A stretch of DNA of 64,000 nt from Acidobacteriota bacterium (lineage in GTDB: Bacteria; Acidobacteriota; Polarisedimenticolia; J045): the NCBI GenBank assembly GCA_030949985.1, contig JAUZRX010000024.1, forward strand, positions 2,526-66,525, read 5' to 3'. The notes beneath the pieces are model-generated. The model had not been told where the DNA came from, ran no database searches, and was given only the letters and a program-made list of their open reading frames with translations. Positions within the stretch are counted from its first letter, which is position 1, and the number at the start of each line of letters is the position of its first letter. Positions 1 to 64,000 of the stretch are shown piece by piece. The translations under genes and the position numbers were made by a program.

Positions 1-499
1 GAAGCCGGGCCAGGAGGTGCTGTCCTCCGATGCCGCCGACATCGTTCTCGGCAATTGCCTGCCGCTGAAAAAGATCCCCGTCGGAACCGTCGTGCACAAC
101 ATCGAGTTGCGGCCCGGAAAGGGGGGGCAGATGGCCCGCTCCGCGGGAGCCAGCGCTCAGTTGCTGGCCAAGGAGGGGCGCTACGCCCATGTCCGCCTGC
201 CCTCCGGTGAAGTTCGGCTGGTGCTCACGACCTGCCGCGCCACCATCGGGCAGGTCGGCAATGTCGAGCACGGCAACGTGAGTATCGGCAAAGCCGGCAG
301 GATGCGTTGGAAGGGGCGTCGCCCGGTGGTTCGCGGTGTGGCGATGAACCCGATCGATCATCCCCACGGCGGCGGCGAGGGCAAGTCCTCCGGCGGGCGC
401 CATCCGGTGACGCCATGGGGCGTACCGACCAAGGGGCACAAGACTCGCAACAATCCGCGCACGGACAAGTTCATCGTCCGCCGTCGCGGGCAGAAGTAG
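1..499 (+). CDS. rplB: 50S ribosomal protein L2, C-terminal part (5' end outside window)
   Basis: Translation ends ...[51 protein letters not shown], the conserved L2 C-terminus; followed by S19. Confidence 0.9.
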
Positions 500-510
500 C
501 GGAGGCAGCC

Positions 511-792
511 GTGGCACGTTCGATCTGGAAAGGGCCCTTCGTCGACGACCACCTGATGAAAAAGGTGGAGCAGATGAACGAGTCGAAGGAGCGCAAGGTG
601 ATTCGGACCTGGTCGCGCCGTTCGACGATCACTCCGGAGATGGTTGGGCATACCTTCGCCGTCCACAACGGCCGAAAGTTCATCCCGATTTTCGTCACGG
701 AGAACATGGTGGGGCACAAGCTCGGTGAATTCGCGCCTACGCGGACCTACCGCGGACACGGCGGCAAGAAAGACAAGCGGGCCCGCAGGTAG
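511..792 (+). CDS. rpsS: 30S ribosomal protein S19
   Basis: GTG start 12 nt after rplB stop; [18 protein letters not shown]...[17 protein letters not shown] is canonical S19. Confidence 0.9.
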
Positions 793-822
793 GGCGGACG
801 CCGGAAGCCGAAGGAGAGCGAA

Positions 823-1170
823 ATGATTGCGCATGCCAAATTGCGCTACCTCAAGGCAAGCCCACAGAAGACCCGCCTGGTCGCCGACCAGGTGAGGGGC
901 TGCGACGTGGGCGAGGCGTTGGGCATCCTGAAGACGAGCCCCAAGAGGGTTGCCCGAAGCCTCGAAAAGCTGCTCAACTCCGCCATCGCCAACGCGGAGA
1001 ACCGTGAAGAGCGGATCGATGTCGATCGGCTCTACGTTTCGCGGATCTGGGTGGACAAGGGCCCCCAGGAGAAGCGAGGCCGTGCCGGCACGATGGGGCG
1101 ATTCTTCCCCGTACTCAAGCGGCGTAGTCACGTCACGATCGAGCTTGACTTGCGCAAAGCCGGCAAGTAG
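823..1170 (+). CDS. rplV: 50S ribosomal protein L22
   Basis: MIAHAKLRYLKASPQKTRLVADQVRG... L22 signature; S10-operon order. Confidence 0.9.
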   Translation: MIAHAKLRYLKASPQKTRLVADQVRGCDVGEALGILKTSPKRVARSLEKLLNSAIANAENREERIDVDRLYVSRIWVDKGPQEKRGRAGTMGRFFPVLKRRSHVTIELDLRKAGK

Positions 1171-1198
1171 CCGGGTTCGTTAGGAGCGAGGACGCGAG

Positions 1199-1855
1199 AT
1201 GGGTCAGAAAGTACATCCTTACGGATTCCGGCTCGGCTATAACCGCACGTGGCGCAGCCGCTGGATCGAAAAGAAGAAATACGGGGATTTCCTCCACGAG
1301 GATCTCAAGCTCAGGGACGAGTTGAAGAAGCGGCTCTACCATGCCGGTATCGCCGACATCTCCGTCGAACGGGCTGGCGAGCACAAGCTGAAGGTCAACC
1401 TCTATACCGCGCGGCCGGGCATCATCATCGGACGCAAGGGAGCGGAGGTGGACAAGCTCCGTGCCGATCTCAAAAAGCGCACGGGCCGAGAGGTTTTCAT
1501 CAATATTCTCGAGGTCGATAAGCCGGAGCTGAACGCGCAACTGGTCGCGGAAGGTATTGCGGCCCAGCTGGAGCGCCGGATCGCCTTCCGTCGGGCCATG
1601 CGCAAGGCCGTCGAGTCGGCCCAGCGTTTCGGCGCCAAGGGGATCAAGGTGCGCTGTTCCGGACGCCTGGGCGGTCACGAAATCGCCCGTTCGGAGTGGT
1701 ATCTGGTCGGGCAGCTTCCGCTCCACACCCTGCGGGCCGATATCGACTACGGCTACGCCAGGGCGAAGACGACCTACGGAGTGATCGGCGTCAAGTGCTG
1801 GATCTACAAAGGGGAGCAGACCGAGGTCGTCATTCCCCGTGGACGCCAGCGCTAG
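1199..1855 (+). CDS. rpsC: 30S ribosomal protein S3
   Basis: [22 protein letters not shown]... KH domain; canonical S3. Confidence 0.95.
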
Positions 1856-1876
1856 GCGGTCGGAGGGCTCAGGACG

Positions 1877-2290
1877 ATGTTGCAACCGAAGAGAACGAAG
1901 TTCCGCAAGCAGCAGCGCGGCCGTATGAAGGGCAACGCCCAGCGCGGCAACACGGTTGCTTTCGGCGAGTTCGGCCTCAAGGCGATGGGACGGGGATGGA
2001 TCACCGCACGGCAGATCGAGGCGGCTCGAGTTGCGATGACCCGTTCGGTCAAGAGAGGTGGAAAGATCTGGATCCGGGTCTTCCCCGACAAGCCTGTCAC
2101 CAAGAAGCCGATCGAAACCCGGCAGGGCAAGGGTAAGGGCGCGCCGGATCACTGGGTGGCCGTCGTGCGGCCCGGGCGGGTGATGTTCGAAATTGAGGGC
2201 GTGGCCGAAGACGTGGCGGCCCGGGCGATGAAGCTCGCGGCGAGCAAACTTCCGATCCCGGTCCGATTCGTCAAGCGTCGGCCGGTCTAG
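1877..2290 (+). CDS. rplP: 50S ribosomal protein L16
   Basis: [19 protein letters not shown]... canonical L16. Confidence 0.95.
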
Positions 2291-2316
2291 GCGGCGGGTG
2301 ACGGGGTGATGAACCG

Positions 2317-2523
2317 ATGAAAACGAGCAAGCTTCGCGACATGACGACCGACGAGTTGCACCGGGAGGCCGGAGAGTTGCGCCGGGCGCTGTTCAACCTG
2401 CGGCTGCAGAAGGCCACCGGCCAGCTCGAGAAGCCCCACAAGCTGCGGGAAACGCGGCACGATCTGGCCCGTGTGCTGACCTTGCTGAGCGAGCGGCGGG
2501 GCGACGAGAAGGAGAACGGCTGA
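2317..2523 (+). CDS. rpmC: 50S ribosomal protein L29
   Basis: 68 aa, LRDMTTDELHREAGELRRALFNLRLQKATGQLE typical L29; position between L16 and S17. Confidence 0.85.
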   Translation: MKTSKLRDMTTDELHREAGELRRALFNLRLQKATGQLEKPHKLRETRHDLARVLTLLSERRGDEKENG

Positions 2524-2798
2524 TGAGCGAATCGCAAAAGACGCGGGGCAAGGGCCAGAGCAAGGTCGGTACCGTGATCGGCCGCTCCGGTGCCAAGACG
2601 ACCAAGGTCCGTGTGGAGCGATACATCAAGCATCCGATTTACAAGCGGTACATCCGGCGTTCGAAGACCTATCTCGTCCATGACGAAAACGAGGCCTGCC
2701 AGGCCGGTGACAAGGTGGAAATCATCGAGTCCCGGCCGTTGTCGGCTCGCAAGCGCTGGCGCCTGCACAAGGTGATCGCTCGCGCCGAACGGGCATAG
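2523..2798 (+). CDS. rpsQ: 30S ribosomal protein S17
   Basis: ATG overlaps rpmC stop (TGATG); GTVIGRSGAKTTKVRVERYIKHPIYKRYIRRSKTYLVHDE is S17. Confidence 0.9.
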   Translation: MSESQKTRGKGQSKVGTVIGRSGAKTTKVRVERYIKHPIYKRYIRRSKTYLVHDENEACQAGDKVEIIESRPLSARKRWRLHKVIARAERA

Positions 2799-2807
2799 GG
2801 GATAGCC

Positions 2808-3176
2808 ATGATTCAAATGCAATCGATCCTCAAGGTCGCGGACAACTCCGGCGCGAAAAAGGTAATGGCGATCCGGCTGCGCGGCGGCAACTCCGGCAAG
2901 TATGGTGGCTTGGGGGATGTCATTACGGCCAGTGTCAAGGAGGCCAGTCCGGACGGAACCGTCAAGAAGGGCGCGGTGGTGCGGGCCGTGATCGTGCGTA
3001 CGCGGCACGCGAATCGACGGAAGGACGGTTCCTACATCCAATTCGACGAGAATGCCGCCGTCTTGATCAACGACGCCGGTGAGCCGATCGGCACCCGTGT
3101 TTTCGGGCCGGTGGCCAGGGAATTGCGTGAGAAGCAGTACATGCGGATCGTTTCCCTGGCGCCCGAGGTCCTGTGA
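2808..3176 (+). CDS. rplN: 50S ribosomal protein L14
   Basis: [27 protein letters not shown]... canonical L14. Confidence 0.95.
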
Positions 3177-3184
3177 GGTAGACG

Positions 3185-3505
3185 ATGCACATTCGCAAGG
3201 GTGACCAGGTCGCGGTGATCAGCGGCAAGGACAAGGGCAAGCGCGGCAAGGTGCTGCACATCATCGGCAATCGAGCGATCGTCGAAGGTGTGGGGATGAT
3301 TCGCAAGCACATGCGCGCCAACCCGCAAAAGGGAATCCAGGGTGGGATCCTCGAGCAAGAGGCTCCGATCCATGTCTCGAACCTGCTGCCCGTCGATCCA
3401 GAGAGCGGTAAGCCGACGCGTGTCGGTCACAAGTTCCTGGATAGCGACGGCGTCAAGCGCAAGGTGCGGATCGCCAGGCGGTCCAGCGCCGAGCTGGATA
3501 GGTGA
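3185..3505 (+). CDS. rplX: 50S ribosomal protein L24
   Basis: [27 protein letters not shown] motif; spc operon order. Confidence 0.9.
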
Positions 3506-3513
3506 GGAAGGCG

Positions 3514-4062
3514 ATGTCGGAGTATCCGCGTCTTCGCAGGATTTACGAGGAAGAAATCCGGGCGGCCCTGATGGAGGAGTTTTCCATCAAGAATCCGATG
3601 GCCGTGCCGCGGCTCAACAAGATCGTTGTCAACATGGGTCTTGGAGAGGCGTCGCGGGAGCCCAAGCTGCTCGATGAGGCGACCGAGGAACTCACGGCGA
3701 TCGTCGGGCAGAAGCCCACCGTCAGGCGGGCCAGGAAGTCGATCTCCAACTTCAAGCTGCGCGAAGGGATGCCGGTCGGCCTGGCCGCGACCCTGCGCGG
3801 CAACAGGATGTGGGAGTTCTACGACCGCCTGGTGAACCTGGCTCTTCCACGTGTGAGGGACTTCCGCGGCATTTCGGGCAAGGCATTCGATGGCCGGGGT
3901 AATTACACGCTTGGGGTGAAGGATCAACTCATCTTCCCCGAAGTGAACTACGCGAAGGTCAGCCGAGCCATTGGAATGAACATCACGATCGTGACTTCGG
4001 CCACGGCTGATGCCGAGGCCAAGGCGCTACTCCGGCGGCTCGGCATGCCGTTTGCGAACTGA
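3514..4062 (+). CDS. rplE: 50S ribosomal protein L5
   Basis: [23 protein letters not shown]...VVNMGLGEA aligns to L5 N-terminus; RBS GAGGAAGG upstream of ATG 3514 (track ORF begins 3502). Confidence 0.9.
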
Positions 4063-4084
4063 CAGGGACGAGGAGGAGAGCCCC

Positions 4085-4270
4085 ATGGCGACGAAGGCCA
4101 AGATGGCCCTGTTGCACAGGAAGCCGAAATATGCGGTCCGCGTGAGAAACCGGTGCCGGCGTTGCGGTCGGCCGCGCGGTTATATGCGGAAATTCCAGCT
4201 TTGTCGTGTGTGCTTCCGGGAACTCAGCCTGCAGGGCTATGTTCCTGGTGTCCGCAAGGCGAGTTGGTAG
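4085..4270 (+). CDS. rpsZ: 30S ribosomal protein S14 type Z (zinc-binding, 61 aa)
   Basis: [48 protein letters not shown] with CxxC...CxxC; internal ATG of track ORF 4010..4270. Confidence 0.9.
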
Positions 4271-4296
4271 GACCTGGGAACGGAAAGGGGTGATCG

Positions 4297-4695
4297 ATGT
4301 CGATGACTGACCCGATCGCGGACATGCTCACGCGCATCCGGAATGCGCTGATGGCGGAGCATCGCACGGTGGTCTTGCCCTCCTCGCGAATCAAGCGGGA
4401 GATCGCGCAGATTCTCAAGAGCGAGGGTTACATCAGTGACTTTCGTCACGAGGACGACGGCGCGCAGGGTGTTCTTCACGTGGAATTGAAGTACGGACCG
4501 GAGGGCGAGCGCGTGATCAGCGGGCTGCGCCGGATCTCCCGGCCCGGCCGCCGCGTCTATATCGGCCGGAAGGAGATCCCGGACGTGCTGGGTGGAATGG
4601 GGATCACCATTCTCTCCACCTCCAAGGGCGTACTGGACGGACGTTCCGCCCGCCAGCATGGTGTCGGCGGCGAACGCCTCTGTGACGTCTGGTAG
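4297..4695 (+). CDS. rpsH: 30S ribosomal protein S8
   Basis: [17 protein letters not shown]... canonical S8. Confidence 0.95.
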
Positions 4696-4707
4696 GGAGG
4701 AAGCGGG

Positions 4708-5250
4708 ATGTCGAGAATTGGAAATGCACCCGTAGCCCTGCCTGGAGGGGTCAGCCTGGACATGAAGGCGGACCACGTGCAGGTGAAGGGGCCGAAGGGC
4801 AACCTGGCCGTGCCTGTCGCCGCGGGTATTTCAGTCAAGGTCGAGGACGGAGTGGCCCGGTGCTCCCGGCGAGACGATTCGCCCCGGCAGCGGGCGCTGC
4901 ATGGTTTGACCCGCGCCCTGCTGGCCAATGCCGTCAAGGGCGTTTCGGAAGGCTACGAGCGCACCTTGTTGGTGGTGGGAACCGGTTATCGTGCCGAGGC
5001 CAAGGGCAATGGCCTGACCCTGAGCCTGGGCTTCTCGCATCCGGTGGAATACCCGCTTCCCGAGGGGATCTCCGCACGGGTGGAGGAGCGGAACACGGTG
5101 ATCGTTCTCAGCGGGATCGACAAGCAGAAGATCGGCCAGGTGGCCGCGGAAATCCGCGCCTTGCGTCCGCCCGATGCCTACAAGGGCAAGGGCGTTCGCT
5201 ACAAGGAAGAGCGGATTCATCTCAAGCCGGGCAAGGCCGCCGGAAAGTAG
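4708..5250 (+). CDS. rplF: 50S ribosomal protein L6
   Basis: MSRIGNAPVALPGGVSLDMKADHVQVKGPKGNL... two L6 repeats. Confidence 0.95.
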   Translation: MSRIGNAPVALPGGVSLDMKADHVQVKGPKGNLAVPVAAGISVKVEDGVARCSRRDDSPRQRALHGLTRALLANAVKGVSEGYERTLLVVGTGYRAEAKGNGLTLSLGFSHPVEYPLPEGISARVEERNTVIVLSGIDKQKIGQVAAEIRALRPPDAYKGKGVRYKEERIHLKPGKAAGK

Positions 5251-5264
5251 CGGGGTGAGAAGCG

Positions 5265-5633
5265 ATGTACGCTCGTAAGGATCGAAAGGCAGACCGCGTC
5301 AAAGTGCGCAGGAGGATCCGGGGGAAAATCCGCGGAACCGCCGACCGGCCGCGTCTGTCCGTTTTTCGCAGCAACCGGCATATCGCGGTGCAGGCGATCG
5401 ATGATGAGGCCGGCGCCACGCTGGCCGCCGCCTCGACTCTCGAGAAGAGCTGCAGGATCGAGGGTGGATCGAGCGGCAGCAAGGCAGCCGCCGCCGAAGT
5501 CGGGCGGCTGATCGCCGAGCGTTTGCGAGAGAAGGGACTCGAGACCGTGGTCTTCGACCGGGGCGGGTTCCTGTTTCACGGCAGGGTCAAGGCCCTCGCC
5601 GACGCGGCCCGTGAAGGTGGGCTCAAGTTCTGA
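5265..5633 (+). CDS. rplR: 50S ribosomal protein L18
   Basis: [33 protein letters not shown]... canonical L18. Confidence 0.9.
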
Positions 5634-5660
5634 CCGGCTACGGCCGCGGCGGAGGATGAA

Positions 5661-6221
5661 GTGGCTTTCGATAGATCAGATCGCGACGGCTCGGACCTCA
5701 GAGACCAGGTCGTCTTCATCAATCGGGTGACGAAGGTCGTCAAGGGCGGAAAGAACTTTTCGTTCTCGGCGCTGGTCGTGGTTGGTGATGGCAAGGGGCG
5801 TGTGGGCTTTGGCATGGGCAAGGCCAAGGAAGTGCCCTCGGCGATCTCCAAAGGGATCGAGCGAGCCAAGCACGCCATGGTGAAGATTCCTTTGAGGGGA
5901 ACGACCATCCCGCACCAGGTCGTCGGCAGGCATGGAGCCGGCCGGGTGTTGCTCAAGCCGGCTTCTCCCGGCACGGGCGTGATCGCCGGTGGGGCCGTAC
6001 GCGCGATCCTCGAAACGCTCGGCGTCCAGGACGTGCTGACCAAGTGCATCGGGACGCAGAATCCGCACAACGTCGTTCGCGCCACTCTCGACGGACTGCA
6101 GCAGCTCCGAGACCTGCGGGAAATCGCCAAGCTTCGGGGCGTTCCTCTCGAACACGTACAGGCTACCGCGGGCCCGACCGCGCCCTCGATCGGTGGTGGT
6201 CCCGGCGGAGGTGAGGGATGA
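5661..6221 (+). CDS. rpsE: 30S ribosomal protein S5 (with ~20 aa Gly/Pro-rich C-terminal extension)
   Basis: [42 protein letters not shown] canonical S5; stop overlaps rpmD start (ATGA). Confidence 0.95.
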
Positions 6222-6418
6222 GCGAGCAGGGAAAGCTGAGGATCCAGCAGTATCGCAGCGGCATCGGGTTTCCGCGGCGTCAGAAGCAGACCTTGGCCGC
6301 CTTGGGCCTGGGCAAGATCAATCGTGTCGTCGAACGTCCTGACAACCCCTGCATCCGTGGAATGGTGAGCAAAATTCCCCATCTCGTCCGTATCCTCGAC
6401 GAGAACACCGAGCGCTGA
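6218..6418 (+). CDS. rpmD: 50S ribosomal protein L30
   Basis: 66 aa, [44 protein letters not shown] typical L30. Confidence 0.85.
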
Positions 6419-6440
6419 GGCGAACCGGAGGTTTAGATCC

Positions 6441-6905
6441 ATGAGATTGCACGATATCGGCCCGGCCCCGGGCTCCCGGAAGAAGCGCAAGCGGATCGGT
6501 CGTGGACCTGGTTCCGGCACGGGGAAGACCGCCGGAAGGGGAGAAAAGGGCCAGAAGTCCAGGTCCGGCTACTCCCGGCGCTGGGGCTTCGAGGGCGGAC
6601 AGATGCCCCTCGTGCGGCGTGTTCCCAAGCGTGGATTCACGAACATCTTTCGTGAGGACTACGCAGAGGTGAACGTAGGGCGTCTCGGACGCTTCGATTC
6701 CGGAGCCGAGGTCACCCCCGAGGCGCTGGTCGACAAGGGCCTGTTGCGGCGGTCGGAGACCCTGCGGATCAAACTCCTGGGCAAAGGTGAGATCGATCGC
6801 CCCCTGACCGTACATGTGCACAAGGTCAGCGCCGGCGCGCGCAGCAAGATCGAAGGCGCCGGGGGCAAGGTGGTGATCATCGGAGGCGAGGCGGCCGAGT
6901 CATGA
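6441..6905 (+). CDS. rplO: 50S ribosomal protein L15
   Basis: [43 protein letters not shown] canonical L15. Confidence 0.9.
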
Positions 6906-8296
6906 TCGAAAGTCTGCAGAACATTTTTCGCATACCGGACCTGCGCAAACGAGTGCTCTTCACACTCGGTATGCTCGGCGTCTACCGGATTGGTGCTTTT
7001 ATTCCGATCCCCGGTATCGACCTGCAGGCTCTCGAGAGCTGGTTTCAGGCCAACCAGGGTGGTGTCTTCGGGCTGGTGGACATGTTCACCGGCGGGAATT
7101 TCAGCAACCTGACGATTTTCGCTCTCGGGATCATGCCGTACATTTCGGCGTCGATCATTCTGCAGCTGCTGGCCGTGGTCTGGCCGTACCTCGAACGCTT
7201 ACAGAAGGAAGGCGAGGCCGGACGCCAGAAGATCACCCAGTGGACGCGCTACGGAACCGTGCTGCTCTCGATCATCCAGGCCGTCGGAATCTGCGTCTGG
7301 GTCACGAAGATCGATGCGACCGGAGATCCGATCGTGCCGAATCCGGGCCCGACCTTCTGGCTGTTGACGATCATCACCCTGACCACGGGTACCGCCTTCA
7401 TCATGTGGATCGGTGAGCAGATTACCGAACGCGGCATCGGAAACGGTATTTCACTGATCATCTTCGCCGGCATCGTCGCCGGGCTCCCCGGCGGGACCCG
7501 AGCGATGGTGCAGGAGCTTCTGCGCGGCGAGCGCAGCATCATCGTAGCGGTCCTGCTACTGCTCGTGATGGTTGCCGTTGTCGCCGCGGTTGTTTTCATC
7601 GAGCGGGCTCAGCGGAGGATACCGATTCAGTACGCGAGTCGCGTGCGTGGGCGGCGCATGATGCGCGGAACCGCGACCTTCCTGCCGCTGAAAGTCAACA
7701 CTGGTGGCGTGATCCCGGTCATTTTCGCATCTTCGCTGCTCGCGCTGCCTCAGACCCTGATTACAGCGCTTTACCAGCGTTTTCCGAATCCTGTCTTCGG
7801 GATGCTCAACCGGCAGTTGAACTACAACATGCCGCTGTGGGACCTGCTCTACATCGTTCTGATCGTGCTGTTCTGCTTCTTCTACACCTCGATTATTTTC
7901 AACCCGATGGACACCGCCGACAATATGAAGCGGGTCGGTGGTTTCATTCCCGGGGTGCGGCCGGGCAAGCAGACGGCGAACTACATCGATACGGTGCTCA
8001 CCCGGCTGACCTTTGCTGGAGCCATTTACCTTTCGGCGATTTCGCTGCTGCCGATTTTCCTGATCAGCGGAATCCCGCTTCATCTGCTCGAACCGGCGGC
8101 GATCGGTGAGTTCTTCGAGCGCATGGTCCCGGGTTTCGTCCTCAATGGTATGAACGTCAAGTTCTACTTCGGGGGTACGTCACTGCTGATCGTGGTAGGC
8201 GTGGCGATGGACACGGTGCAACAGATCGAGAGCCAGTTGGTCATGCGGCACTACGATGGCTTCCTGAAAGGCACGCGCTTGCGAGGGAGGAGATAA
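6902..8296 (+). CDS. secY: Preprotein translocase subunit SecY
   Basis: 464 aa, 10 predicted TM helices, [19 protein letters not shown] and [15 protein letters not shown] motifs; follows rplO with 4-nt overlap. Confidence 0.95.
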
Positions 8297-8300
8297 GCCG

Positions 8301-8879
8301 TTGAACCTGTTGATCTTCGGCCCACCGGGGGCGGGCAAAGGAACCCAGGCGGCACGCATCAGCGCGCAGCGGGAGATTCCCCACATCAGCACCGGGGAAA
8401 TGCTGCGCGTCGCCGTGGGCTCCGGCTCGGAACTCGGCCTGAGAGTCAAGAAGATCATCGAACGCGGGCATCTCGTATCGGACGAAGTGATGGGCGAACT
8501 CGTTGCCCAGCGCCTGGCCGAAAAGGATGCCCGGGGCGGATTTCTGCTCGATGGATTCCCGCGAACTGTCGCCCAGGTCGAGATTCTCGACCAGGTCCTC
8601 GGGAACGCGCGGCGCATCGACAGCGTCCTGATGCTGGATGTACCGGATCGGGAGCTTGTCGAGCGGTTGCTGCGGCGGGCCACGATCGAAGGCCGGAAGG
8701 ACGACAACCGGGAGACCATCGAGGAACGGCTTCGGGTCTACCGTGCGCGCACGGAGCCCGTGGCGGGAGTTTACCAGAAGCGCGGGCTGCTCCGGACGAT
8801 CGATGGTACCGGGTCGATCGAAGAGGTGTTCGCGCGTATTGAGGCGGTTCTGGACCGTACCGCGGCTGAGGGCGCATGA
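8301..8879 (+). CDS. adk: Adenylate kinase, short-LID type (no Zn-binding insertion)
   Basis: P-loop GPPGAGKGTQA, GFLLDGFPRTVAQ, 192 aa without the ~27-aa Cys4 LID insert. Confidence 0.95.
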   Translation: MNLLIFGPPGAGKGTQAARISAQREIPHISTGEMLRVAVGSGSELGLRVKKIIERGHLVSDEVMGELVAQRLAEKDARGGFLLDGFPRTVAQVEILDQVLGNARRIDSVLMLDVPDRELVERLLRRATIEGRKDDNRETIEERLRVYRARTEPVAGVYQKRGLLRTIDGTGSIEEVFARIEAVLDRTAAEGA

Positions 8880-8954
8880 GTTCTGCTGTTGCAGGGCCGG
8901 CGTTCCCGGCAAAAGGCCGCCGCCGCATGAGCGGCGCGGTAAAGGAGTAGGGCC

Positions 8955-9173
8955 TTGGCCAAGGAAGAGGCCATCCAGGTAGAGGCAACGGTGATTGAAA
9001 CCTTGCCGAATGCGATGTTCCGGCTCGAGCTGGAGAACGGCCACAAGGTGTTGGCCCATATCTCGGGCAGAATGCGGAAGAACTTCATTCGCATTCTGCC
9101 CGGGGACCGGGTTCTGGTGGAACTTTCTCCGTATGATCTGAACCGGGGACGCATTGTCTACCGCTACAAGTAG
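8955..9173 (+). CDS. infA: Translation initiation factor IF-1
   Basis: 72 aa, [54 protein letters not shown]1-like. Confidence 0.95.
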
Positions 9174-9226
9174 GAACTTTCCGCAGGACGGGGGCTGTAC
9201 CCGGGTGGAAAGCGACGAGGTGAATG

Positions 9227-9340
9227 ATGAAAGTCAGAGCATCGGTCAAGAAGATGTGTGACAAGTGCAAGATTGTCCGGCGCAAGGGTGTGGTCCGGGT
9301 GATCTGCGAGAACCCCAAGCACAAGCAGCGGCAGGGTTGA
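9227..9340 (+). CDS. rpmJ: 50S ribosomal protein L36
   Basis: Not in ORF track (<60 aa). I translate [37 protein letters not shown], the canonical Zn-ribbon L36; position after infA. Confidence 0.85.
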
Positions 9341-9382
9341 CGGCCAGCGCCGTCCGGACCCAAGCGACTAGGAGAACGCAGT

Positions 9383-9760
9383 ATGGCACGCATCGCCGGT
9401 GTTGATCTTCCCCTGCAGAAGCGAATTGACATCGCTCTGACCTACATCTACGGAATCGGCCTGACGCGGTCGCTCAGCATTCTGGCCAAGGCGGAATGCC
9501 CCGGCCATGTGCGCGTCAAGGATCTCACCGAAGATCAGGCGCGGCGGATTCGGCAGATCATCCAGGATGAGGGTCGGGTCGAGGGAGATCTGCGGAAGAA
9601 CATTCAGATGGACATCAAGCGGCTGATCGAGATCGGTTGCTACCGGGGTATGCGGCACCGCATGAGCCTGCCGGTGCGGGGGCAGCGGACGCATACCAAC
9701 GCGCGGACGAAGAAGGGTCCGCGGGTGGCTGTGGCTGGAAAGAAGAAAGTACGCAAGTAG
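9383..9760 (+). CDS. rpsM: 30S ribosomal protein S13
   Basis: [26 protein letters not shown] canonical S13. Confidence 0.95.
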
Positions 9761-9901
9761 GGTGGGTAGTCGACACCCGCGGGGGCGGGGCCCTGCTCAT
9801 GGAAGCAGGGTACGGTCTATGGCGGTAGACCTCGAGCGCGCCCCGAGTCGTTGGCCGAACCGCTGCGAGCCTGCCACGGCAGGCGACGGAGAGTAGAGAG
9901 C
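9761..9901. promoter_or_regulatory. Unusually long (141 nt) structured rpsM-rpsK intercistronic spacer with several GC hairpins (e.g. CCCTGC..GCAGGG, GTCTA..TAGAC)
   Basis: Read directly in sequence; rpsM-rpsK spacers are normally ~15-25 nt; position matches where alpha-operon translational feedback structures occur. Confidence 0.3.
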
Positions 9902-10300
9902 ATGGCGAAAGGTGGCAAGGGCAAGAGGACCACGCGCCGCAAAGAGAAGAAGAACGTACCCCACGGCGTGTGCCACATCCAGGCGACCTTCAACAACACG
10001 ATCGTGACCATCACCGACCCGGTGGGGAACGTGGTGGCGTGGTCGAGCGCAGGACGGGTCGGCTTCAAGGGCTCGCGCAAGGGTACGCCCTTCGCGGCCC
10101 AGATGGCTTCTCAGCAGGCGTGCAACCTGGCAAGGGAGCACGGGGTTCGGACCGTGGACGTGCGTGTCCAGGGGCCCGGTGCGGGGCGGGAATCGTCGAT
10201 CCGGGCGCTTGCCGCCTCGGGTCTCGACGTTCGCTCGATCAAGGACGTCACACCGATTCCGCACAACGGTTGCCGGCCGCCCAAGCGGCGCCGGGTCTGA
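9902..10300 (+). CDS. rpsK: 30S ribosomal protein S11
   Basis: [39 protein letters not shown] canonical S11; internal ATG of track ORF 9851. Confidence 0.95.
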
Positions 10301-10313
10301 GGAGGGCTGGCAG

Positions 10314-10940
10314 ATGGGACGTTATATCGGTTCAGTTTGCAGGCTCTGTCGGCGGGAAGGCGCGCAGCTTTTCCTGAAAGGTGAGCGCTGCTTCAAGGAC
10401 AAGTGCGCCATCAAGCGCCGCAACTACGCTCCCGGTCAGCATGGCCGGCGTCGGATCAAGCTGCAGGGCTACGGCCTGCAGTTGCGCGAGAAACAGAAGG
10501 TCAAGAGGATCTACGGTGTTCTCGAGAGCCAGTTCCGGATCTACTTCCGTAAGGCTGCCGCCGCCCGAGGCGTGACCGGCGAGAATCTGCTGACGATGCT
10601 CGAGCGTCGCCTGGACAACGTGGTCTACCGGCTGGGTTTTGCGACCTCCCGGGCCCAGGCTCGGCAGTTCGTCAATCACGGGCATTTCGCGGTCAACGGG
10701 CGAAAGGTGGATATCGCCTCGTTCCAGGTGCGCAAGGATGACGTGATCGAACTGCGTGAAAACAGCCGGAAGAACGCTGTGATCCAAGGTAACCTGGACA
10801 CGGCCGAGGGACGTGGAATTCCGCGCTGGCTCTCGCTCGATGCGGCTCAGTTCAAGGGTACCGTGATGGCTCTGCCGACGCGGGAAGACATCGCGATGCC
10901 GATCCAGGAAAACCTGATCGTCGAGCTTTATTCGAAGTGA
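10314..10940 (+). CDS. rpsD: 30S ribosomal protein S4
   Basis: [31 protein letters not shown] Zn-finger N-term plus S4 domain; internal ATG of track ORF 10164. Confidence 0.95.
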
Positions 10941-11016
10941 TGCGGACGCACCGGCGGCCGGGCTGGACGGCGCGCCGGGTCCCTCGGGGTGCCACGCGCG
11001 CCCGGACGGAGGTACG

Positions 11017-11997
11017 ATGATCGAGACGGGTTTCCAAAAGCCGAAGTTCCTCGAGGTCGACCGCGCCAGCCTGACTGGCGAGTATGGCCTTTTTACCGCT
11101 CAGCCCTATGAAAAGGGATTCGGGACGACGATCGGCAACGCCCTGCGTCGGATCCTGCTCTCCTCGATCGAGGGAGCTGCTGTGACGGCGGTGAAGATCG
11201 AGGGGGTACTGCACGAATTCTCCTCGATTCCCGGAGTGATCGAGGATGTGACCGACATCATCCTCAACCTCAAGCGGATTCCGTTCCGGCTGCACATTCC
11301 CCGGGTGGAGACGGTGCGCATCAACGCCAAGGGCCCGAAGACGGTGACTGCCGGGGACATCGAAGCCGGCTCCAATATCGAGATTCTCGATCCGGACGCC
11401 GTCATCGCCACCCTCTCCGACGAGGGTGCTCTCGAAATGGAACTGAGGATCAAGCCGGGCCGGGGATACATTCCCGCCGACCTGAACATGGACGATGATC
11501 TGGCGCTGGGGTATATTCCGATCGACTCGGTCCATTCGCCCGTGCGGAGGGTGAACTATACCGTCGACCCGGCCCGTGTCGGTCGTTCGACAGACTATGA
11601 CAAGTTGATCCTGGAAGTGTGGACCGACGGCTCCATCGCACCGGTCGATGCTGTGGCGGCGGCGGCCAAGCTGCTCAAGGATCATCTTTCAATTTTCATC
11701 AATTTCGAGGACCGGGTCGAGGAAGACGACCAGCAGCAGGACACCGAGGACGAGAAGCTCCGCGAACACCTGGACCGCTCGATCGACGAGCTCGATCTGT
11801 CGGTACGCTCCTACAACTGCCTGAAGAACGCCGGAATCGAAACCGTGCGGGATCTGGTGCAGAAGACGGAGCCGGAGTTGCTCAAGACGAAGAATTTCGG
11901 GCGGAAGTCGCTGAACGAGATCAAGGAGATGATGGCCGACATGGGTCTCTCCCTGGGTATGCGACTCGGCGGCGGTGGCGCCGCAAACCAGGCCTGA
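11017..11997 (+). CDS. rpoA: DNA-directed RNA polymerase subunit alpha
   Basis: 326 aa; [20 protein letters not shown] and [49 protein letters not shown]. Confidence 0.95.
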
Positions 11998-12016
11998 TGG
12001 CAGAGGTTGAGGATCG

Positions 12017-12385
12017 ATGAGACATCGCTGGGGATACAGGAAGCTCGGGAGAAAGTCGGAGCATCGCAGGGCGACCCTGCGTAACCTGGCTACCGCACTC
12101 TTCGTCCACGAGCGCATCACAACCACGCTGGCCAATGCCAAGGAACTGCGTTCCTACGCCGAGCGCCTGATCACCCGCGCGCGTAAGGACAGCGTTCATT
12201 CGCGGCGGATCGTGGCCAGGGAATTGCACAGCCGGACGGTCGTCAAGCATCTGTTTGACGAGATCGCTCCGCGTTTTGCGGATCGACCGGGCGGCTACAC
12301 GCGAATCATGAAGATGATGCCGCGACGTGGCGACAACGCCGAGATGGCGATCATCGAACTGGTCTCGCGCAAGGACGGTGAGTAG
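12017..12385 (+). CDS. rplQ: 50S ribosomal protein L17
   Basis: [45 protein letters not shown] canonical L17; last gene of alpha operon. Confidence 0.95.
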   Translation: [122 protein letters not shown]

Positions 12386-12471
12386 GTCATCTCCATGAGA
12401 GGCGTGATCCCGGCGTCGCCGGGGGGAGTAGAAACCGCCGTGGGCGGAAATCCGAGGCAGAAAAAGGGAGG

Positions 12472-12508
12472 GTCGCCCGCGGGCGGCCCTTTTTCTTGAT
12501 CCCATCAG
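12472..12508 (+). terminator. Rho-independent terminator after rplQ (A-tract, GC stem GGGTCGCCCGC/GCGGGCGGCCC, then TTTTTCTT)
   Basis: Seen in sequence: aaaaagggagGGTCGCCCGCGGGCGGCCCtttttctt, ~90 nt after rplQ stop. Confidence 0.55.
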
Positions 12509-12523
12509 GCTGAGAGGGCGGGG

Positions 12524-15500
12524 ATGTCGCGACGGACAGCAATAAAGAAAGTCCTTGTCATTGGATCCGGACCGATCGTGATCGGCCAGGCCTGTGAGTT
12601 CGACTACAGCGGCACACAGGCATGCAAGGCCTTGCAGGAAGAGGGCATCGAAGTCGTCCTGGTCAATTCGAACCCGGCGACAATCATGACTGATCCCGAA
12701 GTGGCGGAAAGAACATATGTGGAGCCGCTGACGGTCCCTTCCGTAAGGGGCATCATCGCGCGCGAACGACCGGACGCAGTGCTGGCGACCGTCGGAGGAC
12801 AGACCGCACTGAACCTGGCGGTGGACCTCGATGAGGCCGGCGTCTTCGAAGAGTTCGGGGTGCGGATGATCGGGGTCAACCGCAAGGCTGTCGAGGTTTG
12901 CGAAGATCGCGAGAAGTTCCTCGCTGCCGTGGCGGGCGTCGGGCTGGAAATGCCGCGGGGGCGTTTCGCGACAAACCTCGACGAGGCGCGGGAGATCCGT
13001 GACGCGATCGGGTTTCCGCTGGTGATTCGGCCGTCTTTTACGCTGGGTGGTAGCGGCGGGGGCATTGCCTGGAACGACGAGGAGTTGACCGCGATCGCCG
13101 GCCAGGGGATCGACCTGTCGCCGATCGGTCAGGTCCTGATCGAGGAGTCGATCATCGGCTGGAAGGAATATGAACTGGAGGTGATGCGTGACGAGGCGGA
13201 CAACGTCGTCATCATTTGCAGTATCGAAAACTTCGATGCGATGGGTGTGCACACGGGCGACTCGATCACCGTCGCGCCGGCCCAGACGTTGACCGACCGT
13301 GAATATCAGTTGATGCGTGACGCTGCGATTCGAATCATTCGTGCCGTCGGGGTGGAAACCGGGGGCAGTAACATCCAGTTCGCCATCGATCCGGAAAGCG
13401 GCAGAATGCTGGTTATCGAGATGAATCCGCGGGTCTCGAGGTCGTCGGCATTGGCCTCCAAGGCGACCGGATTTCCGATTGCGCGCATCGCCGCCAAACT
13501 TGCCATCGGTTACACCCTCGACGAGATACCCAACGACATCACCAGGGAAACGCCGGCAAGCTTCGAGCCTTCACTGGACTACGTCGTGGTCAAAGTCCCC
13601 CGGTGGGCGTTCGAGAAATTCCCGTCGACCGCCCCCGACCTCGGAACCCAGATGCGCTCGGTAGGCGAAGCGATGGCCATCGGGCGCACCTTTCCGGAGG
13701 CGCTGCAGAAGGCGTTGCGGAGCCTCGAGACCGGCCGCTTCGGGCTCGGCGGAGATGGGACCCAAGTCGTTGAACCGGCGCGCCTGAACGAACGCATGGC
13801 GACTCCGAACTGGCAGCGCTTGTTCTACATCAAGCATGCGTTGCTGGCCGGAGAGAGTGTCGAGCGAATTTCCCGGATCACGCGGGTCGACCCGTGGTTC
13901 CTCAAGCAAATCGAAGAGCTCGTCGGGGTGGAAGGCCGGCTGCGTGCGTTCCGTCTCGACAGCGTTCCCGAGGAATTGCTGCGACGTGCCAAGCGCTTCG
14001 GTTTTTCCGACAGGCAGCTGGCGGTTCTGCTCGACTCCAGGGAAGAAGACGTGCGGCGGCGGCGCTGGGATATCGGTCTGCGACCGGTGTTCAAGCGGGT
14101 GGACACTTGCGCGGCGGAGTTCGAGGCGCATACACCCTATCTCTACTCGACCTACGAAGACGAATGTGAGGCGGAGCCCACGGATCGGAAAAAGGTGATG
14201 GTTCTGGGCTCGGGGCCGAACCGGATCGGGCAGGGGATCGAGTTCGACTACTGCTGCTGTCATGCTTCTTTCGCGCTGCGTGAGGAAGGCGTCGAGTCGA
14301 TCATGGTCAACTGCAACCCGGAAACCGTGTCGACCGATTTCGATACATCGGATCGGCTCTACTTCGAACCGTTGAACCTGGAGGACGTGCTGGAGATCGT
14401 CCATCGGGAGCAGCCCGACGGCGTGATCGTCCAATTCGGCGGTCAGACCCCGCTCAAGTTGGCGCTGCCGCTCAAGGAGGCGGGTGTGCCGATCCTGGGC
14501 ACCTCGCCGGAGAGTATCGACCTGGCCGAGGACCGCGAGCGATTCGGTGCGCTGCTGGGCGAACTGGGGATCAAGGCCCCGGAGTGGGGCACAGCCCGGT
14601 CCCTCGAAGAAGCCCGGGACATCGCTCGTCGTATCGGCTTCCCCCTGCTGGTGCGGCCGTCATACGTTCTCGGCGGGCGCGCGATGTTCATCTGCTGGGA
14701 CGAGGAATCGCTGTCGGTGATGACGCGCAAGGCGGTCGAGGCCTCTCCGGAACATCCGGTACTGCTCGATCGTTTTCTCGAAGACGCATTCGAGATCGAT
14801 GTCGACGCGCTCTGCGACGGCGAGCAGGTGGTCGTCGGGGCGGTGATGCAGCATATCGAGGAGGCGGGAATCCACTCGGGGGACAGCGCCTGCGTGATCC
14901 CGCCCTACCACGAGACGGTGCGGCGGCACGAGGACGAGTTGCGGCGCATCACCCGGGAGCTGGCGTTGGCCTTGAATGTGCGGGGCCTGGTCAATATCCA
15001 GTTCGCGATCCGGGACGATACGGTCTACGTGCTGGAGGTCAATCCGAGGGCTTCCCGGACCGTACCCTTCGTCGCCAAGGCGACGGGGCTTCCGCTGGCC
15101 GCGCTGGCGACGCGGGTCATGCTGGGCCGGAGCCTCGAGGAGCTGGGCGTGCGCGAAAGGCAAGTGGAGGGCGCGGTGTTCATCAAGGAGCCCGTGCTGC
15201 CCTGGGCGCGTTTTCCCGGCGAGGATCCGGTGTTGGGGCCGGAGATGAAGTCCACCGGGGAGGTGATGGGCGTCGGCGTCGATTTCGGCGAGGCCTTTCT
15301 CAAGGCGCAGTGGGGGGCCGGTGAGGATCTGCCCACGGAAGGACGCGCCTTCCTTTCGGTGCACGACCGTGACAAGCCGGGTCTGCTGGCTGTGGCCCAG
15401 GACCTGGTCGAACTGGGTTTCGTATTGCTGGCCACGGCGGGCACCGCCGAGTTTCTCCGGGGCCACGGGCTCGAGGTGGAAACGGTGTTCAAGGTCAACG

Positions 15501-15745
15501 AGGGTCGTCCGCACGTGGTGGACCGGCTGCTCAGCGGCGATGTGCAGGTGGTGATCAACACGCCCCTCGGTGCACCCTCTTTCTACGACGAACGGGCGAT
15601 TCGACTCAGTGCTCTCCAGCGCCGGATCCCGTTGATCACGACCCTGACCGGCGCCGCTTCGGCGGTGAGGGCGATTCGTACGCGGCAGGCTCAGAATCTG
15701 AGCTTCCGCTGTCTGCAGGAACTCCATGCCCAGCGACCGGACTGA
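12524..15745 (+). CDS. carB: Carbamoyl-phosphate synthase large subunit
   Basis: 1073 aa; duplicated ATP-grasp halves ([26 protein letters not shown] and [25 protein letters not shown]), MGS-like C-term. Confidence 0.95.
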
Positions 15746-16400
15746 GCTCCCCCCCGGCGCTCGGCGGCTGCCGCGGCCTCCCGAGGTGCTGCTTTTCGAT
15801 CTCGACGGGGTGCTGGTGGAGACTTTCGACGCGTGGGTCGCGGTGCTCGACGCCTGCCGCCGGCATCGGGGTCTGGCGCCGTTGGGACCGGAACCGATCC
15901 GGCGCACCTGGGGCCAGGGAATTCTGGCGGACTGCCGTACTTTTTTCCCGGGTACGGACCCCGCGCGGCTGGCGCGGGAATACGACCAGGGCTTCGCCCG
16001 CCACCTGGAGAAGGTGAAACCAATGGCCGGTGTGGGGGCGTTGCTGACCCTGTTGCGGCGGCGAGGGATCCCCACGGCGGTGGTGACCAACTCGCCGGCG
16101 GCCATGACCCGACGCCTGCTGGCCGGCGTGCAGGCGGACGGGCGGCCGCTGGGAGAGTTCTTCGATGTCGTGGCCTGTGGAGACGAGGTGCAACGGGGAA
16201 AACCGGCACCGGAATTGCTCGAACTCGCCCTCGAACGGCTGGGGCACGGCGTCCCGGGTTCGGTGATGGTGGGGGATACGGACAACGATCGGTTGGCGGC
16301 GCAGGCGGCCGGTATCCCTTTCGTCGGATTTTGCATCTCTGGAGACGAGTGCGTGGAGTGCCTCGACCAGTTGGCGCCCCGGCTCGGTTTGAGCGAATAA
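15726..16400 (+). CDS. HAD-superfamily hydrolase (phosphoglycolate phosphatase-like)
   Basis: Motif [11 protein letters not shown], motif III K (RGKPAPE), motif [16 protein letters not shown]; overlaps carB 3' end by 20 nt. Confidence 0.7.
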
Positions 16401-16457
16401 TCTTCCTCGGTGCCGGTGGACCCTCCGCCCGGGAGGGCGCCGGTGGGAGCTGGAACC

Positions 16458-16670
16458 ATGCCGATCTACGAGTTTCAATGCAAGGAGTGCGGCGAGAGTC
16501 TCGAGGCGTTGCGGCGCATGGGTCAGGGAGCCGAAGGGCTGCAATGCCCTCGCTGCGGGAGCCATGAGCTGGTGCAGAAGCTCTCCTCCTTCGCCACCTC
16601 CGGCGGTGCCGCCCCGTCGTGCAGCACCTCGCCCACTTGCGGCGCCGGGGGCGGCGGCGGTGGTGGGTGA
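16458..16670 (+). CDS. FmdB-family zinc-ribbon protein with poly-Gly C-terminal tail
   Basis: MPIYEFQCKECGESLEALRRMGQGAEGLQCPRCGSHELVQ (CxxC-x17-CxxC) then ...CGAGGGGGGG; internal ATG of track ORF 16410. Confidence 0.6.
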   Translation: MPIYEFQCKECGESLEALRRMGQGAEGLQCPRCGSHELVQKLSSFATSGGAAPSCSTSPTCGAGGGGGGG

Positions 16671-16684
16671 GCCTTCTGACCTCG

Positions 16685-16701
16685 CGGGCTCGGTGAGCCC
16701 G
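16685..16701. terminator. Perfect 7-bp GC hairpin (CGGGCTC-GGT-GAGCCCG) between convergent genes
   Basis: Seen in sequence 14 nt after FmdB stop and 30 nt after the stop of the minus-strand regulator; no U-tract. Confidence 0.3.
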
Positions 16702-16732
16702 TAGATGGACAGGCTTCTCCGCCACGCGCTCT

Positions 16733-17824
16733 TCAAGCGGGCGGCCGGCAGAGGCTGAGCACGCCGTGCAGGGGGAGGGTGGTATCCCAGCGGGGATCCG
16801 CCGTACAGCGCCGCAAGACCAGCCTGCCGCGTCGTCGGAGGGCGCCGGCCTCGCTGCGATTTCCCTGGCGCAGGTAGAGTTCCGGCTGGTCGAGCAGGGC
16901 TGCGCCCCGGAGGGCCGGCAGAGCCAGTTCCCGGCTCAGGGCGATGGCCCGGCGCGACCACTTCAGCCCCTCACCGCATCGTCCGGCAAGTGCCGCGCAG
17001 CGGGCGGCCGTGCGCAGGGACTCGATGCGGACCGGAGTTTTCGGCGAGCCCATCTGCAGCGCGCGTCGGCCGAGGGTCCATGCCGCGCGGCGACGTCCCT
17101 GGCGACGATAGACCTCGGCACGCACCGTCGTGGCCAGGGCCGCCACATCGTCGTCAGTCGGCGCATCGTCCGCGGTGCCGATCGCTTCGGCCAGCTCGAG
17201 GGCCTGCTTTGAGTGCGCCGTCGCGAGATGGCTGATCGCGCCCACCAGGCGGGTGAGAGGATCCGGCCTGAGGCCTGCGACCAGCAGGCCCGCCACCGCG
17301 GCCTGTCCGCCCCCGATCTGGGCGGTGGCCAGGGCCAGCACGTCGCCCCGGGATGGGGCGGAGGGCAGGGCCAGGCGGAGTACGTGGCAGGCCGCGTTCC
17401 AGCGGCCGAGGGCGGCTTCGGCCCGGCCCCAGCTGCGCAGACTGGGGCGGTCGAGGGCGGGCTGGCTCCTGGCGTGCAGCGCTCGCAGCACCCGTGTGGC
17501 CCCGAGCAGATCGCCGGCCGCCAGTGCCTGACGCCACCGGACCCGTCCCCCCGCGCCCTCCAGAAGATCTTCATCGAGCAGGGCCGCCAGGCGTGCGGTG
17601 GTTTCTCCGACGCCCTCGCCCAGGGCGCGCAGCAGGCTGAGATAGCGGGAAAGAGTGATGTCGGCCTGGCCCGTTTCCACCCGGGAGAGATGGGAACGGG
17701 TGACACGGACGCCTTCGCCGCGGGTGGCCCGTTCCACGTCGTCGAGCGAGAGTCGGCCTTCAAGGCGGATGTGGCGCAGGGCGCGGCCGAGAGTTGAACG
17801 CAGGGTCTGCTGGCGGGGATGCAT
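16733..17824 (-). CDS. XRE-family HTH transcriptional regulator with ~280-aa helical (TPR-like) C-terminal domain
   Basis: N-terminus MHPRQQTLRSTLGRALRHIRLEGRLSLDDVERATRGEGVRVTRSHLSRVETGQADITLSRYLSLLRALG fits HTH_3; GGAGGA RBS before ATG at 17824 (track ORF extends to 17929); rest Ala/Leu/Arg-rich helical. Confidence 0.65.
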   Translation of the reverse strand: MHPRQQTLRSTLGRALRHIRLEGRLSLDDVERATRGEGVRVTRSHLSRVETGQADITLSRYLSLLRALGEGVGETTARLAALLDEDLLEGAGGRVRWRQALAAGDLLGATRVLRALHARSQPALDRPSLRSWGRAEAALGRWNAACHVLRLALPSAPSRGDVLALATAQIGGGQAAVAGLLVAGLRPDPLTRLVGAISHLATAHSKQALELAEAIGTADDAPTDDDVAALATTVRAEVYRRQGRRRAAWTLGRRALQMGSPKTPVRIESLRTAARCAALAGRCGEGLKWSRRAIALSRELALPALRGAALLDQPELYLRQGNRSEAGALRRRGRLVLRRCTADPRWDTTLPLHGVLSLCRPPA

Positions 17825-18019
17825 CGCGAGTCCTCCTTGAATATGTTTTTTCGGTAGCCCCAGAGTGCCCCCGACGGGGTAGGAAAGAAAAGGGCCCGGG
17901 GCGGAAAAAGGCGACGTGGGAGGCGACAACCGCGAAACCTCGCGCTGGAGCGTGTGTTTTTTGTTGCATCGCTGCGTCCCCGTTTTGGGAATTGCCCCCG
18001 AGAGCGGGGCGTCGGGGAC

Positions 18020-20992
18020 TCAGGCGGTGACGACGGCGATCCGGGCCCGCACCGCGGTCAGCTCTTCGAGCAGCGAGAAGACGCTTGCGGGGCGCTGATT
18101 GGGATCTTTCGAGAGCAGGCGTGTGACCAGTTCTTCCACCGGTTGCGGGATGCCTTCCCGGAATCGGGAAATCGGTGGCGGCGGCTCTTCGATTTGCAGC
18201 CGCAACACCTCCGCCACGTTGTCCGATGCGAAGGGTTCCCGGCCCGTGAGCAAAAAATAGGTCAGTACGCCGATGGCGTAGAGATCGGCGCGCTGGTCCG
18301 CGGCTTCGCCGCGGATCTGTTCCGGGGCCATGTAGGCCGGCGAGCCCATCACCAGTCCTTCGCGGGTCAGGTGCACGTCGCCCTGGCGGGCGATGCCGAA
18401 GTCCACCAGCCGGGGCCGCCCCTCCTGGTCGAGCAGGACGTTTTCAGGCTTGACGTCCCGGTGAACGATGCCCAAGCGGTGGGCGGCGGCCAGGCCCGAG
18501 GCCACGCCGGAGATGAACTCGAGCACCTGGCCGAGGGGAATGGGATGACGGTTGCCGGCCCACTGGCGCAGGTCCACTCCGTCGATGTACTCCATGACGA
18601 TGAAGCGCAGCTCGCGCCAGCGTTCGAAGGTGTGGACCCGCACGATGTTGGGATGGTTGATCTGGCGCGTGAGTCGGATTTCCTGGATGAAACGCTTTTC
18701 CACCGTCTCGCCGATGGGACCGGAGAGTACCTTCAGCGCAACGGGTTCCTCGAGCACCAGGTCCCGTGCGGCGAAGACCGTACCCATGCCGCCGCGCCCG
18801 ATTTCCCGGAGGATCTCGTAGCGGTTGGCCAGCAAGGCGCCGGGCAGCAGGTGGGTACCGTGCAACTCTTCGAGAAGCTGCTGGGCCGAGCCGAGCCGAT
18901 GGGAACGATCGGGAACCAGGCAGCCTCGCACCACGCGCTGGAGCAGGTCCGGGATCGGGTGGCCCGCCCGCTCCGGCAGCCGCGGGGCTTCGGCGCCGCG
19001 GGGCGGGGGAGGGAGCGTACCGGTGAGCATCTCCCAGGCCAGCACGCCCAGCAGATAGATATCCGAAGACGGGTCGCAGCGCTCACCGCGCAGGGACTCC
19101 GGGGAGCGGTAAGCGGCAGGGAGGGTCGGATCGTCCGAGTGACGCAGGCCGATGCCGAAGTCGATCAGTCGGGCCTCGAACGATGTGCTGATGATGATAT
19201 TTTCCGGTCGCAGGTTGCGGGCCAGCAGGCCCAGTCCGTGGGCGTAGTCCAGGGCCTCGGCCAGGCGTGTGATGACCTGGATCGATCGCGGAACGTCGAG
19301 GGGGCCTTCGCTGGACAGGATCTCCCGCAGGGACTTGCCGGCGACATGTTCCTCGACGACGAAGATTCCCGCCCCGTCCCGGCCCGCATCGTGAATCGCG
19401 GCGATCGCCGGGTGGTGCAGCCGCGCGATGCGGCGGATATCCGCAAGGATTCTCTCGGCTGCCGACTCGGTGGGAATCAGGGGGGGCGCGAAGCGGCGCA
19501 GGACGACCCGCCGCTCCATGGTGCTGTCGATGGCCAGGAAGGCCTGACCGGGAACGTAGCCCTCCAGCGGCCCCTCGATGGTGTAGCGGTCGGGGGAACT
19601 CGAGGCCGGCCCTGGCTGCTGGTCGATACGTCGTTCGATCTGGGCCAGTCGCTGGGAGGCATCCCGGTAGTTCAACTCGAGGGCCACCACGCGGCCGAGA
19701 GCCGTGGCTGCGTCCCGCAGCTTGCCGGTGCGCTCGAGTACGTTGGCCAGGCGGTACCAGCCCTCCGGATCCGGCTCCCGCTCCGGGTCCGCCAACCCCC
19801 GGCGATAGTGGTCCGCCGCCACCGAGTCCATGCCCAGCCGCTCGAAGAGTCGGCCCAGCCGCATGGCGGCAGCGGTGGCGTCCTCGCTGTCGGCCGCGAT
19901 TCCCTGGAGCACGCGCACCGCCGCGTCCACGTCACCGCAGCGCTCGTAGAGTTCGGAAGCGGTCAGCCGTTCTCCCGCTTCCTCGTAGGCCCTCGCCGCC
20001 TCCGCCAGCTGGCCGCAGGCCTCCAGGCAGCGTGCCGCGTCACGGACCGAACCCGCGTCGCGGAAATGGCGCGCGGCGTCGGCGTAGTCCCCGGCCCGCT
20101 CCATGGCCGCCGCCGCGGCGACGATGTCTCCGGCCGCTTCGTGGGCCCAGGCGGCCTCCGCCGAGCACCCCAGTTGTTCGAGGCAGCCCGCCGCCTGGCT
20201 GGGGTGTCCCGATTCCAGGTAGAGAGCCGCCGCCTCGGCCCAGCGCGAAGCGGCGCGGAAGGCCTCCGCCGCCAGTTCGGGGTCGATTTCACCGGGGTTG
20301 AGCTTCTCGGCGATCTCGGCGGCGCGTTCGTTTTCGCCCGCGGCGAGAAAGGCGCGGATGGCTCGCTCCGGTCGGTGGGCCCGGGCCCAGGCGGCGGCGG
20401 CGTCCCGTGAGCGGCCCGAGCGTTCGAGCCAGCGGGCCCCGCGGTCGGGAATGCCGCTGGCGAGAAACTGTTGCCCGAGCCGGGCCGCCAGGCCCAGCAC
20501 CTCTTTCTGGTCCACGCGGACGTTGCCCGAGCGCAACAGGCTCTCGAGGCAGCGCTCGGCCTTGTCCGGGCAGCGGGCCTCGATGAACAGCCGAGCGGCC
20601 CGAAGAAAATCGCCGGTGTGTTCGTAGAGCGTAGCCGCCGGCTCGGGATGTCCGAGTTGCTCGTGAATCTCGGCGGCCCGCCGGGCCTGGTTGGCCTGGA
20701 CGAAGAGGCGGGCGGCCCGCTCCCGGTCGCCGCAGCGGAGGGCCATCTCGGCGGCCTCGAGAGTCATGCCGCCCATCTCGTACTCCCGGGTCGCGGTGGC
20801 GTGTTCGCCGAGTTCCGAGGCGACCTGGCCGGCGAGGCGATGGTGGCGGCCTTTTTGGTACATTTTCAGCGCCTGGCTGAGTTCACCACCCAGCCGGTAG
20901 AGATCGCCCGCGGTGGAATAGTCTCCCCTCAGGGCGGCCCACCTGGCTTTTCTTGCCCATCCTCGCGCCATCATATGCTCGGGGAAGAACAT
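18020..20992 (-). CDS. Multidomain Ser/Thr protein kinase: N-terminal helical repeat array, pseudokinase domain, then active Hanks-type kinase domain
   Basis: C-terminal domain carries all catalytic motifs (GRGGMG, VALKVL, HRDVKPEN, DFG, APE). The preceding kinase-like domain has DFG but K->R (VVLRRF) and HRD->ARN. The N-terminal ~500 aa are ~19-20-aa repeats (GD..AA..Y/FE..G). Preferred start MFFPEH (GGAGATCC RBS) avoids overlap with the divergent gene; the track ORF extends to 21154. Confidence 0.8.
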   Translation of the reverse strand: MFFPEHMMARGWARKARWAALRGDYSTAGDLYRLGGELSQALKMYQKGRHHRLAGQVASELGEHATATREYEMGGMTLEAAEMALRCGDRERAARLFVQANQARRAAEIHEQLGHPEPAATLYEHTGDFLRAARLFIEARCPDKAERCLESLLRSGNVRVDQKEVLGLAARLGQQFLASGIPDRGARWLERSGRSRDAAAAWARAHRPERAIRAFLAAGENERAAEIAEKLNPGEIDPELAAEAFRAASRWAEAAALYLESGHPSQAAGCLEQLGCSAEAAWAHEAAGDIVAAAAAMERAGDYADAARHFRDAGSVRDAARCLEACGQLAEAARAYEEAGERLTASELYERCGDVDAAVRVLQGIAADSEDATAAAMRLGRLFERLGMDSVAADHYRRGLADPEREPDPEGWYRLANVLERTGKLRDAATALGRVVALELNYRDASQRLAQIERRIDQQPGPASSSPDRYTIEGPLEGYVPGQAFLAIDSTMERRVVLRRFAPPLIPTESAAERILADIRRIARLHHPAIAAIHDAGRDGAGIFVVEEHVAGKSLREILSSEGPLDVPRSIQVITRLAEALDYAHGLGLLARNLRPENIIISTSFEARLIDFGIGLRHSDDPTLPAAYRSPESLRGERCDPSSDIYLLGVLAWEMLTGTLPPPPRGAEAPRLPERAGHPIPDLLQRVVRGCLVPDRSHRLGSAQQLLEELHGTHLLPGALLANRYEILREIGRGGMGTVFAARDLVLEEPVALKVLSGPIGETVEKRFIQEIRLTRQINHPNIVRVHTFERWRELRFIVMEYIDGVDLRQWAGNRHPIPLGQVLEFISGVASGLAAAHRLGIVHRDVKPENVLLDQEGRPRLVDFGIARQGDVHLTREGLVMGSPAYMAPEQIRGEAADQRADLYAIGVLTYFLLTGREPFASDNVAEVLRLQIEEPPPPISRFREGIPQPVEELVTRLLSKDPNQRPASVFSLLEELTAVRARIAVVTA

Positions 20993-21086
20993 AGGATCTC
21001 CCCCCGCCGGGGGGCCACTACCGACTTCGGTCAGAAGTGCTGGTCTCGTGCTAGCTTGGGCGCCAGACTGGCAGAAGGAAGCCCAG

Positions 21087-22931
21087 ATGACCGCTAGACC
21101 CCTGATCGACATGTTGCGCCGGCTGACCCCACCCGCGATCGAGGAGATCCTCATGCGGGAGCGGGTGGTTCGGCGTGCCCAGGCTTACGCGGCCGAAAAT
21201 CGCGTGGACGAGGTCTGGCTCGAGCGGGGCGCCCTGCGGGCTCACGTGTCGGGATCGTCGGAAACGCCCTACCACGCCGTGATTCGCCTGCGGGAGGGGC
21301 ATCTGGATGCCGAATGTTCCTGCCCCTACGAGCGCGGGCTGTGCTGGCATGTGGGGGCCATCCTGCTGACTCTCTCGAGCCACGGAGAACTGATCGACGC
21401 CCTCGAGGAAAACCTGGCCCCCGTCCTCCAGGAGGAGGAAGGCAGCGGGCCTGCCACCGCCGAGGATGACCAGGCGGGCGCTCCGGCCCCGCAAGGCGGG
21501 GTCCGCGCTGCGGGACCCACCGCCGCCCAGCAGGCCGCCTTGCGCCAGGCCCGCCGGGAGGAAGTGCAGGAACATCTGCTGGGCTGGCCTCGCCAGCGCC
21601 TGGTGGACCTGCTGACCGAGTTGGCCCTGGACGACGCCGGAGTGGAGGCCCGGATCCAGCGTTTCCAGGAGGAGCCCACCGACATCGACCTGCGGCTTTT
21701 TCGGCAGGCTGGAAAGACGGCTCTCCGCCCGGGGGTCGTGTTGGATCGCTACGAGGTGGCCCGTATCGCCGCGGACTTGCACGAGGTGGCCGCTTCGGTG
21801 CGGCGCCTGGTCCATTCCGGGCACCCGGAGCAAGCCCTGGATCTGCTGCTGGAACTGGCCTCCATGGCCTGGGCTCGGGCGGCCGAAGTGGACGACCGGG
21901 ACGGGGCCCTCGAAGGATTCGTGCGGGAAGTCCTGCGCACCTGGATCCAGGGCTGGGAAGAGATCGACGGGCGGGACCGCCAGCGCCTGGCTCGCGAGGT
22001 TTTCGGCTGGCTGATGGAGGACGCCGGGGCCCTGACCCGAGGCCTGATCTTCGAGGGCCGTGGGACCCTCGGACCGACCGGTCTCGAGACGCTGTCGAAC
22101 CTGCTCGCGCCGTTGCTCGAGCAGCGGCAGCAGCAGCGTCCGGCCATCCTGGGCGGAGAGGATGGCTGGACCCACGCGGATCCCCTGGCGGAGCGGATTC
22201 GGGCGGCCTTGCGGGAAACCGCCGAGGCCCGTGGCGACCTGGATGAATTTCTGCGGCACTGCGACCCGTCGGGAGGGCACGGCGTCGAGGTGCTGGCGGC
22301 TGCCCGCCGCCTGGAGAGAGAGGGCCGGCTCGACGAGGCCCTGGACTGGGTCGAAAAAGGTCGTCGCCGGGCCCGCGGCACGGCCCGGGCCAGCCTCGAG
22401 GACCTGCGGATTTCCCTGCTCCACCGCCTCGGTCGCAGGCGCCAGGCCATCGAGGCCGCCTGGGAGATCTTCGTCGCTCAGCCCGGGGCCCACACCTTCG
22501 CTCGACTCCAGGAAACGGCCGGCGAGCACGAACGCGGGCAATGGCGGACCCGGGCGATCGACCATGCGGAGGCCAGTTCGGATGCCACGGCTTTCGTGGA
22601 GATTTGCCTGGCGGCCCGGGAGGTCGAGCGGTTGGCGCATCGCCTCGATGCCAGCCCGGGCTTCATCCTGGCCGCCGCGCCGACAGTCCTGGAGCGGACC
22701 GCGCTGATGCTCGAAGATCGCAGCGCCTGGGCGTCTATGAAGATCTACCAGCACCTGGCGACCCGCCTGCTCGCCGAGGGCGACGCACGGCACTACGGCA
22801 AGGTCCGGGAGCATCTGGAAGGCCTTCGCCGGGCCTGCGGGAAAGACGAGAACGGTCCTGCCTGGGAGGCACACCTCGAGCAGCTGGCCAGGAACTTCGC
22901 CGTGGTACGGGCCTGGTTCCCGTCGCCATAG
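21087..22931 (+). CDS. SWIM zinc-finger family protein (N-terminal SWIM CxCx7CxH, long helical C-terminal region)
   Basis: HLDAECSCPYERGLCWHVGAILL matches the SWIM CxCxnCxH signature; AGGAAG RBS before ATG 21087 (track ORF from 21048); divergent from the kinase gene. Confidence 0.7.
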   Translation: MTARPLIDMLRRLTPPAIEEILMRERVVRRAQAYAAENRVDEVWLERGALRAHVSGSSETPYHAVIRLREGHLDAECSCPYERGLCWHVGAILLTLSSHGELIDALEENLAPVLQEEEGSGPATAEDDQAGAPAPQGGVRAAGPTAAQQAALRQARREEVQEHLLGWPRQRLVDLLTELALDDAGVEARIQRFQEEPTDIDLRLFRQAGKTALRPGVVLDRYEVARIAADLHEVAASVRRLVHSGHPEQALDLLLELASMAWARAAEVDDRDGALEGFVREVLRTWIQGWEEIDGRDRQRLAREVFGWLMEDAGALTRGLIFEGRGTLGPTGLETLSNLLAPLLEQRQQQRPAILGGEDGWTHADPLAERIRAALRETAEARGDLDEFLRHCDPSGGHGVEVLAAARRLEREGRLDEALDWVEKGRRRARGTARASLEDLRISLLHRLGRRRQAIEAAWEIFVAQPGAHTFARLQETAGEHERGQWRTRAIDHAEASSDATAFVEICLAAREVERLAHRLDASPGFILAAAPTVLERTALMLEDRSAWASMKIYQHLATRLLAEGDARHYGKVREHLEGLRRACGKDENGPAWEAHLEQLARNFAVVRAWFPSP

Positions 22932-22965
22932 CCTGCCGGCCCGGAAGTCGAGGGGAACGACGTTT

Positions 22966-23454
22966 TCAGACTCCCGGGAGAGCTTCGAGCAGGACCACCA
23001 CCCGCGTCCCGTCGCCGTTTCCGCCGGCCTCCACCGAAGCCCAGGCGAGGGTCCCACGGATCTGGCCGATGGCCTGCTCCTCGCTGGGGTGTCTGCTGAG
23101 ATCCTCGAACTCCGGCCGGCCCACGATCGTTCGCAGGGCCTCGAGAGCGGCCGCGACGCTCTCTTCCGCCGGAAGTTGCCCGGCATCCAGCCGATACCAC
23201 GCCACCGACAGCGGGCTTGCGCCGAAGCGACCCTGGTCGAGCAATCTCCAGGATTTCGGCCAGGGCACTTCGGGCGGGGCCTCGGGCGGGGTGGCGAGAG
23301 CTCCGGCGCGTGGCCCGCCTTCCGGGAAGAGGGCTGCGCCCGTCGGGGCGTCCTCCGCTCCGGCCCGCCGGTCAGCGTTGTCGGCAGGGCCGCAACCTGC
23401 GGCCAGGAGCGTCGTCAGCAGAAGCGATGCGAGCCGGGCGCTGCGGAATCCCAT
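22966..23454 (-). CDS. Small lipoprotein (162 aa), unknown function
   Basis: MGFRSARLASLLLTTLLAAGCGPADN: signal peptide plus lipobox LAAGC. Confidence 0.55.
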   Translation of the reverse strand: MGFRSARLASLLLTTLLAAGCGPADNADRRAGAEDAPTGAALFPEGGPRAGALATPPEAPPEVPWPKSWRLLDQGRFGASPLSVAWYRLDAGQLPAEESVAAALEALRTIVGRPEFEDLSRHPSEEQAIGQIRGTLAWASVEAGGNGDGTRVVVLLEALPGV

Positions 23455-23576
23455 GGCCCGAGCATGGCACGAAGCCCCCCGGCTCCGCCATCGCCGGGGC
23501 GGTGTTTCCCGCGCGGCAGGGACCTATATTCGCCGGGAAGGTGTGCGGGACCGCTGAACGGCGGCGCGAGGAGACC

Positions 23577-25022
23577 GTGCGGACGACCAGAGGAGTCGAG
23601 ACCACCCCCGTCATCGAAGCGGGTACCGAGTTCGCCGGAGGATGGCGGGTCGAGCGGGTATTGACGGAGGTTGCCGGCCTCGAAGCCTACTACGCCGTCG
23701 ATGGCGCCTACGGGCGGGCGATTTGCTTCCTGCTGCCGCCCGACGCTCCAGACCCCGAACTCGACGAGGAGGCCGCCGCAGCCTGGGGCACGACGCGCTG
23801 CATTCTGAGAGATCCGGTCCTCGGACGTATCGTCCTCGATGAAGTGCCCGAGGGACCTCTCTTCGCCGACCGGCTCGCGGAGGGCTGGACTCCCGGCGCG
23901 GCCTTCCTCGATCCGATCAGCACCGTCCTTCGCCGGGAGCACCGCCGGGGGCGCTGGCACGGTCAACTGGCGCCCGATCGTGTGGTTCTGGGAGCGGACC
24001 ACGTAGCCATCGCCGGGTGGGGACTGTGTGACGGGGACGCTTCCGATCTCAGGGCGCGGGACCTGGCAGGTCTGGCCGCCCTCTCCGGTCACGCCGATCG
24101 CTCCAGGGGCGGCGTCGGAGACGCCGGGCCCGGGGGCTCCGACAGGTCGGTGTCGCCGTCGTCCGCGGCCCTCTCCGCGCTCTGTGCCGCGATGGCTTCC
24201 GATCATCTCCCGACCCTGCGGGCGGCCCTCGATCGCTGGCGCGAAGATGGGGGAGACGAGCAAGTTCCCGAGTATCGAAGGGCGCTCGACGCCCTCGAGC
24301 GCATCGAACGCAAGGTCGACGAACACCTGGAAGCCGCTCGCCTGCAGGTCGAGCGCGGCGATCCCCTCGGGGCCGTGGCGGCCTGCCGGGAGGTCGTTCG
24401 CCTGGGCGCCGAGGACCGGGCCTTGCCCCTGATGAAGCAGGCCCGGCGCCAGGCCCGGGACATGCTCGGCGGCCGCCGGCCTTTCGTGCGCCGCGCCTGG
24501 ATTGTCGCGGCGGGAGCGGTGGGGCTGCTTCTCTGCGGCCTGCTGGGCTGGTGGTTGATGGGTCGGGGCGGGGACAGTGGCGAGATCGCGCGGCAGGCGG
24601 CACTGATGGCGCGGACGCACGGGGAGCGGGCCGTGATCGCCTGGTTGCTCGATCTCAGGGTGACGGGGGAGAGTTCCGCCGAGACCGAGGCCCTGCTCAC
24701 CGGGCACCTCCAGGCGCTGGCGGCCCAGGAACGGCAGAAGATGCTGGAGCTCCGGCGGGAAATCGTTTCCCAGGGGGCGAGGCCCCGCCAGGCCGATCGC
24801 CTGGCCGAGGAATCGCTCGCCCGGCTGGACGCCCTGGCCGCCGCCGATCCGCTCAGCGCTGGTTTCGGAACGCGCCTGACCCGGGTCCTGATCGACGTGG
24901 ACAAGGCGGCGGCCCGTTACCGGGCGGGAGCACGGATCGACAACGCCAGCGCCCTGCGGGCCGTCGAGCAACTGCTTCGCGAAGATCCTCTCTTCGGTGC
25001 GGCTGGAGGAGAAAAACGATGA
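23577..25022 (+). CDS. Membrane-anchored kinase-like pseudokinase with periplasmic helical domain
   Basis: N-terminal ~230 aa resemble a protein kinase fold with every catalytic motif degenerate (AICFLL for VAIK, HGQLAPDRVVL for HRDLKPENILL, VAIAGWGLC for DFG). Single TM AWIVAAGAVGLLLCGLLGWWLMG, then ~150-aa helical ectodomain. GTG 23577 after GAGGAG; alternative GTG 23541. Track ORF 23217 overlaps the opposite lipoprotein gene. Confidence 0.5.
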   Translation: MRTTRGVETTPVIEAGTEFAGGWRVERVLTEVAGLEAYYAVDGAYGRAICFLLPPDAPDPELDEEAAAAWGTTRCILRDPVLGRIVLDEVPEGPLFADRLAEGWTPGAAFLDPISTVLRREHRRGRWHGQLAPDRVVLGADHVAIAGWGLCDGDASDLRARDLAGLAALSGHADRSRGGVGDAGPGGSDRSVSPSSAALSALCAAMASDHLPTLRAALDRWREDGGDEQVPEYRRALDALERIERKVDEHLEAARLQVERGDPLGAVAACREVVRLGAEDRALPLMKQARRQARDMLGGRRPFVRRAWIVAAGAVGLLLCGLLGWWLMGRGGDSGEIARQAALMARTHGERAVIAWLLDLRVTGESSAETEALLTGHLQALAAQERQKMLELRREIVSQGARPRQADRLAEESLARLDALAAADPLSAGFGTRLTRVLIDVDKAAARYRAGARIDNASALRAVEQLLREDPLFGAAGGEKR

Positions 25023-26773
25023 GCGGCCTCGGTGCCATGCCCGGCAGGTTCCGGTGTCCCGCCGTCTGGGTTCTCTTCGTACTCCTGGGAGTGTCGGGGC
25101 CGAGCCAGGCGCTCCGCCTGGGGAACCGCGCTGCTGCGGACAGGAGCGCGGCGCGGCCCCTGCGGGAGGTCGATCTGGTGCGCGTACTCGCCGGCGAGGT
25201 CGAGGCGGGCGCCGCCGCGAGAGCGGCTCTCGAGCGCCTGCCCGCCCGCTGTCGACCGAGTCGGGCCCTGGCGAAGGAGGCCTGCGACGACGATCTCCGC
25301 TGCGCCTGGCTCTACGCCCGGGGCGAGGTGGTCCGTGCCTGGAGCGCTGAGGTGGCGCGGGGGCGGAAAGATGCGGCGGCCTGGCTGCACCGTGCGGCGG
25401 ACCGCCTGGCCGCCGGCGGGGCCTGCGGGCGCGGGGCGGCGCGCCGGGGAGCGTGGGAAGCCGATCGCCGCCAGGCGGCCGTGGATGATGGACGGGTTCA
25501 GCTGGCTCGGTTGCTGGAAGTGCGCCGACGGACCCACGCCGCCCTGCTGGCGGGAAGCGTCGCGCGCAGGGTGGAAGCGCTGGTGGCGGCGGCTCGTACG
25601 CAGGGTCTCGGGGCCGTCGATCCTCAGGCCCTCGCCGCCTTGCGCGGCGAGATCTTCACTGCCGCCCAGCGTGGCACGTGGTTGCTGGCCCACCCGGGGC
25701 TGGATCGGTTCCGCAAGATCCTGCAGGGGCTGTGGCAGCCCGCGGGGGGCATGCCCCAGGGCTGCGGAGACGAACTTTTCCGGCCCGATCTGCTGGACGA
25801 CCAGTGGCGCGGCTACCTGGTGCGTGAGGTCGTCCCCAGGGCCCTGTCCTGCCTGTCCGACGGTCTGCCCCGGGCCCTGGCCGGCAAGGGGCTGGCGCCC
25901 GCGGATCCCGTCGCGGGGAAGGATGTGGCCCGGGCTCTCGAGGCTCTCGCCCGGCGGGATTCCGGCGGACGCCATTTCTCGAGGGATCCTGCTCTCGGAG
26001 CCCGAATGGAGGCACTGGAAAGGGCGTTTCGCGCCGGGCGGCAGGTGGCCTCGAGGCCCGTCGCCGCGACTTCCTCTCCCGAGGCGGCCAGGCGGCCGGT
26101 GCCGGCACCTCCCCCCCGTCGGTCGCCCCGATCCTCGGGAGGCCGGGCTCCGCGGAAAGTCGCGCCCGCTCCCGCGAAGGTCGCCTCCCGCAGCGATCCC
26201 CTGCTGGTGAGGCGGGCGGAGAAGGTCCAGCGATTCCTGGAGACTCGGGAAGAACTGGTCGCCGCCGCCCGGGCGGCGAGGGACTCCCGTGCCCGCCGGC
26301 GTCTCGTCCAGCGGCTGGTGGTCGCCCTGCACCGCGGGGTGTGCGCCCCCCTCGAGAAGCTGGATCCCGTCGAACTCGCCGCCGCTCGGCGGGTCTTGCT
26401 CGACCTGGGATACCAGGCCGACGAGGCCGCCTGCAGCGCCAGGGAGGGGGAGGCCTACCTCGACCAGTTGCTGGAAGCGGCGGAAAATCTCCAGCGGCTA
26501 CGGACGGTGGCGCTGATGCGCCGGGCGGCACGGGAGATCGCCGATCGCAGCCCCAGCCTGGCGCTGGTCACCCTCGATCATGTGCCCAAGCGCTTCCAGG
26601 GGAGTTCGTGGACCCTCCTGCGGGCCTGGGCGGCCCGGGAGGAGGGTGATCACGTGACGGCCGACCGGCTGCTCTCGCGCATGGACGAGGAAACCCTCGA
26701 TCGTCTGCGCGCCAGCGGACAGGAAGAACTGGCGCGGGTGGTGGCCCACGCCTGGGTCGCGCGCTCGCCCTGA
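25019..26773 (+). CDS. Secreted/periplasmic Cys-containing helical protein (584 aa), unknown function
   Basis: ATG overlaps upstream stop (ATGA); GGAGGAG RBS; signal peptide MSGLGAMPGRFRCPAVWVLFVLLGVSGPSQA; no recognisable domain. Confidence 0.55.
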   Translation: MSGLGAMPGRFRCPAVWVLFVLLGVSGPSQALRLGNRAAADRSAARPLREVDLVRVLAGEVEAGAAARAALERLPARCRPSRALAKEACDDDLRCAWLYARGEVVRAWSAEVARGRKDAAAWLHRAADRLAAGGACGRGAARRGAWEADRRQAAVDDGRVQLARLLEVRRRTHAALLAGSVARRVEALVAAARTQGLGAVDPQALAALRGEIFTAAQRGTWLLAHPGLDRFRKILQGLWQPAGGMPQGCGDELFRPDLLDDQWRGYLVREVVPRALSCLSDGLPRALAGKGLAPADPVAGKDVARALEALARRDSGGRHFSRDPALGARMEALERAFRAGRQVASRPVAATSSPEAARRPVPAPPPRRSPRSSGGRAPRKVAPAPAKVASRSDPLLVRRAEKVQRFLETREELVAAARAARDSRARRRLVQRLVVALHRGVCAPLEKLDPVELAAARRVLLDLGYQADEAACSAREGEAYLDQLLEAAENLQRLRTVALMRRAAREIADRSPSLALVTLDHVPKRFQGSSWTLLRAWAAREEGDHVTADRLLSRMDEETLDRLRASGQEELARVVAHAWVARSP

Positions 26774-26803
26774 AGCCGACACGGCTCGAGGGCCGGCCGC
26801 CGG

Positions 26804-27358
26804 TCAGGTCGTTTCTTTCTTCACGGGAGCAAGAGTGACGGAAAGATCCCGTCCCATCATCTGGCGGGAACGGTCCTCGGGAATGCCGTGCTCCTGGACC
26901 GCTTCCACCACGCGGTCGAGCACCATCTCTCCCATTTCGGGGCGGCGCATTTCACGCTTGCGGTACATCACGGTGACGCGCACCTTGTGCCCCTGGTCGA
27001 GAAACTTGATCACTTTCCGTGTCTTGGTTTCGAAGTCGTGTTCATCGATGGCAGGCCGGTACTTGATCTGCTTGACCTCGACCTGGTGCTGCTTTTTCTT
27101 GGCGGCCTGAGCCTTCTTCTGCTGCTCGTAGTTGTACCGCCCGTAGTCCATGATGCGGCAGACGATGGGTCGGGCATCGGCGGCGACTTCGACGAGATCC
27201 AGGCCCTTGGACTGGGCGATGGAGAGGGCTTCTTCGACCGGGACGACGCCCACCTGCTGGCCCTCTTCATCGATCAGCCGGACGGGGCTGATGCGGATCA
27301 TGCGATTGATACGGACCTTGGGTGGGCCCTGACGTTCTACGATTCCTGGTCTTCTCAT
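26804..27358 (-). CDS. infC: Translation initiation factor IF-3
   Basis: VRINRMIRISPVRLIDEEGQQVGVV...PIVCRIMDYGRYNYEQQKKAQAAKKKQ...TVMYRKREMRRPEMG aligns to IF3 N and C domains; exact start (AUG vs non-canonical) uncertain. Confidence 0.9.
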   Translation of the reverse strand: MRRPGIVERQGPPKVRINRMIRISPVRLIDEEGQQVGVVPVEEALSIAQSKGLDLVEVAADARPIVCRIMDYGRYNYEQQKKAQAAKKKQHQVEVKQIKYRPAIDEHDFETKTRKVIKFLDQGHKVRVTVMYRKREMRRPEMGEMVLDRVVEAVQEHGIPEDRSRQMMGRDLSVTLAPVKKETT

Positions 27359-27536
27359 CCGGTGGCTTGCGTCCTCCTTGGCGCCCTGGGCGGGCGCTGG
27401 TTCAATTTTTGCGCCGGGCCTTCGCCATGTCCGGCCAGACGCCCCATCGTATCATCATCTCCGGCCTGCGCCGGTACTTTGCGGAGAATCTCGGTCCTCG
27501 GCGGCCCGGGAGCAAGGGGGCTCGGGTAGGAGAAAA

Positions 27537-28634
27537 ATGAGCGAAGCCAGGCGGTTGCTTTCCTTTGGCGCCGGGCCGGCCCTGTGGCCCGACCCGGTTC
27601 TCGAAGAGGCCTCCGGCGGTCTGCTGCCCGGCGCCGGCGGGGGGCTGTCCGTTCTCGAGTGGAGCCATCGGGGCGGGGCCTACGGCCAACTCCACGAAAG
27701 GGCTCTCGAGCGGCTGCGCCGCCTGTTGGGGGTCGGGCCGTCCCACGAGGTGCTCCTGCTTCCGGGAGGAGCGACCCTGCAGTTCGCCATGGTGCCCGCC
27801 AACCTCCGCCCACCCGGGAGAAGCGCCGACTACCTGGTCACCGGCCACTGGGCCCGCCGGGCCGCCCGCTACGCGGCCCTGACGGGGGCCGTCAACGTGG
27901 TGGCCAGTTCCGAGAGTGAAGGCTTTGCCCGGATTCCTCCCCCCGGACAATGGGCTCTCGATCCCCGGGCGGCCTACTTCCACATCACGACCAACAACAC
28001 GATCGCCGGCACACAGCTCCATGTACTGCCGTCTCCGGGGAAGGTCCCCCTGGTGGCCGATGCCAGCTCCGATATTCTGCTGCGGGAACTGCCGGTGACG
28101 AACTTCGACCTGCTCTACGCCGGGGCCCAGAAGAATCTCGGGCCGGCGGGCCTGGCGGTGGTGGTGATTCGCCGCGCCCTGCTGGAGGCGGCGGAGGGCA
28201 TGCCCGAGGGTGTTCTCGGCTACCGGGATCATGCGCAAAGCGGCTCTCGACTCAATACCCCGCCCACGGCGCTGGTTTTCCTGCTGGAGAAGATGCTGGC
28301 TTGGATCGAGGCCGAGGGGGGGAGGTCCGAGATGATCCGGCGCGCCCGGGAACGGGCCGCCTTGATCTATGGGGCTCTCGACCGCCATCCGGAGGTCTAC
28401 CAGCCCTCCGCGCGGCACGAGGACCGCTCGGTGGTGAACGTGGTCTTCCGCCTGCGCTCGAAGGATCGGGAAGAGGCCTTCATCGAGGCTGCGGCCAGGG
28501 AAGGCATGGTGGGGCTGGCGGGACATCGCACGGTGGGGGGGCTGAGGGCCTCGCTCTACGCGGCCATGCCGGTGGACGGCGCTCGCCGCCTGGCGGCCCT
28601 GATCGATGCATTCGCCGACCGGGAGAGGCGTTGA
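27537..28634 (+). CDS. serC: Phosphoserine aminotransferase
   Basis: LLSFGAGPA...HITTNNTIAGTQ...DLLYAGAQKNLGPAGLAVVVIRR (PLP-lysine) typical SerC; GGTAGGAG RBS; internal ATG of track ORF 27378. Confidence 0.9.
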   Translation: MSEARRLLSFGAGPALWPDPVLEEASGGLLPGAGGGLSVLEWSHRGGAYGQLHERALERLRRLLGVGPSHEVLLLPGGATLQFAMVPANLRPPGRSADYLVTGHWARRAARYAALTGAVNVVASSESEGFARIPPPGQWALDPRAAYFHITTNNTIAGTQLHVLPSPGKVPLVADASSDILLRELPVTNFDLLYAGAQKNLGPAGLAVVVIRRALLEAAEGMPEGVLGYRDHAQSGSRLNTPPTALVFLLEKMLAWIEAEGGRSEMIRRARERAALIYGALDRHPEVYQPSARHEDRSVVNVVFRLRSKDREEAFIEAAAREGMVGLAGHRTVGGLRASLYAAMPVDGARRLAALIDAFADRERR

Positions 28635-28656
28635 CCCCTCCGCGGTCGGCGTGTCG

Positions 28657-30180
28657 TCAGTCGCCGAAGTGGATTCCCTGGGCCAGGGGCAGATCGGGGG
28701 AGTAGTTGAGCGTACAGGTCTGGCGACGCATGTAGGCTTTCCAGGAGTCGGATCCGGATTCGCGTCCGCCGCCGGTCTCCTTCTCGCCACCGAAAGCGCC
28801 GCCGATCTCGGCGCCGGAGGTGCCGGTGTTCACGTTGGCCAGCCCGCAGTCGCTGCCGGTGGCCGATGTGAACGTCTCCGCGGCGAGGAAGTTCGTGGTG
28901 AAGATCGCCGAGGAGAGGCCCTGGGGAACTTCGTTGTTGACCGCGATCGCGTCGTCGATGTCGTCCACTTCGATCAGGTAGAGGATCGGGGCGAAGGTCT
29001 CCTCGTGGACGATGGGCAGGTCATGGGCCGCGCGGACGATGGTCGGCTCGACGAAGAAGCCCGGCCGCTCGAGGGCCTTGCCGCCGCAGAGGATTTCGCC
29101 CCCCTGCTCGCGCACCTTGTCCAGGGCGTCGAGCATGTCCTGGACCGCCCGCTGGTTGACCAGGGGGCCCATCAGGGTCGCCGGGTCCAGGGGATCGCCG
29201 ATGCGCACCTGCCCGTAGGCTGCCAGCAGGCGTTCGGTCAGGTCGCTGGCGATCCCCCGTTGCATCAGCACGCGCCGGGTGGACGTGCAGCGCTGACCGG
29301 CGGTGCCCACCGCTCCGAAGAGGATCGAGCGGGTCGCCATGCCCAGGTCGGCGTCATCGAGCACGGTGATGGCGTTGTTGCCTCCCAACTCGAGGATCGT
29401 CCGTCCGAGACGGGCGCCGACCACCTCGCCCACATGGCGACCCATGGGAGTCGAGCCGGTTGCGGAGATCAGCGGAACACGCTCGTCGCGGATCAGGGTC
29501 TCGCCCACGGTCCGTCCCGGCCCGATGACCAGGTTGAACAGGCCCCAGGCGTCGTGGCGCTCCATCACCTCGTCGCAGATCTTCTGTACGGCCAGGGCGC
29601 ACAGAGGCGTTTCGGAGGAGGGCTTCCAGACCATCGTGTCGCCGCAGACCGCCGCCAGTGCCGCGTTCCAGGCCCAGACCGCCACCGGAAAGTTGAAGGC
29701 GGAAACGATGCCTACCACCCCGAGGGGATGCCAGCGCTCGATCAGGTGATGCCCCGGCCGTTCGCTGGCGATGGTCAGCCCGTAGAGCTGGCGGCTGAGG
29801 CCCACGGCGAAGTCGCAGATGTCGATCATCTCCTGCACTTCACCTTCGCCCTCGGCGAGGATCTTGCCCATCTCCAGGCTGACCAGGGCGCCGAGTTCGC
29901 TCTTTTTCGCCCGCAGGGCGTTACCCAGGTCGCGGATCACCTCGCCCCGGGCGGGGCCCGGGCGCCGCCGCCAGCCGTCGAAGGCCTGGTGGGCGGCGCC
30001 GATCAGGGCGGTGGTCTGTTCGGCGCCGGCGCAACGCACCCGGCCGAGCACCTCGCCGGTGGCGGGATTGAGGGACTCGAGGACGTCACCGGTGGCGCGC
30101 TGTTCGCCGGCGAGGCCTCCGAGGCCGTCGAGAACATCTCCGGAAAGACCCAGAGACTCGAGAATCTGACGCGGGTCCAT
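28657..30180 (-). CDS. Aldehyde dehydrogenase, ALDH7 / piperideine-6-carboxylate (alpha-aminoadipic semialdehyde) dehydrogenase family
   Basis: WKPSSETPLCALAV, ELGGNNA, catalytic Cys QRCTSTRR, EETFAPILYL; GGGAGG RBS before MDPRQ. Confidence 0.85.
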   Translation of the reverse strand: MDPRQILESLGLSGDVLDGLGGLAGEQRATGDVLESLNPATGEVLGRVRCAGAEQTTALIGAAHQAFDGWRRRPGPARGEVIRDLGNALRAKKSELGALVSLEMGKILAEGEGEVQEMIDICDFAVGLSRQLYGLTIASERPGHHLIERWHPLGVVGIVSAFNFPVAVWAWNAALAAVCGDTMVWKPSSETPLCALAVQKICDEVMERHDAWGLFNLVIGPGRTVGETLIRDERVPLISATGSTPMGRHVGEVVGARLGRTILELGGNNAITVLDDADLGMATRSILFGAVGTAGQRCTSTRRVLMQRGIASDLTERLLAAYGQVRIGDPLDPATLMGPLVNQRAVQDMLDALDKVREQGGEILCGGKALERPGFFVEPTIVRAAHDLPIVHEETFAPILYLIEVDDIDDAIAVNNEVPQGLSSAIFTTNFLAAETFTSATGSDCGLANVNTGTSGAEIGGAFGGEKETGGGRESGSDSWKAYMRRQTCTLNYSPDLPLAQGIHFGD

Positions 30181-30278
30181 GTGATTTCCTCCCAAGGGTG
30201 GAGGAGGATTCTATACTTGGCGGAGAGCCGCGCCACGATGCCCCGGGTTCCTCTCGGCCGGGAGCGAGGAGAGCAGGA

Positions 30279-30989
30279 ATGAAATCCGCCCGCCGCCGGG
30301 CCTGGACACACGCTGGGGCCCTTGCCGCACTCGTCTTCCTGTCGATCAGCCTGGTCGGGTCGGGGGGCTGCGCCGGTGGTCCTCCACCGGTCTTCGATCG
30401 TCCCCCCGCCATCGGTGGGCACCTGCTGCTGCTCGCTCCGCAGCTCCGGCTCGGGGGGGCTCGCCTGGAGGTGGCGGCCGAAGACCTGGGCGAGCTGCTG
30501 GACAAGCTGCTGAGGGAGGGGTTCAGCGGCCGGGGGGTGTCCCTGGCCCGGGAAGAGCCGGCGATTGTCGACGCCTTGCGGCAGAGGCTGACGGCCGCCT
30601 GGGCCCAGCACAGGGGCTCGTCGTCACGGCGCTGGCGCCGGGGGGCGATTCTCGACCTGGGGGAGGCGTCTCGGGCCCGGGGCGCTGCCAGCGTCGCTTT
30701 CGCGGTGCTTTCCGTCTCGGGGGAGTCTTCAGACCGGGGGCTGCCCCTGCCCCCCGACGAGATGATTCCTCTACCCGACGAGCGTGCCGACTACGAGTTG
30801 CTGCGCCCGGGGAGCGCGGGCTCGGCCACGACCCTCGAGCTGGACCTGATCCTGGTGGACCTGCCCACCGGGGTTTTGCGCCTGCATCGACGGGTGGCCT
30901 ACCCGCTGATGCGTCCCGGCCAATGGGTGGACGCCCTCGAAACCCTGGTTCGGGAAGCCACCCGCGGCCTCCAGCCCCGGCACTCCTGA
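30279..30989 (+). CDS. Lipoprotein, unknown function
   Basis: MKSARRRAWTHAGALAALVFLSISLVGSGGCAGG signal plus lipobox; GGAGAGCAGGA RBS. Confidence 0.5.
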   Translation: MKSARRRAWTHAGALAALVFLSISLVGSGGCAGGPPPVFDRPPAIGGHLLLLAPQLRLGGARLEVAAEDLGELLDKLLREGFSGRGVSLAREEPAIVDALRQRLTAAWAQHRGSSSRRWRRGAILDLGEASRARGAASVAFAVLSVSGESSDRGLPLPPDEMIPLPDERADYELLRPGSAGSATTLELDLILVDLPTGVLRLHRRVAYPLMRPGQWVDALETLVREATRGLQPRHS

Positions 30990-31015
30990 CGCGCCCTCCG
31001 ACCGGGTGCGCGGAC

Positions 31016-31040
31016 CGGCCCCGTCAGTGGCCCGGGGCCG
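31016..31040. terminator. 8-bp perfect GC hairpin (CCGGCCCCG...CGGGGCCG) between convergent genes
   Basis: Seen in sequence between the lipoprotein stop (30989) and the radical SAM gene stop (31084). Confidence 0.35.
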
Positions 31041-31083
31041 CCGGGGGATCTTTGCCCGCGGCCGGCGGTGGGGAAGCCTCTAC

Positions 31084-32208
31084 CTATGAATGGCTCGATG
31101 AGGATCGACCGCTGTCGCCGGACGCCCAGAGACCGGGAATCGGGGTCCCGCAAGTCGGGCAGGCGCCCTCGACGAGGTGTCGGCGGAGAACCGTCAGGCC
31201 GTGGCGTTCGATCAGCAGCGTTTCGCAGGCAGGGCAGACGGTGGATTCGGCTCCCGTCCTCCCGGGCAGGTTGCCCGTATAGACGTAGCGCAGCCCCGCC
31301 CTGCGGCCCGCATCGACGGCTCGCAGGAGGTGACTGGGGCTGGTCGCTCCCCGGTCGGTCATCCTGTAATCGGGGTGAAAGGCCGTGACATGCCAGGGGA
31401 TGTCGGGCGAGATGGCGACGAGGAACTCGGCGATCTTTCCGAGTTCCCCGGAGCTGTCGTTGAGGCCCGGAACCACCAGGGTGACGACCTCGAGCCAGAG
31501 CCCGATGTCGTGCACCCTCCGGATCGTTTCGAGCACGTTGTCCAGTACGGCGCCCAGGCGCCGGTAAACCCGGTCCTGGAAGGACTTCAGGTCGATCTTG
31601 ACCATGTCCAGGCGGGGCGCGAGGAACTCGAGCGCTTCCGCCGTTCCGTTACCGTTGCTGACCATGCCGGTCAACATCCCCCTCTCGCGGCAGAGGTCGA
31701 AGACGTCCGCCGCCCACTCCGCGGAGATCAGGGGCTCGTTGTAGGTGCTGACCACCGCCGCGCAGCCGTGGCGCGAGGCCATCGAGGCGATCTGGTCGGG
31801 GGCCATGGGAACGATCTTTGCGGGATCGCTGGATTCCCGGGGGGCCTGGGAGGTGATCCAGTTCTGGCAGTAGCCGCAGTGCATGTCGCAGCCGAGCAGG
31901 CCGAAGGAGAGGGCCCGTGATCCGGGCCGGACGTGGAAAAACGGCTTCTTCTCGATCGGATCCGCCGCCAGGCCTCCCGCCACCCAGCCCCACGGCACCT
32001 GCAGCGCGCCGCGGTCGTTGAAGCGGATGCGGCAGATGCCCGCGCGACCGGGGCGGATCAGGCAGCGATGGGCGCAGGCCACGCAGTGCAGGGCTCCCGG
32101 CTCCGCGGCGGGCCTGCGCAGCTCGTCGCGCCGCCGGGTGTGAGCGCGCAATGCCGTTTCCAGTGAAAGGCCGGAGGAACCGGTTTCCATGGGCGCCCTC
32201 CGTAGCAC
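31084..32208 (-). CDS. Radical SAM enzyme, AmmeMemoRadiSam-system type
   Basis: N-terminal Cys cluster HCVACAHRCLIRPGRAGICRIR, radical SAM GCDMHCGYCQNW (CxxxCxxC); 14 nt downstream of spoVR on the same strand. Confidence 0.7.
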   Translation of the reverse strand: MLRRAPMETGSSGLSLETALRAHTRRRDELRRPAAEPGALHCVACAHRCLIRPGRAGICRIRFNDRGALQVPWGWVAGGLAADPIEKKPFFHVRPGSRALSFGLLGCDMHCGYCQNWITSQAPRESSDPAKIVPMAPDQIASMASRHGCAAVVSTYNEPLISAEWAADVFDLCRERGMLTGMVSNGNGTAEALEFLAPRLDMVKIDLKSFQDRVYRRLGAVLDNVLETIRRVHDIGLWLEVVTLVVPGLNDSSGELGKIAEFLVAISPDIPWHVTAFHPDYRMTDRGATSPSHLLRAVDAGRRAGLRYVYTGNLPGRTGAESTVCPACETLLIERHGLTVLRRHLVEGACPTCGTPIPGLWASGDSGRSSSSHS

Positions 32209-32222
32209 CCCCCGGTCCCATT

Positions 32223-33725
32223 CTACTCCGAGTCGACGCTGGCGACGGCCTTGATTTCCTCTTCGCTGTGTCGGTCGCCGTCGTAGCCCAGGCGGCGGGG
32301 CTTACGGGATACGATGGTCTCCAGGTAGACCGGTCGGCGCCAGATGCGGGCGATCGACGCCAGCACTTCCTGCGCCCAGTCCAGACGCAGTTCGACACCC
32401 TCGTGGTGATGGACCAGGAGCAGTTCCGCCCGATTGCGGTAGTTGCCGTCCACGATCTCGATGATCGGCGTGCCGGCATTGGTCAACTGGAAGAGCAGGG
32501 CCCGCTTGACCTTCTCGAATTCGCGGGAGGCCAGCACCCAGGCCTCCTGGCGGGGGTCCCGTGCGAAGGTGAAGAGCTTGTGCTGGTGGCAGAATTCCGG
32601 GGTCAGAAACTCATCGATGAAGCTCAGGTCGGAGTGGACCTTGCGCACCTCGAAGATCTTTTCCCGCCCCAGGCCGGTCTCCCGTTTCCAGTTGGCCCGT
32701 TCCGCCATGTCGTCGCAACTGCGCCATTCGGGGCCGAATCGTCCCGTATTCCAGCGGAACTCGATGTCCCGGAAGAGCTCGAGGCCCAGCTTGTAGGGGT
32801 TGAGTCGGCCCGGCTGCACGGCTGTGGTTCCCGAGTGGTGATCGGCGAAGTCGATGATTTCGGTGTCGTCGAGCAGGTGCCGGGTCAGGATCGTCGTGTG
32901 CCAGTAACTGGCCCAGCCCTCGTTCATGATCTTGGTCTGGCGCTGGGGCAGGAAGTAGTAGGACTCCTTTCGGATGATGTCCAGCACGTCCTGCTCCCAG
33001 TTCTCCAGCGGCGCATGCTTGAGCAGAAAGCCGAGGATGTCCCGCTGGGGGCGTGCGGGGAAACCGCGACGCTGTTCACGCTCGCGTTCCAGCGCGGCAC
33101 GCTTGCGCTCGATGTACTCCGGCGGGTTGATGAAGGCGTCCATGTAATCCTTGGCCTTCAGGCGCTTGACTTCGATGGGCGCTTCGGAGACGTCTTCGAT
33201 CCGACCCAGGCCGTACTGCTGCTCGAAAGCCGCGTGGGGGTCGATCAGGTCTTCGATGGCCAGGCAGTCATCGAGGAAGCGTTCGATCTTGTCGATTCCG
33301 TGCTGATCGCGGTAACGCCGTACGCGTGTGGCGTGGTTGGCCATCGCGTCGATCATCCGGCGATTGGTGTTGGAGAAGAAGACGTTGTGTTTGAAAAAAT
33401 CGGCGTGGCCGTAGACATGGGCCATGACCAGCTTGTGATCGAGAAAGGAGTTGCCCTCGAGCAGGTAGGCGTAGGTCGGATCGTTGTTGATCACCATCTC
33501 GTAGATCTTGTGCAGGCCGTACTCGTAGGATTTATCGAGTTGCTGGAACTCCATGCCCCAGCGCCAGTGCGGGTAGCGGATGGGAAATCCCGTATAGGCT
33601 GCGAGCTGGTTCATCTGCGCATAGTCGACCATCTCGAAGATGACGGGGAAAGTGTCGAGTCCGTAGCGGGTGGCGACGGCTTCGACTTCCATTTGCAGTT
33701 CGGCGAGTTCCCGCGGCAGCGTCAT
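32223..33725 (-). CDS. spoVR: SpoVR/YcgB family protein
   Basis: 500 aa; [47 protein letters not shown] typical SpoVR; third gene of prkA operon. Confidence 0.9.
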
Positions 33726-33728
33726 CGC

Positions 33729-34838
33729 TCATCTCCCCGTCGAAAGAAACGAACGAATGGCTTCGGGAATGCCTTCCTTGCCCTCGATCACCGTGAGCAC
33801 CACGCGCTCGTCTTCACCGAAGGGTTTTTCGAGATCGTGCAGGTACTGGCCCGATCCGTAGGGGCTTTCCACCTGGCCGTAGGCGAAGAGGTTGAGTTCC
33901 GGGAGAAGGTCCTCCGCCAGCAGTTTGACGCAGGACTCGGTGTCTCCCTGGGACCAGTTGTCGCCGTCGGAGAACTGGAAGAGATAGAGGTTCCACTCCT
34001 CGGGAGGAAAGCGGTCCTGGATGATTTTCTGCACGAGGTGGTAGGAGCTGGAGATCACCGTGCCGCCGCTCTCCCGGGTGCTGAAGAAGGTGTCCCGGTC
34101 GACTTCCCGGGCCTGGGCGTCATGGATGACGAAGACTGTTTCCAGGCCGCGGTACTGGCTGCTCAACCAGGTGTCGATCCAGAACGAAGCGATGCGGACG
34201 ATTTCTTTCTGCTCGTCTCCCATCGATCCGGAGACGTCCATCACGTAGATGATCACCGCGTTGGCCTGGGGCTGGGGATGGGTCTGAAAGGTCCGGTAGC
34301 GTTTGTCTTCGCGGATCGGGATGATGATCGGATTCTTCGGATCATAGACCCCGGCGGCGATCTGCCGTTGCAGCGCCCGCCTGAAGGTGCGCTTGAAATG
34401 CCTGAGGGACTCCGGTCCCGCGTGGGAGATCCCGGTGTAACGTCCCGAGTGGGTTTCGATGTTCTTCTTGCCCCGGGGTTGGATTCGAGGCAGCTCGAGT
34501 TCTTCGCCCAGCAGTTCCGCGAGTTCCTCGATGGTCAGATCGACCTCGAGGATGTGTTCGCCGGGCAGATTGCCGGCCTTGCCCCGGCCGTCACCCTGCT
34601 GGCCGGCAGGTCCCAGAATGCTGCCTTCCTCGCCTTCTCCCTGTCCGACGTGCTGTTGACCGCCGGGGGAGTGGACGAAGCGTGGGGTTTGAATCCGCGG
34701 CAGGGGAATGGAAACGATGTTCTTTCCCTTGCGTCCGAGCATCTCGCCGCGCGACATGAAGCGCCGCAGCTCGTCGCGGACCTTGCCGCGGACGATTTCG
34801 CGGAAGCGTCCGACATCGGTGTCGATCTTGAGGGCCAC
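33729..34838 (-). CDS. yhbH: YeaH/YhbH family protein (DUF444, VWA-like)
   Basis: 369 aa; Gly/Gln-rich linker then [20 protein letters not shown] (MIDAS-like) typical DUF444. Confidence 0.9.
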
Positions 34839-34853
34839 GTTCTGTCCCGCCCG

Positions 34854-36908
34854 TCAGTCCGTGTCCTTGGCATCGCCCCGGGCAAAAATGCTCGCGACGA
34901 AATGCAGCACGTCGGTGGCGCTTTCGTCGTTGTAGCCGTAGTCCTTGATCAGGCGCGCCTTGACCACGTCGATCTTCTCCTGGGTTTCCTTGTCGACGAT
35001 GGAGGTCACCAGGGAAGTCAGCTTGATCGTGTCCTTCTGGTCCTCGAAAAGCTTGAGTTCGAGAGCCTTGTGCAGTCGTTCGTTGGAGCGGTAGTCGAAC
35101 TTCTTCTCGTCCACTGCAAGGGCGCCGATGTAATTCATGATCTCCCGCCGGAAGTCGTCTTTCCGGTTGTCGGGGATGTCGATCTTTTCCTCGATCGAGC
35201 GCATCAGCCGTTCATCGGGTGGCTCGTCCTGGCCGGTGTAGGGGTTGCGGACCTTTTCCCGCTGGGTATAGGCCTTGACATTGTCCAGGTAGTTGGCGCA
35301 GAGCCGGGAGATCGCCGCCTCGTCGGCGGCGATGGCCCGCTGCACCTCGTTCTTGACGATGTCTTCGTACTCCTTGCGCACCTCGGCGAGCAGTTCGCGG
35401 TAGCGCGCGCGATCCTCCTCGTTGCTGATCAGCGAGTGGTGGCGCAGTCCCGCTTCGAGTTCGCGGAGGACCATGAAGGGGTTGATATGGTTGGCGGTGT
35501 CGTCCACCAGCGCGTTGGAGATCTTGTCCTGGATATAGCGCGGCGAGATGCCGTCGAGCCCTTCGCGGGCCGCACTCTTGCGCAGTTCCTTGACGTTGTC
35601 TTCGGTGTAGCCCGGAAGGGTCTTGCCGTTGTAGAGCTTGAGCTTCTGCATCAGCGTCAGGTTGTGCTTCTTGGGCTCTTCCAGCCGCGTCAGCACGGCC
35701 CACATGGCGGCCATCTCGACCGTGTGCGGGGCGATGTGCTTGCCGATGCGCTCGTTGTTGAAGTCTTTCGCGTAGATCTTGATCTCTTCGCTGAGCTTGG
35801 TGATGTAGGGAATGTCGACCTTCACCGTCCGGTCCCGCAGGGCCTCCATGTATTCGTTGTTCAGCAGCTTGCGGTACTCGGGTTCGTTGGTGTGGCCGAT
35901 GATCACCTCGTCGATGTCGGTCTGGGGGAACTTTTTCGGCTTGATCTTGTGCTCCTGGGAGGCGCCGAGCAGGTCGTAGAGGAAGGCGACGTCCAGCTTG
36001 AGGACCTCGACGAACTCGATCAGGCCGCGGTTGGCGATGTTGAATTCGCCGTCGAAGTTGAAAGCGCGGGGATCGGAGTCGGAGCCGTATTGGGCGATCT
36101 TGCGGTAGTTGATGTCGCCGGTCAGTTCGGTGGAGTCCTGGTTCTTCTCATCCTTCGGCTGGAAGGTGCCGATGCCGACGCGGTCCTTTTCGGAGAGAAT
36201 CAGCCGTCGGACTCGAATGTGGGCCAGCACTTGGGCCAGGTCGCCCTCGAAGCGCTGCATCAGCTCGCTGAATTGCTGGCGGCAGAAGGGACAGAGATCG
36301 CGCTCGATGCGTACCTGGTAGTCGGAGCCCGAGGCGTTGAGTTGTTCGACGACCGCCGGGCGAGTGGATTCCGGCAACAGGTGCAGCGGCTCCTCGTGCA
36401 TCGGGCACCAATCGACCGGCGCGCCGGGGTCGTCGGGCTTGGCGGTCCAGCCGAAGGTGTAGAGCATGCCCTCCTGGGAGCGGGAGTAGGCTTCGAGCCC
36501 CTTCTTGAGCAGCCGGACGATGGTGCTCTTGGCCGAGCCTACCGGACCATGGAGCAGGATCACGCGTTTTTCGGTGCCATAGCGCCGGGCGGCGGACTTG
36601 AAGATGTTCATCAACTTCATCAGCGAAATGTCGAGCCCGAAGACACCGTCGATGCCGCCGCCGAGAGGGTCGTCGAAGAAGTGGTAGTGAGTCATCCGCT
36701 TCTTGTTGTCGATGTACTCGGAAGTACCGTAGGACATGATCATGTCGTAGAGGCGCTCGTGGGCGCTGCGCGTGATGCGGGGTTGCTCGCGCACCATGCC
36801 GAGGTAGTCGGTGAAGGATCCGGTCCAGTGCTGCTTTTTGAACTGCTCCCGGTTCTGTGCGCTGGTGATCGCCTCTAGAATGCTCTTGCCGGTGTCTGTG
36901 GTGGCCAT
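34854..36908 (-). CDS. prkA: PrkA/YeaG-family serine protein kinase (AAA+ N-domain)
   Basis: Walker [14 protein letters not shown], 684 aa; start MATTD (track ORF extends 14 codons further). Confidence 0.95.
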
Positions 36909-37002
36909 GGTCTGGGCTCCTGTGGCTCGGATTCTCCGGCGGGGCCGCACCGGTCTCGCGGGAGTCCGCGCTGCTGCGGCAGCTTCACTTCGAAGATAGC
37001 TT

Positions 37003-38175
37003 TTGGGAGAAACCGGGGCAATGCAAAAGAGTTACGACACGGGGGCCGCGCTCCGCGGGGAAGGCGCGGTGCTGGTGCTGGAGGGGGCGCTGCATCCTCC
37101 GGGCGTGGCCCTGGTTCGCCGGGGCGAGGTTGTCGCCGCGGTGGATGTCAGCCGGGAGAAAGGCCCCAGCGGGGGGCTCGGAGCGGCCGCGGCGGCCATG
37201 CTGGTGCGGCCGGAGGCCCGGCGGCTCTCGGCCGTGGTGGTGGATTGCGGGCCGGGATCGTTCACCGGGCTGCGGGTGGCCTTGAGCTTTGCGCAGGGAT
37301 TGATCGCCGGGATCCCGGGGCTGGCGGGCTTGGGGGTCGATGCGCCCCGGGTGCTGACTTTCGGCGCCGGGCTGGGCTTTCCGGCACTCGTGGCCATTCC
37401 CTGGGGGCGTCTTCGCGTCTTGCTCGCCGAGGCGGGGATAGACGGCAGGCTGCGGGGCGAGGTGATCGCCCGGGAGGCTCTCTCCGGCCGGGGAGCGATC
37501 GCCGGCCGGGACGTGGCCACCACCGCCGCCGGGGCGTCGCTCGATTTCCCGGCCGGTGTGCAAGCCCATCCGCTGAGCGTGTCTCCGGTGGCCGTGCTGG
37601 CGGAGATGGTCGCCGGAGGCTGTGTGCCCGCCTCCGCCTGGCGGCCCCTGGAGCCGGTCTACCTGGTGCCACCCGATGCCGTGCTGCCGGCTCCCGCCCG
37701 GGTCGCGTCGTCCCCGGCGGCGGTGACGATCTTCGGTCCCTCTCGGCTCGCGGCCCTCGAGGCCTTGCTCGCGGCAGCCTTTGAGCGTCCCTGGAGTCGG
37801 GCCATGGTGCAGGAGGAACTGGCCGATCGGGACGATCGACGGGTCCTGGGGTGGCTCGACCGGGACGGGTGCGTCGGTGCGGCCATCTTCTTGCGCCGGA
37901 CGGGGGACAACCTCGAGATCCTCAACCTGGCGGTGCATCCTGATTATCGTCGGCGGGGCCTGGGGCGTCTTCTCGTGCAGGAGGCGATCGGGCGCGCGCG
38001 GCAGGAGGGGCTGCGGCAGGTGGACCTGGAAGTCTCCGAGGCGAACGTGGCAGCCGTGCGGCTCTACGAGACGGAGGGTTTCGTTCCGGTCGGGAGCCGG
38101 CCGCGCTACTACCCCGACGGCAGCGCCGCACTGCTGATGAGCCTGGTGCTCAGACGGGCTTCGGAGCCGGGATGA
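37003..38175 (+). CDS. tsaB: TsaB (tRNA t6A biosynthesis, YeaZ) fused to RimI GNAT acetyltransferase
   Basis: N-terminal ~220 aa: [33 protein letters not shown] (TsaB). C-terminal ~150 aa: [51 protein letters not shown] (RimI). Confidence 0.8.
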
Positions 38176-38267
38176 AAGCGGCTTTTCCAGCGGTGGGCCC
38201 GGTCGGGGCGGATCTGCCCAGCTGCCGGGCGCTGTGGTAGCCTGCGGAACCGGAGGAAGACTGCCAG

Positions 38268-38939
38268 ATGACCATGTTTGCACCCGCGGACTCGGGGAGG
38301 GCTTCACCGCGCCGCATCCCCATCGCCCGGGAGGGATGGCCTTTCGTCTTGACCCCGCTGGTGGCGGCCGGGTTCGCCCTGCTGGCGGGGTGGGTCTGGG
38401 CGGCCGTGGGATGCGGTCTGCTTGCGGCGGCTTGCGCGGCTTTCTTTCGCGACCCCGATCGCCGCGTCCCGACGGACCCGGCCCTGGTGCTCGCTCCCGC
38501 TGACGGGAAGGTCACCCGGGTCGAGAGGGCGGCCGACGGTCGACTGAAGATCTCGATTTTTCTCAGTGTCTTCGATGTTCACATCAACCGCTGCCCGGTG
38601 GCCGGCAAGGTGCGACGGGTGCGCTACCTGCCGGGGCGCTACCTGGCGGCCAACTTCGAGGCCTCTTCCGCGGAGAACGAGCGCAACGAGGTATGGCTCG
38701 AGACCGAGCGGGGAGAGGTGCGGGTGACCCAGATCGCCGGGGTGATCGCGCGCCGCATTGTCTGCCGGGTGCAGCCGGGGGACGAACTCGCCTCGGGCGC
38801 TCGCTTCGGGTTGATTCGTTTCGGGTCGCGGACTGATCTCGATCTGCCTCCCGAGGCCATGCCCCGCGTGCGACCGGGTGACCGGACGCGGGGCGGCCTG
38901 ACCACGGTGGCCGTGTGGGCCGGCGGGGACGTCGCGTGA
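38268..38939 (+). CDS. psd: Phosphatidylserine decarboxylase proenzyme (short type)
   Basis: FFRDPDR, ADGKV, VHINRCPVAGKV, self-cleavage-site motif FGSR. Confidence 0.85.
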   Translation: MTMFAPADSGRASPRRIPIAREGWPFVLTPLVAAGFALLAGWVWAAVGCGLLAAACAAFFRDPDRRVPTDPALVLAPADGKVTRVERAADGRLKISIFLSVFDVHINRCPVAGKVRRVRYLPGRYLAANFEASSAENERNEVWLETERGEVRVTQIAGVIARRIVCRVQPGDELASGARFGLIRFGSRTDLDLPPEAMPRVRPGDRTRGGLTTVAVWAGGDVA

Positions 38940-39718
38940 GCCTCGCGCCCCCGAAACGGCCGATTCGCGGCCGCTTGCGTGGTGTGGCCGGCTATCTGCC
39001 CGGCGCTCTGACCCTGGGCAACGTGTTGGCGGGATACCTGGCGATCCTGCTGGCTTCCCAGGGACGGCTGCTGACCGCGGCGATCCTGATCTTTGCCGCC
39101 GCCGTGCTGGACGGCCTCGACGGCCGAGTGGCTCGCTTGACGGGGACCACCAGCGACTTCGGCGAAGAACTCGATTCCCTGGCGGATGCGGTCTCCTTTG
39201 CGGTGGCGCCGTCGATCATCGCCTTCCACTTCGCCCTGGCGGATCTGGGCCGGGTGGGGTGGGGGGCCTGTTTCCTCTACGCTGCTTGCGGCGTGATCCG
39301 CCTGGCGCGTTTCAACGCGGCGGCGGGTGAGCACAAGGACTTCATCGGCGTACCCAGTCCCACCGCGGCGGCCGCGGTGGCCTGTCCCGCCCTGTTCACC
39401 GGTGGAGAGACGCTCGCATCCTTCCTCGTGCCGGGCTACCTGTTGCTGGTCGTCGTCATCGGCTTGCTGATGATCTCGCCGGTGCGCTACTTCTCCCCCA
39501 AGAATCTGCGTTTCGGCCCGCGGCCCTACCGGGCCCTGGCTCTCTGGGCGGCGATTCTCGCCGGGTTGATCATGCGTTACGAGTGGGTCGTGCCCGGGCT
39601 GATCCTTCTCTACCTGCTTTCGCCCCTCTTCCGGCCGTGGTTCGGTCGGCGTCGCAAGCGCGCCTCGGTCCCGCGATCCTCCGCGCCGTCCTCCTCTTCC
39701 AGGGACAAAGCCGAATGA
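38936..39718 (+). CDS. pssA: CDP-diacylglycerol--serine O-phosphatidyltransferase (CDP-alcohol PT family)
   Basis: DGLDGRVARLTGTTSDFGEELDSLAD = D-G-x2-A-R...G-x3-D-x3-D motif; GTG overlaps psd stop (GTGA). Confidence 0.85.
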   Translation: MSLAPPKRPIRGRLRGVAGYLPGALTLGNVLAGYLAILLASQGRLLTAAILIFAAAVLDGLDGRVARLTGTTSDFGEELDSLADAVSFAVAPSIIAFHFALADLGRVGWGACFLYAACGVIRLARFNAAAGEHKDFIGVPSPTAAAAVACPALFTGGETLASFLVPGYLLLVVVIGLLMISPVRYFSPKNLRFGPRPYRALALWAAILAGLIMRYEWVVPGLILLYLLSPLFRPWFGRRRKRASVPRSSAPSSSSRDKAE

Positions 39719-39800
39719 AATTCCGGCCGGGGTCGCGTGGTCTTGCCCCTGCGGTGGCGCTGAAGCTAGGATGCCCCTCCTCGCCTCAAGGGAGTCGTCG

Positions 39801-40616
39801 ATGAGAGCCTTGGATTCGTTTTCCCTCGATCAGTGGGAGCCCCGCCCCTGGCTCCGTCGACTCCTGCCCGTTCTGTTGGCTGTCCTGGTGCCGGTGCTTG
39901 CGGGTCATGCCCAGGTGGATGACGGTCTGGATCTCGACAATCCCTTCGACCGGGAGAAGGGCGCCGCTGTGGTCCATGCCCTCGAAGAGCGCTCCCGGAT
40001 CCTGGGCCGGCTGCTCGTGGACTTCTCGCGGGAGTATCGCCGGGTGGCCGTCGAGCGGGCAGCGGTGGCCCGGGAGTTGATCGAAACCCAGGCGGAGATG
40101 GATCGTCAGGTGATTCGGGTGCGGGACCTGACCTTCGAGCAGCTCGAGGCTCTGCGCGACCAGATCGTCGAGGTCCGCCAGCGCTACGACAAGCTGGAAG
40201 TCGACTCGCGGCGCCTGCTCGACGGCCTGCGCCTGCTCTTGCTCGAGCGTGACGCCCTGGACCAGCGCATCGCGGAGATCCGTGCCGAGACGCCGGGCTT
40301 CGAAGAGATCCTGTCCGGCGTCTGGGAGGTCACCTGGCTTCCGGCGGGGACCACGGGCACTTTCTATCTCGACCAGTCGGGCACTCTCGTCACGGGGCAG
40401 TACCGGCTGGGCGCCAGGCGCTCCGGTTCTCTGCGAGGGACCTTCGTGGGCAACAAGATCCAGCTCGAACGGGTCGATGCGGAACGTGGCCGCGATGCGG
40501 AACTCGAGGGTTTCCTCGACGAGGAAGGCGGCGTGATCCGCGGCACCTGGCAGTCCTTCGAAATGGTTCAGGGGGGGCTGCCCCACGGACAGTGGGTCGC
40601 CCGAAGGGTCCGGTGA
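39801..40616 (+). CDS. Secreted coiled-coil protein, unknown function
   Basis: Signal peptide MRALDSF...LLPVLLAVLVPVLAGHAQ; GGGAG RBS; stop overlaps lolE start. Confidence 0.5.
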   Translation: MRALDSFSLDQWEPRPWLRRLLPVLLAVLVPVLAGHAQVDDGLDLDNPFDREKGAAVVHALEERSRILGRLLVDFSREYRRVAVERAAVARELIETQAEMDRQVIRVRDLTFEQLEALRDQIVEVRQRYDKLEVDSRRLLDGLRLLLLERDALDQRIAEIRAETPGFEEILSGVWEVTWLPAGTTGTFYLDQSGTLVTGQYRLGARRSGSLRGTFVGNKIQLERVDAERGRDAELEGFLDEEGGVIRGTWQSFEMVQGGLPHGQWVARRVR

Positions 40617-41890
40617 GCGTGGCCGCTTCGGCCGCCCGCGCCGCCAGGACGCGATCCGTCTATGCGCCCTTCGTGGCCGGGCGTTTCCTGCGTACGCGTC
40701 GCCAGGGCTTCGTCTCGCTGATCGGGCTGCTGTCGGCACTGGGTTTCATGGTCGGGGTGGCCTCCCTGATCGTGGCCCTGGCGCTGATCACCGGTTTTCA
40801 GGAAGCGATGATCAGTCGAATACTGGCGGCCAACGCCCAGCTCCTGGTCTTTCCGGCTCCGGGGAGGGGGGCGATCGAAAATGCCGGGCAGGTGATCACC
40901 GAGCTGAAGGCGGTGCCGGGGGTGGTGGACGCCGCTCCCGTGGTCAGCACCAAGGGGTTGATCATGGCGGCCGGCCGGCGATTGCGGTGGGTGACCATCA
41001 ACGGGATCGATCCCGGGCCGGGTCTGCGCGTGACCGATATGGAGCAGACCATGGTGGAGGGGTCGTTCCACGACCTGGGCAGCGAGGCGGAAGATCTGCG
41101 GCCGCCGCTGATCCTGGGAGAGGAACTGGCGCTGGAACTGGGGGTGCTGCGCGGAGACCCGGTCACGCTCCTGGTGCCACGGCCCAAGCTGACACCGTGG
41201 GGCGTGAGCCTGCGCCAGTCGGTGTTTCGCGTGGCCGGCTTCTTCCGTACCGACTATTTCGAGTACGACTCCGGCTGGGCCTTCATTTCGCTGCACCAGG
41301 CCCAGCGTATCCTGGGCATGGGCGAGGACGTGAGCTGGATCGCGGCGCGGGTGGAAGACCTGGGCCGACTCGAGGAAATCGAAGCGCGGGCCCAGGAGCG
41401 CCTGGGAGAGGGTTTCCGGGTCGACGATATCCTGCGCCACAACCGGGCCCTGTTCTCGGCGATGAAGCTCGAGAAACTGCTGATGTTCTTCGCCGTGGGC
41501 CTGATCGTGCTGGTCGCGGCCCTGGGCGTGATCAGCACGCTGGTTTTGACGGTCATTCAAAAGGTCAGGGAAATCGGCGTCCTGGCAGCGATGGGGGCGA
41601 CTCCCGGGGGCGTTCTGCGAATCTTCATCCTCCAGGGCCTGAGTACGGGGCTGGTGGGAACCCTGGCCGGGGCCGTCTTGGGGGTGGGCGCGTGCTGGGT
41701 GATCGATCGCTTCAAGTTGATTCCCCTGGATCCGGATGTCTACTACCTGTCCTATGTGGCCTTGAGCGTGCGGCCCCAGGATGTGGCGATCGTGGTCTTC
41801 GTGTCTGTGCTCGTTGCCTTGCTTTCGACGCTCTACCCGGCCTGGCGGGCCGCCTCGCTCGATCCGGTGGAGGCCTTGCGCGGTGAGTGA
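40613..41890 (+). CDS. lolE: Lipoprotein-releasing system permease LolC/LolE (FtsX family)
   Basis: 4 TM, large periplasmic loop, C-terminal FtsX; GTG overlaps upstream stop. Confidence 0.85.
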   Translation: MSVAASAARAARTRSVYAPFVAGRFLRTRRQGFVSLIGLLSALGFMVGVASLIVALALITGFQEAMISRILAANAQLLVFPAPGRGAIENAGQVITELKAVPGVVDAAPVVSTKGLIMAAGRRLRWVTINGIDPGPGLRVTDMEQTMVEGSFHDLGSEAEDLRPPLILGEELALELGVLRGDPVTLLVPRPKLTPWGVSLRQSVFRVAGFFRTDYFEYDSGWAFISLHQAQRILGMGEDVSWIAARVEDLGRLEEIEARAQERLGEGFRVDDILRHNRALFSAMKLEKLLMFFAVGLIVLVAALGVISTLVLTVIQKVREIGVLAAMGATPGGVLRIFILQGLSTGLVGTLAGAVLGVGACWVIDRFKLIPLDPDVYYLSYVALSVRPQDVAIVVFVSVLVALLSTLYPAWRAASLDPVEALRGE

Positions 41891-42599
41891 GGTCCTGGTC
41901 GAGGCCCGTGGTCTGTGCAAGGACTATTGCCGCCGCGGGTTGGCCGCACCTCCCGTGAAAGTGTTGCAAGATTTGGATTTCCGCTTGCTTCAAGGCGAGA
42001 CCGTGGCGATTCAGGGCCAGTCGGGGGTCGGCAAGACGACGCTGTTGAACCTGCTCGGCGGTCTCGACCGGCCGGATTCGGGTATTCTCTTGTTCAGACA
42101 GGAGGAGATACCCTCGGATCCTGCGTCCCGCGCCCGGTGGCGCAGGGGGGCCGTGGGGATCATCTTCCAGTTTCATGGGCTGCTTGGTGAGTTTACAGCG
42201 GCGGAGAATGTGGCTCTCGCCGGCCTCATCCGGGGCTGGCGGCGCGCGGACGCGCTCCGGCGGGCCCGGGATCTGCTCGGGCGGCTGGGCCTGGCTGAAC
42301 GGGCCGAGCACCACCCCGATCAGCTCTCCGGGGGCGAGCAGCAGCGGGTGGCCCTGGCCCGGGCCCTGGTCACCGGGCCTCCGCTCCTGCTGGCCGACGA
42401 GCCCACGGGCAATCTCGACCCCCGGACCGGCGATCGCGTCCTCGACACCCTCTTCCAGTTGCAGCAGGAGTTGGGCTTCTCCCTCGTCGTGGCGACCCAC
42501 TCGGAAAGGCTGGCGCGTCGCTGCCACCGTGCCCTACGTTTGGAACGAGGCCGGCTCGTGGAGATCACCACGTTCGCCGGAAGCGAAGAACCCTCCTGA
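41883..42599 (+). CDS. lolD: Lipoprotein-releasing system ATP-binding protein LolD
   Basis: Walker A GQSGVGKTTLL, signature LSGGEQQRVALARAL, Walker B LLLADEPTGNLD; GTG overlaps lolE stop. Confidence 0.9.
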   Translation: MSEVLVEARGLCKDYCRRGLAAPPVKVLQDLDFRLLQGETVAIQGQSGVGKTTLLNLLGGLDRPDSGILLFRQEEIPSDPASRARWRRGAVGIIFQFHGLLGEFTAAENVALAGLIRGWRRADALRRARDLLGRLGLAERAEHHPDQLSGGEQQRVALARALVTGPPLLLADEPTGNLDPRTGDRVLDTLFQLQQELGFSLVVATHSERLARRCHRALRLERGRLVEITTFAGSEEPS

Positions 42600-42638
42600 C
42601 CCCATGGGACGGCTGGCGTCCCGAGACAAGGTGCGGCG

Positions 42639-45086
42639 ATGATCGAGCAGTTCACCGAGAAGGCGAAGCGTGTCCTCTTCCTGGCCCGTTACGAGGCGAC
42701 CCAGCGGGGCGCCCCCGTGATCGGGACCGAGCACATTCTCGTCGGGCTCCTGCGGGAGGACGACGGCTTGACCCGGGAGCTGTTTCACCGCAGCAACATC
42801 TCGGTGGACCTCCTGCGTGCCGAACTCGAGAGCCAGGAAGGCGCGGTACTCCAGGGCGGCCGGGGGGTCGACATTCCCTTCAGCGAAGAGGCCAAGCGCG
42901 TGCTCGAGTGCGCCCAGGAGGAAGCCCGCGGTCTGATGTCCCCCACGGTGGACGTCGAACACGTTCTGTTGGGCTTGATCCGTGTGGACGACGCTCCCGC
43001 CGGCCGCATTCTCGGCGAGCGGGGCATGCGGCTCTACACCGTGCGTGAGGACATCATCAACCTGGCCAAGCGCCTGGCATCGACGAGCGCCGAAAAGAAC
43101 GGTGCAGCGGAAGGGAAGAAGAAGGAGACCCCCTTCCTCGACGAGTTCAGTCGGGACATGACGCGTATCGCCGCCGAAGGCGGTTTCGATCCCCTGATCG
43201 GGCGCGAGGTCGAGCTCGACCGCGTGATTCAGGTCCTCTCCCGCCGCCGGAAGAACAACCCGGTACTGCTCGGTGAGCCGGGGGTCGGCAAGACCGCCAT
43301 CGTCGAGGGACTGGCCGGCCGCGTGGCCGACGGGTCGGTTCCCCCCTCGCTGACCGGTCGCCGGATCCTCGCGCTGGACCTGTCCCTGGTCGTCGCGGGA
43401 ACCAAGTACCGCGGTCAGTTCGAAGAGCGCCTGAAGGGCATCATCCAGGAACTGGTCAATGCGCGGGACGTGATTCTCTTCATCGACGAGATCCATTCGC
43501 TGATCGGCGCCGGTTCCGCGGAAGGTTCTCTCGACGCTGCCAACATCCTCAAGCCCGCCCTTTCCCGGGGTGAGGTGCAGTGCATCGGATCGACGACTCC
43601 CCGCGACTACCACAAGCATATCGAGCGGGATCGTGCCCTTGTGCGCCGCTTCCAGCCGATCAAGATCCAGCCGCCTACCGAGGAACAGACGATCGAGGTG
43701 CTCGAGGGCATCAAGGAGCGTTACGAGCGCTTCCACGGTGTGAGCTACACCGAGGAATCGATTCGCGCGGCGGTTTTCCAGTCCAATCGCTACATCACCG
43801 ACCGCTTTCTGCCCGACAAGGCGATCGACGTCATCGACGAGGCCGGTGCCTGGGTCAAGTTGCGCAAGCGGACTTCCTACCGGGCCTTGCGGGACGTGGA
43901 GCGAAAGATCAAGGACGCGGTGGAGGGTATGAAGGCGGCTCTCTCCCGGAAGGACTTCGACGAGGCGGTGACCTGGCATGACAAGGAGGTCACCCTTCGT
44001 GAAGAGGCCGAGGCGTTGCGCCGCAAGGCCGAGCAGGAAGCGAAGACCGTCATCGACGTGGTGCGTAGCGACGTGGAGGAAGTCATCTCCAAGTGGACGG
44101 GTGTTCCCATTACGCGAGTCGCCGAGAAGGAGATGGAGCGCCTGCTCAAGATGGAAGACCACCTGCACGAGCGTGTCGTGGGGCAGCACGAGGCCATCGA
44201 GGCGCTGTCCCGGGCCATTCGGCGTTCGCGGGCGGGCATCAAGAGCCCCAACCGACCTGTCGGTTCTTTCATCTTCCTCGGACCGACCGGTGTGGGAAAG
44301 ACCGAGTTGGCCAAGAGCCTGGCCCAGTTCCTCTTCGACAACGAGCGGGCGATGGTTCGTTTCGACATGTCGGAGTACATGGAAAAGCACTCCGTGGCCA
44401 AGATGATCGGCTCCCCTCCGGGATACGTGGGGCACGAAGAGGGCGGGCAGCTGACCGAGCGGATCAAGCGCCAGCCCTATTCGGTGTTGCTGCTCGACGA
44501 GATTGAAAAAGCGCACCCCGACATCCTCAACTTGCTGTTGCAGGTTCTCGATGACGGGCAGGTCACCGACTCCTACGGCGACCTGGTCGATTTCAAGAAC
44601 ACGATCATCATCATGACTTCCAACCTGGGTTCGGCCGCGCTGGTCAACAAGAGCCGACTCGGTTTCAGCTCCGGCGAGGAAAGCCAGGAGCGTAAGGGCC
44701 GGAACGAGATGGTGATGAGCGAACTGCGGCGTGCCCTGCCCCCGGAGTTCATCAATCGTATCGATGAGATCATCGTCTTCGATCCCCTCTCCGACGAGGA
44801 GTTGCTCGAGATCTCGAAGTTGATGGTGGGCCAGCTCAATCGCACCCTCGCCGACAAGGGCATTCGCCTCGCTCCGAGGGAGGAGGTCTACCAGTGGTTG
44901 GTGCGCACGACCTGCGCCGACCGCTCCTATGGCGCCCGACCCTTGCGCCGGGCCATCCAGCGCGCGTTCGAGGACGCCATCTCCGAGAAGGTGATCCAGG
45001 GAGACCTGGTGGGGATGGGCGAGATCGAGGTGCTGCTCGGGGATGACGACACCCTGGAGTTCCGCAACGTCATGGCCACCGCGTAG
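42639..45086 (+). CDS. clpC: ATP-dependent Clp protease ATP-binding subunit ClpC/ClpA family
   Basis: 815 aa; two Clp_N repeats, AAA-1 [18 protein letters not shown]-2 [15 protein letters not shown], ClpB_D2-small. Confidence 0.9.
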
Positions 45087-45123
45087 GCGGCCCGCGGAGA
45101 TCCCAACGCGGAGTCGAGCCCGT

Positions 45124-45149
45124 CCTTCCCGGCCACCCGGGCGGGAAGG
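45124..45149 (+). terminator. GC hairpin (CCTTCCCG...CGGGAAGG) ~40 nt after clpC stop; no U-tract
   Basis: Seen in sequence. Confidence 0.3.
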
Positions 45150-45375
45150 GGCGGCAGGTGCGCCGCCGGAGCGGGTTCCCGCCTCCGCGTGAGCCGATCG
45201 CCGCGGGGCCGGCTCCCGGCCCGCCCCGCGGGTCGCGGTCACGACGAAAGGCCCCGGGCGCGGCAGCCGGGGGCGATTCGCGTTAGAATGCGGGCGTTTC
45301 ACCATTTTCCCCTCGTTTTCGTCTGCGTGGATGCAGCACTCCTTGCGCTACCTGGTGCAGGAAAAGGAGATACCG

Positions 45376-45909
45376 ATGATGGTGCGACGTCTGTCGATGG
45401 CCCTGATTCTGCTGGCCCTGCTGGGTTTCGGCGTTCACTCGGCGGAGGCCCAGACCCTTCGTATCGGCGTGTTCGACGCCCAGCGTGTGTTCAACGAAAC
45501 CGCTGAAGGCGCCAAGATCCAGGCCCGGCTCAACGCCCTTCAGACGGAGAAGCAGGACGAGCTGGAGCGTGTCCAGCAGGAACTGAGGGCGATGCAGCAG
45601 AACATGGTGGCGACGGCGGCCAGCGTGAGCAACGACAAGCTGCGGGAGTTGCGCCTGAAGATCGACCGCAAGACCATCGAGCTCGAGAGCCTGCAAAAGT
45701 CCGCCACGCGCGAGTTCCAGCTTGCGGTGGAGCAGGCCCAGGCCGATTGGCAGGCGCGGCTGGAGGGGCTGGTCAGGAAGTACGGCAGGGAAAAGGGCTA
45801 TACCCTGATCCTTCCGATCGGCGTGGTCATCTACCATGCCGACACGACCGACATCACCGAAGACCTGATCAAGATCGTCGATGGGTCGGGAGCCGACTCG
45901 GCGTCATGA
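45376..45909 (+). CDS. skp: OmpH/Skp periplasmic chaperone
   Basis: Signal peptide MMVRRLSMALILLALLGFGVHSAEA, coiled-coil body, IGVFDAQRV; precedes lpxD as in many Gram-negatives. Confidence 0.75.
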   Translation: MMVRRLSMALILLALLGFGVHSAEAQTLRIGVFDAQRVFNETAEGAKIQARLNALQTEKQDELERVQQELRAMQQNMVATAASVSNDKLRELRLKIDRKTIELESLQKSATREFQLAVEQAQADWQARLEGLVRKYGREKGYTLILPIGVVIYHADTTDITEDLIKIVDGSGADSAS

Positions 45910-46949
45910 GACCGCGCGGCCGGGAGCGGTGGACCCTCGGCCGCCTGGCCGGGGCCCTCGGCAGGTCATGGCGGGGTGACCCGGACCGTGTCATCACGGG
46001 GGTCGCCGATCTGGCCGGCGCCGGCGAGCAGGACCTGGCGGCGGTCTACGATCCGCGGCTGAGCGATCGACTGCCCGGCTCGATGGCCGCGGCGGTGATC
46101 GTGCCAGACGATGGGACGTCAGGGTCGGGGAACCTGATCCTCTCTCCCTGCCCCAAGGCTGACTTCGCGCGCGCGGTGGAGCTGATCCGACCGGCGGCGG
46201 CGTTGATGCCGGGCATCCACCCTTCGGCGGTGGTGCATCCCGCGGCCCGGATCGCTGAAGACGTGGAGATCGGGCCGCTGGTCGTGGTCGCCGCCGGCTG
46301 CCGGGTGGGCTCCGGCTGCCGGCTGGGGGCCGGCGTGGTGCTCCTCGAGAACGTGGAACTGGGGGCCCGGGTCGAGTTGCACCCGCGGGTCGTGGTTTAT
46401 CCCGGTACCGTCATCGGTGATGATGCTCTGGTTCTCGCCGGGGCGGTGCTGGGCGCACCGGGATTCGGCCAGGCTCACGACGAGCAGGGGCGTGCCGTCC
46501 GTGTGCCCCACCTGGGTCGCGTCGTGGTGGGGGCCGGTGCCGAGGTCGGTGCGAACGCCACCATCGATCGCGCGGTGTTCGGCCGGACGGTGATCGGCGC
46601 GCGGGCCAAGCTGGACAACCTGGTCCAGGTCGGTCACAACGCCGAGGTCGGCGAAGACGCCATGATCGCCGCCCAGTCGGGACTCTCGGGCAGCAGCCGG
46701 CTGGGGCGAGGGGTCCGGGTCGGTGGACAGTCGGGTCTGGCCGACCATGTGGAAGTCGCGGAGGGGGCCGCCGTTGCGGCGAAGACCGCGGTTTTCCACT
46801 CCGTGGGCCGGGGCGAGGTCGTGGCGGGCATACCGGCGCGTCCCATCGCGGCCTGGCGGCGGATGATGGCGGTCCAGGCCCGCCTGCCGGAGCTCTGGGC
46901 CAGGGTGCGCCGCCTGGTCGAGGCGCGGCCGCCGGGAAAGGAAACTTGA
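45906..46949 (+). CDS. lpxD: UDP-3-O-(3-hydroxyacyl)glucosamine N-acyltransferase
   Basis: Left-handed beta-helix hexapeptide repeats, N-terminal LpxD domain; ATG overlaps skp stop (ATGA). Confidence 0.9.
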   Translation: MRPRGRERWTLGRLAGALGRSWRGDPDRVITGVADLAGAGEQDLAAVYDPRLSDRLPGSMAAAVIVPDDGTSGSGNLILSPCPKADFARAVELIRPAAALMPGIHPSAVVHPAARIAEDVEIGPLVVVAAGCRVGSGCRLGAGVVLLENVELGARVELHPRVVVYPGTVIGDDALVLAGAVLGAPGFGQAHDEQGRAVRVPHLGRVVVGAGAEVGANATIDRAVFGRTVIGARAKLDNLVQVGHNAEVGEDAMIAAQSGLSGSSRLGRGVRVGGQSGLADHVEVAEGAAVAAKTAVFHSVGRGEVVAGIPARPIAAWRRMMAVQARLPELWARVRRLVEARPPGKET

Positions 46950-46972
46950 GCCCCGCGGGGCGGGCTACTTCC

Positions 46973-47443
46973 ATGGGAGGTCTCGTGAGCGAGCCGGACA
47001 CCTTGGACATTGGCAGAATCCTCGAACTTCTGCCCCATCGTTATCCCTTTTTGCTGATCGACCGTGTCGAGCAGGTCGAGCGCCGCCAGAGGGCGGTGGG
47101 TATCAAGAACGTGACCATCGGGGAGCCCTTTTTTCAGGGGCATTTTCCCGGCGCGCCCGTCATGCCGGGAGTGCTGATCGTCGAGGCCCTGGCCCAGACG
47201 GCCGGGGCGCTGATCATGCTCGAACTCGAGGATCCGACCCGGCAGCTGCTGCTCTTCAGCGGTATCGACGAGTGTCGCTTCCGGCGTCCGGTGGTGCCCG
47301 GCGATCGGCTGGAGTTGGAAGTCGTCGTCCAGCGCCTCCGGCCCCGGATGGCCAAGGTCAAGGGGGTGGCTCGAGTCGGTGGGGAGACGGCGGCGGAAGC
47401 GATGCTCCTGTGTGCCATGATCCCGCGGGAGAAGGCTCCGTGA
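46973..47443 (+). CDS. fabZ: 3-hydroxyacyl-ACP dehydratase FabZ
   Basis: LPHRYPFLLIDRV...GHFPGAPVMPGVLIVEALAQ hot-dog fold. Confidence 0.9.
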   Translation: MGGLVSEPDTLDIGRILELLPHRYPFLLIDRVEQVERRQRAVGIKNVTIGEPFFQGHFPGAPVMPGVLIVEALAQTAGALIMLELEDPTRQLLLFSGIDECRFRRPVVPGDRLELEVVVQRLRPRMAKVKGVARVGGETAAEAMLLCAMIPREKAP

Positions 47444-48249
47444 TCGACTGGCTCCAGGGCATCCACCCTTCGGCGGTGGTGCATCCCGACGCTCGACTGG
47501 CGGAGGGGGTCTCCGTCGGCCCCTTCAGCGTGATCGGTCCCCAGGTGGAGATCGGCCGTGGGAGCTGGATCGGCCCCCATGTGACCATCGATGGCCAGGT
47601 TCGTCTCGGTGAGGACAATCGCGTCTTTCCCGGTACGACCATCGGTTTCGCGCCGCAGGACCTGAAATACGCCGGGGAACCGACCCGGGTGGAGATCGGC
47701 GACCGCAACGTCTTCCGGGAGGGCTGCCAGGTGCACCGGGGCACGGTGGGCGGTGGCGGACTGACCCGGATCGGCAACGACAGCTTCTTCATGGTTCTCT
47801 CTCACGTGGCCCACGATTGCCGTATCGGTGACCACGTGATCTTCGCCAACGCCGGGACCCTGGCCGGTCACGTGGAGGTGGGCGATTACGCGACGATCGG
47901 TGCCTACACCGGTGTGCATCAGTTCTGTCGTATCGGGCCCCACGCTTTCATCGGGGGCTACTCGGTCATCACCCGGGACGCGCTGCCCTACTGCCTGACC
48001 GTGGGCAATCGGGCGCTGTGCTATGGGATCAACCGAGTGGGCCTCAAGCGCAAGGGTTTCGCACGGGAGGCGATTTCGGCCCTCGAAAGAGCGACGAGGA
48101 AGATCTTTCGCCCCGAGACGCGGCGCGAGCACGCGCTGGCCGAGGTGGAGGAGGCATTCGGCGACGTCGCGGAAGTGCGCCAAGTGGTCGAGTTCATCCG
48201 TTCGAGTCGTCGCGGTGTGATTCCGATTCGCCTGGGACAGAGCCCATGA
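47440..48249 (+). CDS. lpxA: Acyl-ACP--UDP-N-acetylglucosamine O-acyltransferase
   Basis: IHPSAVVHPDARLAEGVSVGPFSVIGPQVEIG hexapeptide repeats plus LpxA C-terminal helical domain; GTG overlaps fabZ stop. Confidence 0.9.
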   Translation: MIDWLQGIHPSAVVHPDARLAEGVSVGPFSVIGPQVEIGRGSWIGPHVTIDGQVRLGEDNRVFPGTTIGFAPQDLKYAGEPTRVEIGDRNVFREGCQVHRGTVGGGGLTRIGNDSFFMVLSHVAHDCRIGDHVIFANAGTLAGHVEVGDYATIGAYTGVHQFCRIGPHAFIGGYSVITRDALPYCLTVGNRALCYGINRVGLKRKGFAREAISALERATRKIFRPETRREHALAEVEEAFGDVAEVRQVVEFIRSSRRGVIPIRLGQSP

Positions 48250-49220
48250 GTGTTTCCTTGCGTGCAGGTGTCGTGGGTGTGGGGTCGCTGGGCCAACACC
48301 ATGCGCGGATCTATGGCGAGATTCCAGGTGTTCGCCTGGTGGGCATCGTCGACAGCGATCCGCGGCGGGCCGGGGAGATTGCGGCACGCCACGGCTGCCG
48401 CGTCTTTCCCGACGCGGCGAGCCTGGCCGCCGAGGTCGATCTGGCCTCCGTCGCCACACCGACCACCGCGCACCAGCCGGTGGCGGAGGTTCTGCTGGCG
48501 GCGGGGGTTGCGACCCTGGTGGAAAAGCCCCTCGCCGGTGACATCGCGGAGGGACGGTCCCTGGTCGCCCTGGCGCGTCGGCAGGGCGTGCCGCTGATGG
48601 TGGGGCATACCGAGCGCTTCAACCCCGCCGTCTCGGCCCTGCTCGGGCAGACCCGCGACCCGCGTTTCATCGAGATTCATCGCCTGGCGCCTTTCGTGCC
48701 CCGCAGCCTGGACGTGGACGTGATTCTCGACCTGATGATTCACGACCTCGACCTGTGCCGCGTTCTGCTTTCCCGGGCCGAGGTGCAGAGCTTCGATGCG
48801 AGCGGAACGGCCGCTCTCACCGAGCGCATCGACATCGCATCGGTACGCCTCCGCTTCGCCGACGGGGCGGCCGCCAACCTGACGGCCTCCCGCATCAGCC
48901 AGGAACGGATTCGCCGGGTCCGGGTCTTCGAGATCGGGGCTTTTCACGCCTGCGACACCGTCAACGGAACGGCGAGCACCTTCCGCGTGCAGCGCGAAGC
49001 GGACGCTCCCCCCCGCATCGTCGGCGAAGAACTGACCCTGCCCCCCGGGGAACCGCTGGGCCGGGAACTGGCGGCCTTCTGCCAGGCGGTGGCCGCCGGT
49101 GACCGGGTACCGGTGCCGGGGGAGGACGGCCTGGCGGCCCTCGAACTGGCCCTCGAGATCCGCGACGACATCGAAAGCCAGCTTCGCCGATACCAGCCAG
49201 GTGGGAACTCGGGCCGATGA
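48246..49220 (+). CDS. Gfo/Idh/MocA-family NAD(P)-dependent oxidoreductase (possible GnnA-like UDP-GlcNAc 3-dehydrogenase)
   Basis: Rossmann GVVGVGSLGQHHARIY, EKPLA motif; ATG overlaps lpxA stop. Confidence 0.75.
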   Translation: MSVSLRAGVVGVGSLGQHHARIYGEIPGVRLVGIVDSDPRRAGEIAARHGCRVFPDAASLAAEVDLASVATPTTAHQPVAEVLLAAGVATLVEKPLAGDIAEGRSLVALARRQGVPLMVGHTERFNPAVSALLGQTRDPRFIEIHRLAPFVPRSLDVDVILDLMIHDLDLCRVLLSRAEVQSFDASGTAALTERIDIASVRLRFADGAAANLTASRISQERIRRVRVFEIGAFHACDTVNGTASTFRVQREADAPPRIVGEELTLPPGEPLGRELAAFCQAVAAGDRVPVPGEDGLAALELALEIRDDIESQLRRYQPGGNSGR

Positions 49221-49296
49221 GCGCTGGGGGGAGCCGGAGGGGCGTCGACCGGCATCCCGCGACCGCCGCGTGTGGCAGATTCGGAGATCGTGCAGG

Positions 49297-50451
49297 ATGA
49301 TGGGCTCGATGGCTTCCTGCCCTGCGTGCGGGCCGGACCGCCCCAGCCCTCCGGTCCACGACTATCTCGAGCGGAAGGTTGCCGCCGGCGCCTTTCCATC
49401 TGCGGTCTATGCTTTTGGCCCCGCCGGCCGGAGTCCGGCCTTCCTGGGGGCGGTGGGCTCGATGGCGCGGGAGCCCGAGTCCGTCGCTGCACGCCCGGAC
49501 GCGCTCTATGACCTGGCCAGCTTGACCAAGGGCGTGTTGACGGCAGTGGTCGCCGCCCGTCTTGCGGACCGCGGCGAGGTGGATCTCGATCAGCCCCTCG
49601 ACCCGTGGCTCGACGAGATGACGGGCTACGGCGGGGCGACGCCCACCCTGGCTTCCCTCCTCACTCACGACGCGGGCCTTCCAGCGTGGGTGCCTCTCTA
49701 CAGGGCGCCGGCCGGAGCTGCGGAGGTGGCGGCTACCATCGCGGCGCTGCCGCCGGACCGGCCTGCCGGGAGTGGAGCGCTCTATTCCTGCCTCGGCCCC
49801 ATCCTGGCGCTGGTGGCCCTGTGTCGGGCCACCGGGAAGGATGCCGCTCGCCTGCTGGACGAGGAGATTCGCCGCCCGCTGGGTCTCGACGCCGACGAGA
49901 TCGCCTTTTCTCCGCTACCCGGCGCGCTCATCGACCGCGTGGCTCCCACCGAGCGGGGACGGCTGCGGGAGGCGGCACTCGCCGGTCCCGGCTGCCGCAG
50001 CGATGAACTCGTCCCCGGACCTCGGAAGGTGCTCCGGGGCCAGGTACACGATGGGAACGCGGCCTTTCTGGGAGGAGCTGCGGGCAATGCCGGCCTGTTC
50101 TCCACTGCCAGCGCCCTGTTTCGCCTGGCCTCCGCCCTTGGCTGGTCCAGTGATTTCCTCTCCGCCGCCGCCCGGCGCCGCCTGGCCGAGCCTGCCGCGA
50201 GCGGGCCGGGCGGCGTGCGGACCCTGGGCTTCGAAGCGGCGTGTGGGGAGGACGGTCCCGGAGCGCCCCTGGGGGAAGACGCTTTCGGCCACGTGGGGTT
50301 CACCGGCACCTCGGTGTGGCTCGCCCCGGCTGCCGGTTGGGTGGTCGTGTTGCTGACCAATCGCGTGCATCCCGCCTGGGTCGAAGCGCCCATGCAGCGG
50401 TGGCGACACGAGTTTCACCAGCTTTGCCGTACCGCACTGGAGTCCTCGTGA
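49297..50451 (+). CDS. Beta-lactamase-related serine hydrolase
   Basis: S-x-x-K motif ASLTKG, C-terminal HVGFTGTSVWLAP; start uncertain (49297 ATG or upstream GTG). Confidence 0.65.
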   Translation: MMGSMASCPACGPDRPSPPVHDYLERKVAAGAFPSAVYAFGPAGRSPAFLGAVGSMAREPESVAARPDALYDLASLTKGVLTAVVAARLADRGEVDLDQPLDPWLDEMTGYGGATPTLASLLTHDAGLPAWVPLYRAPAGAAEVAATIAALPPDRPAGSGALYSCLGPILALVALCRATGKDAARLLDEEIRRPLGLDADEIAFSPLPGALIDRVAPTERGRLREAALAGPGCRSDELVPGPRKVLRGQVHDGNAAFLGGAAGNAGLFSTASALFRLASALGWSSDFLSAAARRRLAEPAASGPGGVRTLGFEAACGEDGPGAPLGEDAFGHVGFTGTSVWLAPAAGWVVVLLTNRVHPAWVEAPMQRWRHEFHQLCRTALESS

Positions 50452-51620
50452 GCAGCGCGGCCTGGCAGGCATCGCCGCGCGGCTTGGGCCCCCGGCGGGA
50501 CGGCGAGTTCCGGCGGCTGACCCTGGCGGCGCTGATCTCGGTGTCGATCCATCTTCTGCTGGCGCTGCTGCTCCTGCTCGGTGTGGATGCCGATCCTGAG
50601 GCCGAGGAGATCATCGTTCCCTTGAGCCTCGAAGCTCCTGCCGACCCGCCCCAGCCCGCACCCCCGGCACCCGAGCCGGCGGTGCCGGAGCCGGCCGAAG
50701 CCGAGCCCGCGCAGACGCCTCCACCCGATCCCGACCCGAGCCTGCTCGGCTGGAACTCCCAGGGCGATCTTCCCCGTCCTCCGGATCGCCCGCCGGGACC
50801 CGAGGCGGAGGTTCACGGCCCGCCGGAGCCCAGGGAAGGGGAGGACCGGCTCGAGGGCGCTGAAGAGCAGCCGCCGGAGCCCGATATCGACTCGCCGGCT
50901 GTCGAGACTCCTCCCGAGGCGGTTCAGGAGCCTCCCGTGGAAGAGGCTCCTGAACCGCTGGAGGAGCCCCCGCCCGAGAAGCAGCCCGAGCCTGTGGTGG
51001 AACCCGCCGACTCGCCGGCCGAGGCCGAGAGCGCGAGCGAGCCCTTGGAGGAGGGCCAGGGGCCGACGCCCCGGGAGCGGGAAGAAGTCGCCCCCGAGCG
51101 CGTTGCGCCCGAGGCGCTGCCTTTTCCTTCCCGCCCGCCGGTGCGCCGGGATCGTCCCGCGCCGCGCCGTCGACCCCTGGATTTCGACGCCGAGATCAGC
51201 GGCGGCTATTTCGGTGACCTGAAGTTCGACTCCAAGGACTACAACTGGTCCGAGTATTCCACGAAGATCTATTTCGCTGTTTACCGGGCCTGGCTGAGGG
51301 AACTGCACGCCCGGGTCTTGCGTTTCCAGCGCGACCAGACCCTGCTCGGCCTGCCTACCCTGGACGGCACGGTAACGATCCACTTCGTCTTCCATCGCGA
51401 CGGTCACGTCAGCGAGGTGGAGATTCTCGCGCCGTCTCCCGTGCCCACTCTCGACCGGGCTTCGGCCACGGCCCTGATCCGGGCGGTCTTGCCGCCCCTG
51501 CCCGCCGACTTCCCGCGGGACCAGGAGGGAATCACCTACAGCTTCACGATCCAGGGGTTCGAGTCTTCCCAGCAACTCCAGCGACGGTTGCGCTGGTCTC
51601 GAGCGAAGGGGGAGTTTTGA
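50448..51620 (+). CDS. TonB-family energy transducer (N-terminal TM, Pro/Glu-rich spacer, C-terminal TonB domain)
   Basis: TM LTLAALISVSIHLLLALLLLLGV, long PEPxxEP repeats, C-terminal ~90 aa TonB_C-like; GTG overlaps upstream stop. Confidence 0.7.
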   Translation: MSSAAWQASPRGLGPRRDGEFRRLTLAALISVSIHLLLALLLLLGVDADPEAEEIIVPLSLEAPADPPQPAPPAPEPAVPEPAEAEPAQTPPPDPDPSLLGWNSQGDLPRPPDRPPGPEAEVHGPPEPREGEDRLEGAEEQPPEPDIDSPAVETPPEAVQEPPVEEAPEPLEEPPPEKQPEPVVEPADSPAEAESASEPLEEGQGPTPREREEVAPERVAPEALPFPSRPPVRRDRPAPRRRPLDFDAEISGGYFGDLKFDSKDYNWSEYSTKIYFAVYRAWLRELHARVLRFQRDQTLLGLPTLDGTVTIHFVFHRDGHVSEVEILAPSPVPTLDRASATALIRAVLPPLPADFPRDQEGITYSFTIQGFESSQQLQRRLRWSRAKGEF

Positions 51621-51678
51621 CCCGGTTACAGGCCCCGTTCCGCCGCGGGTGCTATCATCACGGCTTTCGGAAAACCCC

Positions 51679-52929
51679 ATGGAAGACAACCCTTTGACAA
51701 GCTTTGCCGAGATGCCGCTGCGAGACGAGCTCAAACAGGTGCTCGCCCGGGCCGGCTTCGAGACTCCCACGCCGATCCAGGCCCGCTGCATCCCCCTCGC
51801 CACCGCCGGGCGGGACATCACGGGCGTGGCCCAGACCGGGACGGGGAAGACCCTGGCCTTCCTGGTGCCCATCTTCGATGCTCTCGAGCCCTGCGATGAT
51901 GTCCAGGCGATGGTGATCTGCCCCACCAGGGAACTGGCTCAGCAAGTGGGATCGGTGGCGCGCGATATCGGTGAACCCCTGGGAGTGAAGACGGCTGTCC
52001 TCTACGGCGGCACCTCCCTCGGGGGGCAGCAGAACGAACTGCGGGAACTTCCTGACGTCGTGGTGGGGACTCCGGGCCGGTTGATGGACTTTCTCAGCTC
52101 CGCCTGGCTGCGACCCCGCCGCCTGCGCTGGCTCGTGCTCGACGAAGCCGACCGCATGCTGGACATGGGCTTCATCGACGACGTGGTGAAGATCTGCTCC
52201 CGCTTGCCGCTCTCGCGGCAAACGATGCTCTTCTCCGCCACCATGCCCCCTCCCATCGAGGAGCTGACCTCCCGTTTCATGTATGAACCGGAGGTGGTGC
52301 GTATCGATGCCCAGACCCGGGTCGCGGCCGGGGTGGACCACTGCCTGTACTGGGTTCAGGAACGCGACAAGGAAAAGGCCCTGGCAGCGGTGATGGACAG
52401 GCACCGCGGCAAGAAGGCCCTGATCTTCACGGCGACCCGCGAGGCGACCAGCCAACTGGCGGCGCGTCTCCGCCGCCATGGTCATGAAGTGATCTCCCTT
52501 TCCAGTCTCCATTCGCAGAACAATCGGGAGCGGGCGCTCGATGCCTTTCGCAAGGGGGATGTGCCCGTGATGGTGGCGACGGACGTGGCCGCCCGGGGCA
52601 TCGACGTGACCGATATCGACCTGGTCGTCAATTTCGATCTGCCCCGCGGTTCGGAAGAATACATTCACCGGGTGGGTCGAACCGGTCGTGCCGAGCGCGC
52701 CGGCAGCGCCGTCAGCCTGGCCGCTCCCGGTGACGAGGGCAAATTGGCGGAAATCGAGAAGATGCTCGGTGAGCCGATTCCCCGGCAGGAGTTGCCGGGC
52801 ATCGAGACACCCGCCCGGGGGTCGTACACGCCGCGCCGCAGTGGCCGGGGTGGCGGTTCCCGCGAGGGGGGGCGGCGGAGGCGCCCCGGTCGTGGTGGTC
52901 GGGGCAGGGGAAAGGGTCAAAAGAAGTGA
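51679..52929 (+). CDS. DEAD-box ATP-dependent RNA helicase
   Basis: Q motif, AQTGTGKT, PTRELA, VLDEADRMLDMGF, SAT, C-terminal RGG-rich tail; alternative start 51649. Confidence 0.9.
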   Translation: MEDNPLTSFAEMPLRDELKQVLARAGFETPTPIQARCIPLATAGRDITGVAQTGTGKTLAFLVPIFDALEPCDDVQAMVICPTRELAQQVGSVARDIGEPLGVKTAVLYGGTSLGGQQNELRELPDVVVGTPGRLMDFLSSAWLRPRRLRWLVLDEADRMLDMGFIDDVVKICSRLPLSRQTMLFSATMPPPIEELTSRFMYEPEVVRIDAQTRVAAGVDHCLYWVQERDKEKALAAVMDRHRGKKALIFTATREATSQLAARLRRHGHEVISLSSLHSQNNRERALDAFRKGDVPVMVATDVAARGIDVTDIDLVVNFDLPRGSEEYIHRVGRTGRAERAGSAVSLAAPGDEGKLAEIEKMLGEPIPRQELPGIETPARGSYTPRRSGRGGGSREGGRRRRPGRGGRGRGKGQKK

Positions 52930-53594
52930 GCGCGATCTGGGACTTGTTCTCCAGGGGCGGGCCGGTGATGTGGCCGATTCTCGCCGCCTCTCTGCTGGCA
53001 TTGACCGTGGCGGTCGAGCGCAGTCTTGCCCTGCGTCGTTCGAAGATCATTCCCCTGGCTACCGTCCGGCAGGTGCAGGGATTGCTCGCCGGAGGGCGTG
53101 TCCGGGAGGCCGCGGAGGTTTGCCGTCACGACGGCGGGCCCTTTGCGCGGATCGTCTTCGCCGGGCTCGAGTGGTGGGAGCAGGGTACCGACGCGGTACG
53201 AGAGGCCATCGAGGATGCGGGCCGACGGGAAGCGCCCGTACTGATGCGTTGGCTGGGTGTGATCGGCACGGTCGCCTCGGTTTCGCCCCTGATGGGGCTG
53301 CTCGGGACGGTGCTCGGCATGATCAAGGTCTTCCGTACGATCTCCCTCGAGGGGCCTGGGCAGGGCCAGGGATTGTCCGCGGGCATCGCCGAGGCGCTGA
53401 TTACGACGGCCTTCGGGCTGGCCGTGGCCATCCCGGCTCTGATCGTCTTCAATCTGCTCTCATCCCGGGCCGAGCGCCTGATCCTGGATATCGAAGAGGC
53501 CTGCCACGGCGTGTTGCGCGAGCTGAGCCACCCCGCGCCCGATCGATCTCACGGTCCCGGCGAAAGTGCCGCGGTGGCCGACGGCGTGGAGTGA
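52926..53594 (+). CDS. exbB: MotA/TolQ/ExbB proton-channel protein
   Basis: 3 TM, GLLGTVLGMIKVF...GIAEALITTAFGLAVAIPA; GTG overlaps helicase stop. Confidence 0.85.
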   Translation: MSAIWDLFSRGGPVMWPILAASLLALTVAVERSLALRRSKIIPLATVRQVQGLLAGGRVREAAEVCRHDGGPFARIVFAGLEWWEQGTDAVREAIEDAGRREAPVLMRWLGVIGTVASVSPLMGLLGTVLGMIKVFRTISLEGPGQGQGLSAGIAEALITTAFGLAVAIPALIVFNLLSSRAERLILDIEEACHGVLRELSHPAPDRSHGPGESAAVADGVE

Positions 53595-53601
53595 CGCTGC
53601 C

Positions 53602-54030
53602 ATGCGCTTTCTCCAGCGCGCGCCGCGCAAGCCGAACATCGAGATCTCGCCGCTGGTCGACGTGGTCTTCTTGCTGATCATCTTCTTCGCGGTTTCCACC
53701 ACTTTTCGGGAAGGAGCCGGCTTGCCGGTGGAGTTGCCCAGCGCCGGCTCGGCGGTGATGCAGAACGCGGGACCGGTGGAGATCACCATCGGCTCCGAGG
53801 GTCGGATCGAAGTGGGAGGCAAGATCTTCCCCACACTCGAAGCTGCGACCGAAGCCATCTCCGTGGCGCTGGATGCTTCGTCCACCCGGAGCATCCTGTT
53901 ACGGGGAGACCGCAAGGCCTACTACGAGATCATCGTCAAGGTGCTCGATCTGGCCCGACGGCTCGAGGTCAAGGGCATCTCCCTGGCCACCCGTAAGGGG
54001 AGTGCGGCGGAAGAGGTTCCCCCCTCTTGA
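53602..54030 (+). CDS. exbD: ExbD/TolR biopolymer transport protein
   Basis: EISPLVDVVFLLIIFF single TM; internal ATG of track ORF 53566. Confidence 0.85.
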   Translation: MRFLQRAPRKPNIEISPLVDVVFLLIIFFAVSTTFREGAGLPVELPSAGSAVMQNAGPVEITIGSEGRIEVGGKIFPTLEAATEAISVALDASSTRSILLRGDRKAYYEIIVKVLDLARRLEVKGISLATRKGSAAEEVPPS

Positions 54031-54602
54031 GGATCATCGGCGGCAGCCTGCGTGGTCGTCGCCTGGGTGCCGTTCCGAAACGGGGGGTGCGTCCTACTGC
54101 TGATCCCGTACGGGAAGCGTTGTTCAACATTCTCGGGCCCGACGTGGTCGGGCACTTTTTCATCGATCTCTGCGCCGGCACGGGAGCGGTGGGCTTCGAG
54201 GCCCTGTCCCGGGGCGCTCGACCGGTGGTCCTGGTGGAAAAGAGCCGCGTGGCTCTTCGAGCGATCGACTCCAACATCGAACGCCTCGCCCTGGGCGACG
54301 CCGCTCACCTGCGGGTGGTACGGGCCGATGTACAGGCCTGGTTGGCCCAGGCCGGCCCCCTGGAGGGGCCGGGGGTGGTTTACGTGGATCCGCCTTACGG
54401 CGAGAGGCGTACAGGGCGCTGGGTCGACGCCCTGGTCGGGACCGGCGGGCTTCTGCCTGCCGGCGCCCTGGCCGTGGTCGAGCACCGCAGCGGACATCCG
54501 CCTCTCGTCACCGCGGGGCGTCCCTCGTGGACGCGGCGATACGGGGACACTTCCCTGAGTGCCTGGGCTGCCTCCCGGGAAACCGGCGCCGAATCCCGCT
54601 GA
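54027..54602 (+). CDS. rsmD: 16S rRNA (guanine966-N2)-methyltransferase RsmD
   Basis: RIIGGSLRGRRL...VRPTADPVREALFNIL...DLCAGTGAVGFEALSRGA...VYVDPPY; TTG start overlapping exbD stop. Confidence 0.8.
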   Translation: MRIIGGSLRGRRLGAVPKRGVRPTADPVREALFNILGPDVVGHFFIDLCAGTGAVGFEALSRGARPVVLVEKSRVALRAIDSNIERLALGDAAHLRVVRADVQAWLAQAGPLEGPGVVYVDPPYGERRTGRWVDALVGTGGLLPAGALAVVEHRSGHPPLVTAGRPSWTRRYGDTSLSAWAASRETGAESR

Positions 54603-54782
54603 GGCGGACTCCGGCGGGCGGTGGGGTCCAAACGCGAAGGTTGCGGGACCGGCACGAAAGCTTGCGAACACTGGCGAAGGGCGATTGCCCCCGAGGGGGG
54701 CGAGGATATACATTCCCTTGGGCTCCTTTCCTTGGGGAAGGACTGCCGACCGGTGGATGAAGAACACCGGTGTGGAGGATCC

Positions 54783-55994
54783 ATGGGTGTGCGAAGGGCT
54801 CTGACCTGTGTGGGCAGGCTGCTGGTGATGCTGGTGTTGGCGGGTGGCTGGGCGACGGTGGTGTCCGTGGCCCAGGGAGAAGATCCCGGAACGCGGGTGA
54901 GGGGATACGTGCCGCCACCCACGGCACTGCGACTCGTCGACGACCACTGGACCCCCTATCAGCCGCCGATGCCTCCCGAGGGTTCGCAGGTGCACGTCAT
55001 TGTCAAGGGTGACACCCTCTGGGACCTGGCTGCCCACTACTACGACGATCCCTATCTCTGGCCGGTGATCTGGGACGCCAATCGCTATGTGACCTACTCG
55101 CACTGGATCTACCCCGGCGACCCCCTGGTGGTCCCGCCCCATCCCACGGTGGTGGGTGAGGAGGGCGTTCAGACGGTCGCCGAGGCGGAGCCCGAGCCCG
55201 AGTTCATCCCCCGCCGTGTGAGAGAGGTGGAACCCGAGCCGGAGGCGGAGCCCGTCGCCCCGCCCCTTCCCCAGGGGCCTGTGCTGATTCCCGCCGTTGA
55301 ACAGCAGGAAATGATTTGTTCGGCCCAACTCGTCGAGCACTTCGATCCCACGCCCCTGTCCATTCTCGGCGCCGAGGAGCCGGAGAAAGAACTCCTGGCC
55401 CAGGCGGACATCGTCTACCTGTCGGCCGGAAGGGACATGGCCATCGAGCCGGGGGCGGAGTACATCGTCGTGCGCTCCTGGGGACGACTGCAGCGAAGCG
55501 TGGCCAAGCGTCGGCAGGATGGGCCGATCTACCTGCAGCGCCTGGGGCGCGTGCGTGTGCTGGCCAGCCATGCGGCCACGGCCACGGCGGAGATCCTCGA
55601 CGCCTGCGCGGCGATCAAGGCCGGTGATTTTCTCGTGCCGTACCGCGAGATGCCCGTCCCCATGGTCGAGCGCATCCCCTTGCAGGAATTGACGACCCCC
55701 TTCCCTGGACGGCTGAACGGCGAGGTGATCGTGGCCGCCCATCCCGAGGCGACGGTGGCCGCCTCCGGCGAAGTCGTGGGCATCGACCTGGGATCCCGGG
55801 CGGGCTTGACCGCGGGTGACCGCATCCTGTTCTGGCGGTCCGCCGAGGGGGCCGCCTCTAGGATGGGCGGTGCTTCACCCCGACGGGTCGTGGCCCAGGG
55901 GGTGGTGCTGGTGACCAACGCGGGGGGCTCGATGGTCAAGATTCTCGAGTCTCGCGCGGAGGTACGCGTGGGTGACGCCGCCGAGGTTCTCTGA
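54783..55994 (+). CDS. LysM domain-containing secreted protein
   Basis: Signal peptide MGVRRALTCVGRLLVMLVLAGGWATVVSVAQG; LysM HVIVKGDTLWDLAAHYYDDPYLWPVIWDAN; GGAGGATCC RBS. Confidence 0.7.
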   Translation: MGVRRALTCVGRLLVMLVLAGGWATVVSVAQGEDPGTRVRGYVPPPTALRLVDDHWTPYQPPMPPEGSQVHVIVKGDTLWDLAAHYYDDPYLWPVIWDANRYVTYSHWIYPGDPLVVPPHPTVVGEEGVQTVAEAEPEPEFIPRRVREVEPEPEAEPVAPPLPQGPVLIPAVEQQEMICSAQLVEHFDPTPLSILGAEEPEKELLAQADIVYLSAGRDMAIEPGAEYIVVRSWGRLQRSVAKRRQDGPIYLQRLGRVRVLASHAATATAEILDACAAIKAGDFLVPYREMPVPMVERIPLQELTTPFPGRLNGEVIVAAHPEATVAASGEVVGIDLGSRAGLTAGDRILFWRSAEGAASRMGGASPRRVVAQGVVLVTNAGGSMVKILESRAEVRVGDAAEVL

Positions 55995-56018
55995 GGCTCG
56001 GTCCGCCTGCCGGTCGGT

Positions 56019-57011
56019 TCAGGATCCGCAGGTCCGAAGGATCTTCTGCCGCAGGAGGATCGCCTCGAGGGCGAGGGAGACCGACGCCGCCAGGGCCTCG
56101 AGGGGCGGCGCGCCGGCGGGGGTGTTCTTCGGGCGATCCGCGTAGAGGGCGGCGACCAGCCGCCCGCGGACCGTGATGGGCAGGACGGCGACTGCTCCCG
56201 GCCATGTCTCCCCCCCCAAGCGTCGTAGCAGTTCCCGGTTGCCCGGGGCATCGGGCAGGGGGCCTTCGATCACCTCGCCGTCGGCGGCCAGTTTCTCGAA
56301 GACGTCTCCCGAACCCGTTTCCCAGGCCGGCCAGTCGCCCCCGGGTCGGTCCGAACCGAAGGCAGTGAGGATCGTGGCGCGGCCGTCCCGCAGGGCCAGC
56401 GCCGCACCCCGGGGAAAGAAGTGGGAGAGGGCCTCGAGAGCGATCTCGAGAACCTCGTCGCGGCTTTCCGCCCGAGCCAGGCGCCGGCCGGTTTCCTCGA
56501 GGGAAAAGGTTCTGACGGGCGTGGCCGCTGGAGGGGAAGGGGGCGTCCGGCGGGGCGGGCCCTGCGGCGTCGTGTCGGCTGTCCCCCGGCCGAAGAACTG
56601 CCCGAGGGCGTCGTTGAGCAGGATCTCCGGAGCGACGTGGGGAATGACGTTGAAGCCGGTCAGAAACGCTGCTTCGTGGATCGCCAGGCTGTCGGCCGGG
56701 TTCTGGATGGCCAGGCGCAGGTCTTCCCCTTCCACGCTGAAAGGCACGGCGTGATGGCGCCGGCAGAACTCCTCGGAGAGCAAGGTCGTGAGCTCGGGAG
56801 GCGCGGAAAGGAGGGTCTGCCGGTCCACCGACTCCACGCCGTGGAGAGCGGCCAGCGCCTGTCCGACAACGCCCTCGTCGATGAAGCCGAGTTGAACGAG
56901 GCGCGTCCCCAGGGCACCGCCGAAGGCAGCCTGGGAACGCAAAGCCTCGTCGAGCTGCTCCCGTGTGAGCTGCCCGTTTTCAATCAACCATTCGCCCAGT
57001 CTGGCCGCCAT
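56019..57011 (-). CDS. GspE_N (MshEN-like) plus GAF-like domain regulatory protein
   Basis: N-terminus LGEWLIENGQLTREQLDEALRSQAAFGGALGTRLVQLGFIDEGVVGQALA resembles T2SS-E N-terminal/MshEN fold; C-terminal ~150 aa GAF-like. Confidence 0.55.
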   Translation of the reverse strand: MAARLGEWLIENGQLTREQLDEALRSQAAFGGALGTRLVQLGFIDEGVVGQALAALHGVESVDRQTLLSAPPELTTLLSEEFCRRHHAVPFSVEGEDLRLAIQNPADSLAIHEAAFLTGFNVIPHVAPEILLNDALGQFFGRGTADTTPQGPPRRTPPSPPAATPVRTFSLEETGRRLARAESRDEVLEIALEALSHFFPRGAALALRDGRATILTAFGSDRPGGDWPAWETGSGDVFEKLAADGEVIEGPLPDAPGNRELLRRLGGETWPGAVAVLPITVRGRLVAALYADRPKNTPAGAPPLEALAASVSLALEAILLRQKILRTCGS

Positions 57012-57045
57012 CGATGGCGCCCTCCCGCGGGCTCGAGTGGGCAGG

Positions 57046-59136
57046 CTAGTGGCCCGCCTTCTCCCGCATCGCTGCCTTGCGTGACAAGCGGACGCGCCCC
57101 TGGGCGTCGATATCGATCACCTTGACCAGGACCTCATCACCTTCCTCGATCTCGTCGGTAGTGTTCTTGACCCGGTGTTCGGCGATCTCGGAGATATGAA
57201 GCAGGCCCTCGACGCCGGGGAGGATCTCCACGAAGGCACCGAAGTTGGTGGTCCGCACCACGCGGCCCATGTAGATCTTGTTCAACTCGGCCTCCGCAGT
57301 GAGTTCCTTGACGATTTCGGCGGCTCGCCGGGCGCCTTCGAGGTCCACCGAGGCGATGTCCACCCGTCCGTCGTCTTCGATGGAGATGTCGCAGCCGGTC
57401 TGTTCCTGGATCGAACGGATCACCTTGCCGCCCGGGCCGATCACGTCACGAATCTTGTCTTTCGAGATCCAGACGGTAATGATCCGCGGCGCATAGGGGG
57501 AGACATCGTCGCGGCCCTTGGCGAGAACCTCGTTCATCATGTCGAGCAGTTGGAAACGGGCCTTGCGGGCTTGCTCGAGAGCCTGGCTCATCACCTCGCG
57601 GGTCACGCCGCCGATCTTGATGTCCATCTGCAATGCGGTGATGCCGTCGACGGTGCCGGTGACTTTGAAGTCCATGTCACCGTGGTGATCCTCGGCGCCG
57701 GCGATGTCGGTCAGCACGGCGAAGTCACTGCCCTGCATCACCAGGCCCATGGCGATTCCAGCCACGGGTTTGCGCAGGGGCACGCCCGCGTCCATCAGCG
57801 AAAGGGATCCGCCGCAGACCGAGGCCATCGAAGACGAGCCATTGGATTCGAGGATGTCCGAGACCACCCGAATGGTGTAGGGAAAATCGTCGACAGAGGG
57901 AATCATCGGTCGCAGGGCCCGTTCCGCGAGCGCGCCGTGGCCGATCTCCCGGCGGCCGGGGCCGCGCAGGAATCGGACTTCACCGACTGAGAAGGGCGGG
58001 AAGTTGTAGTGCAGCATGAAGCGTTTCTCGCCTTCGAATTCGAGTGAGTCGATGCGCTGGGTGTCGGAAGCCGTGCCGAGGGTCGTCAGAACCAGGGCCT
58101 GGGTCTCGCCGCGGGTAAACAGCGCCGAGCCGTGAGTCCGGGGCAGCACGCCCACATCGATGGTCACCTTGCGGATCTCGTCGAGTTTGCGGCCATCGAG
58201 CCGGCGCTTGTGGGTCAGCACGAAGTCATGGAGGATTTCGTCCTGCAGGTCGTGGAAGATCTTCTTGATCTGACCGGCCTGCTCGGGCTGATCTTCGGGA
58301 ACCTCGGCAAGCAAGCCATCGAGAACAGCGCCGACCTGGGCGTAGGAATCGAGCTTGTTCTCGATCTGCATGGCCTCGAGCAGGGGGCCGCGGGCCGTGG
58401 CGCGAACCTTCTCCACCAGATCGGCGGGGATTTCCGGCGGGGTGAACTCGCGCTTGGGCTTTCCGGCCTCGGCAGCCAGTTCCTTCTGCGCGGCGATCAG
58501 CGGCTGGCAGGCTTCCTGGCCTTTGAAGAGCGCGGTGATGATCTCTTCTTCGGAGGCCTCGACCGCACCCGCCTCGACCATCACGATGGCTTCTTCACTG
58601 GCCGCCACGATGATATCGAGCTTGCTTTTCTTCATCTCTTCGTGGGTGGGGTTGACCAGGTACTCTCCGTCTACCAGTCCCATGCGCACGGCGGCGATCG
58701 GCGTGCTCCAGGGAATGTCCGACAGGGAGAGCGCGAACGAGGCACCGGTGACGGCCAGCACGTCCGGGTTGTGTTCACGATCCGCTGAAAGGACCAGGGC
58801 GATCACCTGGGTCTCGAAAGCCCACCCATCGGGGAACAAGGGACGCAGGGGGCGGTCGGTGAGACGGGCGGTGAGGGTCTCCTTTTCGTTGGGGCGTCCC
58901 TCGCGCTTGAAGAAGCCGCCGGGGATCTTGCCGCCGGCGTACATGTTTTCGCGGTATTCCACGGTCAGTGGAAGGAAGGGGATGTCACGGGCGGAGTTGG
59001 CCGCCTGGGCGGTGACGAGAACCACCGTATCTCCCTGGCGGATCGTCAGCGCGCCGCTGGCCTGGCGGGCCATCTTGCCCGTTTCCACGATGATCTCGTG
59101 GGGGCCTACCTGGATACTCTTCTTGACATGGGACAC
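57046..59136 (-). CDS. pnp: Polyribonucleotide nucleotidyltransferase (PNPase)
   Basis: 696 aa; two RNase PH domains, KH and S1; GTG start after AAGGAG. Confidence 0.95.
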   Translation of the reverse strand: MSHVKKSIQVGPHEIIVETGKMARQASGALTIRQGDTVVLVTAQAANSARDIPFLPLTVEYRENMYAGGKIPGGFFKREGRPNEKETLTARLTDRPLRPLFPDGWAFETQVIALVLSADREHNPDVLAVTGASFALSLSDIPWSTPIAAVRMGLVDGEYLVNPTHEEMKKSKLDIIVAASEEAIVMVEAGAVEASEEEIITALFKGQEACQPLIAAQKELAAEAGKPKREFTPPEIPADLVEKVRATARGPLLEAMQIENKLDSYAQVGAVLDGLLAEVPEDQPEQAGQIKKIFHDLQDEILHDFVLTHKRRLDGRKLDEIRKVTIDVGVLPRTHGSALFTRGETQALVLTTLGTASDTQRIDSLEFEGEKRFMLHYNFPPFSVGEVRFLRGPGRREIGHGALAERALRPMIPSVDDFPYTIRVVSDILESNGSSSMASVCGGSLSLMDAGVPLRKPVAGIAMGLVMQGSDFAVLTDIAGAEDHHGDMDFKVTGTVDGITALQMDIKIGGVTREVMSQALEQARKARFQLLDMMNEVLAKGRDDVSPYAPRIITVWISKDKIRDVIGPGGKVIRSIQEQTGCDISIEDDGRVDIASVDLEGARRAAEIVKELTAEAELNKIYMGRVVRTTNFGAFVEILPGVEGLLHISEIAEHRVKNTTDEIEEGDEVLVKVIDIDAQGRVRLSRKAAMREKAGH

Positions 59137-59370
59137 AGCTCGCTCCTTGCGTCAAAAGACGCCTGGGCCGTGGGGCGGGAGCAGGGGGAAAAGCCGTGAC
59201 GGGGAGAGTGGGCTGTGTAGCCAACGGACACGGCAAGGCGGAGGAACCCGGGGGCACCCTCGCTTTCTCGCGGCAGTTCGCGCCGACTTGCCGCAGCCTT
59301 GGCTACGCAGTCCAGTCACCCCAGACGATCTCACCCCCTCACCGCCCTGGCCGGATGAATGAGGGCCCAC

Positions 59371-59390
59371 TCCCCGGCAGGGAGCGGGGA
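59371..59390 (-). terminator. GC hairpin (TCCCCG-8nt-CGGGGA) 13 nt after rpsO stop; rpsO terminator / pnp leader processing element
   Basis: Seen in sequence within the 266-nt rpsO-pnp spacer. Confidence 0.35.
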
Positions 59391-59402
59391 AGGGAACCGC
59401 GC

Positions 59403-59672
59403 TCAGCGGCGGATTCCCAGCTTTTCGATCACCTGCCGGTACGCGGCGGGGTTCTTCCGCTTCAAAAAGCGGAGCAGCCGCCGCCGCCTGCCCACCATTT
59501 TGAGCAGGCCCAGTCGTCCGTGGTGATCGTGCTTGTGAATTTTGAAATGCTCGGTCAGGTGCTTGATCCGCGCGGTCAGTGCCGCGATCTGCACCTCCGG
59601 GGAGCCGCTGTCCGCCTCGTGACGGCGAAACTCCTGGATCTTCTCCGGGCTGAGTCCTGGTTTGTTCATCTC
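59403..59672 (-). CDS. rpsO: 30S ribosomal protein S15
   Basis: 89 aa [71 protein letters not shown]; internal ATG of track ORF 59403..59810. Confidence 0.9.
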
Positions 59673-59803
59673 GATCTTTCTCCCGCGGGGTTCGCCCTTC
59701 GGCCCCCCCAGTCTCGCGCCGCCCCGTTCGCACCGGACGACCGACAGGGAACTGCCATCTCCAACAAGAAAGCGGTGCGCGTGGCACACCGCAGCCGAGG
59801 ATC

Positions 59804-60724
59804 CTAGCACCCGGAGTCGGGGTCGGCAAGCCCTTGGCCGAGAACGACCTCCGGGCGGATCCAGCCGTCTTTTTCCACGCGGGCCACTCCCAGCAGGCGG
59901 TGCAGGGAGTCTACCGCCCTCAGGTGTTGTTCAACGGCTGGGGGGATGGGATGGGGCGCCTGGATGGCCCTGCCGTGACAGAAATCCCGCGCGCCGGCAT
60001 CCGGGAGCTCGATGGTGGGCAGGGGCAGGGGGATGGCCGAAAGGGGGATCAGGGCTGCGCGCATGTCTTCGCGCGTGACGTCCGTTGTGACGGCCTGGCG
60101 CACCGAGAGGGGGCCGATGGCCGTGCGACGCAACACGGTCAGGTGCCCCAGGGTGCCCAATCGGCGGCCCAGGTCCCTGGCCAGCGAACGGATGTAGGTG
60201 CCGCTGGAAACCCGGGCCGCGAAGAGCAACTCGGCGGGGGCGGAGGCCTGGAGCCGCAGGCGGTGGACGGTGATCTCGATCGCCTGAAGCACGGGCGCGT
60301 GGCCCTGGCGGGCGAGCCGATGGGCCCGCGTACCGCCGATTTTCTTGGCCGAGTAGGCCGGTGGCGTCTGGCGGTAGGTGCCGCTGAGGGTGCGGCTCAA
60401 CTCCCGCAGGACTTTCCAGGGGGGAGGTTGCAGAGGAGGATCGCGACGCTCGGTCACCGTGCCTTCCAGGTCGAGGGTGTCGGTCTCTTCACCGAGCCGG
60501 ATGCGGCCGGTGTAGGTCTTGGGCCAGCCATGGAGAAAGCGAACCAATCGTGTGGCCGGGCCTACCAGGCAGGGCAGGAGTCCCGTGGCGAAGGGGTCGA
60601 GGGTCCCCGCATGCCCGACCCGGCGCAGCCCCAGGTTGCGGCGGACCCGGCGGACCACGTCGTGGCTGGTCATCCCTGCGGTCTTGTCGATCAGCAGCAG
60701 GCCGCAGGGCGTGCCTTGCTTCAT
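59804..60724 (-). CDS. truB: tRNA pseudouridine(55) synthase
   Basis: [41 protein letters not shown] catalytic Asp motif. Confidence 0.9.
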
Positions 60725-61005
60725 CCCAGAAACTCCCGCGAGATTTCGGAAATGCCGCCCGGCACGACCCTGTCGGCCTCCTCCACGAGCCTGTCGAACA
60801 GGCGCTCGAGGGGCTCCTGGCGGTCGGCGACGGAGACGAAGGCGAGGGTGCCCCGTTGCCTGAGATCCTGGTGCTCGATTTCAGCGGTAGCGACGTTGTG
60901 CCGCGAACGCGCGCGATCCGAGATGGCCCGGATCACACGGCGCTTGTCTTTGAGCGAAGCGCTGCCCCGCAAGAAGACGTCGATCACGAGAAGACCCACC
61001 CGCAT
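60721..61005 (-). CDS. DUF503 (YlxP-like) protein
   Basis: 94 aa MRVGLLVIDVFLRGSASLKDKRRVIRAISDRARSRHNVATAEIEHQDLRQRGTLAFVSV; GGAGG RBS; internal start of track ORF 60721..61176; sits where rbfA normally is. Confidence 0.7.
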   Translation of the reverse strand: MRVGLLVIDVFLRGSASLKDKRRVIRAISDRARSRHNVATAEIEHQDLRQRGTLAFVSVADRQEPLERLFDRLVEEADRVVPGGISEISREFLG

Positions 61006-61048
61006 CGCACCGCCTCCTGTGCGCGGCTGCCCCGGCGCTCGGCCGTGG

Positions 61049-63736
61049 TCAAGCGTTGAGAGATTCGCGCTTGACCGATTCCACCACGAAGGCCTCGATC
61101 TCGTCGCCGGGCTTGATGTCCTGGTAGCGTTCGATGCTGATACCGCATTCGAAGCCGGCACGCACCTCCCGCGCATCGTCCTTGAAGCGCTTGAGCGAGC
61201 CGATCTTGCCCTCGTGGATCACGACGTTGTCACGCAGCAGGCGAACCTGTGCGTCGCGACGCACGAGGCCGTCGACCACATAACAGCCGGCGATGACCCC
61301 GAGTTTGGGCACCCGGAAGGTTTCGCGCACCTCCACTCGGCCGAGGTAGACTTCCTTTTCGACGGGGGAGAGGGTGGCGAGCATGGCCTGTTCGATCTCT
61401 TCGGCCACCTTGTAGATCACAGTGTGCAGGCGAATGTCCACGCCGACGCGCTGGGCGATTTCGGGGACACCGCGCTCGGGGCGGACGTTGAAGCCGATGA
61501 TGATCGCGCGGCTCGCCGAGGCGAGCAGGATGTCGTTCTCGGTGATGGCACCGGTTCCGGAGTGGATCACGCGTACCTTCACCTCGGAAGTGGAGAGTTC
61601 CTCCATCGCGGCCGAGAGCACTTCGACCGAACCCTGAACGTCCGCCTTGATCACCAGCGGCAACTCGTTGACATCGCCCTGCTGGATCATCTCGTGAAGC
61701 TTGTCGAGGGTCGGCAGGGCGGTCCGGCGCGCCTGCTCTTCTTCCTTCTGTTGTTGCCGGCGGTAGACCGAGATCTGCCTGGCCTTCTGCTCGTCCGGGA
61801 AGACTTGGAGCATGTCACCGGCCTGGGGCACTTCGTCGAGTCCCATGACCACCACCGGTGTCGCAGGCCCGGCTTCCTTCAGCCGCTTGTCGTGTTCGTC
61901 CACCAGGGCTCGGACACGGCCCATGCTCGCGCCGACGACGAAGACGTCGCCGATTTTCAGCGTGCCGTTCTGCACCAGGACAGTCGCAATAGGGCCTCGG
62001 GACTTGTCGAGTTTGGCCTCGAGCACCGTGCCGGTGGCAGGGCGCTTGGGGTCGGCCTGCAGTTCGAGGACATCGGAGACCAGCAGGATCATCTCGAGCA
62101 GTTGGTCGATGCCGTCTCCGGTCCTGGCCGAGACGTTGACCGTCACCGTATCGCCGCCGAAAGCCTCGACCAGGACATCGTGCTCGATCAACTGCTGGAG
62201 GACGCGATCTGGCGCGGCGTTGGGCTTGTCGATCTTGTTGACGGCCACTACGAGGGGAACATCGGCGGCCTTGGCGTGGTGGATCGCCTCGATGGTCTGG
62301 GGCATGACGCCGTCGTCGGCTGCCACGACCAGGACCACCACGTCGGTCACCCGGGCGCCGCGGGCGCGCATCATGGTGAAGGCGGCGTGACCCGGAGTGT
62401 CGAGGAAGACGATCTCGCGATCCTTGCCTTCGTGCTTCTGGGTGATCTTGTAGGCACCGATGTGCTGGGTGATGCCGCCCGCTTCCCGCTCGGCGACGCG
62501 GGTCCGGCGGATTGCGTCGAGCAGACTCGTCTTTCCATGGTCCACGTGGCCCATCATCGTCACCACCGGTGGCCGTGGAATGCCTTCGCCTTCGGCGTAG
62601 TCCGGCAGATCCTCGCCACTGATGCTGCTCGCTTCGGCGAGGGCTTCCTCTTCCATGGTCACCCGGTGAGGGGTCCCACCGAAGGCTTCAACGACCCATG
62701 CCGCGGTCTCCTCGTCGAGGGCGAGGTTGATCGTGGCCATGATCTTCTTTTCCATGAACAGGCGGGTGATGACGTCCTTGGCCTTGCGGTTCATGCGATC
62801 GGCAAGGTCTTTAATCGTGATGCCGTCGGAAATCTTCACTTCGCCCACCGGTGTCTCGGGGACCTCTGCGCGGCGCGCGGCGGCCTGCCGGGCTTCGGCG
62901 GCGGCTTCCTGTTGCTGTTGGCGCCGGCCGCCTTTCTTGCCCTTGCGGGACCCGGGGCGCTGGCCGGGCGAGGGGCGAGCCGCCGTACCTCGACGCGGAA
63001 CGGCACCGGCGCTGGCGGCGCGGGGATCCGGTCGGGTCGGCCGCAGATCGGAAAGAGGCCGGCCGAGAAGCTCGGCCCGCTCTTTGGCCGTCGTCGGGGG
63101 GGGGGCGATGACGGCCTTGCCCAGGCCGCCTCCCCGGGTGGCCGTCGGACCGGCAGGCTGCGCCGGCGACCGGGTCGGCGGGTCGGCGGTGGCGGGCGCC
63201 TCTGCGGGGGGCGGGGCTTCCGCCGCGGGGGCCTCCTGGTTCGTCGGGGCAGCCGTCGCGGGCGCTTCCGCCGCGGGCCGGGCCTCTTCCGTCACCGGCG
63301 GCTCGGGGGCCGGTGGCGCGGCCTGGGCCGCGGGGGGGGGAGCCGCGGGAGTCGGGGGGGCTTGGGGCTGGGGAGCCGGGACGGTGCTGGGCTCACCCTC
63401 CTCGGGCTTTTTGCGCGCCGCACTGCGGCGGGCGAGAGCCTTTTCGCGGGCCGCGCGCCGGGCTTCTTCCTTGCGCTGCTCTTCGCGCCGCGCGGCATCG
63501 GCAGCGGCGCGTTCGCGGGCTTCCCGCTCCGCGAGAGCCCGCCGAATGGCCTCTTCCTTGGCGTTGGCGGCAGCCTTGGGCTTCGGCTTGAAAAGCTCGC
63601 GCAGCTCGGCCTCCAGCTCGTCGGTCAGCGAGGCCAGATTGGACTTGGCCTCGATGCCCATATCTTCGAGGGCGTCGAGCAGGTCCTGGCTCTCGACTTT
63701 GAGCTCCTTGGCCAGTTGGAAAATCCGCACGGTCAC
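61049..63736 (-). CDS. infB: Translation initiation factor IF-2
   Basis: 895 aa; Ala/Pro/Arg-rich N-terminus, GTPase G1 [21 protein letters not shown]. Confidence 0.95.
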
Positions 63737-63754
63737 TACTCCTGTCTTTCCCGG

Positions 63755-64000
63755 TTATTCCTGCGGCCCGGTTTCGGCCGCGCCCTCTGCCGGGGCGGTA
63801 TCGCGGGTTTCGGCTTCCGGGGAGTCCTCCTCCCCGGGATTCTGCTGGTCAGGAAGACCGAGCAGAACACTGGCGTCCACCTCGTCTTCCGCGGCGGGTT
63901 GTCGTTCAGCGGCAAACTGCTCGGCGAGGCGTCGAGCCTCCTCCTCTTCCTGGCGGACGGCCTGGATCACCTGCTCGGCGTGATCATGGATGTGCAGGCA
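63755..64000 (-). CDS. 3' end of upstream gene with acidic C-terminal tail, probably nusA (5' end outside window)
   Basis: Track ORF 63755..63970 ends in an acidic tail ...EAETRDTAPAEGAAETGPQE and the frame stays open to the window edge; position upstream of infB. Confidence 0.4.
   Translation of the reverse strand, partial: CLHIHDHAEQVIQAVRQEEEEARRLAEQFAAERQPAAEDEVDASVLLGLPDQQNPGEEDSPEAETRDTAPAEGAAETGPQE

Follow-up and report, generated by a model that had tools for sequence, protein, structure and literature searches.

A chromosomal gene block of Acidobacteriota that appears to hold two separable units, a tandem pseudokinase-kinase with a SWIM partner and an MviN-like envelope pseudokinase with a secreted partner

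Bacterial pseudokinases have, to our knowledge, been little studied; the families described so far belong mostly to the Actinobacteria, Firmicutes, and Proteobacteria. Proteins in which a pseudokinase and a kinase domain occur in tandem have precedents in the JH2-JH1 domains of JAK and in the tandem kinase proteins of plants. Membrane-anchored pseudokinases are already known in bacteria, including MviN/ActPs3, EssB/YukC, and GLW (PMC12599244). All motifs of ActPs3/MviN are degraded, the activation loop carries a deletion, and a transmembrane (TM) segment lies C-terminally, while EssB/YukC of the type VIIb secretion system of Firmicutes is a membrane pseudokinase that acts as a scaffold and not as an enzyme (PMC12599244). 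A first-pass annotation had regarded the combination of genes described here as an undescribed system, but its membrane pseudokinase is of a kind already known.

We analyzed a block of seven genes, designated A to G, within a 64-kb window (the whole stretch of DNA that was analyzed) from an acidobacterial genome with a G+C content of ~67%. Reading frames were picked by codon-position GC and homology, and all seven genes were found near the coordinates that the first-pass annotation had given. Its account of the flanks was also correct: rpoA, rplQ (12017-12385), carB, and a HAD gene lie to the left, and infC (26804-27358, minus strand), a housekeeping gene with IF3_N and IF3_C domains that is convergent with G, lies to the right, followed by genes for a class-V aminotransferase and an aldehyde dehydrogenase. 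The same was true of its domain reading, i.e., a tandem pseudokinase-kinase, a SWIM protein, and a kinase-fold membrane protein with a coupled secreted partner. Orthologues with 40-80% identity are found in approximately 20 other loci, indicating that the genes are under selection. Three mirror-strand ORFs (21051-23186, 23415-24971, and 24917-26332, all on the minus strand) have similar codon-position GC, but match no family and have no homologues, and were rejected. An Rfam scan of positions 15000-29000 returned zero matches, and terminator-like sites were no more numerous than expected from shuffled sequence.

On balance, we interpret the block as a vertically inherited stretch of chromosome in a single clade of uncultured Acidobacteriota, holding two separable conserved units, a cytoplasmic kinase unit and an MviN-like envelope module. 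A mobile or horizontally acquired island was considered and dropped, since the window contains neither tRNA genes nor integrases, only short chance repeats surround the block, and there is no compositional break. The G+C content of the block (~0.70) is like that of much of the window, and the lower values to the left correspond to the ribosomal-protein operon. These features, and the retention of the HAD-to-infC frame in relatives (L015), leave no particular meaning in the earlier description of the genes as "wedged" between translation loci. Gene A (16458-16670, plus strand, 70 aa) is an FmdB-family zinc ribbon, scoring 52.3 bits against PF09723 and 60.7 bits against TIGR02605 (cutoff 31.3) and carrying a CxxC...CxxC motif, read as CKECG...CPRCG. 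It had been counted as part of the block, but is not conserved there: no homologue occurs at the corresponding position in related loci, and in L015 the HAD gene is followed directly by B. A probably lies outside both modules.

The cytoplasmic unit would consist of C and D, joined in certain lineages by B. C (20992-18020, minus strand, 990 aa) has an N-terminal TPR region followed by two kinase domains, K1 (residues ~465-715) and K2 (~720-985); it contains no TM segment and is thus soluble. Against the Pkinase model (PF00069), C scored 256.6 bits over two stretches (cutoff 31.7), the best of which spans residues 779-1023 of the 1044-aa ORF, and TPR_14 and SNAP were also matched. Orthologue alignments to C start at residue 8, and translation probably begins at one of two ATG codons, at 20974 or 20971. 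K2 possesses the canonical motifs GRGGMG, VALK, HRD (844), DFG (864), and APE (889), all of which are invariant in nine orthologues, and both its HMM score and its catalytic motifs identify it as a Hanks-type Ser/Thr kinase. In K1, the beta3 Lys is replaced by Arg (VVLRR) and HRD by ARN or ART, whereas DFG is retained in eight of the nine proteins; these substitutions are kept across the nine orthologues, as befits a pseudokinase. K1 and K2 share 30% identity (E 3e-31), and their mean identities across the nine orthologues are 59 and 80%, respectively. By comparison with further proteins of the tandem pseudokinase-kinase type, K2 is probably regulated or targeted by K1 and the TPR region.

D (21087-22931, plus strand, 614 aa) encodes a helical protein with a SWIM zinc finger and a DUF6880 domain. 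The latter (PF21810) scored 84.2 bits against a cutoff of 27.3, the SWIM match (PF04434) is marginal (20.7 bits vs. a cutoff of 19.6), and the metal ligands C77, C79, C86, and H88 (CxC...CxH) are invariant in 26 orthologues. A search of PDB sequences with D gave no match. C is the divergent neighbor of D in all 13 loci for which upstream sequence is available, and across many lineages identity ranges from 60 to 70% for C and from 45 to 83% for D. Alignment of 13 orthologous intergenic regions revealed a motif at 20981-20995, ~10-15 nt upstream of the start of C, which reads GGGGAAGAACATAGG in the window and CCCGTGGGAAGATAGG in the orthologue consensus (plus strand); on the strand of C it reads CCTATCTTCCCACGGG. 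TATCTT in this intergenic region could be a -10-like element; the sigma-70 consensus promoter scan gave nothing. B (17824-16733, minus strand, 363 aa) lies downstream of C in the same direction, with AAGGAGG upstream of its ATG at 17824, and encodes an XRE-type HTH protein (HTH_31, 27.5 bits vs. a cutoff of 27) with a TPR-like C-terminal region that matches TPR_12 weakly. B orthologues adjoin C in two loci (L005 and L015), are one gene away in three (L007, L008, and L014), and do not occur next to C in L016 or L017; B is thus an optional component of the C-D module. D would most likely be a partner or substrate of C, and B a facultative output of the unit. No relevant publication emerged from a literature search on SWIM domains together with Hanks kinases or on bacterial proteins that have two kinase domains. 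The constant pairing of C and D would place DUF6880 in a conserved functional context for the first time.

The core of the second unit is F (23577-25022, plus strand, 481 aa), a bitopic membrane pseudokinase. The protein is identical to the NCBI MAG protein Q9Q40_07305, and no contig on record came up when its exact sequence was looked up. It is composed of a truncated kinase-fold domain (residues ~17-175), a disordered linker, a cytoplasmic helical domain (194-298), one hydrophobic TM segment (304-329) that is Arg-rich on its N-terminal side and lies C-terminal to the kinase fold, and an outer helical domain (334-470). The Pfam kinase model detected C but not F. The kinase fold of F rests on a reverse profile search, in which Pkinase proteins were nine of the ten best weak matches to the F-family profile, and on an AlphaFold2 model (pLDDT 83.7), for which the Foldseek matches are all kinases. 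The closest solved structure is the pseudokinase of Mycobacterium tuberculosis MviN (Rv3910, MurJ; PDB 3UQC), a resemblance at the fold level only (13% identity). In MviN, the ATP pocket is occupied by F724 and W789. When PDB sequences were searched with the F-family profile, 3UQC was not recovered at E up to 1, and the best, marginal matches were CaMKII and StkP. The catalytic motifs are degraded, with A-I-x-F in place of A-x-K and hence no beta3 Lys, H128-G129-Q in place of HRD, and G147-W148-G149 in place of DFG. In the model, only ~6 residues lie between GWG (147-149) and the helix at 155-174, no alphaG-alphaI helices follow, and the activation loop appears to have been deleted. As modeled, F is a truncated and catalytically dead kinase fold. 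The F family is small, with 23 clusters (50% identity) in a set of 1.84 billion representatives, and was found in Acidobacteriota MAGs only. E, F, and G gave zero family matches in Pfam, NCBIfam, and PADLOC, and we found no paper on DUF6880, which agrees with the earlier view that these genes are uncharacterized. F is a new pseudokinase family that current family libraries miss.

G (25019-26773, plus strand, 584 aa) is translationally coupled to F, its ATG overlapping the F stop codon as ATGA. It encodes a secreted, all-helical (TPR-like) protein with a signal peptide, which is Cys-rich and consists of two domains linked by a disordered Pro/Ala/Arg stretch. A PDB sequence search with the G family found no match, and an hhalign comparison of the F and G families detected no domain in common. 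E (23454-22966, minus strand, 162 aa), in convergent orientation to D and divergent orientation to F, encodes a small lipoprotein with the lipobox LLAAGC. Its homologues are present in related loci (L004, L005, L007-L010, L012-L014, L017, L019, L022, L024, and L025), accompanying the PMT-F-G genes in L010 but C-D in L017. A gene for a PMT-family glycosyltransferase is located directly upstream of F and co-directional with it in 11 of 15 lineages, and is, after infC, the most constant neighbor of F-G. No such gene was found across the window's 64 kb, and the association with the glycosyltransferase therefore does not hold at this locus. The envelope unit would comprise E, F, and G; in its ancestral form it would also have had the gene for this PMT-family (GT-C) glycosyltransferase immediately upstream of F. 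The outer helical domain of F and the co-translated G are predicted to act jointly in the periplasm. By analogy with MviN, F may be a non-catalytic scaffold that couples a polyprenol-dependent enzyme of the envelope to cytoplasmic regulators, possibly after being phosphorylated by a real kinase such as C.

The separability of the two units became apparent from a comparison of ~20 related Acidobacteriota loci. In 13 of 13 loci, G comes after F, and the convergent infC comes after G in each of the 10 loci that extend far enough. The genes B-C-D-E-(PMT)-F-G lie within ~10 kb in the window and in L005, L007, L008, L013, L014, and L015, and the same D-to-G order is seen in L009, L022, and L024, where the sequence starts at or within D. 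C-D is located ≤10 kb from F-G in 10 of 13 informative F loci, but this arrangement does not extend to all lineages. In the MAG GCA_964420365.1, F-G-infC resides on contig CAYQTA010000094 (L010) and C-D on contig CAYQTA010000114 (L016), in another context; L017 has C-D without F-G, while in L006 and L011 no C-D lies within 10 kb of F-G. In all, C-D is unlinked in at least two independent lineages (L016/L021 and L017) and F-G in three (L006, L010, and L011). The split across contigs contradicts the proposal of a self-contained module. Since the related genomes are all MAGs of one phylum, common ancestry, and not selection, may account for part of the conserved synteny. Conversely, the proximity of C-D to F-G in most informative loci and the presence of both in the split MAG could reflect a functional link, and there may be cross-talk between the cytoplasmic and envelope modules. 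Gene structures, folds, catalytic losses, topology, and synteny were observed here, whereas all interactions and the physiological target are inferred.

It is conceivable, in line with the first-pass annotation, that the block encodes one transmembrane Ser/Thr signaling pathway, in which an envelope signal is sensed by G together with the outer domain of F, the pseudokinase of F recruits or activates C, and D and/or B provide the output. The clustering of the genes from B to G in the window and six related loci is consistent with this idea, as are the retention of both units in the split MAG and the lack of any membrane or sensor domain in C itself; MviN-PknB serves as a precedent for docking between a pseudokinase and a kinase (PMC12599244). 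Nevertheless, we consider a single pathway doubtful, because the two units are unlinked in the lineages listed above, the gene orientations imply four transcription units, and F-G is tied more constantly to PMT than to C-D. The complete genome CP070706 carries F-G, and no D orthologue from it surfaced, although this is weak evidence from a non-exhaustive search. A fuller version would be an undescribed four- to six-component phospho-signaling pathway across the membrane, where the envelope state is monitored by G and F's outer domain, F recruits C via kinase-fold contacts, and C phosphorylates D and/or B, tuning a GT-C glycosyltransferase pathway. We regard this as quite unlikely; if true, it would be the equivalent, in Gram-negative bacteria, of the mycobacterial PknB-MviN-FhaA circuit, although assembled from unrelated components.

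Alternatively, F and G could be structural or assembly factors of the envelope, such as adaptors of a GT-C glycosyltransferase, with the dead kinase fold being only a platform for dimerization or docking. We assign a low probability to this reading, with which several observations agree: F has lost all its catalytic motifs and its activation loop, the PMT, F, and G genes run in the same direction in 11 lineages, G belongs to a type of protein (Cys-rich, periplasmic, TPR-like) that is common among envelope assembly factors, and EssB/YukC of type VIIb secretion sets a precedent (PMC12599244). A role of the C-D pair, or of the whole block, in Ser/Thr-kinase-based anti-phage defense appears very improbable. 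C scores high against the PADLOC kinase models PD-T4-6 and mad6, D weakly matches PDC-S62, and a distant SWIM-DUF6880 protein (P0069) directly follows a type I restriction-modification specificity gene rather than a kinase gene. However, the PADLOC matches of C cover the generic kinase domain only, and C falls well short of the NCBIfam cutoffs for MAD6 (253.7 vs. 460 bits) and PglW (118.2 vs. 990 bits). Methyltransferase or BREX genes were not found nearby. C-D is moreover fixed in the chromosome among housekeeping genes across many lineages, and the lack of integrases, tRNA genes, flanking repeats, and compositional anomalies likewise speaks against defense.

Under the favored interpretation of two separable units, F extends the MviN-type layout of dead kinase fold, TM segment, and outer domain to a stand-alone protein in Acidobacteriota. 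Its dedicated secreted partner and usual co-directional PMT gene suggest that control of polyprenol-dependent envelope synthesis by pseudokinase scaffolds may extend beyond the mycobacterial case. A practical limit is that all carriers are uncultured MAGs.

Compared with described systems, D is a clear DUF6880 member. C is like JAK and the plant tandem kinases in that a dead kinase domain immediately precedes an active one, and like PknG in that a TPR region is part of the same polypeptide, N-terminal in C and C-terminal in PknG. Unlike known tandem pseudokinase-kinase proteins, C is bacterial, soluble, and constantly paired with a SWIM-DUF6880 gene. F has the overall architecture of EssB/YukC, namely a cytoplasmic pseudokinase at the N terminus, whose motifs are degraded and whose activation loop is shortened, then one TM segment and an extracellular domain, but neither its gene context nor its closest fold match is that of the T7SSb protein. 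With ActPs3/MviN it has in common the degraded motifs, the apparent deletion in the activation loop, and the C-terminal TM segment. Further traits of the ActPs3/MviN type are a lack of ATP binding, phosphorylation by a Hanks kinase, and recruitment of an FHA regulator. No FHA gene was present among the scanned window ORFs, and no PknB-type membrane kinase was found nearby. The MviN pseudokinase is fused to a flippase, whereas F is a stand-alone protein of 481 aa with an additional cytoplasmic helical domain and, unlike MviN, a dedicated secreted partner, G. Moreover, the ActPs3 family is mainly actinobacterial, while F comes from Acidobacteriota, and its sequence does not place it in that family. 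F thus resembles MviN in looks and probably in mode, yet is not filed as a member of ActPs3.

We resolved the block into seven genes, A to G, flanked on the left by rpoA, rplQ, carB and a HAD gene and on the right by infC, a class-V aminotransferase gene and an aldehyde dehydrogenase gene. Since the G+C content of the window is high (0.61-0.74), raw ORF lists were full of spurious frames. The coding register was set by codon-position GC, which left the strand undecided; strand and start were chosen from family matches, homologues and start-codon context. A (16458-16670, forward strand) is a clear FmdB zinc-ribbon protein by Pfam and NCBIfam and the sole gene of the block without a positional counterpart at any related locus; its C-terminal tail is Gly-rich (CGAGGGGGGG). 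B (17824-16733, reverse) encodes an XRE-HTH protein with a marginal HTH_31 match and a TPR-like region, C (20992-18020, reverse) a 990-aa protein with TPR repeats and two kinase-like domains (K1 and K2), and D (21087-22931, forward; Q9Q40_07295) a SWIM and DUF6880 protein. They are followed by E (23454-22966, reverse), a lipoprotein gene with the lipobox LAAGC, by F (23577-25022, forward), encoding 481 aa with the same sequence as Q9Q40_07305, a hypothetical protein of an Acidobacteriota MAG, and by G (25019-26773, forward), encoding 584 aa with a signal peptide, whose ATG overlaps the stop codon of F. These models agree with the gene list and the rest of the descriptive part of the first-pass annotation.

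Related loci came from scanning species-representative genomes with the F family and metagenomes with the D family, and from looking up the contigs of F and D homologues; all window proteins were mapped onto them by tblastn. All carriers were Acidobacteriota MAGs. F was followed by G at all 13 loci with downstream sequence (a 4-nt overlap was called in four lineages), and a convergent infC followed G at all 10 loci extending far enough. Likewise, the divergent neighbor of D was C wherever sequence upstream of D was available (13 of 13 loci). The C-D pair lies within 10 kb upstream of F in 10 lineages (the window, L005, L007, L008, L009, L013, L014, L015, L022, and L024), three lineages (L006, the complete genome CP070706; L010; L011) lack C-D across the 8 kb or more available upstream of F, and C-D occurs without E, F, G or a PMT/PMT_2-family GT-C glycosyltransferase gene (PMT) in ~9-10 kb downstream at three loci (L016, L021, and L017). 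L016 and L021 are probably one organism, because their intergenic sequence is identical. A single MAG (GCA_964420365.1) contributes both L010 and L016, on separate contigs, so that both units are present there, unlinked. These observations support two conserved units, C-D and the genes around F-G, which are neighbors by descent.

PMT stands immediately 5′ of F in 11 of 15 lineages, at loci L006-L015 and L024, preceded in some loci by ferrochelatase. The window (at 23455-23576), L004, L005, and L022 have lost PMT from this site, and no homologue was found across the whole 64-kb window. E accompanies PMT-F-G in L010 and L012 and C-D in L017, while B adjoins C in the window, L005, and L015, lies one gene off in L007, L008, and L014, and gives way to other genes in L016 and L017. 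Since L015 otherwise keeps the same frame (HAD-B-C-D-E-PMT-F-G-infC-Aldedh), the window has gained A and the aminotransferase gene and lost PMT. In L014 (CAVPCQ010000006, 7496-11390), hemH, PMT and F are each split into at least two adjacent tblastn segments, which suggests frameshifts, either assembly errors or pseudogenization of the PMT-F stretch. A mobile origin of the block was rejected, as searches for tRNA genes and Rfam families found none, the repeats are chance ones, and there is no compositional break; the only compositional shift nearby is the lower-GC ribosomal operon. A second, unrelated kinase-type system, a complete PrkA (AAA_PrkA and PrkA)/DUF444/SpoVR operon of the YeaG-YeaH-YcgB stress kinase type, lies 5 kb right of the block (32223-37031, reverse).

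F had been proposed to be kinase-like. At face value this reading fails, as no Pfam, NCBIfam or PADLOC model matches F, but three independent lines give a kinase fold. Searched exhaustively, the F-family profile yielded just 23 true relatives (E below 1e-30). Its weak matches (7e-8 to 1e-3) cover profile positions ~77-187, nine of the ten best tested being Pfam Pkinase proteins, and the same segment gave marginal PDB matches to CaMKII and StkP. hhalign aligned HRRGRWHGQLAPDRVVL of F with HRLGIVHRDVKPENVLL of K2, and all Foldseek PDB matches of the AlphaFold2 model (mean pLDDT 83.7, built from 24 sequences) were protein kinases. Together, these analyses show that F has a kinase fold. F lacks the beta3 lysine (A-I-x-F there), H-G-Q replaces HRD, and an invariant G-W-G replaces DFG; in the predicted structure the activation segment is almost absent and helices alphaG-alphaI are absent. 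Because the single transmembrane segment (304-329) follows an Arg-rich stretch, the pseudokinase and a helical domain are placed in the cytoplasm, with ~150 helical residues outside. Several of the weak matches (P0086, P0088, P0091, and P0116) are long bacterial proteins that carry three kinase-like stretches each, which suggests that multi-kinase-domain proteins are no rarity in metagenomic data; our literature search found no description of them.

Pfam recognizes the TPR repeats and both kinase stretches of C, which share 30% identity. K2 has complete catalytic motifs (GRGGMG, VALK, HRD, DFG, and APE), whereas in K1 the beta3 Lys is Arg (VVLRR) and HRD reads ARN, with DFG retained. The K1 substitutions (AR[N/T], LRR) are kept across nine orthologues, among which K2 averages 80% identity, K1 59% and the TPR part 60%. 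With K1 dead, K2 complete and no hydrophobic segment detected, C is a cytoplasmic tandem pseudokinase-kinase. Orthologue alignments start at residue 8, and ATG 20992 falls within a conserved non-coding motif, so the true start is probably 20974 or 20971. This 16-nt element (20981-20995; CCCGTGGGAAGATAGG on the forward strand, CCTATCTTCCCACGGG on the C strand) is near-invariant in 11 of 13 orthologous C-D intergenic regions (L005-L026), ~10-15 nt 5′ of the C start, and the spacer outside it is not conserved. It could be a -10-like promoter that gives an mRNA with a short leader, or a site bound by a regulator.

C and D, at times with B, would form a cytoplasmic Ser/Thr kinase module. In other tandem pseudokinase-kinase proteins, the dead domain regulates or targets the live one; by analogy, K1 and the TPR array probably regulate or target K2. 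D clearly belongs to DUF6880, and its SWIM ligands are invariant. Because its pairing with C never varies, it is the obvious candidate for a partner or substrate of C. We found no paper mentioning DUF6880. The only distant SWIM and DUF6880 homologue found (P0069, 28% identity; L018 980-4025, a farmland-soil contig) overlaps the end of a type I restriction-modification specificity (Methylase_S) gene, and D itself weakly matches PADLOC PDC-S62, hints that other DUF6880 proteins may be defense-associated. A defense role for C-D is unlikely, however: the high-scoring PADLOC matches reflect kinase domains in general, C falls far short of the curated cutoffs for MAD6 and PglW, and the genes sit at a fixed housekeeping position.

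E (no family in Pfam, NCBIfam or PADLOC), ancestrally PMT, and then F and G, which have no detectable shared domain, would constitute an envelope module. The first-pass annotation had regarded the block as one self-contained module, which is only partly borne out: the two units are frequently close and co-occur. It is possible on the same grounds that C is a kinase acting on F, but repeated unlinking and four separate transcription units argue against an obligatory relationship and against a single module. Alternatively, F-G could reasonably have a purely structural role, like that of EssB/YukC.

According to a recent review, in the ActPs3/MviN family all motifs are degraded, the activation loop is deleted, aromatics fill the ATP site, and the transmembrane segment is C-terminal to the domain; the Mycobacterium tuberculosis MviN pseudokinase is a non-catalytic platform that, once phosphorylated by PknB, recruits FhaA and restrains peptidoglycan precursor export (PMC12599244). 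F shares the degraded motifs, the activation-loop deletion (in its predicted structure) and the transmembrane segment C-terminal to the kinase fold. Since no sequence-level link between the F family and 3UQC was found in the PDB, we call F MviN-like rather than a member of ActPs3/MviN. Bacterial pseudokinases anchored in the membrane are a known kind, as are Hanks kinases with several domains. New here are an acidobacterial family, small and unannotated, whose MviN-like fold forms a stand-alone protein; the secreted partner that always accompanies it and the glycosyltransferase gene that usually neighbors it; and the invariant pair of a TPR-pseudokinase-kinase and a SWIM-DUF6880 protein. F looks like a free-standing version of the MviN platform; a secreted partner is always encoded with it, and usually so is a polyprenol-dependent envelope enzyme other than that of MviN.

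Follow-up and report, generated by a model that had tools for sequence, protein, structure and literature searches.

A soluble bacterial Ser/Thr kinase with a predicted scaffold-pseudokinase-kinase layout in Acidobacteriota

Introduction

What might a bacterial protein do with a pair of kinase folds, of which one is seemingly stripped of its catalytic residues, behind a long N-terminal array of helical repeats? This question is raised by an ORF at positions 18020-20992 on the minus strand of the window (the whole stretch of 64,000 nucleotides that was analyzed), which translates into 990 amino acids and a stop codon and encodes a protein made of a repeat region (REP), a pseudokinase (PSK or psK) and a kinase (KIN or K). 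In eukaryotes, tandems of a pseudokinase and a kinase play a central part in regulation, e.g., in JAK, GCN2 and the plant tandem kinase proteins (TKPs). The cataloguing of bacterial pseudokinases is just beginning, and tandem fusions stand outside the published classification of bacterial Ser/Thr kinases (STKs), as far as the accessible part of that text extends. A conserved bacterial pair of this kind would show that the solution evolved more than once, and, if soluble and rigidly joined, such a pair would offer a simple way to study the control of a live kinase by a dead one.

Gene and domain organization

The ATG at 20992 is preceded by a Shine-Dalgarno-like GGGGGAG run, while in homologues the first residue corresponds to M7/M8 (20974/20971), which leaves the start uncertain by 18-21 nt. 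A longer ORF reaching 21154 was rejected, since the N-termini of the homologues fall within residues 1-8 of the 990-aa form. An 818-aa antisense ORF on the plus strand (17954-20410; GC3 of 0.75 vs. 0.83 for the kinase gene) was regarded as a high-GC artefact, as it overlaps the kinase gene, whose homologues span the full length (40-94% identity).

Two Pkinase stretches were found in the protein by Pfam, and purpose-built HMMs set the domain limits at residues 8-459 (REP), 467-716 (PSK) and 720-984 (KIN). The initial annotation had proposed a tandem pseudokinase-kinase behind an N-terminal helical repeat array, and this layout was borne out by Pfam, the domain HMMs and hhalign (Table 1). The AF2 model has a mean pLDDT of 89.8, with a full-length pTM of only 0.45. 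A transmembrane segment is absent from the 990 residues (maximal 19-residue hydropathy 1.35). Judged by its sequence, the protein is predicted to be a Ser/Thr signalling kinase that is soluble and located in the cytoplasm, with the order scaffold, pseudokinase, kinase.

Table 1. Features of the kinase gene and of its two neighbours, with positions in the window.
Feature	Residues	Position	Strand	Basis
Whole CDS, REP-pseudokinase-kinase		18020..20992	-	ORF list, start-codon context, full-length homologues, AF2 model
13-residue helical repeat array	23-365	19898..20926	-	Autocorrelation, unit table, AF2
Three canonical 34-residue TPRs and capping helix, end of the solenoid	366-459	19616..19897	-	Pfam TPRs, profile match
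Pseudokinase domain (PSK)	467-716	18845..19594	-	hhalign vs. C-terminal kinase, family columns, AF2 fold
PSK-KIN junction, LHGTHLLPGA	710-719	18836..18865	-	Conserved columns
Hanks-type Ser/Thr kinase domain (KIN), predicted active	720-984	18041..18835	-	Pfam, PDB matches, Foldseek
HTH_31 (XRE-type) DNA-binding domain and TPR-like C-terminal region; downstream, same strand		16733..17929	-	Pfam HTH_31 E=4e-6
SWIM zinc-finger and DUF6880 protein; divergent, 55 bp from kinase start		21048..22931	+	Pfam DUF6880 E=1.3e-23, SWIM E=2.9e-4

The C-terminal kinase and its junction with the pseudokinase

The C-terminal domain had been described as a fully canonical kinase, and each of the motifs named for it was confirmed, i.e., GRGGMG (G732/G734), VALK (K754), HRDVKPEN (H844-R-D846, N851), DFG (D864) and APE (E891), to which the alphaC glutamate E771 can be added. 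KIN matches Pfam Pkinase with E=2.6e-76, its closest PDB entries are those of StkP and PknB (E about 1e-47), and the Foldseek target TM-score against PknB is 0.85-0.91. It combines all seven motifs of an active Hanks-type kinase (PF00069) with the bilobal fold. The catalytic residues are all intact in 70/70 members of the family described below, and the activation-loop threonine T876 is present in 69/70. By its motif content, KIN is predicted to be a working, PknB-like Ser/Thr kinase, with T876 as the likely phospho-acceptor.

The junction between PSK and KIN leaves essentially no flexible linker, and its columns L710, G712, T713, L716, P717 and G718 are invariant or nearly so. The linker between the solenoid and PSK has 7 residues only. 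A Foldseek search of the full model against the PDB returned single kinase domains only and nothing on the tandem arrangement.

The N-lobe interface of PknB has an established allosteric role, and the PknB entries matched in the PDB are L33 mutants of this interface. Equivalents of the N-lobe dimer triad R10/L33/D76 of PknB were found in KIN (R in 70/70, L in 63/70, D/E in 36/70) as well as in PSK (R in 41/41 aligned, M/L in 43/48, D/E in 57/65). Residues of this type are also common in ordinary bacterial STKs; their retention in both domains is suggestive of a dimer-type surface and not diagnostic of it.

The middle domain

The profile-profile alignment of PSK with KIN (hhalign) reached a probability of 100% at 31% identity and pairs R499 with K754 (VAIK Lys), D518 with E771 (alphaC Glu), A591-R-N593 with H-R-D846, DFG with DFG and SPE with APE. 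The initial annotation, which had read ARN in place of HRD, arginine in place of the VAIK lysine and a retained DFG, was correct on all three points. Both the catalytic aspartate (N593) and the VAIK lysine (R499, strand beta3) are lost, the alphaC glutamate is replaced by Asp518, and the Gly loop is gone. Retained are DFG (611-613) and SPE, with an activation loop shortened by 6 residues. In the AF2 model the domain adopts a bilobal kinase fold, with pLDDT values mostly of 84-96.

Across the family, the HRD aspartate is present in 0/70 proteins (its position is taken by N, W, T, A, S, M or V), the beta3 lysine in 6/70, the catalytic-loop asparagine in 14/70 and the DFG aspartate in 32/70. PSK therefore falls under the sequence definition of a pseudokinase, a kinase fold without at least one of VAIK Lys, HRD Asp and DFG Asp, and is presumably catalytically dead.

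The identity of PSK across the close clade (53-89%, similar to the scaffold), its confident AF2 fold and the presence of the APE glutamate in 67/70 proteins, despite the complete loss of the HRD aspartate, argue that the pseudokinase is under selection and not decaying. Invariant non-catalytic positions include H527, I530, G552, L581, H585, P596, G613, P631 and E632.

On the origin of PSK, a neighbour-joining tree of kinase domains was uninformative, as it places the pseudokinases on long branches. In a BLAST ranking, kinase domains of REP-K proteins, in which REP precedes a single kinase, make up 13 of the top 25 for PSK and stand ahead of its own C-terminal kinase, with small score gaps (126 vs. 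111-113 bits). By this ranking, REP-K kinase domains rather than its own KIN would be the active domains nearest to PSK.

The N-terminal solenoid

REP forms an alpha-solenoid of about 460 residues, in which 23 thirteen-residue units are followed by three TPRs. About twenty repeats of 19-20 residues had initially been counted; this count has to be corrected, since in a residue autocorrelation the peaks fall at lags of 13 (z=8.4), 26 (z=7.3), 39 (z=7.8) and 52 (z=5.1), against only z=3.2 at lag 19 and z=-2.9 at lag 34. The units keep a strict 13-residue register in three blocks (residues 23-152, 180-231 and 249-365), which are interrupted by irregular inserts at residues 153-179 and 232-248. Their consensus is G-[DE]-x3-A-A-x-[LA]-[YFL]-E-x-[AL], with G1 conserved family-wide in 84% and A6 in 97%; near-invariant alanines are spaced by exactly 13 residues at 41, 54, 67, 80, 93, 106, 119 and 132. 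In the AF2 model each unit consists of a 10-residue helix and a 3-residue turn (pLDDT 92-98). A 39-bp repeat beneath the 13-mers was looked for at the DNA level and none was found, and the repeats are therefore taken to be old.

Toward its end the solenoid changes to 5 longer TPR-type helices (residues 372-458). The REP fragment exceeds the Pfam thresholds for TPR_14 (41.7 bits, cut-off 23.5), TPR_7 (37.6 bits) and TPR_2 (35 bits), and the REP profile matches the TPRs of CTPR and OGT over positions 335-452. Units of 34 residues matching the TPR profile are confined to residues 366-459. The main array shows a period of 13/26 and no 34-residue period across residues 23-365; it is only TPR-like, with profile matches of the SNAP and IFT140/172 type. 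A TPR hairpin comprises 34 residues, whereas a REP unit has 13 per helix and 26 per hairpin, and REP differs from TPR, SNAP and IFT-type solenoids (Pfam TPR_14, SNAP, TPR_IF140-IFT172, Clathrin) by its invariant alanine at position 6 and glycine at position 1. The whole REP solenoid found no match among solved structures. Homology to IFT solenoids is not established by these profile matches, E-values between repeat proteins being inflated.

The solenoid appears to be a cytoplasmic module dedicated to kinases. It lies directly N-terminal to a kinase domain in proteins of the types REP-K (65), REP-psK-K (70), K-REP-K (11) and REP-K-psK (4), and a Pkinase domain is carried by 17 of the 20 strongest REP-only matches. 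The family would thereby define an N-terminal kinase-dedicated solenoid with an unusually short and regular unit, which is of interest to repeat-protein structure and design.

Family and distribution

The architecture REP-psK-K is common to 70 proteins from public metagenome and genome collections and defines the family; all members bearing a taxon name belong to Acidobacteriota. Identity to the 990-aa protein falls from about 94% to about 30% among the members listed, and remoter ones are comparably divergent by domain bit scores. When 1.84 billion representatives were searched exhaustively by profile, there emerged dozens of clusters with exactly this architecture, besides many further chains with 2 to 10 kinase-like domains. 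The pair had initially been called rare in bacteria, a statement that these numbers qualify. On the other hand, of 102 ORFs for ordinary kinases at 74 further genomic loci, none had two kinase domains.

Both orders, psK-K and K-psK, occur behind the REP scaffold, which fits a duplication followed by the loss of catalysis in one copy. A relative in a complete MAG chromosome (L010) has the psK-K pair without the scaffold, so that the pair can exist on its own. No bacterial tandem or pseudokinase-kinase fusion was found described within the literature searched, in which the conserved scaffold-pseudokinase-kinase layout is thus apparently undescribed for bacteria.

Genomic neighbourhood

In L001, L002/L003, L009 and L010, synteny extends to the gene of the HTH_31 protein, which there too lies downstream of the kinase, and by this context the HTH_31-TPR protein is a candidate partner or substrate of the kinase. 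The position of the DUF6880 gene is kept in L001, L002/L003 and L009 (49-51% identity). The wider surroundings contain ribosomal, carB, infC, clpB, lpxD, pnp and infB genes, and synteny of the neighbourhood extends to genomes in which the kinase orthologue has no more than 62-67% identity. The HTH/DUF6880 synteny is confined to the clade of 60-70% identity: it is absent around P0028, it did not turn up in L011-L013, where the contigs are short and leave little flanking sequence, and REP-K relatives such as P0049, as well as P0030, have unrelated gene contexts. The conserved neighbourhood was therefore set aside as functional evidence.

As a separate observation, the N-terminal region of a conserved neighbouring membrane protein (p601) resembles an extremely degenerate kinase. 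A third kinase-like protein could not be claimed on this basis, as the likeness is not significant (hhalign probability 0.1%, PDB profile matches with E of 0.3-1.2 only).

Proposed function and alternative explanations

We propose that the solenoid serves as a scaffold for protein binding and that the pseudokinase assists the kinase as its allosteric or dimerisation partner, in a unit that resembles JAK in its logic, and assign this reading a probability of roughly 0.55. The solenoid is read as protein-binding because of its TPR/SNAP/IFT-like character, solenoids of this class being known to bind proteins; it would serve as the input module and bind a cytoplasmic protein or peptide partner. 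The pseudokinase would phosphorylate nothing itself and would contact KIN most likely via the "back-to-back" surface of the N-lobe, by which kinases of the PknB type are activated. Once the scaffold is occupied, T876 would then be autophosphorylated and substrates would be phosphorylated. The JAK-like logic of receptor-binding module, JH2 and JH1 would in this case have arisen independently within bacterial Hanks kinases. A more far-reaching version, in which Acidobacteriota independently evolved a unit whose solenoid docks on a membrane receptor (candidate p601), whose PSK gates KIN allosterically, whose output goes to the HTH-TPR regulator and whose solenoid is a distinct kinase-dedicated repeat class profile-related to eukaryotic IFT/coat-type solenoids, is considered unlikely.

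The pseudokinase could instead act mainly as a docking or scaffolding platform, extended by the solenoid, that presents or sequesters substrates or adaptors without allosteric control. Scaffolding is a documented role of pseudokinases (reviews PMC12599244, PMC8141879), PSK is conserved although its catalytic residues are lost, and it sits directly against the protein-binding solenoid by its 7-residue linker. A platform leaves both the near-invariant, linker-free junction with KIN and the N-lobe dimer-type residues kept in PSK unexplained, and we hold it to be a possible, if rather unlikely, account. That the middle domain is alive, with nucleotide binding or a non-canonical activity (WNK-like, CASK-like or SelO-like) that would make the protein a dual enzyme, seems quite improbable: D611 of DFG, the catalytic-loop Asn598 and the beta3 arginine are present in the 990-aa protein, and the authors of a recent atlas speculate that pseudokinases with a Lys-to-Arg change may bind ligands non-canonically (10.1101/2025.01.12.632604), but the Gly loop is gone and the family-wide variation of the HRD position, the DFG aspartate and the catalytic-loop asparagine argues against a conserved alternative active site.

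If the domain were no more than a functionless leftover from an internal duplication, still awaiting loss, this would account for the missing catalytic residues and the freely varying HRD aspartate position; yet PSK is retained in 70 proteins down to about 30% identity among the members listed, with its length, fold and many non-catalytic positions conserved, and a relic is hardly conceivable. Scarcely better placed is the idea of a kinase for anti-phage defence, or of a bacterial counterpart to the tandem-kinase immune proteins of plants, with the pseudokinase as an invader-sensing decoy. As in WTK1/Yr15-type proteins (PMC6170490), the chain has two kinase folds, one inactive, and the PADLOC models PD-T4-6 and mad6 match it. 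However, the PADLOC/NCBIfam matches cover the generic kinase domain only and stay below the family cut-offs (MAD6 253.7 vs. 460, PglW 118 vs. 990), so that the protein does not qualify as a PD-T4-6, MADS mad6 or BREX PglW defence kinase, and no defence genes are among its neighbours. Unlike variable defence islands, its context is core-chromosomal and syntenic at 62-67% orthologue identity, and its scaffold is followed by the domains in the order psK-K rather than K-psK.

Comparison with known systems

Among known bacterial systems, KIN is closest to PknB and StkP, with which it shares sequence and fold, all catalytic motifs, the activation-loop threonine and the equivalents of R10 and L33. 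The 990-aa protein differs from them as it has no transmembrane helix and neither PASTA repeats nor another C-terminal sensor, and as its kinase is C-terminal, preceded by a pseudokinase and a 460-residue solenoid. Pfam matched no PASTA repeats in it, and the PASTA kinase model PknB/Stk1 (NCBIfam NF033483) scored 417, below its cut-off of 450, with the kinase part alone matched. An inverted domain order relative to the usual bacterial STK had been noted initially, and this is supported by the accessible part of a 2025 atlas of 42 bacterial STK families, which places TPRs only C-terminal to the kinase and describes a single STK domain (10.1101/2025.01.12.632604), and by a survey of Planctomycetota with TPR/WD40 arrays at the C-terminal ends of kinases (PMC11032199).

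Published bacterial pseudokinase families (CP1, DYD, ActPs1-3, DLHK and GLW; YukC/EssB; MviN) share the Hanks fold without VAIK Lys and HRD Asp, and a Lys-to-Arg change as in PSK is also noted for ActPs2. By the accessible parts of their text descriptions, on which the comparison is based, they are set apart as stand-alone or fused to transmembrane or other domains, and none is described upstream of an active kinase behind N-terminal repeats.

The plant TKPs (WTK1/Yr15, RPG1, Sr62 and WTK4) also carry a pair of kinase or pseudokinase domains on a single polypeptide, with tandem kinase folds of which one is a pseudokinase (PMC6170490, PMC8761531). They descend from RLK/RLCK families, have mostly the order K-psK or K-K, are often equipped with integrated decoy domains and act in immunity. 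In the 990-aa protein, an alpha-solenoid is followed by psK-K, both domains are PknB-like and bacterial rather than of RLK/RLCK lineage, and the syntenic core-genome context does not point to an immune receptor. Of the likeness to these proteins proposed initially, only the two kinase folds per chain remain, as the order is nearer to JAK and GCN2.

With JAK (FERM-SH2-JH2-JH1) and GCN2 (pseudokinase-kinase), the protein shares the N-to-C logic of a binding module, an impaired kinase fold and an active kinase in one soluble chain: in REP-PSK-KIN the pseudokinase lies immediately before the kinase, with the presumed binding module ahead of it. In contrast to JAK, Pfam detects neither FERM nor SH2, and KIN is of the PknB-like Ser/Thr type and not a tyrosine kinase. 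Homology to JAK and GCN2 is limited to the general kinase fold, which speaks for an independent bacterial origin, and the likeness to JAK is therefore to be understood as analogy and not as membership.

Domain organization of the 990-residue protein

The kinase-family gene is a single ORF whose product comprises an N-terminal alpha-solenoid (REP), a middle pseudokinase domain (PSK) and a C-terminal kinase (KIN), each delimited with a family-built HMM. A GGGGGAG run lies 5′ of the ATG at 20992. The true start could be 18–21 nt downstream of this position, since the starts of homologues align with M7/M8. An extension of the ORF to 21154 was unsupported. Pfam matched two Pkinase stretches, in agreement with the two kinase folds of the initial annotation, as well as weak TPR, SNAP and IFT-type stretches in the N-terminal half. 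The PSK-KIN junction (LHGTHLLPGALLANRYEI) is near-invariant and has no linker. No hydrophobic segment was found in the protein (maximum 19-residue hydropathy, 1.35), and it is thus a soluble, cytoplasmic protein.

Features of the kinase gene, its product and its neighbours
Feature	Position	Strand	Remarks
HTH_31 (XRE-type) gene	16733-17929	-	C-terminal part TPR-like; next gene downstream of the kinase gene
Kinase-family gene	18020-20992	-	single ORF, 990 aa
REP	aa 8-459	-	family-built HMM
Three ordinary 34-residue TPRs	aa 366-459	-	TPR_14, TPR_7 and TPR_2 above threshold; CTPR and OGT matches
PSK	aa 467-716	-	family-built HMM
KIN	aa 720-984	-	family-built HMM
SWIM zinc-finger and DUF6880 gene	21048-22931	+	divergent, 55 bp from the kinase start
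162-aa gene			near the kinase gene
Membrane protein ORF, 601 aa	23595-25022	+	listed start 23217; no Pfam match

Loss of catalytic residues in the middle domain

KIN contains all Hanks motifs, matches StkP, PknB and PknA at E ~1e-47 and superposes in the AlphaFold2 model on PknB with a target TM-score of 0.85–0.91. In the 70 proteins with the REP-psK-K order (psK, pseudokinase; K, active kinase), the G-loop glycines, Lys, Glu, HRD, Asn, DFG and APE of this domain are retained throughout (70/70) and the activation-loop Thr in 69. KIN is a plain PknB-like Hanks kinase, in agreement with the canonical Hanks kinase seen on first inspection.

PSK was compared with KIN by profile-profile alignment (hhalign; probability 100%, 31% identity). 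R499 pairs with K754 (the VAIK Lys), D518 with E771 (the alphaC Glu), A591-R592-N593 with H844-R845-D846, RPEN with KPEN, DFG with DFG and SPE with APE; in this alignment the residue equivalences are unambiguous, and the earlier description of a middle domain with ARN in place of HRD, Arg in place of Lys and a retained DFG proved correct. Relative to KIN, the Gly-rich loop is gone and the activation loop is 6 residues shorter. The HRD Asp is present in none of the 70 REP-psK-K proteins (N in 17, W in 17, T in 13, A in 5, S in 4, others), the beta3 Lys in 6, the catalytic-loop Asn in 14 and the DFG Asp in 32. The predicted loss of catalysis is thus old and universal in the family, and the domain has nonetheless been retained. 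Within the close clade, identity of PSK to the window copy (53–89%) is similar to that of the scaffold (53–94%) and below that of the kinase (72–98%).

A solenoid of 13-residue units

The repeats had been described as about twenty units of 19–20 residues, a period which is wrong. Residue autocorrelation over aa 10–366 peaks at lags 13, 26, 39 and 52 (z = 8.4, 7.3, 7.8 and 5.1), whereas lag 19 reaches only z = 3.2 and lag 34 is negative. The 13-residue register gives 23 units in three blocks (aa 23–152, 180–231 and 249–365) with the consensus G-[DE]-x-x-x-A-A-x-[LA]-[YFL]-E-x-[AL]. Across the family, Gly occupies position 1 in 84% of cases and Ala position 6 in 97%, and near-invariant alanines recur at intervals of exactly 13 residues. 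AlphaFold2 models each unit with very high confidence as a 10-residue helix and a 3-residue turn (REP alone, pLDDT 94.2 and pTM 0.77; REP blocks in the full-length model, pLDDT 92–96). We read REP as a TPR-like solenoid whose repeat unit is unusually short and regular. Because E-values are inflated when repeat proteins are compared, homology to IFT proteins is not claimed. No 39-bp DNA repeat underlies the array, which is therefore ancient.

Family and domain architectures

A word-indexed search yielded ~27 full-length homologues with 60–94% identity and more distant ones with 40% (P0028) or about 30% (P0029, P0031). All named homologues are Acidobacteriota MAGs, and two further named members are Acidobacteriota as well. 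Among GTDB species representatives the psK-K pair occurs at only six loci, one of them in a Candidatus Polarisedimenticolia MAG. Another is the locus L010 (CP070706.1, complete chromosome of Acidobacteriota bin529), where the pair at 5863-7584 is 67% identical and no REP was detected in any reading frame within 6 kb upstream.

Furthermore, 1.84 billion cluster representatives were searched exhaustively with HMMER and a full-length profile, and all 268 fetched proteins were classified locally: 70 REP-psK-K, 65 REP-K, 11 K-REP-K, 4 REP-K-psK and many other chains with 2 to 10 kinase-like domains. In all cases REP immediately precedes a kinase fold, without an intervening membrane segment, and is therefore a cytoplasmic module; many REP-K relatives have, by eye, a hydrophobic, probably membrane-spanning segment at the extreme N-terminus. 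When REP alone was searched, 17 of the 20 strongest matches carried Pkinase.

In the K-REP-K proteins (P0162, P0173, P0174, P0180 and 7 more) the solenoid lies between two fully active kinases, and hydrophobic segments separate REP from the first of them. The inactive copy is last in the REP-K-psK proteins (P0030, P0156, P0158, P0165). Three to ten kinase-like domains per chain were found in P0125, P0134, P0153 (about 2,500 aa), P0128, P0143, P0159 and others; many domains of such metagenomic chains are pseudokinases, e.g., nine followed by one active kinase, and some chains continue into AAA/STAND-like regions. P0279 (534 aa), found in the search with REP alone, combines a strong REP match (E 2.7e-45) with a cNMP-binding domain in place of the kinase, and may be incomplete, as its contig is only 2.2 kb long.

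In the accessible text of an atlas of 42 bacterial STK families, TPRs occur only on the C-terminal side of the kinase, elements N-terminal to it (a transmembrane region or FHA domain) are placed in a single family, and tandem kinases do not appear (10.1101/2025.01.12.632604); to that extent, the order seen here is inverted, as initially stated. Tandem or fused arrangements are likewise not mentioned in the accessible part of a review of bacterial pseudokinases (PMC12599244), and in planctomycete STKs it is the C-terminal end, mostly periplasmic, that bears the TPR/WD40 arrays (PMC11032199). Of 102 kinase ORFs from 74 loci elsewhere in genomic data, none has two kinase domains. The layout is thus unusual and no description of it was found in the literature searched; the claimed rarity in bacteria has to be qualified: the layout is not vanishingly rare in metagenomes.

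Genomic context

The window is core chromosome, with a ribosomal-protein operon, carB, a HAD hydrolase gene, infC, clpB, lpxD, pnp and infB. G+C is 0.61–0.64 over the ribosomal-protein operon (1-14000) and around 32–36 kb, and 0.68–0.73 over the kinase cluster region (16000-32000). An 818-aa open frame (17954-20410, +) antisense to the kinase gene and other long overlapping ORFs, in a stretch of 68–70% GC, are most likely high-GC artefacts.

The neighbour order is conserved at the related loci L001, L002/L003 and L009 and partly at L010, where the neighbours HTH-TPR and HAD remain and DUF6880 is missing. The SWIM/DUF6880 gene keeps its position in four related loci (49–51% identity). The order is absent around P0028 and was not detected on the short contigs L011–L013, which carry a clade of 36–37% identity. 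As evidence for a functional linkage to the kinase this conservation is weak. The HTH-TPR protein, whose architecture recalls that of RNPP-type HTH-TPR regulators, could be a co-transcribed regulator or a substrate.

The membrane protein ORF (23217-25022) corresponds to a conserved protein of 470–490 aa in the same cluster, with a mid-protein hydrophobic segment (AWIVAAGAVGLLLCGLLGWWLM). On visual inspection, the N-terminal part of the protein looks like a highly degenerate catalytic core of a kinase (EHRRGRWHGQLAPDRVVLG...VAIAGWGL). Against PDB profiles it gave four weak matches, three of them protein kinases (CaMKII, StkP), at non-significant E-values of 0.3–1.2. One or two open frames (392 or 740 aa) without Pfam match at 25032-26773 (+) correspond by position to a 569-aa unannotated protein flanking the cluster in L001 and L002.

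Proposed mechanism and comparison with known systems

We infer that a cytoplasmic protein partner docks onto the solenoid and that PSK, as an allosteric or dimerisation partner of KIN, would couple this binding to KIN activation via autophosphorylation of T876. PknB of M. tuberculosis is activated by an N-lobe back-to-back dimer, and PknB L33 interface mutants are among the PDB matches. Equivalents of PknB R10/L33/D76 are retained in KIN (R 70/70, L 63/70) and, despite the loss of everything catalytic, in PSK (R 41/41 aligned, M/L 43/48, D/E 57/65). Since ordinary bacterial STKs often have such residues too, their retention is only suggestive of a PSK-KIN N-lobe partnership; the full-length AlphaFold2 model has a pTM of 0.45. 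That both REP-psK-K and REP-K-psK exist is consistent with duplication of a kinase, after which either copy can become the regulator. REP-K kinase domains are the closest active relatives of the window PSK (13 of the top 25), a hint that the kinase originally adjacent to the scaffold was the ancestor of PSK.

REP-psK-K proteins form a conserved acidobacterial family with a domain architecture not described in the literature searched, an ancient fused pseudokinase and a distinctive cytoplasmic scaffold of 13-residue repeats. Its members come from uncultured organisms, and the mechanism is an inferred one. The family offers a tractable bacterial model of how a pseudokinase and a kinase are coupled, together with an unusual class of repeat. 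The likeness to plant tandem kinase immune proteins initially suggested is limited to the presence of two kinase folds in a single chain: the 990-residue protein is not a member of that group and lies in a core-chromosome context, and PADLOC and NCBIfam defence models matched only the generic kinase domain, with scores below the family cut-offs. Nor does it belong to the PASTA kinases (PknB/Stk1 type). It is not a family member of JAK or GCN2 either, but would work like a scaffold-pseudokinase-kinase unit of the kind found in these eukaryotic proteins.

Follow-up and report, generated by a model that had tools for sequence, protein, structure and literature searches.

What does a SWIM zinc-finger protein do when it is encoded back to back with a tandem protein kinase? 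The question is posed by a gene at 21087..22931 (+) in a 64,000-nt stretch of Acidobacteriota DNA (the window), for which an earlier note, made from the letters of the sequence, had proposed a nucleic-acid- or protein-binding effector of the kinase, or a substrate of it. The open reading frame is a real gene: its 614-aa product (coordinates include the stop codon) is 100% identical to the NCBI MAG protein Q9Q40_07295, a homologue search returned 27 close homologues, the initiating methionine is common to 25/25 acidobacterial homologues, which are 593-623 aa long, and base frequencies at the three codon positions fit a coding frame (GC1/2/3 = 0.77/0.50/0.81). The protein scores above both relevant Pfam gathering thresholds, clearly so for DUF6880 (PF21810; aa 218-596, model positions 67-452 of 472, 84.3 bits against a cutoff of 27.3, E 1.3e-23) and narrowly for SWIM (PF04434; aa 74-96, 20.8 bits against 19.6, E 2.8e-4), the latter being the hit for which the earlier note had asked. 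The SWIM match is borderline elsewhere too, precomputed Pfam annotation giving it in only part of the orthologues.

The zinc-knuckle signature itself, CSCPYERGLCWH at 21315..21350 (+), aa 77-88, is well preserved. Its ligands C77, C79, C86 and H88 are invariant in 26/26 aligned sequences, including an actinobacterial relative only 28% identical in which the spacing is x8; in the window protein it is CxCx6CxH, so that the N-terminal motif described earlier is real but its x7 spacing is not. By our own arithmetic a protein of this size, with 6 Cys and 21 His, would contain CxCx(6-25)CxH by chance at an expected frequency of ~4e-4. In the AlphaFold2 (AF2) model (pLDDT 86.6) residues 1-118 form three helices, four strands and a helix; from this secondary structure and a profile match at aa 27-100, discussed below, we take the N-terminal SWIM module to be aa 1-100 (21087..21386, +), which runs in the order three helices, four-stranded sheet, zinc knuckle, helix. 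The ligands are surrounded by strands 62-69 and 72-77 and helix 87-98, at pLDDT ~90, and the predicted structure thus contains the beta-hairpin and helix of the SWIM fold at the expected place. Mean column conservation of the module is 0.69. Its mean net charge is -2.4, that is, it is not basic, which weakens the nucleic-acid-binding option; the pI of the whole protein is 5.6, and Pfam finds no helix-turn-helix (HTH) or other DNA-binding domain in it.

Beyond the module the chain passes through an acidic, variable linker predicted to be disordered (aa 115-142, 21429..21512, +; pLDDT < 50), in a region, aa 101-165, whose conservation is 0.37 and whose length varies from 48 to 71 aa among orthologues. 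The remainder is an all-alpha TPR/HEAT-like solenoid of about 465 residues (aa 146-610, 21522..22916, +), delimited by the AF2 helices and PF21810 and matched by Foldseek to ZSWIM8 and to TPR superhelices, so the description of a helical protein holds; a search of the PDB for sequence relatives found none. The gene product is, in short, a cytoplasmic acidic protein in which a flexible linker joins a small SWIM zinc-knuckle module to a DUF6880 solenoid.

Its neighbour, at 18020..20971 (-), encodes 983 aa when read from the conserved ATG (stop included in the coordinates) and was correctly recognized as a tandem kinase: Pfam reports TPR families and two Pkinase stretches, the first degenerate and the second canonical. 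The N-terminal TPR-like repeat domain (aa 1-455, 19607..20971, -; Pfam TPR_14, SNAP, TPR_IF140) shows no profile similarity to DUF6880 in hhalign comparison. It is followed by a kinase domain at aa 462-705 (18857..19588, -) in which, across 12/12 aligned orthologues, the beta3 (VAIK) lysine is replaced by arginine (VLRRF) and the HRD aspartate by N, T or S (LARNLRPE), DFG having also become RFG in one subclade; this conserved loss of residues indicates a pseudokinase, presumably inactive, and the kinase-domain HMM gives it 89 bits against 551 bits for the second domain. That second domain (aa 718-975, 18047..18820, -; Pfam Pkinase E 2.6e-76) is a canonical Hanks-type kinase, nearly invariant overall, in which GRGGMGTVF, VALK, QEIRL, HRDVKPEN, DFG, SPAYMAPE and the activation-loop Thr869 are invariant in 12 orthologues. 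As judged from the alignments, conserved pseudokinase degeneracy together with a near-invariant active domain is the usual pattern in regulated signalling enzymes that carry docking domains. The further "pseudokinase cluster" that had been suggested beyond the tandem kinase was not borne out, hhalign giving the candidate, downstream gene D1, a probability of 0.4% as a pseudokinase.

The two genes are divergent and share the region between them, as stated earlier, but this is ~115 nt long (20972..21086) rather than 94 nt, because the kinase start common to 12 orthologues of 60-70% identity is the ATG at 20971; an alternative ATG at 20992 lies within a conserved non-coding motif, and 9/13 orthologues have no start codon there. 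The motif, at 20987..20995, is the only conserved non-coding block in an alignment of 13 intergenic regions. It reads GAA[C/G]ATAGG on the + strand and belongs to the - strand, where it gives TAT[G/C]TT, with invariant columns, 13-19 nt ahead of the kinase ATG; from its sequence and position we infer a candidate -10 element of the kinase gene. Neither a sigma-70 consensus promoter nor an Rfam element was found in or near the intergenic region.

To see how general the pairing is, we searched contigs with an alignment of 25 close SWIM–DUF6880 sequences. In the window, and in 16/16 further Acidobacteriota loci in which upstream DNA is preserved, a tandem kinase gene of ~985 aa comes immediately upstream in divergent orientation, a count inflated by shared ancestry and drawn wholly from uncultured MAGs; the gaps in the 16 loci are 60-180 nt. 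Three contexts are represented: HAD/HTH-TPR ... IF3/ALDH in most loci; ABC2/HK-RR, the pair, then YbjQ/anti-sigma/ECF sigma in three; and ALDH/SDR/GT2, the pair, then HMGL/HK-RR/helicase in one. Since the pair is kept in three unrelated contexts it is the pair, and not the neighbourhood, that is the conserved unit, and it remains unbroken among orthologues whose identity falls to 47-57% (SWIM) and 59-70% (kinase). The conserved co-occurrence called for by the earlier note is therefore found, and so is the unusualness that it attributed to pairing with a kinase: no kinase gene adjoins the SWIM–DUF6880 gene in five actinobacterial loci (0/5) or in distant plasmid members, and a SWIM/DUF6880 gene occurs within 6 kb in 0/80 arbitrary Hanks-kinase metagenome loci. 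These 80 negative controls are ordinary Hanks kinases, not orthologues, picked up through generic patterns in a metagenome scan with a TPR+pseudokinase alignment. Three loci of related TPR single kinases likewise have no SWIM/DUF6880 neighbour (0/3); in one related kinase locus the gene upstream and divergent was considered as a cryptic DUF6880, and the comparison was negative. A homologue search with the TPR domain of the kinase yielded paralogous single-kinase proteins and two fragments, the full-length orthologues being missed by the word-indexed method. The SWIM–tandem kinase pairing is specific to one narrow Acidobacteriota lineage, the kinase-linked clade making up ~3/11,032 of the DUF6880/SWIM family representatives at 50% identity, and within that lineage it is a fixed two-gene unit with a 60-180-nt common control region.

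The surroundings are those of a core chromosome. The window carries genes for r-proteins, rpoA, carB, infC, PNPase and IF-2; PADLOC called no system in it beyond generic kinase hits; and in its three contexts the pair is surrounded by housekeeping or metabolic genes, none of them belonging to a mobile element or to defence. Searches of phages and viral contigs gave no match, and the cluster contains neither an FHA-domain protein nor a PP2C phosphatase.

Comparison with known systems places the protein among several partial likenesses. Bacterial SWIM proteins linked to MoxR-VWA (YehQ-type) or to SNF2/DpdE, the comparison made at the outset, do have the same N-terminal beta-sheet and CxCxnCxH module, but their MoxR, VWA or SNF2 partners are adjacent or fused, whereas in none of the three contexts does such a gene lie near the pair (Pfam of window neighbours and precomputed Pfam). 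Closer are the stand-alone defence-island proteins that PADLOC terms PDC-S62, from Actinomycetota and ~585 aa long, which share with the window protein the SWIM and DUF6880 domains, invariant zinc ligands, DDxDG and other solenoid motifs; the nearest actinobacterial relative is 28% identical to it (E 4e-11). PDCs are phage defence candidates, singled out because they lie embedded in defence systems ("guilt-by-embedding"; bioRxiv 10.1101/2024.01.29.577857). The window protein does not give a full-length match to the PDC-S62 profile, which finds it at aa 27-100 only (positions 22-94 of 566, 28 bits, E 1.8e-7), whereas the actinobacterial relatives match over positions 7-560 with 149-178 bits. 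PDC-S62 members stand alone in defence islands or type I restriction-modification (R-M) operons, without a kinase; the window clade, unlike them, is kinase-paired in every informative locus and has a housekeeping chromosomal setting.

The best Foldseek match in the PDB is ZSWIM8 (9rwz_M, E 3.5e-5), a eukaryotic CUL3 substrate receptor in which a SWIM domain is likewise followed by a long alpha-helical solenoid; TM-score is 0.17 and identity 11%. That receptor uses its SWIM domain to organise the assembly and its solenoid as a clamp on the substrate (PMC13083262). The Foldseek comparison covered whole chains. The ~100-aa N-terminal module here leaves no room for the BC box, CUL3 box and D-domain of ZSWIM8, nor is a ubiquitin system to be expected for the window protein; we treat the likeness as an analogy of architecture, not as membership, and take from it a working model in which SWIM plus solenoid may act as a macromolecule receptor. 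In eukaryotic MEKK1/MAP3K1 a SWIM finger occurs together with a HEAT-like helical (TOG) domain and a Ser/Thr kinase, three elements that are here split over two adjacent genes; but MEKK1 is all one polypeptide, has a RING domain as well and lacks a pseudokinase, and the likeness is one of domain combination only. On the kinase side, Vicinamibacteria and Myxococcota have single Hanks-kinase proteins (~700-800 aa) that end in an active kinase and begin with a homologous TPR domain, 27-33% identical to that of the partner kinase over >90% of its length; unlike the partner kinase they have no inserted pseudokinase and no SWIM/DUF6880 neighbour.

Tentatively, then, and as the likeliest of the readings considered, we take the SWIM–solenoid protein to be the protein-binding partner of the kinase, whether adaptor, sensor or regulatory subunit, in an endogenous Ser/Thr signalling module. 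A ligand or client protein would be bound by the solenoid and SWIM module, which would themselves dock on the TPR domain of the kinase, its pseudokinase domain, or both; docking would gate or target the single active kinase domain; and the two-gene unit would serve endogenous signalling, housekeeping or stress, rather than mobile defence. What the sequences show is the domain anatomy, the pairing of a dead with a live kinase domain, the strict conservation of the gene pair and its place in the core chromosome; that the two proteins touch, which way the signal runs and which process it serves are what we infer. Its protein-binding character is suggested because the solenoid resembles TPR/HEAT scaffolds and the SWIM module is not basic, a two-gene module is favoured because the pair is kept in three contexts and is absent from control loci, and endogenous signalling because the window is core chromosome, without a PADLOC system or a phage or viral match. 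Certain observations sit less easily with a partner role: relatives of each protein work without the other, the clade is narrow, the linker has no conserved Ser/Thr, and the ZSWIM8 match is of low TM-score and architectural only.

A rival reading turns towards immunity. On this view the pair is an anti-phage or conflict system that has become fixed in the chromosome; its SWIM–solenoid protein, descended from a defence-island family, would sense an invader molecule, the tandem kinase would be the effector and the pseudokinase a decoy or regulator. Several defence systems contain Ser/Thr kinases, and the kinase domain here matches the PADLOC models PD-T4-6, MADS6 and MkoA, though these matches are generic and under NCBIfam cutoffs; moreover the domain is nearly invariant, unlike arms-race proteins. 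The closest out-of-clade relatives of the SWIM protein are full-length PDC-S62 candidates (E 1e-44 to 1e-53), two relatives lie inside type I R-M operons and others beside AbiE, PIN toxins, AAA_21-RloB and integrases, but the window protein itself joins the PDC-S62 profile over its SWIM module only, and PDC-S62 is a candidate label even in its source paper (bioRxiv 10.1101/2024.01.29.577857). Vertical synteny across proteins ~50% identical, the housekeeping and metabolic contexts and the lack of matches in the viral and phage searches all argue against such a system, which we consider unlikely. An equally doubtful proposal is that one Acidobacteriota lineage took up a defence-island sensor family and tied it permanently to a tandem pseudokinase–kinase, a receptor of an invader- or stress-derived macromolecular cue activating the Hanks kinase via pseudokinase/TPR docking; if true, this would be an undescribed prokaryotic sensor-kinase pair, comparable, in bacteria and in split form, to SWIM-bearing MEKK1 or to plant tandem-kinase immune receptors.

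The remaining alternatives concern how the two genes are related to each other. Hanks kinases often phosphorylate the products of neighbouring genes, and the SWIM–solenoid protein might be mainly a substrate, acting downstream of the kinase, with phosphorylation at the linker or a conserved loop switching solenoid binding. Conservation of the pair and the presence of a disordered linker are compatible with this, as are the conserved S/T at 432, which lies in the basic loop GRRRARG[T/S]AR, and at 501 (position 78 is the only other conserved S/T in the protein); but a search of the orthologues saw no conserved Ser/Thr in the linker, where S+T content is only 11%, the cluster offers no FHA-domain protein or PP2C phosphatase, and at the sequence level nothing separates substrate from regulator, so that we rate a mainly substrate role as improbable. 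Somewhat more improbable is functional independence, with adjacency reduced to inherited synteny in a young lineage, possibly held by a shared bidirectional promoter. All examples do come from one Acidobacteriota lineage, a wider synteny (HAD ... IF3/ALDH) is common to most loci, and the relatives of each protein manage without the other; against this, the same geometry has survived at least two rearrangements that replaced both flanks, and divergence to 47-57% (SWIM) and 59-70% (kinase) identity has passed without one break in the pair. DNA binding was the possible function first put forward for SWIM, some DNA enzymes carry a SWIM module at the N-terminus (the DpdE N-terminus, for example, is matched by relatives), and a divergent arrangement around a short shared control region with a conserved motif is the classical setting of a transcription regulator acting on its neighbour, here the kinase gene. 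Such a role is nevertheless very improbable for a protein of pI 5.6 whose SWIM module is neutral to acidic, which has no HTH or other DNA-binding domain and whose 465-aa solenoid is atypical of a repressor or activator; and the conserved motif is more simply explained as the -10 element of the kinase gene.

Taken as partners in endogenous signalling, the two genes suggest an undescribed signalling unit drawn from a protein family that elsewhere stands alone, in phage-defence islands. We know of no function for the DUF6880/SWIM family, which has >11,000 representative clusters at 50% identity and for which the defence-candidate label is the sole lead; among the papers searched, none dealt with DUF6880, with PDC-S62 or with bacterial SWIM proteins linked to Hanks kinases. 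A sub-lineage with an obligate, conserved enzymatic partner offers the first concrete experimental handle on SWIM–solenoid function. Pseudokinase–kinase tandem arrangements have been discussed mainly for plant immunity, and the pair adds a bacterial one with a dedicated non-kinase partner. If defence ancestry holds, the pair would illustrate how an immune sensor was domesticated for core signalling, or the other way round. The relatives themselves are named at NCBI either "DUF6880 family protein" or "SWIM zinc finger family protein".

The 614-aa product of the window's SWIM gene (21087-22931, + strand) matches NCBI entry Q9Q40_07295 at 100% identity; 25 homologues share its first Met, which confirms the start. 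Pfam bears out the SWIM assignment of the earlier note, placing PF04434 at aa 74-96 above its gathering score (20.8 vs 19.6 bits), and adds a far stronger match to DUF6880 (PF21810; aa 218-596, 84.3 bits, E 1.3e-23). The zinc signature CSCPYERGLCWH (aa 77-88) has the pattern CxCx6CxH, not the CxCx7CxH first read, but the four zinc ligands are present as claimed, and invariant in 26/26 sequences including an actinobacterial relative at 28% identity; from the composition (6 Cys and 21 His per 614 aa) the chance expectation for such a pattern is ~4e-4. The AlphaFold2 model, built with 25 homologues as input (pLDDT 86.6), comprises a compact N-terminal module (aa 1-118: three helices, a four-stranded sheet, the zinc knuckle and a helix), an acidic, poorly conserved linker predicted to be disordered (aa 115-142; conservation 0.37) and a continuous, all-helical solenoid (aa 146-610), in agreement with the helical protein of ~614 aa originally described. 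The protein is acidic (pI 5.6) and its SWIM module non-basic (net charge -2.4, mean over orthologues). No solved structure is related to it by sequence. Foldseek against the PDB returned ZSWIM8 (9rwz) as top match, at E 3.5e-5 but with a TM of only 0.17, as flexible solenoids would lead one to expect; next came generic TPR/HEAT scaffolds (APC/C subunits, the OGT TPR domain, LGN, Ctr9, IFT-A).

The product of its divergent neighbour (18020-20971, - strand) was divided by Pfam and orthologue alignment into TPR-like repeats at aa 1-455, a kinase-like domain at aa 462-705 and a canonical Hanks kinase domain at aa 718-975. The first kinase-like domain is without two catalytic residues in 12/12 aligned orthologues: the beta3 lysine (VLRRF) and the catalytic aspartate (LAR-N/T/S-LRPE) are both replaced, and one subclade has lost the DFG aspartate as well. 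The second keeps all catalytic motifs, near-invariant among the 12. Loss in one domain and full retention in the other mark the gene, as read from its sequence, as a real pseudokinase–kinase tandem. The window contains this single kinase gene and a single SWIM/DUF6880 gene, and the TPR domain of the kinase showed no detectable relationship to DUF6880. Homologues of this TPR domain occur in single-kinase proteins of ~700-800 aa from Vicinamibacteria and Myxococcota (27-33% identity); one such relative (L107, 6001-13018) is followed directly by a 1568-aa CHAT–nSTAND–WD40 protein gene of conflict-system-like aspect. In one MAG (L012, 4965-7926, - strand) the reading frame of the tandem-kinase orthologue is split in two near aa 495-502, whether by a frameshift or by faulty assembly.

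The gap between the two genes had been put at 94 nt on the strength of an ATG at 20992. Alignment of orthologues sets the kinase start at the ATG at 20971, so that the gap is ~115 nt (60-180 nt at other loci); the upstream ATG lies inside a conserved non-coding block and the start codon is absent there in 9/13 orthologues. The sole conserved intergenic element, GAA[C/G]ATAGG (20987-20995), reads TAT[G/C]TT on the kinase strand and sits 13-19 nt ahead of the conserved kinase ATG; its variable base creates the spurious ATG in the window's subclade. It is likely to be the -10 element of the kinase gene, which would then have a very short leader. Neither a sigma-70 consensus nor an Rfam element was detected in this region.

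Close homologues of the SWIM protein number 27 (45-100% identity, ~600 aa), every one with a named source being from Acidobacteriota, and in a search with a single genome for each GTDB species the gene turned up at 18 loci, all in Acidobacteriota MAGs. We compared the window's neighbour proteins by tblastn with these 18 loci and with five contexts fetched by exact protein, all MAG-derived and from one lineage. The tandem kinase gene is directly upstream and divergent at 16/16 distinct non-window loci that retain upstream DNA, its product full length and 59-70% identical to the window's; three other loci start within the SWIM gene and are uninformative on this point. The finding thus survives the second refuting condition of the earlier note, a lack of conserved co-occurrence. 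At most loci the order is HAD – HTH/TPR – kinase, then, divergently, SWIM – (lipoprotein) – two unannotated genes – IF3 – ALDH. Three loci (L004, L017, L020) have instead ABC2 and a hybrid histidine kinase on one flank and YbjQ, anti-sigma, ECF sigma, MFS and NAD kinase on the other; a fourth (L023) has ALDH, SDR and GT2 vs HMGL, HK-RR and a DEAD helicase. Since both flanks differ, the pair has outlived at least two flank-replacing rearrangements. The suspicion that such pairing is unusual also held: a SWIM/DUF6880 homologue lay within 6 kb of none of 80 arbitrary metagenome Hanks-kinase loci and beside the kinase gene in none of three contexts of TPR single-kinase relatives, and none of five actinobacterial SWIM-DUF6880 contexts has a kinase gene. 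The SWIM–tandem kinase pairing is, then, real, conserved and unusual. The observation in the earlier note stands, with small corrections, and its interpretation is supported in part.

A family profile run against 1.84 billion representatives gave 11,032 relatives of the SWIM protein (687 at E <= 1e-30), only about three of them from the acidobacterial clade; scores of 765, 562 and 457 bits are followed by a drop to 324. The closest group outside that clade is a large one from Actinomycetota (421 hits, ~585 aa), with the same SWIM + DUF6880 architecture. These proteins match the PADLOC phage defence candidate (PDC) model PDC-S62 full-length (E 1e-44 to 1e-53), whereas the window protein matches it over the SWIM module only (aa 27-100) and is not a member. 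PDCs are a set of 145 candidates (bioRxiv 10.1101/2024.01.29.577857), defined by embedding in BREX, DISARM or type I R-M systems. The actinobacterial contexts fit this picture: two (L024, 7001-8662; L110, 7001-8752) have the PDC-S62 gene between hsdS and hsdM of a type I R-M operon, independently reproducing the embedded-gene pattern that defined PDCs, and the other three adjoin AbiE, PIN/Phd, AAA_14-DUF4143, AAA_21-RloB, integrases and transposases. Near the two embedded genes are AbiE, integrase, Fic or transposase genes. The defence island at L025 carries a full SWIM-DUF6880 gene followed by an AAA_14-DUF4143 gene, and a second, SWIM-less DUF6880 gene (11968-13212, - strand; 414 aa) adjoining another such ATPase gene; the DUF6880–ATPase association may be recurrent. 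Distant plasmid DUF6880 proteins without SWIM are encoded beside Fic and an ATPase/S8-peptidase pair, or among IS elements. The window gene is a new, kinase-coupled variant within known, uncharacterised SWIM/DUF6880 families.

With this domain anatomy, a dead kinase domain joined to a live one, strict conservation of the pair and a housekeeping setting, the best-supported reading, held tentatively, is of a two-gene Ser/Thr signalling module in which the SWIM–solenoid protein serves as the kinase's protein-binding partner (adaptor, sensor or regulatory subunit); we infer the interaction, its direction and the process served. Docked on the TPR or pseudokinase domains, the protein would gate the one active kinase domain or direct its action, as part of endogenous signalling. 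In ZSWIM8 the SWIM domain is a structural organiser and an alpha-solenoid clamps the substrate (PMC13083262); in MEKK1 a single chain unites SWIM with a HEAT-like TOG domain and a kinase, and a protein client is the presumed ligand of the SWIM domain (PMC7474687). These are architectural analogies, to the window protein and to the pair respectively, not membership. The pair, as inferred from genomes of uncultured organisms, gives the large, functionally uncharacterised SWIM/DUF6880 family its first candidate enzymatic partner, and is a bacterial example of a pseudokinase–kinase tandem that has a companion protein of its own.

It is unlikely that the pair is a defence or conflict system fixed in the chromosome, with a sensor role inherited from PDC-S62-like proteins; the phage genomes and viral contigs searched contained no relatives of the acidobacterial clade. 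We give the same low weight to the SWIM protein being mainly a substrate of the kinase; its conserved S/T lie only at 78, 432 and 501, with none in the linker. Mere inherited adjacency of the two genes, to be set beside the persistence of the pair through changes of flank, is slightly less probable again. That the SWIM protein binds DNA and regulates the kinase gene is very improbable, given how acidic its SWIM module is.

The window is high-GC (62-73%) core chromosome of an uncultured Acidobacteriota MAG, with genes for ribosomal proteins, rpoA, carB, infC, a ClpB-like ATPase, PNPase and IF-2 around the pair. GC steps at ~14000-16000 from ~0.62 (ribosomal protein, rpoA and carB block) to ~0.70 (HAD, kinase and SWIM region). 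An HTH_31 (XRE-type) + TPR protein gene (16733-17929, - strand), 90 nt downstream of the kinase gene on the same strand, is kept at loci of the common synteny and absent from those with other flanks; it may encode an accessory output regulator. Convergent with the SWIM gene is a small lipoprotein-like ORF (22966-23454, - strand; signal peptide ending LAAGC), without a family match and with counterparts of 35-46% identity at four loci (L006, L009, L016, L021). The two conserved syntenic genes beyond (23601-25022, with a TM segment, and 25016-26773, both + strand) have no match in Pfam, NCBIfam or PADLOC, and are missing from the loci with other flanks, hence are not obligatory partners of the pair. 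In the first, an N-terminal 'AH..G.(A/W)HG.L.P..VVLG...AGWGL' aligns with the kinase HRD...DFG region, and five residues (H114, H120, G121, G139, W140) do not vary among 11 orthologues. The resemblance to the kinase has no statistical support (hhalign probability 0.4%), and a pseudokinase assignment of this gene is unsupported. Further along, a PrkA (AAA + PrkA kinase-like) – ORF (33729-34853) – SpoVR operon (32223-37031, - strand) has a GC of ~0.61-0.62, clearly below that of the flanking DNA (~0.69).

Follow-up and report, generated by a model that had tools for sequence, protein, structure and literature searches.

Two overlapping genes lie on the plus strand of the window (the whole 64-kb stretch of DNA that was analysed); coordinates below refer to this strand unless stated otherwise. 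ORF1 (23577..25022) starts with GTG and encodes a predicted bitopic inner-membrane protein of 481 aa, N-in and C-out, that carries a dead kinase-like domain. ORF2 (25019..26773) starts with ATG and encodes a predicted secreted, all-alpha protein of 584 aa. The ORF1 product is identical to the NCBI entry "hypothetical protein Q9Q40_07305" (481 aa). A Shine–Dalgarno-like GAGGAG (23568..23573) can be read 5′ of the GTG, and the Shine–Dalgarno site of ORF2, GGAGGAG (25005..25011), is located within the 3′ end of ORF1, with similar GGAGG-like sites in homologous loci. The ORF1 stop and the ORF2 start overlap in an ATGA (25019..25022).

The coding strand requires attention, as long antisense ORFs (23415..24971 and 24917..26332) are present. 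The first-pass annotation had favored the plus strand partly on GC3, an argument that does not stand, because the antisense ORFs have codon position 2 in common and GC3 alone cannot separate the strands at ORF1 and ORF2. The assignment itself is correct. Compared with the closest homologous locus, the substitutions at plus-strand codon positions 1/2/3 number 77/55/220 in ORF1 and 122/107/276 in ORF2; they pile up at position 3 (position 1 of the antisense frame), and this pattern settles the strand. Homologues were found for the plus-strand products (25 full-length for ORF1 and 16 for ORF2) and none for the antisense ORFs, the homologous plus-strand frames of the three other loci checked (L001, L004, and L006) contain no internal stops, and the plus-strand products yield confident fold predictions. 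The reading in which the antisense ORFs are coding instead, or in which ORF1 and ORF2 are chance products of high-GC DNA, was rejected on the homologue searches and the substitution pattern, and its probability is negligible. ORF1 and ORF2 are genuine genes that run in the same direction and evolve under purifying selection.

ORF1 belongs to the protein-kinase-like (Hanks-type) fold superfamily. Its truncated kinase-like domain, aa 15–170 (23619..24086), comprises an N-lobe, hinge, αD/αE, and the catalytic-loop and DFG positions, followed by one helix with an invariant D162; hits from a PDB profile search align with it at both the HRD and the DFG position. In the AF2 model (pLDDT 84), the strands 23–32, 35–42, 47–52, 73–79, 83–90, 136–138, and 143–145 and the helices 96–101 and 108–123 reproduce the canonical order of a five-stranded N-lobe sheet with αC, hinge, αD/αE, catalytic-loop strand pair, and DFG position. 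Protein kinases account for all 50 top Foldseek matches in the PDB (E from 5e-5, probability 1.0), the best being the bacterial Hanks kinases Stk1 (E 5e-5), then PknB and PknA. Alignment with hhalign to a kinase alignment places aa 15–153 onto kinase columns 1–154 (probability 96.5%, E 7e-10). When the ORF1 profile was searched against 1.84 billion proteins, the out-of-family matches were weak, and Pkinase proteins make up nine of the ten that were tested. A Pfam scan of ORF1 gives no Pkinase (PF00069) match even at E 0.1, and there are no precomputed Pfam domains among its homologues.

All catalytic motifs are replaced. HRD has become H128-G129-Q130, the catalytic-loop Lys is A132, the Asn is R135, and the DFG position is occupied by an invariant GWG (G147-W148-G149). 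Additionally, β3 is without the VAIK Lys, the G-loop is degenerate (TEVAGLEA), and the αC Glu position is likewise replaced. These replacements are conserved across the 25 homologues, and the residues that mark an active Hanks-type Ser/Thr kinase (G-loop GxGxxG, VAIK Lys, HRD Asp, Asn, and DFG Asp) are absent from ORF1. After aa ~153, directly past the DFG position, no confident profile similarity to kinases is found, and the best Foldseek alignments cover 150–200 columns with a target-normalized TM-score of 0.34–0.41. ORF1 therefore appears to have no recognizable C-lobe or activation segment past this point. In the model, the helix 155–169 that bears D162 may act as a stand-in for αF, and the helices 194–298 may represent a remodeled C-lobe. 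The kinase-like fold and the degenerate motifs noticed in the first-pass annotation are thus borne out by profile and structure, but the 230 aa that it allotted to this part are too many, since the similarity ends at aa ~153 and aa 194–298 appear to form a separate helical domain.

That domain (24156..24470) follows a linker at aa 171–193 (24087..24155), which is disordered in the model (pLDDT <50 for aa 174–192) and varies in length in the family alignment. It is the best-conserved part of ORF1, with the highest mean conservation (0.67), most of the invariant columns, and the motifs SDHLPTLR and GDPLGAVAACRE.IRLGAE; the profile search of 1.84 billion proteins revealed no relatives of it beyond its own family. 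The single TM helix, aa 305–328 (24489..24560), has a hydropathy peak of 2.12, is the only ORF1 segment with hydropathy windows above 1.6, coincides with a model helix (305–328), and is directly preceded on its N-terminal side by several Arg residues. The remaining 153 aa (329–481; 24561..25019) form a periplasmic six-helix domain (model helices 333–469). Hydropathy and the AF2 model hence agree with the one TM helix and the periplasmic helical domain of ~150 aa read earlier from the sequence.

ORF2 begins with a predicted signal peptide, aa 1–31 (25019..25111), containing R10 and R12, the hydrophobic core AVWVLFVLLGV, and SQA followed by LRL; cleavage after SQA31 is probable. The n/h/c pattern with an A-x-A-like site is a sequence feature of all 16 homologues. 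The AF2 model (pLDDT 83) has two all-alpha domains. The N-terminal one, aa 36–345 (25124..26053), contains six conserved Cys (78, 89, 95, 136, 249, and 278) and the invariant motif DQWRG.LVRE, and it is joined by a disordered linker rich in Pro, Arg, Ser, and Ala, aa 346–392 (26054..26194; pLDDT <50 for aa 348–389, variable length in the alignment), to the C-terminal one, aa 393–584 (26195..26773), with C442 and C472. There are eight conserved Cys columns in total, and C89 and C136 are replaced jointly, in exactly the same two homologues. From these features we infer that ORF2 is exported by Sec and holds four disulfides. Searches of Pfam, NCBIfam, PADLOC, and the PDB returned no match, and no ligand-binding or enzymatic fold is detectable, in line with the earlier description of a signal-peptide-bearing, Cys-containing protein with no recognizable domain.

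Each of the 13 two-gene loci retains the 4-nt overlap. The window and 10 further loci have it as ATGA or GTGA with a GGAGG-like site upstream, and in L021 and L023 the genes as called overlap by the same 4 nt. The translational coupling first suggested by the ATGA therefore holds as a conserved overlap with an internal ribosome-binding site, supporting a predicted translationally coupled operon pair. The connection between the two genes is further illustrated by natural fusions. In two diverged lineages, represented by P0050 and P0051, ORF1 is fused in frame to the ORF2 C-terminal domain (BLASTP E 6e-24 and 2e-30; tblastn on the fused loci), which joins at the C-terminus of the ORF1 periplasmic domain. 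P0051 occurs on 4 contigs that stem from three sequencing runs, and its place is the syntenic locus. P0050, from the other lineage, shares 41% identity with it, and unfused relatives interleave with both in the tree. Because four independent contigs are involved, the fused forms are unlikely to be assembly errors. They argue for docking of ORF2 onto the ORF1 ectodomain, which we regard as the most likely arrangement, although what fusion and coupling show is a probable joint function of the two proteins and not their interface. The ORF2 N-terminal domain is absent from the fused loci (L017–L020), so its role there is either dispensable or encoded elsewhere.

The two families have the same narrow range: a search of 1.84 billion proteins places both in a single Acidobacteriota clade (23 clusters at 50% identity), with no ORF2 homologues outside it. 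Divergent from ORF1 is a minus-strand gene for a 162-aa lipoprotein with an LAAGC lipobox (22966..23454), whose homologues occupy the same place in most loci. As further context, a plus-strand gene for a SWIM zinc finger and DUF6880 protein (21048..22931; Pfam E 1.3e-23, synteny) is divergent from that of a soluble Ser/Thr kinase (18020..21154, minus strand; Pfam, sequence, synteny). In the kinase, TPR-like repeats are followed by a degenerate kinase-like domain and, after it, by an active kinase domain (aa 779–1023); its true start is probably near 20992-20971. On the other side, infC (IF3; 26804..27358, minus strand; Pfam) is convergent with ORF2 and lies downstream of the pair in every assessable locus (12 of 12). 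Synteny extends over the whole region, where infC, aminotransferase, aldehyde dehydrogenase, and radical SAM genes keep their order. Neither a sigma factor nor a response regulator turned up next to the pair.

We propose, with a probability of roughly 0.55, that ORF1 and ORF2 form a two-protein complex across the inner membrane that works without kinase catalysis. After export by Sec and folding with four disulfides, ORF2 would dock through its C-terminal domain onto the periplasmic helical bundle of ORF1, and docking would keep its N-terminal domain in the periplasm on a flexible tether of ~45 residues. The tethered domain would bind a ligand or an envelope component, and ORF1 would relay this periplasmic event to the cytoplasm, where its dead kinase-like and conserved helical domains could offer a partner protein a docking or allosteric platform. 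Candidate partners are a Hanks kinase, for example the neighboring TPR-pseudokinase-kinase, and the GT-C glycosyltransferase whose gene immediately precedes the pair in most genomes. A periplasmic location of ORF2 is suggested by its predicted signal peptide, the eight conserved Cys, the joint loss of C89 and C136, and the fusion point at the periplasmic end of ORF1, and the strongest constraint, in the cytoplasmic helical domain, would fit a conserved cytoplasmic partner.

It is also conceivable, if unlikely, that the ~160-residue ORF1 domain is a new minimal kinase fold, in which the N-lobe and catalytic-loop core are retained and an unrelated conserved helical domain has taken the place of the activation segment and most of the C-lobe. 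With its tethered, secreted partner, such a domain would constitute a novel kind of trans-envelope receptor among the Acidobacteriota, one that controls either a Hanks kinase or a GT-C glycosyltransferase and transfers no phosphate itself.

The first-pass annotation suggested a more specific role, the allosteric regulation of the soluble kinase (18020..21154) in response to a periplasmic signal, through pseudokinase-kinase dimerization. Of the 12 assessable loci, 9 have this kinase within ~7 kb upstream, the fused-gene locus L017 among them, and the best structural matches of ORF1 are receptor-type bacterial Hanks kinases, whose N-lobes dimerize. However, the kinase lies outside the operon on the opposite strand with two genes between, it is missing near the pair in L001, L005, and L013, and the gene order of the whole region is kept, so its proximity may reflect descent rather than function. 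It also has a tandem degenerate kinase-like domain of its own, and since ORF1 has no recognizable C-lobe, N-lobe-type contacts alone would be possible. Taken together, we judge this role to be rather improbable. A PMT-type glycosyltransferase is the more intimate neighbor: 12 of 17 loci have a PMT/PMT_2 (GT-C) gene immediately upstream in the same orientation, and in L001, L005, and L013 it overlaps or abuts ORF1. The pair might then serve a machine for envelope glycosylation centered on this enzyme, as its accessory or regulatory subunit, with the dead kinase-like domain as a cytoplasmic regulatory handle, comparable to the pseudokinase domain of mycobacterial MviN/MurJ. Some GT-C enzymes have TPR-type modules attached, which the helical, predicted periplasmic ORF2 would resemble. 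Conversely, no PMT gene adjoins the pair in the window, in its nearest relatives (L006, L004, and L007), or in L020, and none occurs anywhere in the 64-kb window. In one clade, a 215-nt gap separates the PMT gene from ORF1 and a ferrochelatase gene belongs to the same string, so the adjacency is not obviously functional. We hold this possibility as a tentative one, with the odds against it.

Some "pseudokinases" have been found to catalyze other reactions, and the ORF1 domain could similarly be an enzyme with a non-canonical active site. The residues H122, H128-G129, G147-W148-G149, and D162, at the former catalytic and Mg-binding positions, are invariant, and the four of them that surround the former active site (H122, H128, W148, and D162) could indicate such an activity instead of pure scaffolding. 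Against this, every canonical catalytic element listed above is replaced, no C-lobe is recognizable, and invariant Gly and Trp are equally expected in a structural core or a filled nucleotide pocket; an enzymatic function thus seems very unlikely.

The pair is real, conserved, and uncharacterized, and the non-catalytic complex that we favor remains a putative function. Bacterial pseudokinases are few and poorly understood. A 2025 atlas of bacterial STKs (bioRxiv 10.1101/2025.01.12.632604) describes only seven pseudokinase families, including the MviN/MurJ pseudokinase domain (ActPs3), all gathered as homologues of Pfam PF00069. The ORF1 family is below the reach of this model, and the bacterial pseudokinase complement is therefore probably larger than catalogued. 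The pair offers an approachable case in which a dead kinase-like domain is tied to a proposed dedicated secreted partner and a natural fusion points to the interface, and the truncated fold, if true, would help define the minimal part of a kinase domain able to persist as a scaffold. The impact is limited by the uncultured hosts and by the restriction to one Acidobacteriota clade.

Among known systems, EssB/YukC, the membrane pseudokinase of the type VIIb secretion systems of Firmicutes (PDB 6Z0F, 4ANN, 4ANO; PMC9600267), shares with ORF1 the N-in single-pass topology with a cytoplasmic pseudokinase and one TM helix (domain limits from PMC9600267), an all-alpha extracytoplasmic domain without known relatives, and, by analogy, a possible role as a protein-interaction hub rather than an enzyme. 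Unlike EssB/YukC, ORF1 has an extra conserved cytoplasmic helical domain of 100 aa and a secreted partner dedicated to it, its kinase-like part is shorter, and its host is a diderm Acidobacteriota bacterium. No YukC/EssB match was found in Pfam, the 30 PDB profile hits (E up to 10), or the Foldseek top 50, and no T7SSb genes (EssC-type ATPase, EsaA, WXG100 proteins) occur near the pair; the neighbors are instead the lipoprotein, SWIM/DUF6880, STK, infC, and aminotransferase genes, and elsewhere PMT and ferrochelatase. ORF1 resembles this family in topology, but neither in sequence nor in gene neighborhood.

The atlas families likewise form conserved, membrane-linked bacterial kinase-fold lineages without the VAIK Lys, HRD Asp, and DFG Asp, and some have deleted activation loops or C-lobe helices, as may be the case in ORF1; partner genes and phylum differ. 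As ORF1 is below PF00069 detection, it is probably outside these families. The best structural and sequence-profile matches, PknB, PknA, and Stk1/StkP, have the same order of kinase fold, one TM helix, and extracytoplasmic domain. In contrast to them, ORF1 has all catalytic residues replaced, no recognizable activation segment or C-lobe, and no PASTA or other known sensor domains, and is below Pfam Pkinase detection.

Some membrane sensors are under the control of a partner secreted into the periplasm, examples being ExoR with ExoS/ChvG and RseB with RseA. Although the pair has no homology to these systems, and its output would be a dead kinase-like domain rather than a histidine kinase or anti-sigma domain, it may follow the same logic, in which a Sec-exported helical or repeat protein sits on the periplasmic part of a bitopic signaling protein.

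The 481-aa product of ORF1 (23577..25022, plus strand) is identical to the NCBI protein Q9Q40_07305 of an Acidobacteriota MAG and has 24 more full-length homologues, against 16 homologues for the 584-aa protein of the downstream gene, ORF2 (25019..26773, plus strand). At the G+C content of the window, about 68–70%, long ORFs occur in many frames, and GC3 cannot tell the strands apart at 23.6–26.8 kb because the plus-strand and antisense ORFs have codon position 2 in common. Relative to L006, the closest homologous locus, substitutions at plus-strand codon positions 1/2/3 number 77/55/220 in ORF1 and 122/107/276 in ORF2, and the third-position excess is seen again against two remoter loci. Antisense coding would be expected to place this excess at plus-strand position 1. 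The plus-strand products also yield confident structure predictions (pLDDT 84 for ORF1 and 83 for ORF2). Together, these three independent lines, the homologues, the codon-position substitutions and the structure predictions, settle the strand question in favor of the plus-strand genes, as the first-pass annotation had proposed.

The translational coupling proposed there is also supported: the stop codon of ORF1 and the start codon of ORF2 overlap as ATGA at 25019–25022, and GGAGGAG can be read at 25005–25011. Homologous loci with two genes keep an ATGA or GTGA overlap preceded by a GGAGG-like site. Within 22900..27500, scans detected neither a sigma-70-like promoter nor an Rfam RNA family, and terminator-like sites occurred only at chance level. 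A word-index protein search returned no identical cluster for the 584-aa ORF2 product over its full length; its sole return was Q9Q13_11650 from another MAG, a 340-aa fragment that is 100% identical. ORF2 may be annotated differently, or left unannotated, in the source MAG.

Neither protein gave a usable match in Pfam, NCBIfam or PADLOC, the sub-threshold Pfam matches to HHH_8 and SPOR (E 0.06–0.1) being treated as noise. The AF2 model and the family alignment divide ORF1 into five parts. A kinase-like domain (aa ~15–170) is followed by a disordered linker of variable length (aa 171–193) and a five-helix cytoplasmic domain (aa 194–298), which holds the bulk of the invariant residues, including the motifs SDHLPTLR and GDPLGAVAACRE.IRLGAE, and shows the highest conservation within the protein. 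The sole strongly hydrophobic stretch (aa 305–328), immediately preceded by an Arg-rich sequence, forms the one TM helix, and a six-helix domain predicted to be periplasmic completes the chain (aa 329–481). The single TM helix and helical periplasmic part match the description in the first-pass annotation.

The kinase-like domain of ORF1 is undetected by Pfam and NCBIfam. Four other methods agree that the fold is that of a kinase. Searched against PDB sequences, the ORF1-family profile matched mostly protein kinases, with CaMKII first (E 0.004) followed by StkP and others, aligned at HxxGxxH-RD-LKPxN and DFG; the few non-kinase matches were designed helical proteins. Foldseek of the ORF1 model against the PDB gave 44 matches at E ≤0.001, and all of the top 50 were protein kinases, foremost the bacterial Hanks kinases Stk1, PknB, PknA, PknG and YabT. 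Comparison of aa 1–175 with a small kinase alignment by hhalign gave a probability of 96.5% (E 7e-10), pairing aa 15–153 with kinase columns 1–154 of 265. An exhaustive profile search across 1.84 billion representative proteins recovered the family itself as 23 clusters (E <1e-30); separated from them by 25 orders of magnitude came about 45 weak matches, all within profile positions ~10–190, and nine of the ten that were scanned are Pfam Pkinase proteins.

Every catalytic element of this domain is replaced in a family-conserved manner. TEVAGLEA stands in place of the GxGxxG G-loop, the β3 (VAIK) Lys has no equivalent, HRD reads H128-G129-Q130, the catalytic-loop Lys and Asn are A132 and R135, and DFG is an invariant G147-W148-G149. 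The name pseudokinase is therefore justified. The kinase similarity stops immediately past the DFG position: activation segment and APE motif are absent, the profile comparison loses confidence past aa 153, hhalign of aa 150–300 finds no confident similarity to the kinase C-lobe, and the Foldseek alignments span only about 150–200 columns. The pairing of GDPLGA with the kinase DPxxRP is a forced alignment of zero confidence and was not used. In the model, helix 155–169, with its invariant D162, may act as a substitute for αF. For two of the weak profile matches, P0062 (298 aa) and P0065 (617 aa, four PASTA domains), the Pfam kinase match ends at about profile position 148. Other bacterial membrane proteins may therefore also contain kinase-like domains that break off past the DFG region.

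ORF2 carries a predicted signal peptide (n-region with R10 and R12, hydrophobic core, SQA then LRL), and the n/h/c pattern is common to all its homologues. The AF2 model comprises an all-α N-domain (aa ~36–345), a disordered linker rich in Pro, Arg, Ser and Ala (aa ~346–392), and an all-α C-domain (aa ~393–584). Of the eight conserved Cys positions, C89 and C136 are replaced jointly, in exactly the same two homologues, the behavior expected of a disulfide pair. Searches against families, solved structures and folds gave no match: the sequence returned one chance match among solved structures (E 0.72), Foldseek gave at best generic helical-repeat proteins (E 0.84) without an assignment, and a second, profile-based search found nothing past the known 16 clusters. 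ORF2 thus fits the earlier description of a signal-peptide-bearing, Cys-containing protein without a recognizable domain. The two ORF2 domains and the cytoplasmic helical and periplasmic domains of ORF1 were also considered as mutual duplicates and rejected (hhalign probabilities ≤2%).

Relatives of the pair come exclusively from Acidobacteriota MAGs or metagenomes, with only 11 loci among 185,579 species-representative genomes. We compared 17 distinct loci: 13 have the two-gene arrangement with the 4-nt overlap, two have a single fused gene, and in two the contig ends before ORF2. A convergent infC lies downstream in all 12 assessable loci. Upstream of the ORF1 homologue, most loci have a divergent gene for a small lipoprotein; in the window, this gene encodes a 162-aa protein with an LAAGC lipobox and no family match (22966..23454, minus strand), and given its recurrent position it may form one functional unit with the pair. 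The window lies in core chromosome (ribosomal protein cluster, SecY, RpoA, CarB, PNPase, IF2), and gene order is kept far past any operon (aminotransferase, aldehyde dehydrogenase, radical SAM). It also contains a conserved PrkA-type stress module, the three-gene string SpoVR, DUF444 (YeaH-like) and PrkA (32223..36950, minus strand).

The strongest support for ORF2 as a partner of ORF1 is their natural fusion. Two longer family members from the exhaustive search, P0050 (653 aa) and P0051 (759 aa), contain a complete ORF1, with kinase-like, helical, TM and periplasmic domains, continuing in frame into the C-terminal domain of ORF2 (BLASTP against aa 429–584, E 6e-24 and 2e-30, 41–44% identity); these loci have no coding sequence for the N-domain. 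Four contigs from three sequencing runs carry the P0051 gene, in the complete syntenic locus (kinase, DUF6880, small gene, PMT, fusion, infC), and the P0050 gene sits between ferrochelatase and infC. The two fusions are 41% identical and, in a distance tree, interleave with P0011 and P0012, unfused relatives from ordinary two-gene loci. An assembly artefact can therefore be dismissed, and the fusion may have had two separate origins. It shows that the ORF2 C-domain and the C-terminal end of ORF1 work in the same compartment, which supports the predicted topology, and that the two are most likely in contact.

Of the readings considered, a non-catalytic trans-membrane complex has the best support. 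ORF2 would be exported and disulfide-bonded, its C-domain docking on the ORF1 ectodomain and its N-domain hanging from the flexible tether, and the dead-kinase and helical domains of ORF1 would offer a cytoplasmic platform for a partner. The gene pair, its conserved overlap, the single-pass dead-kinase architecture of ORF1, and the signal peptide and eight Cys of ORF2 come directly from the tools used. Docking we infer from translational coupling and fusion; on signaling direction, ligand and output partner we can only infer. The observation in the first-pass annotation is thus confirmed, and its interpretation is partly supported, for the architecture and the partner. That ORF1, a protein with none of the catalytic elements intact, has some concealed, non-canonical activity as an enzyme is a minor alternative.

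That annotation further had the pair allosterically controlling the neighboring soluble Ser/Thr kinase (18020..21154, minus strand). This is possible but has no specific support. The kinase lies within ~7 kb upstream in nine of 12 assessable loci, and the ORF1 profile gave just a generic catalytic-loop resemblance to it. The kinase also carries its own degenerate kinase-like domain (aa ~530–770; HRD reads ARN and Arg takes the place of the VAIK Lys) in tandem with the canonical one (aa 779–1023), after N-terminal TPR-like repeats, an unusual domain order. We put little weight on its proximity because it is missing from three loci whose upstream sequence extends 8–10 kb, gene order is kept past any operon, and the region is core chromosome. 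Because the long ORF of the kinase runs into the next gene and homologues match it only from aa ~62 onward, translation probably begins at M55 or M62, for a product of about 983–990 aa. A divergent gene for a SWIM zinc finger and DUF6880 protein (21048..22931, plus strand) accompanies it in most kinase-bearing loci and is missing from L023; no paper on DUF6880 turned up in the library searched. In the window, a gene for an HTH_31 protein (16733..17929, minus strand) lies directly downstream of the kinase on the same strand. In the homologous locus L004, too, the kinase is followed by an HTH_31 gene, which suggests a kinase and transcription-factor operon. A defense-island reading was rejected: the PADLOC matches (PD-T4-6 and others) are limited to the kinase domain, and the surroundings are core chromosome. 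A rival as serious as control of the kinase is a possible role of the pair in envelope glycosylation with a PMT/PMT_2 (GT-C) glycosyltransferase, whose gene lies directly upstream on the same strand in 12 of the 17 loci (L001, L002, L005, L010, L011, L013–L017, L021, L023) and overlaps or abuts ORF1 in three. It is absent from the window's own subclade and from the whole 64-kb window. In one clade a ferrochelatase gene precedes the PMT gene with a 4-nt overlap; in the window, no ferrochelatase gene is next to the pair.

The trans-membrane complex would place ORF1 and ORF2 among bacterial membrane pseudokinase scaffolds, a kind to which they add a solid, new family, although its hosts are uncultured, which limits the reach of the finding. 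In the library searched, no paper mentions such a pseudokinase/partner family in Acidobacteriota. Three features set the family apart: its truncated kinase fold, a dedicated partner, predicted to be secreted, whose natural fusion to ORF1 points to the likely interface, and its restriction to one clade. Seven pseudokinase families, all gathered via Pfam PF00069, appear in the 2025 atlas of bacterial STKs (bioRxiv 10.1101/2025.01.12.632604). ORF1 falls below the PF00069 threshold and so is probably outside them. In fold, as judged by Foldseek, the nearest known systems are receptor-type Hanks kinases, although membership among active kinases fails at every catalytic residue. EssB/YukC of type VIIb secretion combines a cytoplasmic pseudokinase, one TM helix and an all-α outer domain with a hub function (PMC9600267). 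Although membership of ORF1 in this group fails on sequence and on genomic context, EssB/YukC is the nearest known system in architecture and in probable mode of action.
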